From: Tubulanus polymorphus
Lineage: Eukaryota; Animalia; Nemertea
Direction of reading: 5' to 3'
Length of the DNA stretch: 64,000 nucleotides
Assembly (NCBI RefSeq): GCF_964204645.1
Contig: NC_134029.1
Location: 22,438,950-22,502,949 of the forward strand
Below are positions 1 to 64,000 of the stretch, in pieces. The notes under the pieces were generated by a model that worked only from the letters and a program-made list of their open reading frames with translations, did not search any database and was not told where the DNA came from. Within the stretch, counting starts at the first letter, position 1, and every line of letters starts with the position of its first letter. A program made the translations under genes and the position numbers.

Positions 1-326
1 CAACCGAGGTCGATATCTGAATATCAACGACGAGTAGATATAGGTTCGATAAAATATGGCGCTACTGTTATTAATTGGCATAAAATGATCTGAATCGCGA
101 GGCAGCGAAAGCCGGGATATTAATTGGTCGATCTGTATCTAGAAAAATGGTGTATTTGCACCGAGAGGCGAAATCTTACTGTAATGATGTCATTAGTTAC
201 AGCTAGAAAAATAGAAAGAGCATTGATTAATGTCCGCGTGACAGTCATTTGTTTCAGACATTGGAAATGTTTTAGACTTGACCTAGTTTCGAAGGTTTCG
301 AAGACATGCCTGCTTGATTTATCATA

Positions 327-614
327 AGCCACACATAAGTTCAAACTGGTGGCCCATTTGGTCCATTCCATTGAGAATGGTCCAATTTAGCTCAAAAGGG
401 CCATTCTTAATTTTAGAATGGACCATTTCTCAGTGGGAATAGAAACTTTGCTTGTCTGTCAATCATAGTGTTGCATCTAGCTGGACCAGTGAAAACAGCT
501 GATTTAAAAACATGTATGAACGCACAACATTGATTTGGTCCATTCTATATTGGTCCATTCTTGGTGCAGGCTAGAAATTAGAGTGGACTAACTGGCGATA
601 GTGTGAACGTGGCT
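327..614. mobile_element. MITE family C copy, left end degenerate
   Basis: Right end AGTGTGAACGTGGCT and repeated TTGGTCCATTC motifs. Confidence 0.45.
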
Positions 615-693
615 CACTAAGTCATCATCACATTTAGTACATCTGAAATGCTCTATCCCATTATATCTACCATCCAGCTGTTTGGTTGGTATA

Positions 694-1107
694 TATAGAC
701 AGTATGGAGGGTGGTATAGACAGTATAGAGGGTGGTATAGACAGTATAGAGGGGGATACAGACAGTATAGAGGGTGATATAGACAGTATAGAGGGTGGTA
801 TAGACAGTATAGAGGGTGGTATAGACAGTATAGAGGGTGGTATAGACAGTATAGAGGGTGGTATAGACAGTATAGAGGGGGATACAGACAGTATAGAGGG
901 TGATATAGACAGTATAGAGGGTGGTATAGACAGTATAGAGGGTGATACAGACAGTATAGAGGGTTGTATAGACAGTATAGAGGGTGGTATAGACAATATA
1001 GAGGGTGATACAGACAGTATGGAGTGTGATACAGACAGTATAGAGGGTGGTATAGACAGTATAGAGGGTGATATAGACAGTATAGAGGGTGATATAGACA
1101 GTATAGA
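694..1107. repeat. 21-bp minisatellite, about 20 copies (ATAGACAGTATAGAGGGTGGT)
   Basis: Direct tandem units visible. They give the repetitive ORFs (IDSIEGG)n and (LYCLYHP)n on opposite strands. Confidence 0.95.
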
Positions 1108-2899
1108 TGAGTTAAGACAAAGACTGCTGGTATAGCTGATCTGATTAACAGCACTGTTTCAGACCGAGCAATCTACCGCTGTATTCATCTAATGCTACTT
1201 GACTCGTGACTGTGGCTAACTAGCCGGCGGTCATTCGTAACTCTGTAATGACCGATCGCCGCTAAGTCAACAATATTGTCACTGACATTCATGGCAACAG
1301 CGATCGCTAAGCTGCTGTTTGTAACGGAGTTATCGAACCAACTGAATCAGTTTCCGAAACTTTTCTCGTTGAGGTGGCTCGAGATATTCTGAGGTCGTAT
1401 AAGTATCTTTCGCTCCGTGGTCTGATAAACCTAAGTATATTTATTACATGTAATTATAGATATGAAAATATGACGAAATCCGTGGTTTTTTGGCGAATGT
1501 TTACTTTTGATCAACATCCAATCAGGCTTAGATCGATGGATACTTATTTGATGGTTCGGTCGATTAGAATTTGCCCAATTACATATAATCTAAATGGACC
1601 GATATTTGGGTTATCGGTTGTCTGAGATCGGGAGTCTAATGAAAAAATGTCTCTATTACTATCGCGAAATATTTGATGAAGGAAATACCTCGGGAGCTCA
1701 GTTTGAATCTGGGTGCATTCAATCGACATCGCATCAAGGATTCTCTTAAATCTTGTTTTTAGCGCTGTAAGCTTTAAATAATTCACACGCTATTAGCATG
1801 ATCGGTAGAGACTTATGAGTGGGTATCATCATCGCTGTCGTCCTTGGAATGTCTCATAAATTCACTCGTACATCGCGTATTCGAGTCTGATGCGTCGAGG
1901 TACTCGGGTATTCGAGTGACGAACACGGCGCAATTTTCGATGAGCTTTCCGAGTGAAACAACGAAGGATTAGGCATTTTTTAGATACCTCGGATGACAGA
2001 TTTTAACGACGACGTTTCCAGTTTAGGAGGGAAGAAATTCTAAAAAGAAAACATTTTTTAAGTGACGTAAACCAGCGGACAAAATATCTCGGGAGAAGGG
2101 AAAATATTTCAAAAATATTTCAAAGAAATTCGGATGAAAATATTTATTTTAAACAGAATATGTATATAGTTGTGATTGCTCTCATTTGTCCGCAAGTTGC
2201 AAATTCCTTTCCCACGTCAATGCGTATCTGGCACACGGTCAAATATTTATATATCGACTTGAATGTGATGGATTTTCACTGGCGACAAATGTCACATTTC
2301 CAAAAGATCTTGGTTCATTGATTCAAAAATTGCCAGCGGCGTAAATCGCCGGATCCAAGCCTTAACTGGTATTTGATCGAAGATGCATTCTTTTCTCTAG
2401 TCTGCACTTCCAAACGTAGCCATTGACGTTATCGATGTGTTAACTAGAATAATAGATTTATGATATATTCTAGACAGACTAAAGTGTAATGACATTATTG
2501 AATTGTCTATTTATGGTGTTTTCGGTAAACGTAGTGTTTACGTCGAGAATAGATTTTTCGCTTTTTATCATTTGTAACAAGTGTTTATACGGTAGACAAT
2601 GGCTTTACTACGCGTGGTTTCATAACTCTGCCCTCGGGTATGAAATCATCCGATCGAGTTCCGATAATCAGTACGTCTGAATTAAATTTAGAACGTTTTC
2701 CGAATAGTAAACTTGATGTTAAACATAATTTCGTTAAAAAGAGGCGCACACTTCCATTTTTGGTAATAAATACATGCATAGTTTTCATTGAAAAATCTGC
2801 CAATCAGTTCTGATTTGGGTATTGAATAATGAGGAAGTGAGTGTTATCAGCCTCAGCCATTCAACATGTGGTTTGCTTCGTCTACAGGTTAGTTTCTTA

Positions 2900-3172
2900 A
2901 GCTGCATTCACGCTCTTGCTAGTAAGTCCGATTCTAATTTGGCCCATACCCGGAACGGACCAATTTGGAATGGACCAAATCGATGTTGTACGTTCATACA
3001 CGATCACTGGTCCAGCAATACGCAAATTTGTGATTGACAGGCAATTGAAGGAAAGTTTCTTTTCAAAGGGAGAAATAGTTAGTTCTGAAATTTCAATCAT
3101 ACCTAAATTGGTCTTTTTGGTCAGCCTAGATTGGCCCTTGAACTTTCTTAATAACATAGTGTGAACACGGCT
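2900..3172. mobile_element. MITE family C copy
   Basis: AGCTGCATTCACGCT ... AGTGTGAACACGGCT imperfect TIRs, with internal GGACCAATTTGGAATGGACC. Confidence 0.55.
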
Positions 3173-4488
3173 TTTATTTCATTCTCTCATTTGATTACAG
3201 AAAATTTTAAGTCGGTTTGATAAATTTATAGACCTCGGACAAGTTGACCTTTTCATACTTTCTTTCTGTGACATATCCATAATTCAAACGGCATTTAGGG
3301 ATAAAAATGGCAACTCTAAGAATGAGTGAACACACAAAGATTGGTCTAAAAATGCCACATTTTATAATGATCGTTACAATGATTGGTTGTTTGAACTGTG
3401 TGATCGATCTGATGTTTATTTGAACGGTCTTCATGCACTACGCATCGCTCTCGAAATCTAAACGACCATCTTAAAAAAGAGCTTAACTACATGACAGTAG
3501 TTTGTGATGAATCGGCGAATGGCAACTTCACAGGACGGCGAGATTGTGCTGTTGCATAAATGGTTATCATTTCAGTTTATTTGAAGTGATGGCAGAATGA
3601 GATTGGTTTAGAGATGACGACCTATGTCACGGTCTGTTAGTTAGGCTGGATGGAATTCTTATGCCGACGTGGCTGACACTTCCACCGCCTAGTATAACAA
3701 CCTACACTACTCTTCCATGATTCGTATGATTAGAATATCGGAATTGTTTCAGATGATTATCACAAAACTTTCAAATGTTTCCGTCGTTGTCCTTTATTCT
3801 TTAATAATTCAGAATTTTAATTTCCCTTTCAAAGTTTCTCTTCCACTTGAAATATGGAATACTTCACGAGACGAAATGAACAATGGTTCGTATTACGAAT
3901 GGCGTGATTCCGATTTCAACGAACATCGGGTTGAGTTCTTTCGATTAAAATCGCATGATTTTCATGTGATTAATTTCCTGAAATGATGCACGTCTTTAGA
4001 CATTCTATCTTGCCCCAGTACGTTATATCGTAGGCAGTTTTATCAGTGGCATTTCCAGAACAAATTGTCCTTCGGCGTTCGAAGGTAATGTCTCAACACG
4101 GGTTCCATTAACAAAAATCTGGAAATGTCTCCGCGTCCAGTGAAATAACGGAGGAAGTGAAACAGAAGACATTCCCAATAGCCGAAAGCCTTTGTAATTT
4201 GCCTCCTGAATGGATGCGTATTTTCTTTTTTCTTCAATCATCACCTGCCGTGTCAGTACTTACTGTAGCCGTATAAGGTTCATACATGCAGCTGCGTTTA
4301 GAAGGTTTCGGTTTATGAAGCGAGGATTATAATGATATACATAATCAGATTTTTCCTCTCACGCCGCCGTGCATCGGCTCAAAACATTCCCGATGTATCG
4401 CATTACTTCTTTACAGCGTGTCACCACTCACACGGTATTCGTACTCAGCAAATGGCTTTTTGGGACTGCTGAGGATTTGAATATACAA

Positions 4489-4778
4489 CTGGGTCGCCAG
4501 TTACCTGCAAATCGGGAAAACTCAGGGATTTTTCGCTCAAAAAGTCAAGAAATTTGTCAAGAAAAAGCTTAAAATCACGGAGAAATCTGTGGGATTTGTT
4601 GAGATTGTTAGATTTCCACCTAGAATCAAACAGTTTCCTTCTATGTCTGACCCATTTGACCGTGTTAAATGATTGAATTCTTAGCAGATCAAGTCTGGGA
4701 AAAGAATGTGCACGTCAGAGAATAGTCTGGGAATAGTCAGGAAGAGAAAGGCAAGTCAATTAAAAGTGGCCGTTCTGA
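4489..4778. mobile_element. Degenerate MITE-like element
   Basis: CTGGGTCGCCAGTT ... AAGTGGCCGTTCTG imperfect inverted ends, with repeated AGTCAGGGAA-like internal motifs. Confidence 0.35.
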
Positions 4779-7700
4779 AATGACTTTTTTTACAAAAAAT
4801 ATTCCAAACACAATTTTCCATGTGATGTTGAAGATGGCGTACACAACCTCAAATGGCTTCACATCTCACATCAAAGACTCGCTCGGCGGTTTGCGTCTGA
4901 GCTGAGGAAATAAAAATTGTAGCGATTAGAAAAATTGATGATGAGATTTCGCGATATTTCGTGTCGGGATTAGCGCGGTTTATAACCGACCGACGATCGG
5001 CGATCGCTTCATTCTTAGTTAGTGTCATCGGGTTTATATCGTTACATGATCGTAGCAGACAGTCTGGCATCTTCGCAAATACGCACTGATCGTTGAGTTT
5101 TTTCCACGCGAGCCCATCATAATCTCGGGTCTTAGGCATGTAATGTCATTCAGGAAATGATTATAGAGCTGACCGCCGACATAATTACGTAATAACTTCC
5201 TCCCTAAAGAAAATGTTTCTCATTTTTTTCTCATATTCAGCTATAACGTGTATGTACGCGGAGAAAGATGAAAAGTCACTGATTCTTATTAATATCTCAT
5301 CAAAGCGCGGATGAAAGGATCAAAGATCGGAATATGGAGAAATACTGTCGACGAAGAGCTTTTTTCTACGGTTTAAGAACTTTGCAAGCTGTGGATAGGA
5401 TCATCCCATCTTTGATACTTGACATTAATTTCGCTTTAGATGATGTCATACTAACCACTGATGAAACACTCTTTGCGTTGTAACGAACTAGGATAGAAAA
5501 AAGAATCTGAAAAGATTGATTTGCAACGTTTCGACTTTATCCTGATAAGCATCTTCAGGGTAAACGGAATGTTGAAAATAAATCATTTACTTAAAGCCCA
5601 AACGACCCAGGAAAACACGGAAACAGGAGACAGAAACATGTTTCCAAGCATTTCCATGTATGATGTGCATTTACGAGATACGAGACACGTTTCCGAAATC
5701 AGCACTGCTTGATTCCATGTTTCTCTGTTTACCTGTATTACGTGTGTCTCTACCTTTTCGTACTCTTGTTTCTTTCTTTCTATGTTATTACTAAAAGGAG
5801 GTATTTTCCGGATGTTTACAGTATCGCCCGCGCCGGCGGAGATTCAGCTCGTAAATGTTATCTACGATAGCAATCTTAATCAGAGTTTATTCAATGTTTA
5901 ACGTCGAGCATCTGTATCTATGCGAAATTATGAACGTTGTTTCGAACCGATTACGGACTATGATTGGTTTTCGTTGGAAACGGATTTATATCCAATTTCA
6001 GCGGGATGTTTTCAGCCGGGGCCGTTTTCCGTCCCAAAATAAATATATCGCGGAATCACGGTCGGTATTGGAAATAGATAGACGATGTAAGCGACCGGCT
6101 GTCGGGGGACAAAAAAACAAGCAACAAGGTGTAGGGAAAAACGACGTGGAATCGGCGGAATATTTCCCTGAAGGATTGCAGATTGATACCTGTTTCGAAG
6201 AACAACTCATTATCGAAGACAAAACCCGGAATGACGAAATAAAACTGATAGAGGATTTCGACATTTTGACTCAAATGCCATGAGCCGCTTTCAAAACATC
6301 TCTCGCCTCAGCAGCTTTTTACGTATCAGTTTAAACACATCCAACTCACGGAACATGATCACGGTATTGTCCGAAGTCATTTGGTGGACGTGCATTTTGG
6401 GACTTAAGTATCCATCTCATGCTCAACTCCTCCATGATATTGATGCATTCAATGCACTACACAAGACATTTCTGTTCAGTTTTGAGAATGAATCATAGCA
6501 TTTGAGTTTAAACGTCATAATCCTCTCATTAGTTGAAATTATTGATTATGGATTTTTTCGTCAATTCGAATAAGACAGTCAGTGTGTCTATAGTAAACAT
6601 TGCATCATGTTCACCAACTTTTCACGATTCAGCAGAATTACGTCAATCTGGGAAATGAATATTTCATGACATTATCGCCCATCCGTGCACCATTCTCATG
6701 AAAAATATAAACGCTTCAATTGGTTACTACCTTGACCATTGGTTCATCATACCAGAGAGGTTGGACCTCCGTGTGTTTGTACTAAACTCATTGATTCCGC
6801 ATGGGGTTTTCAGTTACAGTCGTAGTCGTACTCATGGCTATTCTCCAATTTCAGACAGTGACAGAATTAAAAACACCACGTTAAACATCGCTCATTAATA
6901 GCTGAACGAGGGAGGAATAGTCTCTCTCACATTCTGAATACTAATCAACAGCCCTTCCCTTCAGAAATTTAACTCAGTCGTGGATATCGCCGCTGATTTT
7001 GTGATGTTTGACTTGCGGATATTTTTCGTCCGTAAAATACGATGCTTGAAGAGATGCTCGAAGAAGACGGTGTATGTCGGTAAACTGGTTTGCCCATGAA
7101 ACGAGAGACCGAAGAAACATTATCCGTAGCTATAGGTCGTTGAGAATAACTACGTTTGCTGAAAGATAACATTCCCTTCTGGAAACTTCCAGCTCCCAAA
7201 CCAATCACGAAATCCACTATGTTGTGCTCAGGGTCTTTTTCGTATCCGAGTATATACAATGACGGGCCGCGTAGAGACAGTAGTTAAGTGTTGATAGATG
7301 TTGAAGAAGATGCTTTTCTCTCATTGCTCTTCTATTGACTTCATTGAGCAATTTCTCCATATTGACTAGGGAAAACTAGGTTATGGCTGAAAGATGGGCT
7401 AAATGGTCGTCGCTAATAGCGTCGCTGTTTGCCGCGGCGGTGCAGTGGTGTGCCGTGACCATTTTTCCTGATGAACAAACATCGATTTGACCAGTTTCCG
7501 ATTACGTACATAACATAATGAGATTGCGTCATCGGTTGTTGATATCGGAAAGTGTCTGAAGCTCTGAAGCTACGGACATGGCGCAGCGGTGGAGCGCGTG
7601 TCTACTGGTCGGTATTTTTGCCCACTGGCTTCCGCGTCGATGCGTTTAGCCTTGATTCGATTTGACGCCCGTTTATAAGCCTCGGTGCATTGAATGATGG

Positions 7701-10700
7701 CATCAAAGCCTACATTAATCACTTCATCGATGGATATTTCATGGGCGCAACGAGTTACATCGAGTGGCCATCGTAAATTTTACAATTTCACCGAAAATGA
7801 TTAACGAGACAGGTTTAGGAGCTGATGAGACGAATGATGTTTGTACGACGATGACCGCTGATGACCGTTTCGCCGGTGACCGTCACGTCCATCTTCCACG
7901 TCACGCCGCATTTTATTCACACTGATCTCGCTTATGATAATGTTTTCTGTTTGTCTCGGTGATTGTTTTTCTTTGGTCCGACGATAAGCCAGTTTTGCGT
8001 TTCACCGGTCGTGTTCAATCTGGCCGTTCGCTTGCTACGTTGTCATTTCTGGTCCCGACGCAATTACACGCTTGACTTCAGCGCGGGCGACGAGTTGATT
8101 TTTCACCTCGCGAACTTCATTTCATCCCGTGTCGATACCTTTGTAGAAAATCTGACATAGATGCGGACGCCGCGTTAGAATAAACAATGATTCGCTTTAT
8201 TCATTTCGTAGATGATCCTACGAAATTGGTGTCAGTACAAGGACATCGGTAATGTGATTGCTGTTGACCAATGTTACAGAGCCGACGAGGTGAAGGGCTT
8301 GCATGACTCGAATCGTAATGGCCGACAGCACGGCCCGCAGTTATCGCTGGTACGCTAACCGTATTAGTGCCTGTTTATGTTGTGTACCTCTCTCTGGCAC
8401 ATCATGCAGAAGATTCCTCGATGAGCATGTTATAGGCATCATCAACCAACATCACCATATTGAAATTGAGTGTCTTTGATATCAAAGCGATGGAACCACT
8501 GTCGTTGGCTAACAAGTGTTGCCGGTAGCCACGCAGTCAACGCGGCATTCTAGAGGACATCGCATTCCTCGTATGTCTATTCCACTCCTCAAAGATCGTA
8601 CAGGCTGGCAGATAACCGCGACAAAATCAATCATCTTCATGTTTGAATACTCGATGAACTTGTGCAGGACAATTCTCCACTCCATGAAGTACATTTAAAA
8701 AGAAAATCATCTATCATTTATGAATTTATTACTAGTTGTCTGGGAAGATTGTCAATATTGCTATTATTGCTGGATAAAGCGGAGGAGTTGGTTGCGTAAT
8801 AGAATGTCTGCGTATTCGTTTAATTAAAGATGCATCTCTGGCGGCGCTTAATTGATCTCTAATAGACATTGATAGATCTGAATCCTATAAACACTGATTT
8901 TATCTGTACGCAGTTTCCCCGTGTTATTTATCTACGAGCTTCATCAGTGAAACGTTCTTTGCATTTCGCTTGTCAGAAACAAGTTTTACCAGATTTACGC
9001 ATTGATCAGCGCCCATCTACATAAAATGATGAAAAGATATAATTCTACTATCAGTTTTCTATAAAAAGAACTCGCAGTGATTACTGATTTTGTAGTGTTT
9101 TTTTCCTGGTGAATGTTCTGTTGGTGTTTTTAGTGAATTCTTCGGTCTACAGTTCGCAGTTGGCGTTTCTCACAGCATCTTACCGATGTTCAACTGCTAG
9201 TCGTAATGTAAGCAACTGTCTCTAAGGTGTAAACACCGGTCTAAAACAAGGTGAAAACCTAATACCGACAACTAGTCTTTTTGTAACAGCATAAAAGTAA
9301 ACCAGTTGAAGATAAATTTCAGAATCTTGAAGAAGCAGCAACTACACAAGCACGATATAAACTATAAACTATAAACTACGAAATGAGCTTAACATATTCC
9401 ATGTTGTTTACATAATTCAAAGTTGTTAACATATTCTCCCTGGCGGTTCACTTCCAAGCAACTGTGGTTGCCTTTGCTCTCCAAATCAAAAATCGATCCC
9501 TTCCTAGAAATTCTTCACGTTTTGAAAACACCTCTATTTCCAAAGTCTATGGTAAAAATTCAATCTTTTACTAAGCAATCAAGAGGAGTATATACTACTT
9601 CTTAAATCATTGATTTAGCAAAGGCCTTCGAACTGACACTTTCTGCACTCAAAATATCTTGCACCTTTTTGATGGATAAAGAAACTAATACAGGACCCTT
9701 TTTGAAAATCACAGATATTACCCGAATTTTTACCCCATTTCGGGTGAACGCGGATGCATCCTGATAGGAACTAAACCGCCCAGGCGTATTCTATATTGTA
9801 GCTTCATCTCAGTCGTATTCTCTTCTTTTCATTTATGACGATAAACGGCTAGAATTACATTAGAAACCATTCGCAAAGATGATACATCATTAATTATTGA
9901 GTTTAAGATTGTATCATCGGTATAATTGTATTGACCTGTGGATGCGGGAGATATCTTCCATCCCAATCATTCTCAGATCAACCCGAAGATCTACGAACCG
10001 AATTGCTGAGTCATTTTCAATTATCTGCACTCGTATAAGACGCTCAATTTTGAAGTGTGTTCAGGGAGAATTCGTGCTTTTCTCCGAGAGATGCGACGAC
10101 CATCAGCATCAGATGAATCCGGTGTCTATTAGTTACAAATTGCTGACTCATAATCAATTTTAGAAGATGTTGCACACGCTGTTGTCGCTGTCGTCGAGGA
10201 CTGCAACATCTGATGATGTGCTGCAGCATGTATTTTTATGAAGTTATACAAGTTTGCGCGGAGTTTTGCCTGATTTAATTTTCGTTCCGCGCCTCGATAA
10301 TAGAGATAAACCGGTTTATTCATGACTCATCATGTTTTTTGCATTCTGATGCAGCTGAAGGTGTATTATCACACCGATAACTGTTGGACAGGTTTTCGAT
10401 GTTGCATCGATGTTTAATTCCGACTAACAAAAACATATTGACTGTTTTTCCAGCAGTTTTCCAGCGATATCCAGGCCTCGACGTTTTTCCAACGCTTTTA
10501 AGATACTATCAATTTCGTTGCTTTCCTCGAGTCTTTCAGCAGTTTTTCTAAGTCTTTCAGTAATCATGAATACTTTTGTACCGTTATCTCGGGTTCAGCC
10601 GACGCTCTCATGTCATGAAATCCTGGTCAAGTCGTTCTAACGACGACATTTAGAGTCGTCATGTCGTGGGGCAGTTGACCGATACAAGTGCAACATAATC

Positions 10701-10730
10701 TTCAAATTCTCTAACCTACACAGACGACAG

Positions 10731-10949
10731 TGAGTGAGTGTGAGAGAGGGAGAGAGAGGGAGGAAGAGAGAGAGAGAGAGGGGGAGGAGAATGAACCTAG
10801 AATAAGGGGAGGGAGGAAGGGAGTGGAATGGGAGGGGAGAGAGCAAGAAGTGAGGGAGGAAGAGGTAGGAGAGGCTGAGATAGGGAGAGGGGACAGAGAG
10901 CCTAGAGAAAGGAAGAGGGAGAGAGGAATGGGAGAGATGGAGAGGGAGC

Positions 10950-10980
<31 letters not shown>
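10731..10980. repeat. Polypurine (GA-rich) low-complexity tract followed by (TA)n
   Basis: About 220 bp almost entirely G/A on the + strand, then (TA)14. Confidence 0.9.
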
Positions 10981-10981
<1 letters not shown>

Positions 10982-11633
10982 CTTGTAGGATGTCAAGTAA
11001 TTTGTGACAGTAGTTTTTTCCGCCGGTGCTGTTTTCCCCCTGGATCAGATAAACGAGTTACAACAATCAACGACAACGCGTTCGATTCTGCTAGAAATGT
11101 TTACAGCTCATCTCCCCGTCGTCGTTGATAGACTCTACTGCCCGGGCGATGATGATGATGATGATGATGACGATGAAGATGATGCACACGTTCCTCTTTT
11201 TTATTTCTCTTCGACTCATTATCTAAGTCTAATTACGTAGTTGATTATGTATAATTGCCCGAGAGAACGAGTCGGATATAATCAACTGATTATTCGCAGG
11301 ATTTGGTAAGGTGCTGTCACGCGTGTGCGTAAACTACTGTGCACCACCCCGCAACCTGCACTGATTTAATTATTATCATCACCACAAATATAGACTCGCG
11401 CTGCGATTTACTTCTTGTACGGTGAAAATAATGAATCATAGCTTCAAAATCTGTATGCAATACATTGAAAGATGACAAACCCCAAAATTGTAAATGCCTG
11501 ATAAAATCCGTAGTACATATTGAATAGTAATACTGATGTTAATATTGTATTTCTTTTTTACATGAATTATTTTTCTTGGTTTTCTCTCAAATTGTGAATA
11601 TTACAATGTTGACCCTCTGCTGCACCAGCTATC

Positions 11634-11647
11634 CCGCTAGATGGCGC
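11634..11647 (+). promoter_or_regulatory. CTCF-like binding motif CCGCTAGATGGCGC
   Basis: Close match to the bilaterian CTCF core (CCRCYAGRKGGCGC). Motif match only, no binding evidence. Confidence 0.45.
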
Positions 11648-12207
11648 GCCTATCAATAGGACGATTCAATCGAAATCATTTTCGATGAACTTTCATCCAG
11701 ATTTTTAGCCTCCCGCATCACGTCTCCAGATAAACCTAGATGGATCCTTAGGGTTCATATGTAACACGATTTTCATTCATCATTTATAGAATTTAAGAAA
11801 TATTGGAGAGATTTTGTTTGAATGCGGGAAGAAATCCAGGCGTCGTTGTCTGAATGTATGCTAGCGACACCTAGTGCAATTTCAATTGCCACAGTCAAAC
11901 ATTTTGTCCCATCTTTATATTATCATGACGCATCAAAAAAATAAACATTGAGAATTGAAAGAGAACTGGATTGAATTCTGTAATTTCAACTTCAATATGA
12001 TACATAAAGGTATAAGGGAGCTGGAAGGTGTCAAATTAGAAATCAGATGAAACAAAAATCTTGATAGTTTGCACATTCTCGACTGGATTTTTTTTTCGAG
12101 AAACTAGAACCACTAGAACCCGACACATTTGTCCAGACGACGACGGCGTATAATGATATGAATATTTGATACTAGTAGAACTAAGAAGCTATCAGTTCTC
12201 AGCCGGC

Positions 12208-12252
12208 TACTGCTGTTGCTGCTGGTGCTGCTGCTGCTGCTGCTGTTGCTGC
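12208..12252. repeat. (CTG)n trinucleotide tract
   Basis: Imperfect TGC/CTG run. Confidence 0.85.
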
Positions 12253-13471
12253 TTATTCGCTGTTATAATCACTGATACTTGCCGGTCACCAAACGCACTG
12301 TTACACATCGCGTTGACATCGACAAAAATGAAGTTATCCCCGAGAGACAGATATCGATATATCGTTGAATAATCTCGCTACAGCCAGCGTCGTATTGGAT
12401 GCCATGTGGCACGGCTGAAGATGAAGTAATAAATAGGTTTTTGACTGAAACGTTCAATAACGCGATTCTTTATGCGCGTCGTTCTTTTTATCCGTAAACG
12501 ATTTACTTAGAATAGAAAATATGCCCGAATAATGACATGCGCTTCTAAAGACGACGCAAGATTTTTCGTTTTAAAGCAATTTCGTGAAGGGTTTTGTGAG
12601 AAGTGTTTCGCAGGTAGAATATTTTTTATGATAGGCCTATGTAGTATGGTAAAATCCCAGAAAAAAAGGAAATATGAGTTGGTAAAAGGTTTCCTAGTGC
12701 TAGTTCCCTTATGAACTAGTTCAAGGAAACCTTTTCGGAGTCATCTTTCTTTTTGTATATTGTACATTTTAACATTTCGTCGTTTCAACACGGATAGTGT
12801 TTCATCAAGATTATAATGACATGGTATATTCTATAGAATACGCAAGATCTTCATCATAAATAAGCTTTAAGGCAATTTTGATAAGGTCATTTTTTCCAGA
12901 GCTGATGATGCAAAATTTTCATTCTAAACGAGTTTAAAGGCAATTTCGATACGTGTTTTTGTCGGAGGCATTTCACATTTCAAAATCTGTCATCGTGAAA
13001 TTGTCCACGACTCCATGAACATGACATGGTGCGGTGACATGACAGTGACCTGTCACCATTTCTATCCCTAACGATGACACCAGCGCTAAGGATAAGTGGC
13101 TGATATGTTTCTAATCACGGGATAAGTAGCCATTGATTGATACAGTATCCTACGGCAACTTACGGGTCTGTAATATGCCTCCTCACTGCTCGGCGGTCGG
13201 TACATTTGTTTGCGCGGAATACATTACCACGGAGATGAAAGACCACGACCACTGCTGCTGTGGTACCGCGCACGTTTCCAACCACCACGGTTTCCTCCAG
13301 CAGCGAATATTTGTCCTGTCCTCCAGAATTCTTTTTGCAGATTGATAAACGCTTGCTTTCCAGATTTCTAATGGCAATCACTTTAGAAATCGAATTACGT
13401 TTCTAACCAACAGAACTTTGAATCTGTCTTTGTATACTTATTATAAATCACCTACCCTTAATAAGATGAAA

Positions 13472-13497
13472 TTTCTCTCTTATATTTTCAGGTAAGT
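13472..13497 (+). promoter_or_regulatory. Juxtaposed 3' and 5' splice sites (candidate recursive splice site, or a strong donor of an upstream exon)
   Basis: TTTCTCTCTTATATTTTCAG|GTAAGT: polypyrimidine tract and CAG immediately followed by a perfect donor consensus. Confidence 0.45.
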
Positions 13498-13870
13498 GTA
13501 ATATGAACGCGAGTGCTATGATGTCTAGAGGTGGTAGGTCTTTTCGAAATTATCATTTTAAATGTTGAACTCGAGTGGAGACCTGTTTCCACACCAGCTC
13601 CAGTGAACCCTGTTTAAATTGCTAGTGCGTGTGCATCCTGCGCGTAATTTTCGAACTAATGAAGTTGTGATTTCCTATTAGTAAATCGAAATCGAATGTG
13701 TGACAAGTCGAACCGTCGAAGGTTCAGGATAAAATCTTATCTGCGCGTCGCAGTGCAGCTCGGTCAGCGCAGCCAATATTGACCAGCCACGGCCATTGGT
13801 CAGGACCCGTGGGACCGCTAATAGGGTTAACGACTTCCACTCTCAACTCGACTGCCAGTGTATAGCATCG

Positions 13871-13872
<2 letters not shown>

Positions 13873-13944
<72 letters not shown>
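13873..13944. repeat. (TA)n microsatellite
   Basis: Perfect dinucleotide run. Confidence 0.95.
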
Positions 13945-13946
<2 letters not shown>

Positions 13947-16900
13947 ATATCTGTACGTAACGCGCCTGTGATTATTATGAATGGTGATGGACTTTGAAGA
14001 TTGATGTTCCCTCTCCGCCGGATTAGTAGCAGTCCTGGCGTATTCGTCTCGAGTGAATTTATCCCTGAGTTAGAACTTATGCAATCTATATCACTCACTC
14101 TCACTGATAACGATCTAAAAATTCAGCGATAAACAATAAAAACATCTATCTAGTTCTTACTTAATGCCTATTAATGATAAAAAGAAGATATTTCTGAAGC
14201 GTAGGTGTAAAGCACTTACGCGTTCCAGACATTCCTTTGGATGTTTCAGCCATCCGATGTGAAGCTTATTACGTAAAGCCTTAATCCTTATTTTGAAGAT
14301 AGATTCATTCTTTAGCTGATCTTCATCTCGTGATCGATCTGTCTAAAAACCTCTAAGATTTAAACGGGCTTAAAGAGGCCAATATCAGCGTTACCAAAAA
14401 CACCTGAGACTTGAAAGTTTTTTTATCAGATTTCCTCATATTTATGTTAGTTGCCACTTTTTTATCGGTCCAGCATCCACAATGGAAATTCAGCGGGGAC
14501 TGGCTGCGAGTAGATAACAGTTATCTGTATAGACTCGTATACAGTTGATTGGACTGTGTTTCTTCGCTGCGAGTCGGTGAAATGTTTCATCGCCGAAAAG
14601 CCTCTATTAATTTCCTTGGCGAATCGCGCGAAAACGACCGTCGTTTCCGTAGATTCGATTGCCGCTGTCCAGTCGAATCAGCAAAACTGACCAATTGTAG
14701 AATGATCGATTAGTTTACACGGTTCTCGTATGCATACACATTTTGTCTTTGATCGATGGTATTCAATGTTTTGCTATGTATTTTTCATTCCTTTCCTAGT
14801 TTTTTTTTTTTTATGATAAGACGGAATCTCCAGTATTTCTGTATAATGGACGTAGATGTCATTATTTACTCCGCCGCGCTGCTCAGCGTTTTCGCGTAGA
14901 AAAAGGTTTTTTTCGTCGAATAAAGAAAATGCACTTATTAGTGAACTTGTGAATTTATGCGTGCGTCTACTTCGGTCGTCGAACATACTTCGCGGTAATC
15001 GCCTGTTGTCTTTTGATGATAAAGGGAACTGCTCTCCAGCGCAAGGCTTTATGTTTCGGACTTAACTTGCAAATCAGGCAAGAACACTTAGGATAACGTG
15101 GTCAATCCCGGGAGTAGCGGCCTGTCTACAGCTAGAGAAGTACAAAAAACAATCTCCAAACAACAGTTAAGAGACTCTAGAGCCACGGTCGATGTTTGAT
15201 CCAACGCATGAGAAAATACCCTCGTGTTAACGCGACAATATTTAATCTGTCTGGCCAGATTCGTATTGCCGAGTTAATATTTTTTAAGGGTGACTGCGAT
15301 GGATATAATTTCCGGGCAGTCGAACGTCGTCTCAAATAAAGACATCTAATTTGGTCGGACGGGAAGGAAGGCATTACTTCTATATGAACAATGATCCTCG
15401 CTGGCTATTTGTCAAGATCACATGGCCCGCTTAACGATAAAAAAAAATCTGTGTACTTGTTGCGGATGATGACTGCATCTACAATCCTGTCAGCCCTTTT
15501 ATTACGAGGTTGTATCGAAGGTTTGCAGTCAGAAAGGCCCTGGACTCAGGGTAGCCTTTGACCACACTCTACTTGACTTCACCAAAATATGAACGTCGAA
15601 TCATATGTTTCATTGTGTCCAACATAAAAACAATTCACACTTGTCACATTTGCATATAGAGAGTATTGACTGTGTAATAAATGTGCGCAATCATCGAACC
15701 TGCCACTAGGAACCGACCGCTATTGTCTCTAAGTAATGTTTCTCTTGTCCAAAATGATTAATTTTATTGCAGCTCCCTTGATTAAAATTTTGACATCGCT
15801 CCGTAACCAGTTGGTTGGCGTTAAAGGTTGGGTGAGAGCGATGATGCTGGCGATGGATTTCAGCAACTATTTACGTATTGAAGCGAGGATTTTCTATCGA
15901 GCATCGCGCAATATTCGGATACATGTAACCGTATACCCTGTGGATGTGATCTTTTCAGCTGTCTGATCTTTACGAGGTTTCACAGTATTCAGTTCGTTTT
16001 GCGCTTGGACCGTCGCGACGGGAATTTTTTTTTTTGTTGAAGGATCCGGTTCTAAACCTTAAGCAAACGACCGTTAAAATGGCTAATGTAAGCTGGGACC
16101 GGCTGATAGATGGTGATTTCTGATTTATGCGGTTTTGATGACCGCCGTAATTCTTCGGATGCACGAAGCTTCTCGCGATCATCGTGTTCTATACGTGAAT
16201 GGTAAATGCGTCTCTCGTTAGATTAGGTATTTCCTACCGACGACGAGACCGAAACAATAACACCCTCGGACCCCCGCGAGACTCAGACATCGAAACCTAA
16301 ACCAGTCACGTTCGCTTTGTCTCTCCCGTACGCAATGAGTTGACCTAATGCGCTGGAAAGTCTCCGTTATTTATCTTCATTGTCGGCTTACCTCGGCGTT
16401 CGGCTCCCGTGAGATGACGCGATGTTAATGGTTTAATTCTATACGTGATCCGTTGTACGGTTTATCACCTTGCGACGATTGGCCATTAGTGAAGTATATA
16501 TCGCTATTACCGCTGATGAAACCGTCCCATTCAACAGCCGAGATGCCGTCCCCAAGGCTCTGTTCGGCCGATCCCCGTACCTCTTATACGCCTTCATTAC
16601 CCTTCCAGTAAGAGTGAACTCCGTGAACGCGATGAATAAAACAGTGCCAGTTCTACCTGAGGAAATCGATATGTTTATTTGAATCACGTCTTTATGCATT
16701 TCCAACACTATCCCATCCAGTAAGTAGCTACATTACGATAAATCATACCCTTTGATTATCATGCAGTTATTTAACAGCATTTTCTTGAAGTAACGACTCT
16801 ACATTTTCAACCGATTGAGGTTAAATCAAGTTCCATTTCATCTGAAGGTATTGCTTTAGCCGCAATCACACAAGCAGATTTGTCTCAGGGCCTGATCAGT

Positions 16901-19900
16901 GCCAATTTTGTACAGGCCAAATCGTGATCGCAGCTTTTTTGGAATCAAATCTATTAGTACCGTGTATTTGTATACGCGGTCGAAAATGAATAAACATTTC
17001 ATCAGCTTACTAACATCGTGTGTACATTGCCGCAGTTTTGGTGTGTATTTATCCTAATAGGTTTCTTTCATATGTTATCTTAATCATGCTTCGCTGGAGA
17101 CGTGTTATATTGCCAATATCAGGAAATTACGGAGTTTGATATGTAATATTAATTTGTATAGTTTCAGCGCTCTCTGTTAGGTGGCGTGTGAGCTGTGCGT
17201 GGACTTCGGTTCGTTTGCTACGTCGTTGCTTAGCTCGAAAATCCATAAAATCTGATAGCCGGGAAAATAGATTCTAAAGATACCTTCCAGCGTGCCAAAC
17301 TATAATAGAAAGTTACCCGATACTAACCATTAATAATCAAATAATCAAGTAAATCTAAACCCCAGGATTCACAGGCATATTGTATAGAAAGTATCGAAGT
17401 AAGGTGATATCATCGTAGACGGTTTTTTCTTCGAGCTTTTAAGTGATACCCTGCTGTGTCTTTAATTAGCTTTAGGCTGAGGATATTTCCACGACACTTT
17501 TCGCTATTCCGAGTTATCAGTAGCTTCTGATATCAGACGCAGTTTCTGTGAAGAGCCTGCTGAAAAACTTCCTACACAGTATGTTGATGAAGCAAAACAT
17601 ATAAATTGCCTGTTGGCTTATCAGATAATTGCTTACAGACATCGGCTTACCTTAGCTTACCTAAGATATGAATACTTCAGTCTGAAAGCAAAAGCGAGCT
17701 ACAAGTGGCCCGCGAAAATCCCATTAAAACGTCACTTGGAATCAAAAAAATAAAGCGAAGTTGTGGCTTATATCATATTATCTGTGTGCAGTATTGAAGT
17801 TATAATCGGTTTGTGAAGTTTTCAACCTGTTTATCACACCTGCGTGTATGTTTATAGTGAAATTCGATGTTTTTCTGTTTTTACCTTTGAGGTAAAACAA
17901 CTTTTAAACATCTGTTTATGCGTTTGTTATCTGTTGCATCGAGATCGGCTGTTCGCGATTGTCGAGTAACCCCGATGATGCCGGAAAGTTCGCCCGGTGT
18001 TGTTGCGAGTCCAGACAGAAACTTCTATCAGATATTCAAATATCCGACTTCTGAAGGTTTTCTATGTATATATTCGAACAGTTCTGACTCCCGACGTATT
18101 TTGGTGATGGTCCGATGAAATCCCTAAGAGGATTAACAGTCACGCGAAGAACCGCTGAGGTGGGAAGTGAACCCGCTCAGGACGAATATGAAATTTGTTA
18201 TTTTTTCAGCTGGGAATGGTGATTAGTATGCTTTCCACGCGAGCATCTTTAATATCATCCTATTTATTCATGCGGATGTCCATAAATCTGGCTCGGTGAA
18301 TTATTGGCTTTTCTGAACTAAAGCCTATCTCATCTCGGATCATATCTTACTGCATGATATCTCGAGGGTTTGATCAACTCGTGCGAGGGTCGTTTTTTTT
18401 TCAATCCGCTTGTTACTCGTCATTCATGTTTTATGAGATATCGTCGCGTCGTCGTTAAGATAAAATCGTCGATGGAAATAAATCGTCCATTAGAAGAAAA
18501 TTAATAGCCGATGAAACTGTAATTAATGACAGGAAATGCAATAATTCTTATCAGGTGAAATCTTCATTTGTTAGTCTTACTGAAGTAGGATCACGTGGAA
18601 ATGATCAGAGTTTTCTATTATTTCCTATTAGCTTATTTAATCAAAATTCATTTAGACATAAAGATTAACAAATTACACTATTTTCCATCGATATAGCTGC
18701 ATCACTATATTACTAGTTAGTCCTTAGCATATACCCCTGGCGCAGACCAATTTGAGAACAGACATTTTGCTAGTCTATACATTTTGGTCCATTTTGATTG
18801 GAACACAGGAAGAGTCTAACTTCAAACATTCTAAATTATGCTGGTGAACATAAGTCAATGAACATAAATATACTTATTAAAACATGAAAGTTTGAATCAA
18901 TGTCGAAAAAGACTTGTAATTTGAAACTATTTTCACCTGTCTGAAAAGTTCTTTAATAAACAGCCTAATAATCGACTAATTTTGGTGTGAGAGCGAAAAG
19001 TTCAATTATTTATGATATCGAATCGGATATTCTGGATGAATCAGATCAAGATCCTGAGGAAAAAGAAAAAGAAGTTACTAATATTCGTGATTCAGACTTT
19101 CCTACGCGAGATTTGTCATCATAAGCTGCGAGCGAGAGAGAAAGAGAAGAGAGGAGAGAGGACAATGTTGGTAACAGCAGTTACTGCGTTCTGTCACCCG
19201 AGCATCTAATGACGCATCGATCTCTCGACTGACGTATGACTAATAACAGCGCCAACTACACGCATGATTTCCATCAGAGGATAAACTCTGATGAACATTT
19301 TCTTTATAAGTAGAATCGTGTTGTCGTAGTATCGTATACTACACTGCGCAAGTGCCTTTCAGTCGTGTGTACGCACCAGCTACGAATCCCGAATCTCATC
19401 GACTCCTCCTCGTGCGCAACGATGACGAAAAAATATTTGTACAAATTGTTCGCAAATTCGTCGGTTGTGTGTAAGTAGCTGCTATAATATAACGTATCAT
19501 TACTAATGTACGCGAGTTCGGATGTGAAAAACAATTCAGAGCGACTGCATGTAACACTCCCCCGAGGAATAGAGTCCGTTTAAAAAAAGTGTTATATCCA
19601 AATTGAATCCCAATAGATCCGACCCTTCCTCACTTTGATGAACTTACACTGTCTCGCCTAGTGTCAGTTCTTGTTAAATTCAGTTTGAAAAAAAATTATT
19701 TCCATAACTATAACGTTAGCGTTCAGTAAAAATAGCACTATATTTCGAAGCGCTTGTGAATGGTTGTGTTGTACATTATAAACTACTAGCCACATCTGAT
19801 TGATTCATCATCTTAGTAAGTTATCTATGGATGCAGGTGCGTCTACACTACCTACCTATGTACAACTCGGCTGGCTACCGTTAGGTCGAAATAGAACTTC

Positions 19901-20664
19901 AACTTTCAATAGTTTATACAGCTATCGATCAGACTACATTTCATCGCCGTTTTCTGGGATTGTTCGGGATAATTTCGTCATCGTCGCTCATGGATTCAAC
20001 GATAGAAATCTCGCAAAAATGAAATTCATTTCTGGATTATCGTAATGGATTCGTTCGTACGGGGAAACGACGAGGAATAAGAAATTCGTTAATGAACATT
20101 TTTCAAAGGATGGTTTTATATTGAGAAGCACGATTCGGGATAATATTGAGAAGCATAATTGAGCGCTTCGAGGTTGGAATAAGGGCGCATACAACATAAG
20201 TACGCGATTAGATTCTGGCATGTTACAAGTAAATCAATTAAACGCTGATGACTTCCTGGAAATGTGCCGCATGCATAAATGAACTTATTCCATCGTCAAA
20301 CCATGAGAGAGATTTCCATCGGATGATTTGCTGCAAAAGTGAATTACTGCAGAAATGCTGCTGCAGCAGCTGCAATCACCATGGTTATCTGTACATCATT
20401 GACTCATCACTAAAAACAGCCTTGTATCAAAATATAACTAGTGCCTGGAAAATTCAGAACGGTTTCTGATTCCATCAACTGTGGCCTTTTCTTTTTGACG
20501 TCTTCCATTTTCTACTGATTTTTTGATACGCACATAAATCGATGTTTTACTTCGGAAATATTTTTGATATTTGTTTTTACGATGAAACGATGAATTCGCC
20601 GTCGATTTTTCAAACTTACGGAAAGTTTTTTTATAAGTATTAAACGACTTTGTCGATATCAAAC

Positions 20665-20773
20665 ATGGACGTCGAAACTTCAAACTTACTGTTTAAAGTG
20701 CTCGGATGGACTAAGCTTCCGGGATTTAACAAGAAGGATGCCGATCCTATGGAACCGGGACCTGATATGAAAG
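20665..20773 (+). CDS. Fe65: Fe65 candidate first coding exon (MDVETSNLLFKVLGWTKLPGFNKKDADPMEPGPDMK)
   Basis: AAACATGG start context and an open frame to the strong donor AAG|GTAAGC. The donor is phase 1, matching the phase-1 acceptor at 31676. No homology support seen. Confidence 0.6.
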
Positions 20774-21895
20774 GTAAGCCGGTAATCAATTATTCAAGAT
20801 CAGGCGAATGTTCTATGATTCATTTAGTACATTTTGGTTTATTATCGCTGGACAATCGGTCATGAATTCTTATGAGCCCGCTGTCCCTCACTGGTCATCT
20901 CTCTCCTCTTCTCTCTCTTCTCTCTCTCCTCTTTCTGCACTCGTTTTTTTCACCTGCCATTACTTCGCTCTCCGCCATTATGAATAAAGGATGAGCCCCG
21001 TACAAACACCGGCAGGTTTTTCTTCCGAGAAGAATAATAACGATCAGAGCTTATCGGGTCGGTGTTTGTTTGTGGTTTGTATAGTTTCGGTCAGTGTTGA
21101 TGCTGGAATTTTCTCATAAAGATGGCAACACCACAAACACTATGTAGCTTACATTCATGCGTCTTGTATCGCGATGTTTATCAGTCATATTCTCACATTA
21201 TTCTAGCTCAGCAGTAACATGTGAAATATGTTGCTTCATCTAGTTCACTAGTTTCCCATACTGTGATCGTTCGGGGAAAGTCTGTTTCGCGATTTTTCAA
21301 GATCAACATCATCCAGAATGTGCCGAGCTTCATCTTACTGAAGGTCGTTTCAGATGTAGGTCAGCAAAAATGACCTTATCATAAGAATGGTTTGGGACCG
21401 ATCGAACATACTGAATTAGTCGAGGTCGACTGCGGTTGAAGTGATACAGTTTCCCGTCGGTTCTGGCCACTGCTAGAATAGATTAGCTAAGGTTGAGTTG
21501 ACATCGTCAGGAGATATTAATGAGAACTGAAGGATGGACAAAGAATGTATAATGCTTTGTATGTACGTCATGTACATAATGTATTAGTTTTGTGCGATTA
21601 CGGATTCTGTACATGTTACTTGTGTAAACCAATCTTCTTTACCATTCGATCGATAACATATGTACGGGGAACCGGTATAGTCCACAGAGCTGGTCGGCGT
21701 CCGGCGATTAGGTCTGATGCTGCTTTTCCCACTGGATATGCATTATCATATCAGGGAACGGCCTCTAATGCCACAAACTTGTCCGATATTCTTCGGTTGA
21801 TGGTCAACGGAGATTTCGATGACTAGACGTATCCAAGAAGTTGTATACATCTAAATCGCTCACTGGCGTATTAAGTAGTCGATCCCGTCATAAAC

Positions 21896-21965
<70 letters not shown>

Positions 21966-24900
21966 ATATATATATATACATATACATATATGTTCTCATG
22001 CGTTGGCAGACGAATTAGAAATCAACATAATTCATACATATGTGCTTATCCAATATTTTCAAGGCTTAAGTCAATAAAGTCGTTCTTCCTGAAAGGAACT
22101 ATTATTACCCTCTGAACGACCATTTCACATCGTCTTCGGTTTCTAATGGCACTCTATTCTCCGCCTCGGTTTTTCCGACTGTAATCTCCAAGACAAACAT
22201 TCGGTATTCTATGACCGTTTCGAGCGGCTATCAACCGCGCGTTATTACCAACCTGGACCTAGATAAGTAGCAACTCGAATGATCTTTATCGCCACGTTCG
22301 GCTTCAGATTTCCGATAGTTCGGACGTCTAAGGTGGCCACTAGATTGGTTAAAGAATCATATAACGAACGGTATAGATGCGGTGCAGCTTTGCAGTAATT
22401 TCCTGCGCGCGCTGCGCCGGTATATTACGACGTCAACATCACGTCTTAAATCACGGTTTACCGTTGACAAACTGATACAGAAGAACTTCTTTTTTTCGAA
22501 GGTTATTGACCGACGAGTTTCAAAACTTTCCACACTTCGGACGTTGATCGGAAAAGGTCGAAACAACGTTGGTTCCGAATGATAATGTTAAGCTGTAAAC
22601 CGTCCAGCAATCTCCAAATGCTGAAATCACCAGCTCTGTTGACAGGCATTCTCAGTAGCAATTTCACATTTAGATGCATTAAGATTATTGCGAGATGCTG
22701 TAAGTAATGGCCGTGATTTACTCGAGTAATTGATGCGAATAAATCATGTAATTGATATGCCCGGAATTGTTCTCATGGCAATGATACACATTTCATCTAG
22801 ATTTCCCTCTTCACGTGTCATCTACATACAGCTCATTTCAAGTCTTATGATGAATGTCTCTTATATGTAGCGCGTTCGGTGCTGAAACTAGCTCGACATC
22901 GTGCTTCAGATGATAAAGTTTGGGCAGTCGTCGCTGATGAAAATGTGTCGATTGTTTGGTACGGAAGTTGTGGGAAGGGATATTGATATCTGGAGGTAAT
23001 GGGCGATATTTTTACGACTTACGACGAAACCCGGCAGAAAACGGGCTGAAAATCATGATTAATAGATTAATGATATTCGCGTGTGTCTCGCATCGATAAA
23101 TACGAAATAAAGCACGCACTGAGCGGACAATAGTTTTATCGCTTGTATTTAATCTCTCTGGCTCCATATGACTGCGTGTCAGTTCCTCCAGCACTTCCTA
23201 CCCAGGTAACTGTAGCTAATACGACGAATAATATTCCATCCGATAACAATATGTTGATAAATGGTTATTAAGTCGAGCGCAGCTGGTTGTTGTTAAGCTC
23301 GTTACTAGGGTTATCCGGGGGCGCCTTTATCTCTCTTTACGATACGTTCGAGATTTATGAAATTGGTTTTACCTCCGATGATTATCGATCGATCGTCGGA
23401 GGATAGAAAACTGGATTGAAGCCAATTTAACGATGATTCAATACGTCGCTAGTCGGAGCGGGGTGAGTCAAATCAACAGGTCACCAGCCGTATATCAGCC
23501 GTACTCAGGACTCGCTGATGACTAAAGGTAGATTCAATAGTCTGGGATAAGCGGGTCGTACGGGGACCTGTTGAAGCAGCAGCAGCAGCAGCAGTGATGG
23601 CGGCAGCTGATGAATCATACCTCTGCATTATTATTACAAGACGAAACCGACATCAGCGACGGCGGGACAGTCGCTGATTCGAGTTTATTGAAGGAAATAT
23701 CAGAGGAGCATTAATTGGGTACTTGGAAGATAGCAATCTTTGAATGGGTAAAGTGGTGGAAAAAGGGACCAGTGGAATTCTCAACGACGGAATGAAAGCT
23801 GAATTCGGCCGCGCTATGATGTTCTAATGAAACGAGCAAGAAGAAACCTGTTGCTTGATCATCGACTACTAAGCTGTGACTCAGACGGCGGATAATCTTG
23901 ATTCAGGTTGACGTCTGACTGTTTTTAGTCGCACAGACAGGAGCAGACGGGGCGTTCTTCATGCACTAACACTACTGCATCTAATCTACTGCTATCATCA
24001 ACACCATCTTCATCCAAACCATTTTTCCTTTTCTATCATCATCTCGGTGAAAATCTCTTCTTCACAAAATTTTTCATTTATTCACGAAATTTCTTTCTTT
24101 TACATCCAAATATTGTCTCGATAATTCATTCACGCGTGACAGGGAGATATTCCTCGGGGAATGAAAATACTGCAAATCATTGAAATTCCGGTATATCTGC
24201 GCGTGCACAAACGCGCCACCGCTGTCGAGGTTTTGCGTATTTTCATTCCCGAATAATTTTCATATGCGTAAAATCATAAGGAATTCGCCCCGAGTGGAAG
24301 GATAGGCGTTGAACGCTATTACGTGTGGACTAAGTAACCAATCAGCTCGATGTGGCAAAGTACTTGTAATTTACAGTGGAACTTCATGATGGATAACAGA
24401 AACATGTATTCAAATGAACGATGCGGTAAGGACGAATCGTGAGGACTTTTTAAGGTCCCGAAATGTTACTTATCTATACTCGCCTTTCGAATTATGTTAA
24501 ATGTGTTAATTAGGGCGCCAGTTCTAGAGTGGCTGCGTTAAAAGACTTTTTACTGCTTTCGCATTTATTTCTACTTCTTTCCGTCATTTGCATGTTGCAG
24601 CTCGGTATTTTAATGTATTTAGATTGGTTGTATATCGGTGACACGCGTCGCGGTTGTTGCTGTTTAATGAACTCGTTCAGTAAAGCAGAATTCTGCGCTA
24701 ATTGATTTATCCGAGATACGAGCCGGGTTTATTTTGTGACAGATTTTTAAGGCGGGGTAATTAATTTAATTATCTATAATTGATGAAGGTGGCAGTTTTT
24801 CTGCGGGAGACCGGCCGAGCAGCGTGGCGGCAATGAGTGTAGACAGCAAGAAAGCAGCATTACCTGCAAGATTTATTGATATTGGTCTGGGCCGGGGAGG

Positions 24901-27900
24901 TTTATGACTGTGATTCGCTGTCTAGAGTCAGACTCACTAATCACTGAACCTGTCTGACTATGTCTGGTCGCGCTGTGCTGATAAGACACGGCATTCTTTC
25001 ACCCGGTACGTGGGGACCTGCGCTGACTAATTAATGTGGCCTTCAAAACTTCCATGCGACTGGCACAGTTCGCGCGCGGCGCGTATTGCCGGCACGAATA
25101 AGCCATTTACACCCGGTAAAACATGAATAATTCGTGAAATCATGAATATATCTGTGACCGCACTTTTTTTCGCGTTCCCCGAAGAATCGGGTATCCGGTT
25201 ACTGGCGGGTTGATTCCCGATTCGTCATGTGATGAGTAAACGCCGCAATAAAATGATCAACTACGACATGTTCGGCGCCCACCGTGGCGAACGTGTCGGA
25301 TTTCACACCACCTTCAAACCCGCTATGACACTGATAATGTCATAGGGAATTTCACCGGAAAATCTCCGAGCGTTTCGAATTTCCGTGAAGCTCACTGATA
25401 TACAGTAGCGGAATTCGATAATATAGTGGTGTTTCGGTATTGGTGCTAATTGCAGTTTTCACGTGTCCAGCTGCCGTAAAAAGCCCCGTTTAGTCGCAGT
25501 GTGACATGAAGTAGCAGTAAACAGTGCCATTACTCAGAACCTATACGGTATTCAAGTGGTTGCAAAGTTAAGTGGTTTCTCGTGATTAGCCGTTGTATGC
25601 GGACATTCAACAAATGACACGGCATCGCTATGATACCAACAGGTCTCGAGGACAGTCTGTGATATCACCATCAGGACACAACTGCCGAGACTATTTCCAG
25701 TGCAAAACTATAGACAATCCCGCACTCAAATAGAAAAACGATTCCAAAAAGGTTTTATTTCATTAAAGATTTATTCTAAACGTTTCTGCTTTAAACGAAT
25801 CTTCAGGAATACAGATACAAAGCCGAAACACTAGAAATGAATCATTTACGAACGGAAACCTTTTCAGACCCGTTTTTCCTTTCTGAATGAGGAATTTACT
25901 ATATTATCTTTATCACGGACAGAGTGTTTCATCAACGGTTTACTGAATTCTGAGCCTTCTTTCGCTTGATTCGAATGCTGTAATGGTCAACATGAGGGAT
26001 TTTTTACTTCAAAGATCGAAGACAGGTACGATTTTAACAGAAATATTTACTCCTTTTCAGAACTATCTTACTATATAGAAGAATTCATTGTTTTGATTTA
26101 TAAAACTCGGTAGTCATTTAGACGTAGGATCGGGTGTATAGCGATAATGATTTGTGACGTTATTACATCGCCGAGGCATTGTTTATAGCGAGATCTAAGC
26201 TGTGGATTTGATGTCGGCGTTATTACAGTCTTAGTCGCGTTCCTGACCCGGTTACTAATCTCTCGCAGCGTGTCCCTGCGTCATCGTCGTCTCCGGTCGG
26301 CGTCCATTTTTCGTCGCCCGTTTAAATTTACGAAAACCCGTTTCGACCCGCACGATCTTTCACCGCGTCGTCGTTAAACATTATTTACATTTCATTCCGC
26401 CATCTTTTCGTCGAGTTCGCTAATGAGATTTCGCGCCGTTCACCGCGGAGTATGAAACGAAACTCGTGAAATTTGTTTCTCTCCGAGAGACGGCCGTTTC
26501 TTATCGCCTGTTTAGGAACATCGCCGCGCGTTAGGTTCTATGTTATCGTTCGGTGCAGATATGGATTTTCTTCATGTCCATCAAAAACGTTGTTTCGAAA
26601 TCTTTCGCGAATGAGGCGCGCAAAAATAAAGACTTATTACACATCGAAGGAAAGATTTATTGCGGCGATTTGTTGATTGATGATATCGAATTGTTCAGTT
26701 GAGAAAGTTTCAACTCATCGATCATTTTTCAGTCGGAAATACAGGTAAATTTTGATGAATCTAGTTTTCCCGTTTTCGGATAGCGGAAAAGCTCAATCAG
26801 ACGTCTGCTCAGGCTAATTCGAGCAATCGGAACAGAAATGAACAACGAACTTATTAAAAAAGACATTTTTCAAGTCTGCAAAATAGCTGATATACATAAT
26901 CTTTAGTTGATACTAGAAAATTTCATGACTATCAAAACTAGTCCATTTATCAATTGATAAAACTTATTTAACTGCAATATTTTGCTTAAATTTTTGGGTA
27001 ATTAATACCTCATTCAGGTCTTAACTTGACCCCAAAAACCACGAACACCTTGACTGAATATCCAATATTATACCAGTTCTGTATGGATTCGAACAATTGC
27101 CAAACAGTTCTAGTGTTCAACTTGAATAAAAAGATTTTATGCTAATTCTTCAAATCAGGAGATAACTTGTATGATATCAGATGATGTCTGCAATTTTCTT
27201 CTGGGTCAACTTAAAAACTAGATGAGATATGTACCCCGGAAATTAGAAAAAAAATCGTAGAAAAAACAAGTCTCACTGATTAACAAATGGTCTGTCGAAA
27301 GTAATTTGCATATGTTAATTAAGGCAAGCGCGGGCAATTTGGAGTTATTTAGTAATGTTCGATTATTACTGACGCCGGTTTCTGTATGGCTTGACGAGGG
27401 GAAATGTTGTGAAAAATTGATGCCGACATAATCAATGCGAACTGCGGCCGCGTTCTAGTGATATCCAGACTAACTATACTCGAAGGACCTCCGACTGGCT
27501 GCAACAGTTCAACAATGTGAGCCGCGACAATCGCCATAGTAACAGGTTGTTCTTGTTTCGTTTTTTTTTCAACGAAACTGCTCGAATCTGATTGGACGAT
27601 TCGTCCTATAATTACGCAAGATTAGAACGTTGAAGTATTGTTCGGAATCGGGTTTTTTAAAGCGCGACTGAGATTTTCACGGTAAAATGCGTGAGAAGGA
27701 TTTTCAGCGAACGAATGCTCGTCGAGGTAAGTTACGAATCGCGAGGTACATGTTCCCCGTGTTTTCTTTTTTCGAAGATAAACGATATTACGTGGATAAT
27801 GCATGAAACGCCGCGGTACGAAGGGCTTTGATTTATCAGTTTCTCGATTTGCGAGATTTGTTTTGATAATATACGACCTCTTTAAACACGGAATTGATGA

Positions 27901-30900
27901 CGATGTTTTATGTAAATTCTATATTTGATGAGTATTTCTCCTTCATTCTTCGTCGTCGATAGATTCGTATTTTCCGAGGAAATGAGGCGATTAATTATCA
28001 TGTCATTATCCTCTATTTATCATATTTTCACATGATATTCATTACCAGCAGTATAAATATTATTCTGATAAATCTTCTGTATCGTTACGATGAATGATGA
28101 TACAGTTTATTCTGACAGTATCGAAATCTATCTTCCGAGAAACGGAAATGAATGATATTTTTAAAAACGGAATGATTTCGTCGTATCATCAGCAGATCTG
28201 TCGTGTCATCAGCAACAAGTTTTTAACTATTCTGTATTGTTTTTATTGAGACCCATTTCATTCATAAGAGGTCATTTCTATTGATTATGATGGGATCACA
28301 TTTTTATTGGGATATTGACTGATTTTCTTAATGGTGCAGCTGTGATTGCGCTGTCTGTACCCACGCCCTCCAGACTATTACCATCCGTTTACAGAGCTGA
28401 TTGTCAAGACCGTCTCTACTCAAAAGGCATTTCTATTTGACGCAAATTTAAGTTTTAACCTGACTTCAGAGACATTAAATCACCAGATTAATCCCTGCTT
28501 GAGATTTTAGATTTGATAATTTCACAAATTAGAAGTTTTTTGGACAGTTGAAAAAACCTAGTCAACCACGTTGATAAAGGTACACGGAAAATTTGTGAAA
28601 GCTTTTTAAGACTTTTTTAGAAACTGAGACTTCTGACTTCTACATTAGCGTTTGAGATAAGATTGGTTCATTCACAATCATTCCAATTCTAGGGAGGAAT
28701 ATATCACCGGTGGAACTGACAATCCACCATTGAGGTGGAACTGACTATCCACCATTGAGGTGGAACTGACTATCCAATATTGAGTTGGAACTGACTATCC
28801 ACCCTTGAGTTGGAACTGACTATCCACCATTGAGTTGGAACTGACTATCCACCATTGAGTTGGAACTGACTATCCACCATTGAGTTGGAACTGACTATCC
28901 ACCATTAAGGTGGAACTGACTATCCACCATTAAGGTGGAACTGACTATCCACCATTGAGGTGGAACTGACTATCCACCATTGAGGTGGAACTGACTATCC
29001 ACCATTGAGGTGGAACTGACTGTCCACCATTGAGGTGGAACTGACTATCCACCATTGAGGTGGAACTGACTATCCACCATTGAGTTGGAACTGACTATCC
29101 ACCATTGATAGAACAATACAAAAGCATTTTTCTCAGTTACTATATTATTGATACATGTATTGTGTATCGCGATCCTCGTCCTCCGTATTTATGCAAGTAT
29201 GATGATAAATACCATCACCGGATACATACACCACTCCGGTACAACAATTTGCATCGATGAAATCCCTGTTCTAGATACGAGACACCGTCCATAGAATGGG
29301 TTGAAAGGAGAGACGTCGACGCAACATTTGTCATCGTTCGTTTTCTAAAAACACACATGAGACGTCGCGGTTGTGCATCATTAACGTTAAGTATATTAGA
29401 TTTCACGGGTTTACGTCGCGGTGAGCTAACTTATAGCAAAGCCATCTATATTCACTATCTGCATTGTTAAATGGAATGGATTTAGATTTGATTAATGATC
29501 GCTATTTATTATGATCGGCTACCGAAGTATCTTCGGTTTATTTCACGCGAAAGTCATCGGAATCTTATAGATTGCCGCGTTGTTGACGCGATGACACTTT
29601 CGTAATTAGTTTTCACAAAACTTGTTGAAGCCGGAAACACAGAAACGCAACTTAGATTGATCGCGAAACATCGACTTAAAACATCGAGCTGTTTTAGATT
29701 TCCTCGATCGGATCGGATTATGAATTTGTATAGCGTCTTGTAAATTGCTGATTTATCAAAGTGCTCTCAGGAAACAGGTGATGACTTGAGCTGTCCTATG
29801 AATGCCGTGAAAGAGTCGGTATCATCGGCGAGGGGTTGGGTAGGGAATTCCACACGATAGGTGCAATGCAAACGACTCCAGACGATACGATCTAACCGAG
29901 GGAAGGTTGTCTGACTCGAAGAGGTTATGCATTATGATAATGTATTTCATAACTAACAGAAGAGTTTAGTTTTTTCTTTAGTTCGTAGTTTCAGTCTGAA
30001 GTCGTTGAGATAGCGCTGTATCGATGATGTACAAGTCGTATGCCAGACACGAAACAGAACCTGTCATCTTGTTGCGTTCGTCTTCCCGGATCCGATCTTT
30101 ACTTACTGTTCTAAACAAATTGTCTCGTGCTCGGCCCGTGTTTTTCCACTCGCTTCTACAACTAATAAATTAGATTTGCATCAATGATTAGTAGTTTTCC
30201 TCTGCTCGGTTACTGATGACTAGAATTCTAAGATTGGGAGTCTCTTCGGAAGGACTGTTGTCCGTAATTTTCCGCATTCTCATATCATCTCATTGCAGAG
30301 TTTTTCAACTGCTCGCGTTTCTGGTTGAGTGAAGGGTTTTATGCGATTTCCGAATCGCCAATCGAACCCGATTTAATATGATGGCAGTTTGCCGTGAAAG
30401 TGCACCGTCTCGATGTCGTATCGTCGGAGCCAACCGGTGTAGAAGATGTCCGAGTGTAATATTCTGGATCATGTCCACTATTCCGGCAGGACGGAGTGGC
30501 TCATAAATTCTGGCCATTAATAGCGCGCATACGAATTCTCATGACGGTTTTGTCAAATAATGCAATCATCTGCAAACCTAGCAGTCTCATAAATTACAGC
30601 TCGACAGACATTGCTGGGATGCACACTGATTTAAATAGCGCAGTCCTACCGGTAATGAGTATACATTCATCACAGCCGTTGTTAGCTGTCAGTTGATATG
30701 GTGCTCGCGGTCCAAGGATATTATATTTTTTTTTTCAGGAAAAAAGCGCCGTTTGATGGTTTATTTCGATAGTCTATGAATGAATGTCTCGACCATTTAT
30801 CTAAAATGCTTATTGATTCTCATTACCGACCATAAAAGCTTCGACGCTTCGCTTGTCGGAAGTAACACTTCCCGAAATTCCTCGTTATAATTATACGGCA

Positions 30901-33900
30901 ATCGGATTCCAACTATCGGATAAGTTATTCGTTGCACACACATGCGATTGCCTTATATTACTTCAACCCATATTTTCTTTCATACCTCGTCATAATTGCC
31001 CGCAATTTCATATATACCGCGCGCTGTAAGTAGAAATTATTACTGCAAGTAACATTTGCATAATTGGCCATGAAAATTCCAGTTGGACAGCGCTTACATG
31101 AAAAATAAAAGCTGTTATCAGTTTATCCATATGATGATTAGAATATTGGCTCGATAGGATTTAGGGTAGATACCGCGCAAATATTTCAGCCAGTCTGAGC
31201 TGTTTAAGAACATTATACCCCTCTATTGTGTTCATATGTGTTCATTTAAGTCCGGTGATTTCAAGTGTAATGGAGGGAGGTTAGTGTATAGTCTATCAAT
31301 ATATGTTCTGTTTGAGAGCCTTAATTAAATTTTTTGTGTTAAGCCCGAGCCTAATCCGGCTCGGGCTTAACACTAAAAATTCAAACATTCACACTGGTGC
31401 CAAATGGGCCTTTGCCTGTTCGACGCAGGTCAAATTTGGCCGACCTAAACCAGGCCGGTGCCAAATTCAAGCACAGGTCAGATTATTGTGTGTGTGAATG
31501 TGAATAAGTTCTGGAAGTGACTCACTTCGCTTTGTCACAACATGTTTAGTATGGTCATGGATGTAAATACGTCCATGGTATGGTATACATGTAAATGTGC
31601 CCTCTCATTAGGACTCGCGCCAAATTTTATCCGGGCCAATTTGTTCTCACTGTTTTCGTTGTCTTGTATTTTCAGACAACGAAACGTTCACCAGTTTCTC
31701 GAATCCGAACTACCAGTTGAACGAAGATGACGCCCTCAATTCGAACATCGCGTCCCCGATCACTCCAACATCCGTTCAGTATTACGAGGGACAGCTATAC
31801 GACGATATCAGTCCCGATATTCTATCCACAACTCGGACATCGTCGTCGACCACTTCGAACAACACTTCAAAACGTCGCCGAAATTATGCACAATTGGACA
31901 TTAAATCAATGGGAATAAACCTAACGGATCCCTCGTCACGACCGACGAACTGTAGCCGTACGAGATGCGGGGATCTGAAAACCCCAGATAGTGTGTGTTC
32001 CATAGATAGTCAGCGATCGGATGACGACTCATTACCATATGCGGATGATAGCTCATTAGCATATGCAGATGAGAGTGCCAGCGATCGCCAGACGGTTGAG
32101 TGTTCGAACAATCAGGAGACCGACGATGACCTCGATTGTAATAGTCTTACTCCATCCTATGCAGAAACGAAATCTGGGTTCTTGGGATATTACGCGAGTC
32201 TGGAAAAATCTCTGAAAGCCGCCGAGACGGAGCGCCATCGCGAGGCCGTTAGTACGGACGAATCGGAAGGTGAAGATGACGAAGACGTAGATGATGATGA
32301 TGATGAAGATGAGGTGGAAGAGCAAGAAAAAGAAGAGCGGGCTGATGAACGAACTCGATTGTTGCCTCCCGAAACAAACGTGAATCAGACAGATACGGAT
32401 AAATCCAATAATCCAGAAAGGTGGGCATCAATTCACTTTTCAAAACAATTTCCTTATTATTTGAAATACTATGAATTAAAGTCTTGCCGAAATACAAAAA
32501 TTAACTATAAACAGAAAATAAATATTCAAGCAACATTAAGATGGGTTCACCAGTGAAACAAAGTCATCTCATTATCGTAGTGATAATTCTTACGCAACCT
32601 TAATAATGATAATGATAATGATAATGATGTAATTGTTAAATGAAAAACCTCGTTCCACCGCTTGCTTACTACCTTTATCATCATAGTCCATACCGGTTTC
32701 AGCTATTTTTCTATCATTACCTAGATTGTGATGCCTATTCTGTACTTCTGAGATATTGTAGATAGTTTTCCTTATAGCTTTCGCTTATTGGTGAATTCCA
32801 TGTTTGATGCTTTGATAGCAGTCTCGTGTATGTTGCTTAGCCGTATATCTGATGAGTTTATTAGATTGAACTAGGAGGCTTTGGTGGTTGTTTATTTTAT
32901 GCTTTTTGTAGAAGGTTATCAATTTCCACTCAATTAAACAAGTTATTGTATGAAATCCATGAACGGAAATTTCCAACTATGTACTTACTTTCGATTTCAA
33001 ACCCTCTGTAAGGGAAAGCAAATAAATAACTGTAGAAATGAATGAGGAATATTGACAGGTGCTGGCATCTTTCATTATTGATGAAAACTAATTACCAATT
33101 ACATCAATACACCACGGTGCAGTGTACTAGCAAAGTCCACAATGTTTACACAGCACTGAAAGGGTTAATATGATTATAGGTTATAGCTTAAAACCAAATG
33201 TCAGCTTTTTGATGAAATGTACTTTATTTTTGAGTGGAGATTGTACGGTTTCTATAATTTCTATACTCTACACAAACTTACACTGACACAAGCGCATATC
33301 ACTGTGTTCCTTGGTCGTCTCCAATAGCTACTGCTTCACTCTTGCATTGTTGCTCCACTTTTGGTGTTACAGTTTCTCGGACAAAACAAAGTGTATTAAT
33401 TCTCCCGACTCCAATGATAGTGGTATCCAGGCTGACCACCAGGGGGAGCAGCGCGAACTAAGCAGCCATGATCTCTACCAACTGTCGTTGAAGTCCGCAT
33501 CGACGGCCAAGGTGAAATTGCGCAACCCGGCGAAGACTGCGACCAACAACAGCAACAAAACAAGTCCAACTGAAGATAATAATTCTGCTGAGGTAAGATT
33601 CAAGTGTTTTGTATAATAATTAGCTCATTATTAGTCTGTCAGTACAAGACAATGATCTATCACTATCGTACATATCTGTTGATGATTTTCAAATTGAATA
33701 TTGAAATGACTTTTTAGATTAAATTTTCTAAATCGATATGTGTTGTTTATATTGCTCTGGTGAGGCAGCAGCAATAGAGGCTTTACGTGTGTGTATATCA
33801 GTCTTCCATCGGTATTCCTGATATTAATCGCAACTTCTTTGAAGATCAAAACATTTTGCACTGTTTACTATTGACAGTATTCTTTACATCCACAATGTTT

Positions 33901-36900
33901 TCTTACTCGATATTGGCATCGGTATGCGGATCATCGTGCTTTAGGAATTCCACTTGACTCTTTGATGCCACTTCGTCGGCTTGGCCAAGGTCATTCACCA
34001 TTTTTAATACATATTGAGCCCTTTTATAGGTGTACTCCATTAGAACCGTGGAATTTTAGTGGACATATCAATATTATACATTGTTCTGAGGGTTAGTAAC
34101 GAATTTACAAACTATCGAAGTCAATTCAAATGAATATTATTAAATTGATTTCACTTGGTTCATACAGACCAGGTATGATATGTTTATCTGGCGTATTCTA
34201 GGAATTTGTACAGATGTCTACGCATGTTCAGTCAAGTCGATGCTGATGAACACGTTTGGTTGAAATATAGGTTGTTTTTATCCCGACGTAGAGTAAGAGA
34301 GCTACTGATGCACTCTTGAGATACTAAAAGCCTCCCTGAATACGAAATGATCTCATGAATTGTGGTGCTGTAGGAAAAGTGACAGAAATTGATACAGAGA
34401 TTGAGAGTTGGTATATGTTTTGCTCTCTTGTAATAAGATGGTTTGGACAGTTTATGGATGTAGACAGTGTTTATCCATTGGAAGCATCCAGGACGTTAGC
34501 ACCTGAAATGGAAACCTTTTCACAATCTGATGGCAAATTGTGATGCATTTCTGTATTCAATGAAAGGAGGCTATCGGTTGCATGGCTTTGAATACGAATG
34601 AATCACGAACGAACCTGCGTTGGGTTCTGGATGCAAGACATCAAACGGAATAATCTAATCCAGCTAAATTGATCAGGACAGTGCAACAAGGTTCATAGAA
34701 CCCACAAATATTATTATGTTGAATATCATCATTTGATTCATCAGACTCAGTTAATACGGAAAGCCTCTCGGCTGCTAGGGTGTAATTACCACCAGTTGTA
34801 CAACTGTCTAGACTTTACACATAGTCTATAAATATTGAGATAACTCATCTTACAATGGAGCTTTACTGAATTATATTGAAGCGTTACTTCATGCTGAAAC
34901 AACCTTCTGCTATTTCATACTTCTTCAATAAACAGCACTGCCAGCTCTACATCTGAATGTGGGTTATCGTTATATTGGCCCATATGGTTCAATCGTCTTA
35001 ACTCTGGAGTTTTCTTATCCTGGTGGTTTCGGAATGTATTCACTATAGAGGCACTAGGAGTTCATAACATGGTTCTAATTTGTCAGCTGTAATTGTGCTG
35101 ATGAACGACAATTGATGGATAGATTTAGAAAGCGAATTGCTGACGCTCCGTATTTCAAGCGCGAAAGGATTTTTATTATGTATTTTTGTCGATGACTTAT
35201 TTGGTCGGGGATGAATTGGATACGTATCAGTTTTGCCGTTGTTCAGTATCAGTTCTGGTATCTGTGGTCTAGTATGAACCAATTGGATGATCACAGCGAA
35301 TGTTTAAATTACACTTGAGATTTGAGATAAGTATCTGTATGCAATATAAGCGATACATATCATGATGCTGCAACTATGAAGGAAAGCTGTTCTGGATTCA
35401 CATACGAATAAAGATATCTCTTTCTCCAGATCATAAAAACTCAATCTTTTTTCGTGCATATAACATTTGTATTTCGGAAAGATGTGGTTGCGTATCTTTG
35501 TTTTTATCATGGGATTATGAAATCATTACGAAAGTCAAAAATTAGGATGGGATTTCCAAAATATACTTACAAGGTATATAACATGTACACTATCGAATGC
35601 AGCTTATGTAGGCATTATAACCTACAGTTGTGTGTTTTTTATATTTTCAGCCTGAAGCAAAAGAAGAACTGCCCCCTGGATGGCAGAAACATGAAGGTAA
35701 GATTGTTCTACCAGGTTTTTATTTCTGTAAGGAAGATTTACCAATGATATTGCCTTCTCAACATGCTCATTAGAAATACCTTGCTTAATACTTATAAGAT
35801 TGTGGCCGTATTGCATTTATCAGTGAATAAGTTTCGTAACTTATTCAGAGATCAGTAATCTGTACCGTAACTTGAGTGTTTTAGTAGCGGTTTGTGGTTC
35901 ATATCCTCCCAGGAATGTATAAACAAAAGGGGAAGGCGAAGTAATTGCGGAATACCTAAGTACCCTGACAACTGACTTCGCAAATGTTCATGAAACTCTT
36001 CTGACGTAACAAACGTCTGCATTTCTTCTCACGTCGACTTAAAAATTTGTCGATGATGAGTGTTTCAGTATTTAGAAGATGGTACTGTTGTAGCTATTGC
36101 TGCGATACATAAACAGCTGGTTAATTTATGAAACTTGTCCAAACAGTAAGAAGTCTCTCTGCTTCTAAATTGATCTCACGGGTAGCAACAATGTAAATTC
36201 ACCTGTTGCTTGCTGTAAATCATGTATGAGGATTTACGGACAGTAGATTCAGGTAATTCATAAATGCGCTCGTGTGAGTCATAACTTTACTCGGATAGAA
36301 GTCAGAAATTGTGACGTTTTGAGGATTTTTGAAGTAAAGATCCATAGACGTCTCAGCTTCAGAGATGACTGAGGACCTGTTAGAAGTGGTGATGTCTTTG
36401 ATTATTTACCTATGTGTTCAATGCGTATATATTTTCAGATGAGAATGGTCCTTACTACTGGCATATCAAAAGCGGTACTATACAGAGGGATCCACCATCA
36501 AAACACCAGCGACCACTTTCCATAGCTAGTGATATTTCTATCGTAAGCATTTCTTTATCAATTCACTCGAAAAACACGTCTGCAGTTCATCAAAAAGTGG
36601 TAATCATCGATTCGTTTCTTTTTACAGAGTTCAACATTCAGTTCTTTGACATCTCCGACATTCCCCGAAACTCCAGGCAGTTGTACGTCTGGTCTTTCTG
36701 AAGATGAATCCGATCATCTCAATGCTTTAAAAGAACACGCTTTCAACTATATGTACGCGTCGGAATCATTGAGAAATCTGTAAGTATCTTCTCTTCATTC
36801 GCTGCCATCTTACGACGACTTCGTGAACCAATAACCATTACACCTCGGATATTATCTCTAGGTATACCCCATCAGATGATTCCGATGCAAGTTGCGGTTC

Positions 36901-39900
36901 GGACAAAAGCGAGAAGAACAAGTTTAAGATCAGATTCGCCGTACGTTCGCTCGGCTGGGTGAAGATTGCCGAAGAAGATTTAACTTCCGAACGTAGCAGT
37001 AAAGCAGTGAATAAATGTATCGTCGATCTGTCATTAGGACGTAATGACATCAATGATGTGGTCGGCAGATGGGGAGATGTAAGTCTTTGAAAACATTTTA
37101 GATTTAGACTACGTTCTCGATCTTGAAAAAAAACCCACCACAACTGCCAGAAACCGGAAATTGAAGCATAAAGTCGGATGAACAGACGAACTTACAGAAT
37201 GTTTTGCTTTAAATCGAAGAAGTAGATCATAGGAAATTTCAGTAGAATACTCTCTTAACTATTGATTAGACGAACTCGATTTGAATTCTCATTGTTTCAG
37301 GGTAAAGATCTCTACATGGATTTGGACAACTCATGTCTGACGTTGATTGATCCGCAAGACGAAACAGTTCTCAACAAACAAGTCATACAATCTATCAGAG
37401 TTTGGGGAGTTGGTCGAGACAATGGCAGGTCAGTTGAATTTATCAGATCACTCGCTTTCTGTGATTTGGGTTTTGTCTGCTATATGAAAACTTTGAGAAC
37501 TTCCGAGCGCGTGTGCGCAACTTCTCAATATTTTCATAGGCAGATGGGAAGTATTTGTGAGTGAAAAGTAGATACCTCGTGTTAGAACCATTGATAACTT
37601 TCTCGCTTCGGGAATCTGTGTGGATCATGCTCTTTGAATCATTCTGTTTCTTCTCTTCATGCTTTCATCTTAATAGAGAAAGGTAACGATTAAATACTAA
37701 TCATTTTTCATCGCTTTTTGTAGAACTTTTTCTATTCTTGTTGTCGTTATCGTTGTGTTGTTTATTCGTTAAGTCAAGATTTTCCTATCTATTCAAGTTT
37801 TTGTTGTTTATTGTCGTAAAATGGCGATCATCTCACTGAAAAACTACTTAACACATTTTACATTCTAGACAGCAGTTTTCTACGATGAATTACCGAATGA
37901 TTTTGTGTCCCGTGCAGTCGGGCGGTTTATTATTACGTAGCTGATGACCATTTCCTATGTAGATTCGCGAGATGTCTCGTTTGTATCGGCGCGAAACTGG
38001 ATAAAAGCACCAATTACCGTCTCGGGACAAATGGATACAAATAACCGCCCATTGTCCAGTTGATTGGGTATTGTTGTAATTGGTAAAGCTACGTCTAGAA
38101 TCAGCAATACTATTTCGCGACTAAGTTCGCTGATGGCCGTGCCCTAAATGGTGAAAGTTTTATAGACTTGCTCGCTAAATGAAGATTGATGATGTCTGGC
38201 TTTGCTCAGCATGTTGTTCCTGCTAGCATCGAGAATCGGCCAGACAGTGTTTCTTGACACTGAATCTATCAGCAATCTTCATTAACTACAAAAAGATATT
38301 TCAGCATCTACACAGTTGATACTGCATATTGTACAGTTGACATGATGTCGTATTTACCAATGATACGTTAAATTCATGCGCGTTATGATTACTGGATCAC
38401 TACCGCCATCTATCAGAATTACTGAAAAGTTATCGCTGCAGCTTTGAGTATCTGTAATGCGATATAACCGTTTCTACAAGAGCGTAAAGTGATCTTTACT
38501 TTTTCCCCATGTCATGAAAACGAAACTAATGCATTTTTGAATGAATAGCTTGTCTCGCGTTAATTCTTATCAGCTTACAGAATACGGGCTTTAAGCTTCC
38601 ATTTCGGAAACATATAGATTTCATGAAATGTCATCAAACGCGTGCAGCTAAATCACTATTTAATACACCGTATGTTTATCAATGTTTATTATCCTCTTAC
38701 CTGGTGTCGTGTGAGTGTGGGGGTAGATACTGCTGTCTGTTGTGGCTGCTCAGCAACATGCTCGTATAGACATATACATTTAGATGAATTTTGTCAGTTG
38801 CGGTAGCAGGAAACGCAAGCATTCTCTTCAGTTTACGGGTCGCTTCGTATCGACAGATTGTTCGATCATTAATCTATTTATTATTCACGGAACGATTGAT
38901 CCCGTGCCAATATTGATCGATCAAAAAGAGCGAACGTTTCATAAGAGACCTGATACGCGCTGAAATAAAGCGGATAATTAGAACAAAGAAAATATTAGAC
39001 ATCGTCTAGATTCGAAAGCACGATCGCCTTTGGTTAACGGTATAAAGACCTGTTTGAAAATCGACTGTTTTGAAATATTTGTAGGGATTTCGCGTACGTC
39101 GCTCGTGATAAGGTATCGAGGAAGCATATGTGTCACGTATTCCGATGCGACACGCCTGCCAGAGAAATCGCCAACACTCTACGAGATATCTGTAAGAAAC
39201 TGATGTACGAACGAAGTATGAGACACGGCGACCCGTTCGCGTCTGCTCAGCGCTCGTCAACGATACGTCCGAATAATCTACCGAATCTAGAGAAGAACAA
39301 CGAACCAAACGGACAGAGTTATACTTTCCAGAGTTTATACAAAAGTAAGTAGAATCTTTTCAATTCGCGATCGGTTCTAATTAAATGGTTTCATTCCAAT
39401 TACATGTTAGATTTAGATGTTGTGCATTTTGTTGAAACTTCCGTATCATGAGTATACGATGTTTGCTTGTGGTTCTCCTGTCAACCTGATCAAGTTATGC
39501 ATTATAATCTATAATTTGATATCGAAATATTCATAATGCTCTATATATTTTACTACATGAAATACATAATGATACTGGCAATCATGATAATAATCATAAT
39601 AATAATAATATGACATCGTTATTATTATTGATATTAGTATCGTAAAGTATTTCATCTATTAAGATTTATAAAGTGTTATGAATATTTCGACATTGAATTA
39701 TAGATTCATTCCATTATAATTCGTGCGACTCGATCAGGGTGACAGTTCTCTTGACGGATCGGTGAAAGTTTTCGAAACATGTCTGAGAACTGTTCTGCAA
39801 TTTCAATTCTCTTATCGTTCATGTTCACTGTTGCCGACACTGAACTAATTTAACGGATACGTTGATCTGTAATTAAGATTCAGACGAGTACGTCGCGCTC

Positions 39901-42900
39901 CGTCGCGATGTAAATCCCGTCATGCCGTCTGAGAGATCGTCATCAGTAATTATTCCGAGTCAAAGTCAAATGATTGCTCGGAATCAATTAGACTTGCATA
40001 TCTCGATATAGCCTTAAGTCGCGGCATTCTATCAGTAGAAATATCTTAATATTCTCATGAGTAAAGGCAGATTTGTGCATCCAAGGATAAGGTGCATACA
40101 GTACTTTGAATATCCTCAAGGTTGATTGTCTAAAACCTGTAAGATACGTATGATGTACAATCGATCATCAATGTGAGGTTTGACTTGTTCTCAGTCCCTA
40201 GGTATCGGTGAGATATTTCAAACTTTTTTCCAGAAACTGAATTATTCATGAATCTGCGTTGTTAGTGCTCTTATGAGGATGATTTTGTCGTCGGTCGTTT
40301 TGATCAATTCGGTGATTAGCTCCCTATGAGCTTTCTGGATCGTTTGAAACTACCTGAGCGTTTCGCATCTGGCTAAGATTGCGGCTCCGGTTCTGTCTGC
40401 ATAATTCATCATCGGAGTTGCCTCCTCCTCCGCCGCCGCCAAGCTGTCGTCTCAATCCCGCGTCCCTGAGTATAATGAGTCATCGCTATTTCAGGTGGTG
40501 ACTCCTCATTAACCGAAGCAATGAGTCACGAATCGCTGCAACAAGTGTCCCCTCCCCCCTGATAGACGGTCACATCGTTTATTTGACTGCACAAAAATCA
40601 CACTCGTGGATAGACTCATCGCGTTCTCTCTAAGTCAATATGTCAATGTCGATTGAATGAAGGAATAAAGACATGTACTGAATTGAATGATTACCGATTG
40701 AAAATGGATGCGAATTCTTTTTCGAGGAGACAAAAACAATCTATCCAACTCGATTCGGCGCGAGGCTCGGTCGCGAGAAGATAAAGCGCGAAGATTTCAC
40801 CGTCATTTATAACACGAAGTTAACGATGCTTTATGAATTTGAGAGAGAGCGAGAGAGAGGGCTGTAGATGATGTTCCGCGAAAAACAATGATGCGTGGAA
40901 AGTTAAAACAGATAGATCGCTTTTGAATGGGAACGATTTATGCGTGATCGGTCGATTTTCATAATAAAAGTGCAGAAAACTCATGAAACGACGTGACATT
41001 TTTTCGCTAACAGGAACATGCGAGTGGGCGTTTGTGTAGGTAATATCGTAGAAGTCATATGTCACAACTGAGTCGCAACTGATCGCATTAGAATCGGATT
41101 TCGTTGATTAATGTCAGAGACATCTCAAAAACGCCTGCGTGCGCGTATATACCGTCGCATGAGAAATCTCACAATAATTCAGCCAAAGATGTAGAAATTT
41201 CTAGAGTAATAGTTTTATATATTTGAGCAACATTTCAGCTAGAGATTATTAGTGGTGTGTCTGGCAAATATTGTTCAGTTGAAATGTTGCTCAAATATAT
41301 TAACCTTTTACTCAAGAACTTGATACATCATTGGCTGAATTATTGCGGCAATTTCTCTCGTATTCTTCGCCGATTTTGTGCGTCTTGTCGACTTATACCA
41401 CAGCAGTCCGCAATATATCGGTTATGCAAAAAGAATTAGATATTCAGTAGGCTTGTCGTCCAGTAGGCGGTCTGAGTGCGAATAAGACAACATCTTTAGT
41501 GGGACTAACAACACCGGCGGTATTGATCCCGGGAATGGTAACGTCTTCGTCGCCGCCGACAACTGGCGCTGTTTTGTGAATGATAGCCGAGCGTATGCCC
41601 AGATAAAAAATGATAAAATATTTCCAAAACCTGAAATATTTTGACGAGATCGATCTAGAAGGTAAATATCTCTATTGATTTATCACTCTGGAAATTTCTC
41701 AGTCGTGGCTCGTTCGTCTCGCAAGAAGACATCGATAAAAGGAGGGTTTTTATGTGTGCAAGTGTGAAAGCGGAAACCATCGGAAATGTTTGTATGTTCC
41801 CCGCCCGATGTTCCATTGTGAGTCTCCTAAAGCGAGAGGCTCAACGTGTCTGCTGATTTGAAATCAACAATACTGGAGGAGACATCGTGTCTGGTACTGC
41901 TGCAACTTACTGCAGCTGAGGGACATCAGTAACACACACTATATGTATCGATACTGGTGCAGATACTGGTGCATCATCGGGATGATGCTGATGAGGTTGA
42001 TGGAACTGTATTATCACGTATCAGTTGTCCTGGCAATTTTATAACAGCAAGCTGGTAAATGCGACACTTATTTTCGCGCTCGCGCACAGGAGTTACCATA
42101 CATACGCGATGTACGATGAACGCATGCGGACAAATCAGCACCGTTAAAAAACTTTGGCGCATCGGCGGCTAATTCTCAGTCAGTCCTAGAGGATCATGGA
42201 TTTATATCAGTTCCTACAGGCAACAAGCAGTGAGACGTTTTTCATACATTTATCTTTTTTTTTAATTTCACGAACACTCTATCGGGTATCAGCTAGATGC
42301 TTGCGTTTCACTGGCAGTATTTCAACGATTATTCAGTTTCAGTAGCTCTAGTGATGTTTTATTCAGTTACGCAACGATTATCTAAAAAATTTGCCTTACT
42401 TTAGATATGTATAAATTGCGTATATCGTGCTTTCTATTCATTTAGTAGAAAATCATGCGACAATTTCCCGATATTTGAATGAGGCACTTCACTATTATGC
42501 GCCATTCATTATAATTTCGCTATGATTGGAAAGCTTCCCCGTGCTCGGGATAATTTCTGTCTAATTAGGTTTCTTTATACCCTGGGAATACTGCAACTTC
42601 TCGCAGACTTGTCAATTATTTAGATGCATTTACAATTTTCAAATCCCTTCGGTGGCTGTAACATAAAACGTAGAGGATAACATCGAGAATGCTTTGGATT
42701 TGCAGTTAAATTTACTGAAAAAGTCAAGACTTATGATATATAACCTGCTGTCGCTGTACAAATTACAGAAAAAGATTCGAATTTGATAAACATCGTTTGT
42801 TGAGGTGACAAGTTATGCAAAATTGACGAAAACTGTTACCATAAGCGATGAATAATGATTTCCTGTTTTGAAAGCTGGTGCCTGGTATCAAAGTTAGCCC

Positions 42901-45900
42901 CTGTCTGTTTCGTAGGGTCCCGCATTCTAAATTACCATGATTGAAATTTTTCCGATGTCATTTCGGGAACGACGCTATAATACAGAAATCTCATTAAGCG
43001 ATGAGCTAAAAGGCGTAATAAAACATTACACGAAAATCCCATTATGATAAAAGCGTCAAGGTTGAGACCGGTTTCTATGAAACGCCTGCGTCCTCGTCTT
43101 CTAATCAGTTTTTCTGCAGCCGCTTCGTGCAAAACATTCTGGCTATCGGCTAATGTTCATCTTTGCTATCAGCTTTCCGTAAGTCTAGCATAGCAATCGC
43201 GACAGCCAGTCTACCGGGGCTTTGAATACATAGCCGCCAATATCGCTTTATGCTCCGCAGTCGTCTGATCGCGCTGCGCTTTCGTCGTACCTGAGAAAAT
43301 AGTCGGCGTCGCCACACGGAATAAATCTAGTCTCATTTCACTCAACAGGTATCAATTTTCAACAGTCTGAATGTAATATTTATCATGTTTGATTGTCGCC
43401 CTCAACCCACTGAGCGTCACATACGGCATTATTAGCGGGTTTGATGTTCATTTTTCCTAATCAAGAGGAGAGAAGAAGCTTTTGATGATTGTCACCAGTG
43501 TCAGGTACTGTTTTATTACAATCTGATGATATTCGTGATATTGAGGAGAAAATCATTTATTGGTGTGGTTCCAGTGCCTCGATGTAACATCAGTACGGAG
43601 GTTGATTTTATGATGCACATGATATGAATAACACTTAGTCATCGCATATAAACAGTTCTTTGTTTTGTTTCGCAATATCGTGAATCACTCAGGTAACAAA
43701 ACAATCAGTCTCACCTCGACAATTTCATTTACGATATGATCGCCTTCCAATAGTTCTTCTATTACATGTGTGGGCTTTTGAATCATTCCGTGACATTCAA
43801 ATCACTTGGACTTTTTCTGTCGAAAACGTTTTCAAACAATCTCAGATGCAGTCGGATGAACCTCGGAGTACTCTAAGGATGAACTGAGTGCTTAGATTTG
43901 TGTCGTCAATTCTGGTCGAGTGATCAACAGTCGGAACGAGAAGTGCCGTGAAGACATCCGTTCAGTGTCTATTTTCACCAGTGAGTAATTGGCTCGGATT
44001 AGGCGTCGTATCGACGACAGGAAATTGGTTTGCTCCGGGGAAAATGGATCGAACAGTTGTGACCGGTAGTTTATATGCGTATCCGTCAGGTTCGAACGGT
44101 TATTTATTCTGCCACGAAAATCTGGCGTGATGTCTGAGCATCACTGGGTGTCATAGTCATGTAGTCGACTTATTTCATGTTTGAAAAACCGACTTCGTAA
44201 AATCGTGTGAATTGATATATTTCTTCGGCTCAGTCGGGAATATCAGTTTCCACGCGTTGCTCTTGTTATGAATTTATCTTTTAAATTGTATCTTTTACTC
44301 GTCTAATGCTGTCGGTATTAATCTCTCATCCATCACGATGCGATCGAGCTCAGCGGCGGATTATCATCGGTTTTAACTCGGTCTTCGTGCGGCGGGATAA
44401 TTTTTTCCGGAAAGAATGTAAATCGTTCTCCGCGTTGGTAACGATTAAATGATTTCGGTTGTCACCGATCCAGACGGCTGTAACAAATTATGCATTAGCC
44501 GATGAAGCCGAGCCAGACTGGCGCTTTTCTGATTGATAATGATGTCAAATCATTTATATACCAAAGAAAACTTGGATAACTTATTCCACAGGCAGCGTTG
44601 GGCATATGTCTATATGTATTTTGTCGTTTTTCAGTTCAACTGATCGGAACTATGTCAATTTGATTGTCATATTTAATGTTTAACCAGTTTTTGTACTTCG
44701 ATAGTAGTCAAATAAATCAAATCAAATCAATCAAAGGCTTAATTGTGGTTGGCGTACCGATCATCGATATCGTACTAAAAACCTTCGATTTCATTCTCAT
44801 TTCAGAAACTTCATTCCCGACTCCGATGGAAGAACCGAAGAAAGTCATCCGTGCGCATTACGTCGGACAGATGCAGGTGTCCAAACCGACTGGAGTCGAT
44901 ATACTCAACGACGCGATGCAGTCACTTTACAACACAGTTCCACCCGAGGAGTGGGTCTTCGTTAACGTGGGAGTGGCACCTTCCACTTTGACCGTTACCG
45001 AAAATGCGGTAAGACCACTTCTAACTGATCCATACGATAAAATCCGGCAATATGGAAGAAAGACATATCAGAAAGGTTTCCTTGCTGTAGTTTAATTTTG
45101 ACGTTTCGACTATATCCTAAAAGACATCATCTTCATGAATACTAAGGTTACAACAAAACTACGAAATATACAATCCTAAACAACTTTGAGGCAACAAGTG
45201 AACTGTATACTATGATTATGTGTATATATTTCATAATCTTGTTGTAACCCTAGTATTCCTGAAGATGACTATCAGGATGTAACGGTAGAAAGATGGAATT
45301 AGTTGAACTGCAGCTCGAGGAAACATTTCAGACCGGTGAAAGTGGGATAAAACGAGACAAGAGACGGTTACCAGACAGAGTGTTTCATCAAGATTACTCG
45401 TAACCGAATTAGGACGAAGATGAATTTTTAATTCGTGCTACCATCGAGTTAATCATTTCTTTAATAATAAATACATCTCCGCCGGCGCTGTATAACATCC
45501 CGCCCGCGTTTTACAACCAACAAAGTTACCATCACCATGACAACCAGTTGAGTATGAAGCTACGGGGATCGATATCATCGCCGACTGCTAACGCAGATGA
45601 AGTCGCGTTGAATTCCCCTCCGCTTTAACCGCGGTCTGTTTTTAAGCGGGTCGTAAATTTTTTCTCCCCGCGCGAGTTCTATAAATCTGATAAACCTCTG
45701 CGAGCACCGATACATTAACCCTTTCACTGTGAAACGCGTCGTGAATGTATGATATATTACGCGGTTATTGATTCGAAAGATGTTGTATATTTTGTAGAAT
45801 CCTGATAACCAGATTTGCGAATGTCGTGTGCGATTCCTATCGTTCATGGGTATAGCCATGCAAAATGTGAAGTGCGTATCAATTTTTCGAATCTTCAAAT

Positions 45901-47879
45901 CTATCAAATTTTCGTGTTGGTTTCAAGTTTTCATTTGAGTCTAAAAAACACGACTTTTCAATTTCAGATTGTGTGCTTTCATCATGCACAGCGCTCAAGG
46001 ATCGTTTGTTGCTCATGTTTTCCATTGTGAGCCTTCAGCAGGTGCTTTATGCAAAACCATTGAAGCTGCTTGTAAGGTAAAGACCATTTGAAAAAAAATA
46101 CAGTCCACCCATCCTCACAGTTGTCTAGAAATTGAAATGCTCTTGGAAATGCATCACTACATTTCCCTCTATCCACCCCTGTCTTATCGTAGTAAGTTTA
46201 GCAACTTTAACCCTTTCAGTGCATCTACACTGCAGTGCGGTGTATAGATTGGTGATCGAATTTGCTTGTACACCGCATCGCAATGCATTTATGTTATCAG
46301 TAATTAGTTTTTATCTCTGTTGAAAGATGGCAGCACCTGTCAAACATAGTTAAATCGGTAACTAACGATACACCACACCATGGTGTAGCACACTGTCTTA
46401 AGCAGTATGCCCATTATTCCACAGCCTAGGGTGTTTTAGGGAATTTTTTTAAATCTTTGAATTATCCAGCACTTTTGGGTATTTATTAGTCGGTACTGGA
46501 AAAGGGTTGAGAATTTTAGTCCTCAGCCAGTTGTTCATGTCATTTCTAGAAGCTCTTCGCAACTAGACTCGAGAATTATTTCTTTATTTGCAGTTACGTT
46601 ATCAGAAATGTTTGGACTCGCATCCGACTACACCCGATATCAAACGACAACAAATGATGCAAAGCAAGGTAAAATCGAAATCATGTATTTTTCTAGATAT
46701 TGTGTTAGCATATCCCACAGTGGCTCATCTGTTATAAATAACAAAATGCCCGATTTTAGCTTCGATGTTGATTTAAATCCGTTCATTCAGAAATTCCTCT
46801 TTATTCAATTGAATAGCTTTAGTTCGTTAGTATATAGATGTTGTTCACGACAAATCATTTTTTCGAAATTTTGCAGCAACATTTTTTATTTTGAGATATT
46901 GTCACCGGTGTGAAATTTGTTTCGATAGCCACTGTTTTTGTGTAACCTTTTATTTGATTGCGTGGTTTTATTAACAATCGCAAATTGATTCATTTATTTC
47001 GAAGCATATTTCACGAGCAGATACCGAGAATTTGATTTAATCGATATAACATCTGCAACTTATATGTTTATCAGGAAATTTTAGACCAATATAAGTAAGA
47101 AAGATATTTCTATTTTTTTGCTATAAGCTGAAGGCAGCATTCGGCATGTTTCTATCATCCTAGATATACAGTATGTTCTCGAGTACAGAGCCTGAGTGGA
47201 TTGCTACTAATCCATCTGAATCTATTTCTGCTTCAAAAAGAAAGTTTGCCTAGAGCATCGGGCGACTAAATTCTTTGATTAAAATTGAAGAAACCTTACT
47301 ATCACCTTCACCAACACACCGCTGATAGCAGAAACTTTAGCATGGGAGCAATGTATTCAGTTTCTTCTAATGAAATCTGTCAATGGATACTGATTTTGAA
47401 ACTTACTTTCTATAATACGCCAGATTAAACTATTTTCACTGAGACTTGCTTGAATTCATTACTAGGCTGTATAAGTTCGATTCTCCGACTAAGCATTTAT
47501 ACGAAATTTGTTTCAATCTCAGAATCGACTGAAACGATGGAGAGAATTGTTGACGAAAGTTCCCGCATGTCGATGTCTTATTGTGCATATTTCTGTCCAC
47601 TACTTTTTCAGGCCGGTCTAAGGGCTAGTTTAAAAGCCGGCGTGCAGAACGTGTTCGGCATGTTCAAATCCCGAAAGACGGAAACATAACTGATCTGTGT
47701 ATAATAAACCTGACCAGGTAACAGCCATCGATGCGAAAACAAACTTCCGAATATGCATCATTGTTTTATAGATAAACTACTTTATTCATTCATTCATGTC
47801 TTAATTTCTTATCCCGTCATTAATTTTTATATAAGATTTTGTTCTCATCCGTAAAAAGAAAACTTACTCATTTTCTATT

Positions 47880-47958
<79 letters not shown>

Positions 47959-48440
47959 TTGTACCTTTTCGGTTATCGAAAAAAAAATCATAATCAAAAT
48001 GTCACATATTCTCCGAAGGGCTAAATTTAGTATCTAACCTTTAATGAACGTATATAGGGCGTCGTCATTGTAGCTGAACATACCTATCGGTACATGCATT
48101 GCATGTTAGCTTCCTTTGCGTTCATAAGAATATGCTTTACATAAGGAATGCGATATTGAGTTCTATCGAATTTGCTTATGATTTTCTATCAATGCTAGTT
48201 AAAACACTATCTATTTAGAAATGCCATCCATTCTGTTAAAAATCATATTTGCATGAATGGTGACAAGAGCTTTCGAAATAATCTGACCAAATTCTCATAA
48301 TTCTATGGCTCATTCACTGAATGTTCGGATGACACCTTTTTTTCGTATGGTTTTTTCAGGGTTTACGTAACAGCTTGAAGAAAAGTATGGCGACCGTTCT
48401 CGGACTGCGAACTCAACGCAACGGCGGTAAACAAAGTTAG
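20665..48440 (+). CDS. Fe65: Fe65/APBB-family amyloid precursor protein-binding adaptor gene (WW + PTB1 + PTB2), multi-exon. About 839 aa with last exon A (stop 47689) or about 840 aa with last exon B (stop 48440); +2 aa with the microexon.
   Basis: The manually spliced exons all have GT-AG boundaries and matching phases; the 14-exon sum is 2520 nt, divisible by 3. Diagnostic peptides: LPPGWQKHEDENGPYYWHIKSGTIQRDPP (WW); FAVRSLGWV...IRVWGVGRDNGRDFAYVARD...CHVFRCDTPA (PTB1); FPTPMEEPKK...ECRVRFLSFMG...HVFHCEPSAG...AACKLRYQKCLD (PTB2). Vertebrate paralogue (APBB1/2/3) cannot be assigned. Confidence 0.95.
21900..21962. repeat. (TA)n microsatellite
   Basis: Perfect dinucleotide run. Confidence 0.95.
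28709..29108. repeat. 25-bp minisatellite, 16 copies (GGTGGAACTGACTATCCACCATTGA), in the first coding intron of Fe65
   Basis: 400 bp of near-identical head-to-tail units with no spacers. Each unit carries a GGTGGA/TCCACC inverted repeat. Confidence 0.95.
31676..32420 (+). CDS. Fe65: Fe65 large N-terminal exon (low-complexity Ser/Thr- and Asp/Glu-rich)
   Basis: Acceptor GTATTTTCAG, 745-nt open frame (ORF 31717..32556), donor AG|GTGGGC in phase 2. The acidic tract resembles the acidic N-terminal region of Fe65 proteins. Confidence 0.85.
33002..33164 (-). mobile_element. Partial, diverged inverted copy of the piggyBac-type MITE
   Basis: TTGACAGGTGCTGGCATCTTTC and GCACTGAAAGGG|TTAA are reverse complements of family motifs. 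Confidence 0.55.
33373..33592 (+). CDS. Fe65: Fe65 coding exon (FSDKTKCINSPDSNDSGIQAD...NNSAE)
   Basis: Acceptor TTACAG (phase 2), donor GAG|GTAAGA (phase 0). Lies within ORF 33311..33616. Confidence 0.8.
35651..35696 (+). CDS. Fe65: Fe65 exon, WW domain first half (PEAKEELPPGWQKHE)
   Basis: ATTTTCAG acceptor, LPPGW motif, donor G|GTAAGA in phase 1. Confidence 0.92.
36439..36542 (+). CDS. Fe65: Fe65 exon, WW domain second half (DENGPYYWHIKSGTIQRDPP...)
   Basis: TTTTCAG acceptor in phase 1, YYWH motif, donor ATC|GTAAGC. Confidence 0.93.
36628..36779 (+). CDS. Fe65: Fe65 WW-PTB1 linker exon
   Basis: TTTTTACAG acceptor in phase 0, open frame SSTFSSLTSPTFPETPG...ESLRN, donor CT|GTAAGT in phase 2. 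Confidence 0.85.
36862..37078 (+). CDS. Fe65: Fe65 exon, start of PTB1 (RFAVRSLGWVKIAEEDL...VVGRWGD)
   Basis: CTCTAG acceptor in phase 2, hallmark FAVRSLGWV, donor GAT|GTAAGT. Confidence 0.95.
37301..37428 (+). CDS. Fe65: Fe65 PTB1 exon (GKDLYMDL...IRVWGVGRDNG)
   Basis: TGTTTCAG acceptor, IRVWGVGRD motif, donor AG|GTCAGT in phase 2. Confidence 0.95.
37677..37682 (+). CDS. Fe65: Candidate 6-nt alternative microexon AGAAAG in PTB1, changing NGRDF to NGRERDF
   Basis: Polypyrimidine tract containing TGC (37660-37662), then TAATAG|AGAAAG|GTAACG. It preserves the frame in a phase-2 intron, at the same position and with the same peptide outcome as the vertebrate APBB1 microexon. Confidence 0.75.
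39085..39344 (+). CDS. Fe65: Fe65 exon, end of PTB1 (DFAYVARDKVSRKHMCHVFRCDTPAREIANTL...)
   Basis: TTTGTAG acceptor in phase 2, DFAYVARD and CHVFRCD motifs, donor A|GTAAGT in phase 1. Confidence 0.95.
44806..45008 (+). CDS. Fe65: Fe65 exon, start of PTB2 (TSFPTPMEEPKKVIRAHYVG...)
   Basis: ATTTCAG acceptor in phase 1, FPTP-EEPKK motif, donor GCG|GTAAGA. Confidence 0.93.
45798..45871 (+). CDS. Fe65: Fe65 PTB2 exon (NPDNQICECRVRFLSFMGIAMQNV)
   Basis: TTTTGTAG acceptor, ECRVRFLSFMG motif, donor AA|GTGCGT in phase 2. Confidence 0.93.
45968..46076 (+). CDS. Fe65: Fe65 PTB2 exon (LCAFIMHSAQGSFVAHVFHCEPSAGALCKTIEAACK)
   Basis: ATTTCAG acceptor in phase 2, HVFxCEP motif, donor AAG|GTAAAG. Confidence 0.93.
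46211..46506. mobile_element. piggyBac-type MITE, same family as 61203..61490, in a Fe65 intron
   Basis: TTAA|CCCTTTCAGTGC start and colinear internal sequence (GAAAGATGGCAGCACCTGTCAAACATAG). Right end is degenerate, AAAGGG|TTGA. Confidence 0.8.
46594..46668 (+). CDS. Fe65: Fe65 exon, end of PTB2 (LRYQKCLDSHP...QSK)
   Basis: TTTGCAG acceptor, LRYQKCLD motif, donor AAG|GTAAAA in phase 0. Confidence 0.92.
47612..47689 (+). CDS. Fe65: Fe65 alternative last coding exon A (AGLRASLKAGVQNVFGMFKSRKTET*)
   Basis: CTACTTTTTCAG acceptor in phase 0 and a TAA stop. Followed by AATAAA (47703-47708) and a possible donor CAG|GTAACA at 47717/47718. Confidence 0.75.
   Translation, partial: AGLRASLKAGVQNVFGMFKSRKTET
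47885..47955. repeat. (TA)n microsatellite between the two alternative last exons
   Basis: Perfect dinucleotide run. Confidence 0.95.
48360..48440 (+). CDS. Fe65: Fe65 alternative last coding exon B (GLRNSLKKSMATVLGLRTQRNGGKQS*)
   Basis: TTTTTTCAG acceptor in phase 0 and a TAG stop. The peptide aligns with exon A (GLRxSLK-x4-V-x-G). Confidence 0.65.
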   Translation, partial: GLRNSLKKSMATVLGLRTQRNGGKQS

Positions 48441-49283
48441 CAGACTCAACGCTCGGAGATCGCAATCTCTCCCTCTGTCTATATATCGACTCTTTCGTTC
48501 TGATGGTGCCATACTCAATTATTATTGTGAAGAAAAGACTATATCGCGGATGTTCATAAACCGAAAATCAGCCCCTGGAACTTTTGTTTACATTATACGA
48601 TTTATATGATATGTATATGTATGTATATGGGCAGATTATGTGAAGCTTTATGTCAATGAGATACTTTTGTCGAGAACGAGTGTGAATACGTACTTGTATT
48701 TATCGAGAATACACGAACGTGTATTCAAAAAAAACTTGAATGTAGTTTACTATCGAAAACTCCTAAACTGTGGGCAGTTTGTCGTATTATTTGGTGTATA
48801 TTTCCGATCGATGATGATGTGTCGGCGTCTTTACAAAAAAAAAAACCATACGTGTGGTAAACGAACTCCTGTATATAAGCCATTGATGTAAACGATGTTG
48901 TTGTCTCGTGTAAATGGACCGGCAGATATCTTCTTTCATAACGCTTTGAACGCATGAGATCGCTTAATTTCGTGCGCTGTGACTAACGCGGCGAGAAACG
49001 ATGTGCTGATACGATGTTTAATATGTCACTACTCGATGGATGGTTTTGATATTTCCTTCTTCGATAAGTTGATCGAATCGACAGTCTGAACATGAGAGGG
49101 CGTAACTATATATTATATCTACTAGTGTCTATTGTACAGATTGCGAAATATCAGTATTCAAACTTTGAAAGAAAGAAAAAACTAATGAATTTCGTGTGTA
49201 GGTGTATAATGAATTTCCCGGTTTAACTTTTTTCTTGTATACATTTAAAATGGTTGTCATCGTAGTACTGAAAACTGCCTGTA

Positions 49284-49448
<165 letters not shown>

Positions 49449-50846
49449 CGCGACTCTAATACATAGCAATGCATTGGAATTGATACGAATTGATGTAAAT
49501 ATTGGATAAAATATATAATTGTACGTAACATAGATGTTTTAGAAGCGAATCGAATGGACAAAGATTTCTCACGTTTTCAATTTTGCCGTGTCGTCAAATT
49601 TGCAACGCGAACGAGACGTGAATGGAGATATTTCGGACTCGTATCATCTTTGCCCGCGCGATAGTTTCTTCAGTTGCATATCATCGTCACATTTGAAGCA
49701 GTTCGTCGCAGAAGATTCTGAATTCACGCGTTGTATCTCTGAGCACTTCTTCGATTTTCGTCTTTTCCCTTTTTCTGAACGCTTCCACGCACCGGGGACA
49801 TCAGAACCGGGTTTTCTAATGCGTCTATCTCGTAGACGAAGAAGATTCACTTCTTCCTTAGAGATATTATTTCATCCATAGCGTTGTCCCTGACAACATA
49901 TCTGATAGAAATTTGAGAGAACGCCGTGGAAAATAATGGGGTGTGTCAGATTGTATTCAAATGTGAATTTAGTCATGTAACGTGCAATATTTATTGTGGA
50001 TAGTACTTCCAAGATACAACCACTTCTATATACGAAATATGAAGTTCATCAAAATCGATGTATACTGAAGTTAATTGTATGCGGTTTGTACTGGGTACGA
50101 TGTACATTGTTATGCGTGAGCTTTAACGGATTGATATTTGGAGAGACCGCTTTTTTCAAAATTGTGTGCGTGTAATAAAAATTGCGGCAAATTCTGCTGT
50201 AGCATCATCACATAGGCTGCTGAATATTTAAATATTGTGTAGTTTGATGAATAAAAGATTGGTTGCCTTCGTCTAAAACCTTTTAATACATGTCGGCTAC
50301 GATGAAAAGAATTTTAAAATTTTCAAACTCGCGGAACTGTTTACATCTAAAAAAAAAGGCAATCAATCTGAATAACTGATTTCAGAAAGGTGCAATAAAA
50401 CTGAATGCTTACAAATCTATTGATTCATCTTGGGGACATTTTTTCTTCGAAATAAGACTAATCATGGACTATTTTCGAGTCCATCGTCGAATCCATCTCC
50501 TTCCCACTCGGGGAATAACGTTTCAAAAAATCAAATTATAATGGTAAAAAGAGAAAATGTCGCCCGGTGTTTTCTAATGAATTTGTACAGTTTCACCAGC
50601 TCGGTATTGTCTGGGTTATTTTGTGAATGTTGAATTTATGCAATCGTGAATGACATCATCATGCGTGTAAATACCCATCATAACAGTGGCAGTGAAAGAG
50701 GCGTGTTGTCGTTGATGTTGGGAGGGGGTGGTGAAGCTTGCTCAGGTCGTCGTAATTGGGACCGTCGTTCATTATGTTGACTACTTTGTAAATTGAATTG
50801 GAATATAAATTATGACTCAAAAAATAGAGTTTAATGACGTGATCAG

Positions 50847-51164
50847 CCGGGTTGGATCCAGGGGTAGTCTTCGACGGGAGCACGAAGAAATGGATAGGGC
50901 ATATATAGTGAAAAAGGGCAAGTAAAGAATCCACACAGCTATAACAAGGGTCTGAAAAATTATGAAACTTCAGCGCATTTTCATACTATTTCTAGGCACT
51001 TGAGGGGCATTTAAGGGAATAAAGGGTAAATCTTGGGCTGCAGATTATGAGGTGTGGGTGGAAAAAGTGCCCTGAAAGATATTGCCGTTGTATTTTTAAA
51101 AAGGGCGTGGGAAGATTACGATGGGAGCGCGTGCTCCTTGTGCTCCCATCTGGATCCGACCCTG
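50847..51164. mobile_element. Short TIR element (MITE-like) in the putative Fe65 3'UTR
   Basis: CCGGGTTGGATCCAG ... CTGGATCCGACCCTG inverted termini (13/15), with GGGAGC/GCTCCC subterminal inverted motifs. No clear target duplication. Confidence 0.5.
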
Positions 51165-52995
51165 ATTAGCCTATCTGAAGGCGACTTAAGCGAGTTTGAA
51201 TGTAGTTTTTCATAGATTCTAATATAAAACTAAATGCGTCTAGCGTGGCTGTGTGTGTTCTATTAGCTATATGTAGCACAAGATTAACTTAGCACTATTA
51301 GTGTGAACGAAACTGAACTATCTCGGTTTCGTCATCGTAAAATGTCGTCTGGTGATTGAAATTGTTCGTTTTTTGCTTCGTTTCTGTTTTGTGCCGTAAT
51401 AATTTCACGCGCCAGATGCGACATTGATTGATAAATAAATACGCACTAGCTTCGACGATTATGCGAAAACTACTTATCCGATAATACTTGCCAATTTAAA
51501 CATTCCTGTCATAATAATCAAATACATTGATACAAATGTTATATATATATAAATGTAGAAATTGTTCGCGCCCGTTATAAACCATTGAATAAAATTCTGT
51601 GCCGTAGAAATTTTATGGCTCTTCAAAAACAATACTAAAAAAATATTCTTTTCTTAATTGAGAAAAAAAGATGACAATGTTTCCTTTTTGACAGTGTTAG
51701 ACATCTATGTACATACGCCTAGAATGTATGAAGTTTAGAAGTTACATTTATGAAATGTTTTCTTTTTTGTGATTGCGGGATAAGCTCGTCTTTGTGCCGC
51801 CAAGTGGGGATTATCTATATGGGGATTATCAAGCCGCAGTTATCGAACCCTTGATAACTTCTTGACAAAACATTCAAATGAAGACTCGAATGAATTTAGA
51901 AATATTTGAAAATCCTGTTCGGGACAGTATATCCAGTATATCTTTCACCGGGTGATTTTTGCGAGGGTTTTTCTCATCAACTGCGGCTAAAACAAGAATG
52001 TCATGACAATTTTACTGTAAAAAAAAAACAAACATTATCGATAGACTCATAATAATCGTCATAATCTGCCATTTATTAAAACTATAATTATATCATGACT
52101 ATTATTATTATTATTATTATTATTATTATCATTATTGTTGTTGTTGTTAAAAGCCAGAAAACTAGCGATAGAAAATAATAGAAAATAAGAAACTTCGTTG
52201 TACGTGTTTTTCAATTTGTTTTTCAATGAAATTAATGGATTACTCGAACGGCTTCTCAGCTCAAAATGCTTCAAATGAAATAATATATGTAGCCATAATT
52301 TGTATATAGACAGAGACACACACATATATGATTATATTGTAATATAGTTGATGACTTTATTTGCATGTAATGCATCCCGTTACAGACACATTTCTAAATC
52401 AGCACAACATCAGTAGTTTTCTATTTTGAAGGGCACGTATTATTTTCTATGTATTTCAAATTTGTGTTTAGTCGTTTATATAACGGAAAAAAGTACCATG
52501 ATTTCTTTCGTTCGATGACGATGACGTTCTTGATTACAAAATTGAAAATGATTTTTTTTCTGATCGGCATTTATCTAAAGCGAGCACGCTTATTTCGAAT
52601 CCAATCCTGGGTAAGAAGAGCTTTGATACCAATGCAATTTAATACGGCCAATGTTAGAAATAAAAACAAACTTTTTGCTGTTATGCAACTTTAAGGGCAG
52701 GTGACTTTATTCGTTTAAAACTGCAATAGTTTTTTTCTAAGACTCAGTTCTTGAATACATATAAAAATGTACATGTATATCATGATGATTTCTTCAAACA
52801 CTTTACACAGTTGTACTTACAATCTTACATGTGTAATTTACTATTTAGAGCAAACTAAATGAACTATATTAAATATGATTGTTTCAACCACTACTATACT
52901 ACTACCAACAAGAGTTTGCAAGTAGATTTGCTGATAGATCGCCATTTTTGTGGTGAATACTGACCATCGCAGAATATATTATGTTTGTTATTTGC

Positions 52996-53001
52996 AATAA
53001 A
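52996..53001 (+). promoter_or_regulatory. Candidate distal polyadenylation signal of Fe65, implying a 3'UTR of about 4.6 kb
   Basis: AATAAA followed about 30-50 nt later by a U/GU-rich tract (TTGTTCATTTGTCTTTTGTC), at the end of an AT-rich UTR-like stretch. Other AATAAA sites exist upstream, e.g. near 50250. Confidence 0.35.
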
Positions 53002-53274
53002 TGAATATGATGTCAAACAGCATTCTGCTCTCATTGTTCATTTGTCTTTTGTCTTCGAGGAATTATTAAGTAATTTGTGACGGTTTTGGAACATGATTTT
53101 AAGAAAATTGACCAAATGTATGGGTCCTTAAAACCCATTCGGTGGGGAATGAAAAAAATAAACTTCTATCGTCCAAAGAATCCCGCCACCTATCAGTGTT
53201 TGGGCATTTCAACGACTGTTAGACAGCCCTACTGCATGCCAGTAGTGCAGTTAGAGCAGCCATCTTCGACTAGT

Positions 53275-53288
53275 TCGCCATCTAGCGG
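53275..53288 (-). promoter_or_regulatory. CTCF-like binding motif CCGCTAGATGGCGA, in a cluster of co-oriented weaker motifs
   Basis: Plus strand reads TCGCCATCTAGCGG. Related CGCCAYCTA motifs at 53184, 53467, 53549, 54880 and 54962. Confidence 0.45.
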
Positions 53289-53749
53289 GCAACTCGGTCA
53301 ATAATGGTCAGTCACGCCTGAGGTGACCACGACCATGCCTAAATATTTTCACCGACACGCCCAACGTGACCACGCCACCGAGTGGTTTTAAGATGGTGGA
53401 TGTGATACCATTACTATAGTTCCCAGCTACTGTGGTATATGTGTACATTAGCTATTTGCACAACTTCGCCATCTATTGGAATTTTTCTGAACTATCAAAT
53501 TCTTTTATCGCCAATAGCAAATAATCTCAATGAACGACATTTCACATACGCCATCTATCGAAGAATATGATTAATGCCTTTCATTTTGAATAAATGGGTA
53601 TGTCCCATGTTCGAATTTGGTCTATTGTTACTGATTCTGTGTAACCTGTATGGTGAATAAGGAATAAATATGGGTGTCCCAGGTACTGGTTCTGCCCTCA
53701 TGCTGAAGAGAGGATGCGTCAGGATCGAACAAATAAACAAAGAGTCTTA

Positions 53750-54553
53750 AGGCTGGCTGATGTCGACAAGCAACGCGACGCCTACCGACTCCTACCGACG
53801 CAACTGAGGGCAACCGCGATCGCAGCCCAGCTTATGTCGACTGCGCTCCGATTCGCAGCAACTGAGGCCGACTATCGGGATACGAGATCCTCCCAGTTGC
53901 TTTCCTGCTTATGTCGGTTACGATTACTGGCAACTGCAACGGCTCAGATGGTCACGTGATAAGCATTTTGAGAATAAATTTGATTTATTTTGAATTATTG
54001 GGAAATATATTTCTGTTAGAAAAGCTATTTCTTTAAGATCTTTATCTTTCTGATTCTGTTTTGAATACAATGTGCTAGCGACATCATATAAAGATGGCCG
54101 CTCACACCATAATTCTACCAATTTCGCTTCTAGATTTTCGGTCCAGTCATCTGCCGTGCTGAAAGTTTCGTTAACGTTTCGAAATACTTTAATTTGAAAA
54201 TTTATGACTAATTACGAATGACGCTAACTAGCGGTCATAATTTGTATTATGTATATGCGGTCTCTTATTGGCTGGAACCCTTGCGCTCAGTTCCGTCGCG
54301 TCGCAGATGAGCTTATGTCGGTTGCGATCGAAAGCAACTGTCCGCTTACCGTAGCCCGGAGTAGAACATGGGCAACTATCCGGATACGGCTTGCGACGAG
54401 TCGGTAGGCGTCGGGTTGCCGTCGCAAGCCGGCTTATGTCGAACCGATAGAGCAGCAACTGGCGGCCTCTCGTAGGCCGCTAGTTGCCGCTAATCGGCGA
54501 TAAACCGAGTTGCATCGGTAGGCATCGCGTTGCTTGTCGACATAAGCCAGCCT
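53750..54553. mobile_element. Non-autonomous PIF/Harbinger-type element A (804 bp) with a MADF/Myb-SANT remnant
   Basis: TIRs AGGCTGGCTGATGTCGACAAGCAACGCGACGCCTACCGA and TCGGTAGGCATCGCGTTGCTTGTCGACATAAGCCAGCCT; TTA on both flanks. Internal minus-strand frame WTENLEAKLVELWCERPSLYDVASTLYSKQNQKDKDLKEIA. Confidence 0.85.
54020..54150 (-). pseudogene. Truncated MADF (Myb/SANT-like) DNA-binding domain of the Harbinger accessory protein
   Basis: Matches the MADF pattern WT-x7-LxELW-x2-RPxLYD-x5-Y-x5-K-x5-EIA. The duplicate copy lies at about 55434..55564. Confidence 0.75.
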
Positions 54554-54557
54554 TTAA

Positions 54558-54775
54558 AGGCGGGCGTAGGTCGGCCTTGCGACGCGACGCGATCGTCGCA
54601 AGTGGGCGCGTAAGTCGGTTGCGACGCGATTGTCAGCGACTGTGTGCGGCTAGTTGCTGGCAGTCGCAAGGTAGCGTAGGTCGGTGAGTCGTTGCGACGC
54701 GATCGTCGCTGGCGGTCGCAGTGAGTCGCGTCGCAGTGAGTCGCAAGCCGTCGCAAGGCCGACCTACGCCCGCCT
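54558..54775. mobile_element. Harbinger-type MITE B (218 bp)
   Basis: TIRs AGGCGGGCGTAGGTCGGCCTTGCGAC and GTCGCAAGGCCGACCTACGCCCGCCT, TAA on both flanks, many internal GTCGCA/TGCGAC subterminal motifs. Confidence 0.85.
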
Positions 54776-55163
54776 TAAGTGACCACGCCACCGAGTGGTT
54801 TTAAGATGGTGGATGTGATACCATTACTATACTTCCCAGCTACTGTGGTATATGTGTACATTAGCTATTTGCACAACTTCGCCATCTATTGGAATTTTTC
54901 TGAACTCACAAATTATTTTATCGCCAATAGCAAATAATCTCAATGAACGACATTTCACATACGCCATCTATCGAAGAATATGATTAATGCCTTTCATTTT
55001 GAATAAATGGGTATGTCCCATGTTCGAATTTGGTCTATTGTTACTGATTCTGTGTAACCTGTATGGTGAATAAGGAATAAACATGGGTGTCCCAGGTACT
55101 GGTTCTGACTCATATGCTGAAGAGAGGATGCGTCAGGATCGAACAAATAAACAAAGAGTCTTA

Positions 55164-55967
55164 AGGCTGGCTTATGTCGACAAGCAACGCGACGCCTACC
55201 GACTCCTACCGACGCAACTGAGAGCAACCGCGATCGCAGCCCAGCTTATGTCGACTGCGCTCCGATTTGCAGCAGCTGAGGCCGACTATCGGGAAACGAG
55301 ATCCTCCCAGTTGCTTTCCTGCTTATGTCGGTTACGATTACTGGCAACTGCAACGGCTCAGATGGTCACGTGATAAGCATTTTGAGAATAAATTTGATTT
55401 ATTTTGAATTATTGGGAAATACATTTCTGTTAGAAAAGCTATTTCTTTAAGATCTTTATCTTTCTGATTCTGTTTTGAATACAATGTGCTAGCGACATCA
55501 TATAAAGATGGCCGCTCACACCATAATTCTACTAATTTCGCTTCTAGATCTTCGGTCCAGTCATCTGCCGTGCTGAAAGTTTGGTTAACGTTTCGAAATA
55601 CTTTAATTTGAAAATTTATGACTAATTACGAATGACGCTAACTAGCGGTCATAATTTGTATTATGTATATGCGGTCTCTTATTGGCTGGAACCCTTGCGC
55701 TCAGTTCCGTCGCGTCGCAGATGAGCTTATGTCGGTTGCGATCGAAAGCAACTGTCCGCCTACCGTAGGCCGGAGTAGAACATGGGCAACTATCCGGATA
55801 CGGCTTGCGACGAGTCGGTAGGCGTCGGGTTTCCGTCGCAAGCCGGCTTATGTCGAACCGATAGAGCAGCAACTGGCGGCCTCTCGTAGGCCGCTAGTTG
55901 CCGCTAATCGGCGATAAACCGAGTTGCATCGGTAGGCATCGCGTTGCTTGTCGACATAAGCCAGCCT
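55164..55967. mobile_element. Second copy of Harbinger-type element A
   Basis: Same TIRs and TTA flanks, within the duplicated unit. Confidence 0.85.
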
Positions 55968-55971
55968 TTAA

Positions 55972-56293
55972 AGGCGGGCGTAGGTCGGCCTTGCGACGCG
56001 ACGCGATCGTCGCAAGTGGGCGCCGCGTAAGTCGGTTGTGACGCGATTGTCAGCGACTAGATTGTGTGCGACTAGTTGCTGGCAGTCGCAACAGCGCGCA
56101 GGTCGGTTGCAACGGGTGCGACGCGTCGCAGAAAGTAGAACATGTGCGACTTATTGCGCTGGCAGTCTCAACCCGTCGCTGGCAGTCGCAAGGTAGCGTA
56201 GGTCGGTGAGTCGTTGCCACGCGATCATCGCTGGCGGTCGCAGTCGCGTCGCAGTGAGTCGCAAGCCGTCGCAAGGCCGACCTACGCCCACAT
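55972..56293. mobile_element. Second, longer copy of MITE B, followed by rearranged/inverted fragments to about 56540
   Basis: Same left TIR; degenerate right TIR (CCTACGCCCACAT). Extra internal segment includes GCAGAAAGTAGAACATGTGCGAC. Confidence 0.8.
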
Positions 56294-57118
56294 TTAAGCC
56301 ACCTTGCGATACGTCGTGTGGCGTCGCAAGTGGGGGCTTAAGTCGGTTGCGACGGTTGCGTTGCGTCGCAGAAAGTAGAACGGTAGAACGAAAGTAGAAC
56401 GATCGCGTCTCAACGACTCACCGACCTACGCTACCTTGCGACTGCCAGCGACGGGTTGAGACTGCCAGCGACTGCCAGCGACGCCAGTCGCAATAAGTCG
56501 CACGTTCTACTTTCTGCGACGCGACGTGACCGTCGCGTCAAACATCTTCTGATCTCAACACGTCTGACGATGTCTTTTGGCGGAATATATTTCTCTCGGT
56601 TGTTTATAGATGATGTGAGCTGAATGTAACAGTGGCAGTCAAGGGATTCTACCTTCTGGCAATCGAGGATCTGAGAATATATCAGGATCTAACGTACAAT
56701 TCTTTATTGATTATTTGGAAAAAGATAGTTGTCCTCATTTAAACAATACATATAGAATAAGCTGAGGTGTATCAGGTTCGACCCCGGTCCATTGACGCTG
56801 ATTCAGGAGTCTGCGTGTAGATCAGATGTCAAACAAGGATGTCCTGGGTTCGATTCCGGTTAATTGATACCGATGTGAGCGGTTTAGATGCTGAATAGAA
56901 GACACTAGGACCATTATCAATTTATCATCTATCTTCTGTAATCTTCACAAAGCGTCACTGCGATCTTTAGTTCAGGGAGACAGAGCTAGGGGGCTAGAAG
57001 TCAAACTATAGAAAATTGTTTTGAAGAAACGAAACGAAGGGTGATATTAAGATGCACCCATGACTTCATAACATATCAAATTACTTCTAAATGAGCTAAT
57101 TATGCATTATTCATCTAA

Positions 57119-57436
57119 AGCCGAGCGTAGGTCGACTTTGCGACGCGACGCGATCGTCGCGTTGCGTCACAAGTGGGGGCGCAAGTCGGTTGCGACGCGA
57201 TTTCCAGCGACTGTGTGCTACTAGTTGCTCCCAGTCGCAAGAGCGCGTAGGTCGGTTGCGACGGTCGCGTCTCGTCGCAGAAAGTAGAACATGTGCGACT
57301 CATTGCGACTGGCGTCGCTGGCAGTCGCAACTCGTCGCAAGGTGTAGCGTAGGTCGGTGTCGTTGCGACGCGATCGTCGCTGTGAATCGCGTCGCAGTGA
57401 GTCGCAAGCCGTCGCAAGGCCGACCTATGCCCGGCT
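57119..57436. mobile_element. Third, diverged copy of MITE B
   Basis: AGCCGAGCGTAGGTCGACTTTGCGAC ... GTCGCAAGGCCGACCTATGCCCGGCT. Internal sequence is colinear with the copy at 55972. Confidence 0.8.
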
Positions 57437-58113
57437 AACGTCATTGAACTTCTGTGGAAACGACTGTCTTTTTCCTATTCGCTCATCTCCAAGGGATTTT
57501 ACCCCCTCTGGTAGCATTTCCGTGAACTAAACTCTTAAAGGTCTTCCTCGAGTAACAGCGACTGTAGAACAAATTCCGTCGTCGATATCAGTTCTTTTGT
57601 TTTCTCGTTTTTTGTCAGTAAAAAGAAACACGTAAACAAACTTGTAAACCATAAAAACGCTTTATTACAAGGAATAAAATTCAATCAAAAAGCGAAATTT
57701 CATAACATGAACTTTTAACGATTTACATGATATCACTAATTACGGGTACAGAATTTGATGTCAAACTCCACCGAAGTCGGATTTGACGTCGAGCTCATCC
57801 GATATACGAAGTATTTGCCATCTAACTCCGATAGTCAGACACATTTTCGTAATCCAAAATGATCCCCGACTTGAGCCAAGTCAATTGTAATGTTTGTTCA
57901 CGGGACGGAATTAATCGAGGATATTTACTGTCACTGATATCCGATCCTGAAATTGCCATGTCTCTGATTCGATCATTCGATGGCTGGAACGCTGTCAGTT
58001 TGTTTACTTGGCGAACAAACACAATTGTATAATCGGTATGACGTTCAATGTAGTGAGATCCGCTAAAACAGCCTGTTTAGAACGAGAGAGATAGAAAAAA
58101 AATACGTCGTAAG

Positions 58114-58990
58114 TTATTTTCTACAACAATAGAATCTTGCACAGAAATATCGACGGATTTCCCGTCCTAGTAAAAGATATATGTAAAAGTTGACCACATA
58201 ATTACACAATTGGAACTGAATGAATGCATCGTATAAAAATGCCTTTCGGGCAGGTAGGATTGGTAGGAATACAGTAACAGAGGAAGGTAGGGTGAAAATT
58301 GCAAACGCAAATGAAACTGTTACGAGCATTATTGTTGTACGTTTTGCTTTCGTAGTTGTCACATGGATGAAACCAATTTTGAGCCCCTGAATAACTGAAC
58401 TATTATAACAGAATTCGATATAAAAATCAATGTCAATGGTAGAAGATGAACGTATGAAACGTATATGAAAAAAAGTAAGCACATGTCGGATAACTCGTAG
58501 TAACATCCGTGATCGTTTGAGAATTGCATCATTACTGCCGGGTGAATACCTATCAGCGATGCATTTATTGTGAAAATGATTACAATCGCGCATCGGGCGA
58601 ATCTAGGCGTACATATGAAACGAGATGTGAACGGGTAGAGCACAACTGCCGAACGTTCTAGAGATATCGCTACTATTAACCAGCAACTATTGGCGCCCAA
58701 AGTATTCATCAGAGATTCGTAGATTTGACAACTGATGACGGAATTCATCAAGAATATCGCACCGCCAGTATTAACACGCAAGAACGGGCATCAGCGCAAA
58801 ACTAATACCGAACACAAAATCACATAAGGATAAAACGATCAGATCAGTTAGCGTAAGATAAACTGCGGAATCTGCGACTTATCATTATCAGGAAAGTGGC
58901 CGAATTTCCGAAGGTCCCCATCAAAAACAAAACCAGTAAAATCACGAATGAAATTATACGCTAGCTTCCAGACTTGTTCTCGACAGACAT
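58114..58990 (-). pseudogene. Intronless rhodopsin-family (class A, peptide-receptor-like) GPCR pseudogene
   Basis: TM1 GTFGN, TM2 LTDL, TM3 CQIY...WLIVAISLERSAVVLYPF, TM6 MLVTVSFAFAIFTLP, TM7 NYVVNFYIYLLLGREIR. The segments lie in different frames (about 3 frameshifts), and there is an in-frame TAG at codon 10 after the ATG at 58990. Confidence 0.8.
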
Positions 58991-60711
58991 GATAGTGATG
59001 TGACTGGTGTAAGTCTGAGCGATTTGTATCGCAGTGTAATTCTTCATCATTGTGTACATTTCATATTCATTATCGAGTTTCTTGTAAGCATTCAACTTTT
59101 ATTCACTTCTTTAAGCTTCACCGGAATTGACTGTAGCAAAAGAATCTTTATAAGTTATTATTCATCTATTTGAGATTGAATTGTCATTTCAACTTACAAT
59201 TTGTAAATTCGATTCCCGCAAAAAGATCAGATTTGTCAAATTTTTATCGCACAAAATTTAACTGAATAAGATGTAATTTCCGGAGAGAAAATAACAATAG
59301 ATACTAAAATATCTAGAGAACAGGTTGTAAATTTGATTAACGAATCACACAACTGCATGTTTATGGAGTCCTTGATACTGTGGGTTTAGGGAGTCCAAGG
59401 GCGGACCAGAAGCGGGGCAGTTGTGGGTTTAGGGAGTCCAAGGATGACAAGAAACGGGGCAGTTTCACAAACAGCTATTTCTTCCTAAACCGCAATGAAT
59501 ATCAATATCATTAAAACTGACCCGAGTCATAGATACAATAGAAACACATAACTACCTCTGCTGCTGCATACGACTGAACTTGAATCAGGTTGTTCTTCCG
59601 GAATGAGAAGATAGCGTAGGCCAACACTGAATAGTGAAAAACATAATTGAATTCATGAAAATCTATGAAAAAACAAAAACACACTTATATGAGGCTACTC
59701 TAAATGGATTCAATTTTTGTCACTGTTCATCGTCTAAAAGGAGTTTTGGAGGGTTTTGAGATGGTTCACTAACCGGGTAATAACTCCATACTGCCGTAGG
59801 CGAGAATTCTGTCCCATAATAGAAGAACCTGATCACTCGACAAATATCCCGAAAATGCTCTTATCAACCACTTGAACGCCATCTTCAGACTGAAATTGGA
59901 ACAATAAAGAAATTAGATCAGTCTCAGACTCTTCAGATTTTTCAGACTCTTCAGTTATACGGATTGAATACTGACGGCTGGGCTCCGACTGATTTCAGAT
60001 GCGCGAATAACTGAGGTTCATAACACTGTAACAACGACTCGAACAGTAGACACAAGCTTACTATACCCTGAAAATAATCACACTTACACGTCACCGAACA
60101 CTCGACTGCCTCAAGCGTCCTCAAAAAATTTTTTGGGGAAATTTTGATTAACGTCTGCCCCAGAAAATGCGTTGATCCGGTCAGTATTAATTCCGAACTG
60201 ATCCGTAATTTGGAATAAGTGTCATCAGGGTTCGTGTTAGGTTTTGTTAGGGATATGTTTCGGTTTAGGAATAGGGTTATTAAAGGATTAAGTTTATATC
60301 ATGATGAAAAGATTTGTACCCGAAAGGGCCTTGGCAATTCTATAATGCTGGGTTTTAGTTTTGAATCCAAATTTTCTTGAAATTCGCTTTAACACCACTT
60401 TGCGCACGCACAGAATGTTATTGGATTTTTAACAATAACCCGTCAGTCCCACGAGATCCGAGACTAGTGCATTCTATAATGCATATCCTTTTCAACTAGA
60501 TCAGTCAAAAATACGAACACCGCGTGTTTTGATATGAATTTTTCATTACCTGCGGATGCGATGAAATGCAGTGCAATCGACAGAAATATCGCGTGTACAT
60601 CTCTCGAAACACGTAATACAGTTTAACAACATCGTTGTATATGAAACACAGAGGTGCAACTGAAAATAGACAGCAGAACAAGGGTAGGGTAATTGACGAG
60701 TGATAGTCTAT

Positions 60712-61085
60712 AGTCGTGTTCACACTATCGCTAGATAGTCCTTTCTAATTCGGAACGAAAAATTTAGAAAAAAATTTAGAACGAACTAAATTAATGCGGT
60801 GCATTCACCGCTATTTTTAAATCAGTGGTTATTACTAGTCCAGCTATATACAACCTACGAGCAATCATCTCAACTCTTGAGATAGTTATCTCAACTCTTG
60901 AGATAATCGCAACACTGAGATTGACAGCAGATTCTATTCACACTCGAGGAAATGGTAATGATCCATTCTGAAATTCACGTAAAAAATGGACCTACATCGG
61001 TCTTCTCGGTCGGCCTTAATTGTCCGTTCTAAAATGAAACCAATCTAAAATGGACTTTTCGCTAGTGCCTAGTGTGAACACGTCT
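60712..61085. mobile_element. TIR MITE family C (Harbinger-like termini)
   Basis: AGTCGTGTTCACACTA and TAGTGTGAACACGTCT (15/16 inverted match), with internal AATGGAC motifs shared with the copies at ~2900 and ~330. Confidence 0.6.
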
Positions 61086-61202
61086 TAGTCAGTTGTGAAA
61101 TTGGAATGGACTAAATTCAGAACGTTCTTGATAATGAACGTTTTTAATATCTTATGAACGCGGCAGCTGATGAAACAGATCTCCGCACAGTCGTCGAGTT
61201 AA

Positions 61203-61490
61203 CCCTTTCAGTGCGTCTACACCGCAGTGCGGTGTACGAATCAGTGATGAATTTTGCTTGTACACCGCACTGCGGTGTATTGATTTAATTAGTAATTACA
61301 AATTATCTCTCTTGAAAGATGGCAGCACCTGTCAAACATAGTGAAATACTAGTAACTAACGATATACCGCACCAGGGGGTAGACGCACTATAGTGCTATT
61401 CCCTTTATTCAACACACAAGGGTCGAATTTTTCAGAATTTTCAAATTTCCTTCAGCACTATAGGGTATTGATTAGCCAGCAATGAAAGGG
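61203..61490. mobile_element. piggyBac-type MITE (288 bp)
   Basis: TTAA|CCCTTTCAGTGC ... GCAATGAAAGGG|TTAA: TTAA target duplication and CCC...GGG termini. Confidence 0.85.
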
Positions 61491-64000
61491 TTAATATTCG
61501 AAATACATAAGATTCTCTCAGCCGATCTATTAAACCGTTATACACTCACCATACATTGAGAATCCATGAAAAGGAATGACGCCATTAGGAGGATAATTAA
61601 CGGCGAATTCATTGATTCCCAGTTTGCCTCGGATGTAAGACTTTGCCGGCGTCGCGCTCAGATTCGCGAAATGTTCCAGAACGTGAGTGTCACGAGAAAA
61701 TGGCAGCAGAACCTGAGACACAATGAATTACGTAGTAAACGAAAACAATTTTTGCAACTTTGAAATAATCGCTTCCACGAAACCGCTTAATTCGAAGCCC
61801 TACCTGATAAATATAATCTTCAAACACAAAATACTGGTCGTCGTTTGAAGCGGTTAATTTCACATCCTGAAAAGTAATTTATCAGATCGAGTATTGATAA
61901 AAATTCAGCATTTTTTACTCACATTTGTTTTGAACACTACAGGCCAGACAGTATTGATGAATGGCTAATACGCAATCATTGATTCTCGTCAGAATTCAGT
62001 AACTGAAAGCTGTTGTTATCATTAGGAATAGAACAAAAAATATCGCGCGATCAATCATAGAGGTGTCAATGAACTTAAAATCTACGGCGGAAAAGAAACA
62101 ACATCAGGGATATTGTTTTCTTGTTCAGGTAAGCAAACTTTATGAGCGCTACAACTGTTCGGTGTATGTAATATACCTTGAATATAAGAGCATCGACTAA
62201 CAAATCATGTTGTAAAAAGTAGTGCTTCAGTTGTTCGTAGTACAGCCGATCCTGAAATGAAACAGTTACAAATCTATTTATTAGTTATTTTTTTCAAGCC
62301 TTTTCCGCTTTAGATACCACAGTACCACACGGGCACGCTCCTAACAAGGTTTTTATGTGATGCCTTGATTCAAGGTGATTATTAACCCCACATCATTGAG
62401 GAGTCAGCTAAGGAGTCTTAATAAATTGCCCATGGGCAAAGTGGTTTACCTTGAATAACTGGAGCTCATTTGCCTATGAGAAATCTTTTTAATTCTAGAG
62501 TTCTAAGGTCTTCTTTATACTGTACTTTTTCTGTCAAAGAAGGAGTCTTAAAAACTCTGATTTCACAGTGAATTCCAACCTACCAAAATCTGAACACTCT
62601 GATCAAAATCTGGCACTCCTGCCTCCTTTACTTTTACAAAAGACTGCACAGTTTCAGTGCTCCTATTTAGATAACATTGTGTTGCAAAAATTAAGAGAAA
62701 TATTCTTTCAAAAAATCGATCCCAGACAAAAATAGATAGACCAGGGATTAATTAATAAGCTAGAATTTCAGGGTGACTTTGATGACAGTACAAGCACATA
62801 CATGGCTTATATTATAGGGAAAACAGGAGACTTGGATTCAATCCCGAAATTGGTAGACAGACAAAATTGACAGACAACTGCTGTAGAGATGCATATCTGA
62901 AATGAACCAACTTGAAAGTCCGATAATCTCACTTTTCGCAGCTCGATAAAAGCAGAAAATGATGATGAAAATCTACGACATCGTGACAGCGATAGATCAC
63001 GACGACGACGGCGCTCATGAGCGATGATTTTTCAGATATTTTCGAGGCGCCCCCGACGACATACCGGAATGATTCATAGTTTTCCCAAATGTCAGAAACC
63101 GAAAAAATTGTTTTTACGGAATAGAACGAAGATAGCGCCAGATCAAACGCGGTTTCGATCGATATTTACGAGCCGCGTAAAACGACTTGATTACAGCTGG
63201 TTATTCAATAACAACACTATCAATCCGAGGGAACGCGTATTTTTAACCGTAAAAATGATATCACCCACTGACCGAGACGATGACACGAAAACAGAGCAAT
63301 CATTTTTTCACGGATGTAATCATAGCGAAAACATTCAGCAAATCATTTCTGGTTTTATGAAAGAATGAGAGAATTGTAGTTGGATATTATTACCCTGGGA
63401 CGCGGGTTAATCGGTGCACTATCCTTCGCACGATCAATTGATATTTCGCAACTTCAAATTCATCATTGCCGGTGATCGATCACGACTGTTAGTGATATGG
63501 GCTCGCCAACGGCAAAATAAGGTTTATGACTAGGGATTGGCCTGCAGCACATATAGACACAAAAGGAGACAAGCGATGGTTACGAGATGGTATAAATTTT
63601 ACACAACATTTAACAATTTCATCTATGAATAATGAATGAAAAGTATTCCTTCATTCGCCGAGTTTCTTCAGCCGGGATTTAAATACTCAATGAATACAAA
63701 GCGTTTTTTAAGCGAGATAAACTTCTGAAAGCCTTTCGCGGTTTGTTGTTTGAATAAAAAACCCTAACCGCGTCTAGTTTCGGCTTAGCTCAGCGAAAAA
63801 GATTTTTTTTCGGTTTCCGGCGAAGAGTAACGCAAATTTCTATCGACTGAAGCCGACAAGTTCACGCCGCGAATGTGACTAAATATTTCAGCTTCATTCG
63901 TGGACAAGGGTGATAAATTATTTCTGTTTTCATGCTGAAGTCGGTGTCTGAAATGAAATTTTTCTGAATTATAGAATTATAGAAACCGTTGCGTAGTGAA

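Follow-up and report, generated by a model that had tools for sequence, protein, structure and literature searches.

The Fe65 gene of Tubulanus polymorphus and its PTB1 intron

The window (the whole 64,000-nt stretch of nemertean DNA analysed here) carries on its forward strand a Fe65/APBB gene, whose features are collected in Table 1. Twelve internal exons match letter for letter the RefSeq isoforms of Tubulanus polymorphus LOC141905801, and the orthology of the gene is indicated by its Pfam PID assignment and by its best PDB match, PTB1 of human APBB1 (3d8d). Alternative first exons exist, one of them at 24350-24424 (+), and three alternative last exons at 47075, 47612-47689 and 48360-48440 (+) produce different Fe65 C-termini among the RefSeq isoforms.

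Table 1 Features of the Fe65 locus and of the related S-E-W introns (position -1 is the last base before the microexon).
Feature	Position	Strand	Remarks
Fe65/APBB gene, mapped coding span	24350..48440	+	two PTB domains, WW-like segment, alternative first/last exons; span excludes the first exons of five isoforms
Upstream PTB1 exon	37301..37428	+	ends ...WGVGRDNG plus two Arg bases (phase 2)
Microexon-bearing intron, 1656 nt	37429..39084	+	phase 2, Arg codon divided
AG exclusion zone, 89 nt	37586..37674	+	
Distal TGC	37628..37630	+	-49
Pyrimidine tract with UCUC/CUCU element directly before UGC	37642..37659	+	TCTC at 37652
Proximal TGC	37660..37662	+	-17; 14 nt before exon
Microexon 3' splice site TAG	37674..37676	+	
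6-nt microexon AGAAAG	37677..37682	+	would add Glu-Arg (R to R-E-R)
Microexon 5' splice site GTAACG	37683..37688	+	6/9 U1 consensus positions
Downstream PTB1 exon	39085..39344	+	begins G-DFAYVARD
S-E-W loci (locus:position)	L055:1140, L057:1763, L068:8810, L069:2771, L072:7749, L080:4220		
S-E-W partial introns (4)	L061, L062, L064, L079		

Within the phase-2 intron that divides the PTB1 coding sequence we find the arrangement TAG/AGAAAG/GTAACG that the initial annotation had described, with the hexamer at 37677-37682. Direct joining of the flanking exons encodes GRDNG-R-DFAY; inclusion of the hexamer would give GRDNG-R-E-R-DFAY, the product claimed earlier, and the frame remains open. By chance, this intron should contain 0.004 ER-coding hexamers bounded by splice sites (1000 shuffles; analytic value 0.0036). 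None of the other 10 introns of the gene holds one, and a scan of both strands of the whole window returned 2 matches against 0.09 expected.

The second of these matches (8385-8396, minus strand) was rejected because it has no pyrimidine tract. Alternative donor or acceptor use as a source of ER was dismissed as well, since neither the bases that follow 37428 nor those preceding 39085 encode these residues, and so was local RNA structure (z = +1.06 against shuffles). A second sample has 0 variants near the microexon where 1.7 would be expected, a depletion that is not significant (P 0.18).

Other elements of the window are recorded here for completeness. A loose window scan gave 22 matches, one of them a second 6-nt candidate, CAG/CTTTCC/GTAAGT at 43173-43178 (+), which lies in the intron linking PTB1 and PTB2, would preserve the frame, and has a TGC at -9 and an AG-free zone of 51 nt; neither homologous proteins nor the 19 loci having the PTB1-PTB2 linker intron support it. 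Intronic stretches at about 33070-33145, 41160-41215, 45120-45260 and 46207-46500 show very deep contig coverage in run X4 with inverted joints between them, and are likely a multi-copy repeat or a short mobile element. On the minus strand, 588-1172 is occupied by a 21-nt tandem repeat, likely a minisatellite, that can be read as a long open frame repeating HPLYCLY.

Splicing signals at the microexon

Among the 16 acceptors compared in the gene, that of the microexon has the longest AG-free zone and the highest upstream pyrimidine fraction (0.81). Its own donor is moderate, and the donor of the upstream PTB1 exon (GTCAGT, after 37428) agrees with the U1 consensus at 8 of 9 positions. A simple pattern scan of the 97 nt upstream revealed no strong branch point and weak motifs at -86, -21, -13 and -7.

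The TGC placed by the initial annotation about 15 nt upstream of the exon is present at 37660, and is likely an eMIC/SRRM-type enhancer. Taken alone, a TGC at the Tubulanus locus is weak evidence; the trinucleotide occurs in 31% of equal-sized intron windows and at 4 of the 15 other acceptors of the gene. Across orthologous microexons, a TGC lies at -30 to -6 of 16/19 acceptors, compared with 5/19 downstream constitutive acceptors (exact paired p 0.001), and the median AG-free zone is 51 nt compared with 29 nt (p 0.003); ten hand-picked lineage representatives give 9/10 and 2/10 for the TGC (p 0.016), and 54 and 30 nt for the AG-free zone (p 0.049), all of these p-values being indicative only because the loci are related. 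The earlier claim of a UGC enhancer is thus borne out by enrichment across orthologues, and not by this locus alone. The pattern suggests that the cis-code is old, besides the exon.

The orthologous intron across animals

A metagenome scan supplied orthologous loci, the best 80 of 121 relatives comprising 15 spliced sequences (3 with ER), 38 partial introns and 27 whole introns; at 95% exon identity the whole introns fall into 21 groups, and the orthologous-intron loci include no deuterostome intron. In this set, YAG/R-E-R/GT is present in 14 of the 21 distinct whole introns, compared with 0.05 expected from shuffles, and so the element is not a chance occurrence; on the reverse strand of the same introns it was found in 0/21. 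The remaining seven groups divide into five with an S-E-W element and two with no candidate.

The R-E-R hexamers vary at positions 1 and 4 only. Cytosine at position 1 was found exclusively after an upstream exon ending in CG, so that the arginine is preserved. In an approximate tree the loci are distributed among cladocerans, insects, a nematode-like branch and spiralians; lineage labels are approximate, as loci with fewer than 60 aligned residues were omitted from FastTree. Comparison of 14 spiralian introns yielded 20 alignable stretches, 12 of them at the microexon; none of the other spiralian introns tested could be aligned with the intron of the Tubulanus gene.

Conservation of AG/AGARAG/GT in relatives, on which the initial annotation had staked its proposal when it called for alignment of the orthologous intron, is what we observe: the R-E-R hexamer stands between splice sites in both protostome branches, with the variation noted above. 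Shared position, phase, length and encoded residues support its orthology to the vertebrate microexon.

Lineage variants

The nematode-like orthologue (L039:9776, L048:9797) retains the hexamer as CGAAAG, 68-76 nt from the upstream donor, and has no TGC in the 60-70 nt read upstream. This absence represents one lineage, and two non-nematode loci are also devoid of a close TGC. At -30 to -6, 3 of the 19 orthologues have none.

One spiralian paralogue clade, accounting for the five S-E-W groups, shares AG/TGAATG/GTARGT, which would encode S-E-W in place of R-E-R. Found post hoc and predicted from introns, with no transcript seen, the element forms a conserved island within diverged introns. The sister spiralian paralogue (L038, L041, L065, L070) retains R-E-R.

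The two groups with no candidate among the best 80 of 121 relatives belong to a mollusc-like clade (L020, L026, L027), whose introns measure 290-607 nt and whose flanks are altered to GRENG and GRENN. This clade has likely lost the microexon.

Such a distribution could reflect a UGC/eMIC code kept since the bilaterian ancestor, a UGC lost along with eMIC in nematodes, and a duplicated spiralian copy that retained the switch while its output went from the charged R-E-R to S-E-W, a scenario to which we give somewhat less than an even chance. If it is true, how the oldest neural microexon is regulated and what it does to the protein would evolve separately, and the lineage variants would constitute a natural series for probing the role of the two residues.

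Skipping and inclusion isoforms

In run X4, contig 1 spans the gene in spliced form and skips the microexon: positions 39085 and 39344 fall at 1615 and 1874 of the contig, when inclusion would have moved them to 1621 and 1880. Run X5 gave no contig at 90% identity and two at 80%, and its contig 8, from a relative at about 80% identity, skips the microexon too. These contigs show that inclusion is not constitutive, and have no bearing on neurons. No Tubulanus inclusion transcript appeared among the contig matches listed for X4 or in the 6 RefSeq isoforms; contigs drop rarer isoforms, the tissue is unrecorded, and a small X4 inclusion contig could lie outside the matches listed.

RefSeq isoforms with ER number 0/13 in nemerteans (0/6 in Tubulanus polymorphus, 0/7 in Lineus longissimus), and ER was seen in 0/15 members of a cuttlefish cluster among those listed. 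The expectation that annotation pipelines would miss the microexon holds for the nemertean models; among molluscs and arthropods, several annotations include ER. Among 271 proteins retrieved, 222 cross the junction, 38 with two extra residues (37 ER, 1 EK) and 184 without, counts that include non-independent isoforms. ER-containing forms are annotated in many arthropods, and both isoforms in Haliotis rufescens, Pecten maximus, Gigantopelta aegis, Crassostrea gigas and Biomphalaria glabrata. A pair of barnacle-like transcripts with 99.2% identity, L006 and L007, likewise represents both isoforms, L007 carrying an extra AGAAAG at the junction. We also note a gastropod-like Fe65 transcript (P0179) that reads R-E-K at the junction, not R-E-R.

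Predicted consequence for the protein

The human PTB1 chain 3d8d reads GRERDFAY at the aligned position, confirming the vertebrate APBB1 counterpart that the earlier reading of this DNA had named. In the AlphaFold model of the ER form from Haliotis, E477-R478 are placed in a loop between strands 465-470 and 479-485 (block pLDDT 72). The two added residues are predicted to extend the PTB1 surface loop that separates strand IRVWGV from strand DFAYVAR.

Reviews describe the mammalian residues E462-R463 as absent from non-neuronal isoforms, and their inclusion as strengthening Kat5/Tip60 binding. By analogy, Glu-Arg might strengthen Tip60/KAT5 binding in Tubulanus too, a suggestion we make tentatively and would sooner doubt than accept; another PTB1 partner is equally possible. 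A zebrafish deletion series that includes an apbb1 line is reported to be free of gross morphological defects.

A probable ancestral neural microexon and its alternatives

We propose as the probable explanation that the hexamer is an ancestral cassette microexon, included in neurons, which adds Glu-Arg to a loop of PTB1. The same element occupies this intron in many animals, and the Tubulanus copy for that reason probably adds one more case to an ancient splicing switch of nerve cells. Its parts do not carry the same weight: 37677-37682 is almost certainly a live orthologous microexon, and that it is neural and eMIC-driven in Tubulanus we think rather likely. The cassette was very likely inherited from the bilaterian ancestor. 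It is presumably too short for default recognition; most cells likely leave it out and neurons likely splice it in. In neurons, an eMIC-bearing, neuron-restricted form of Srrm234 would bind the UGC within the long AG-free zone, and the UGC-bound protein would then recruit the early spliceosome.

A real orthologous microexon could instead be included without eMIC or without neuronal specificity, for example through activators acting on the U1 side, PRP-40/RBM-25 among them, or at low levels in many tissues. The nematode-like copies point in this direction, as they keep the exon with no nearby TGC, and C. elegans is described in published passages as having no eMIC and using PRP-40/RBM-25. About 31% of such windows would hold a TGC by chance alone, and the fly and mouse eMIC programmes are reported to have only four exon positions in common. 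Against this, the orthologous microexon acceptors are enriched in TGC and in long AG-free zones, the Tubulanus locus has UCUC followed by UGC together with the longest AG-free zone of its gene, and a September 2026 preprint (10.64898/2026.09.05.749416) calls the orthogroup neural across bilaterians. On balance we deem inclusion by other means unlikely. As for a vestige that Tubulanus no longer splices in, the skipped form is indeed the only one in two spliced contigs and in 13/13 nemertean RefSeq isoforms, but hexamer, TGC, AG-free zone and the two splice sites have all stayed intact in an intron whose remainder is unalignable to the other spiralian introns tested, and contigs from unrecorded tissue drop rarer isoforms; a vestige is very improbable.

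Still less credible is that the hexamer matches by chance, or was gained independently in an intron prone to such gains, with no descent from the vertebrate-type exon. Six bases hold little phylogenetic signal, and neural exons are reported to arise often, and repeatedly, in the same genes. Yet intron, phase, length and residues are the same in vertebrates, ecdysozoans and spiralians, the chance expectation is 0.004 per intron, and the main-text passages of 10.64898/2026.09.05.749416 infer a single ancestral origin, with neural inclusion across bilaterians, for the APBB orthogroup.

An ancestral, neuronally included cassette remains our preferred reading. The nemertean copy extends a bilaterian-ancestral neural microexon to an unsampled phylum and corrects the Tubulanus gene models. 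Its presence, loss, UGC loss and recoding by lineage offer a way into the question of what has preserved two residues over such a span of time, a retention that contrasts with the reported absence of gross defects in the zebrafish series.

Comparison with known systems

Our literature search found no paper on microexons in nemerteans, none on a conserved invertebrate APBB2 microexon and none on octopus Srrm234 microexons. An occurrence of the exon outside vertebrates may already figure in Torres-Mendez 2019. What appears new here, from sequence comparison, is the nemertean record, the conserved UGC layout, the nematode-like copy with no nearby TGC and the S-E-W paralogue.

A close precedent is 10.64898/2026.09.05.749416, which presents the 6-nt exon of APBB1/2/3 as one of only two confidently bilaterian-ancestral neural exons; it covers 20 species, with octopus as the sole spiralian and nemerteans unsampled. 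The Tubulanus element resembles that orthogroup in gene family and in length. The initial annotation suggested that the microexon and its regulation predate the split from vertebrates: it was right about the origin of the exon, but the point had already been made there, and the UGC is backed by cross-species comparison, not by the Tubulanus locus taken by itself. UGC layout and recoded copies are undiscussed in the main-text passages of the preprint.

With the microexons controlled by eMIC proteins (SRRM3/4, Srrm234) the locus shares a short exon, a UGC near the acceptor, a UCUC-rich tract and a long AG exclusion zone; the pattern scan of the 97 nt upstream gave only weak branch-point motifs. 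A UGC near the acceptor and a long AG-free zone are described as features of fly and mammalian eMIC targets, and like Drosophila targets the Tubulanus microexon combines a weak donor of its own with a strong upstream donor. The Bonnal preprint shows that the UGC is not strictly required for the SRRM4 response, and a review describes the bilaterian ancestor as having had a neural Srrm234 isoform with eMIC. Compared with mini-exon 9 of vertebrate APBB1/Fe65 (E462-R463), the Tubulanus element resides in an invertebrate gene and is unannotated in that gene's own RefSeq models; the two are alike in being 6 nt long, in belonging to PTB1 and in encoding Glu-Arg at the same aligned position.
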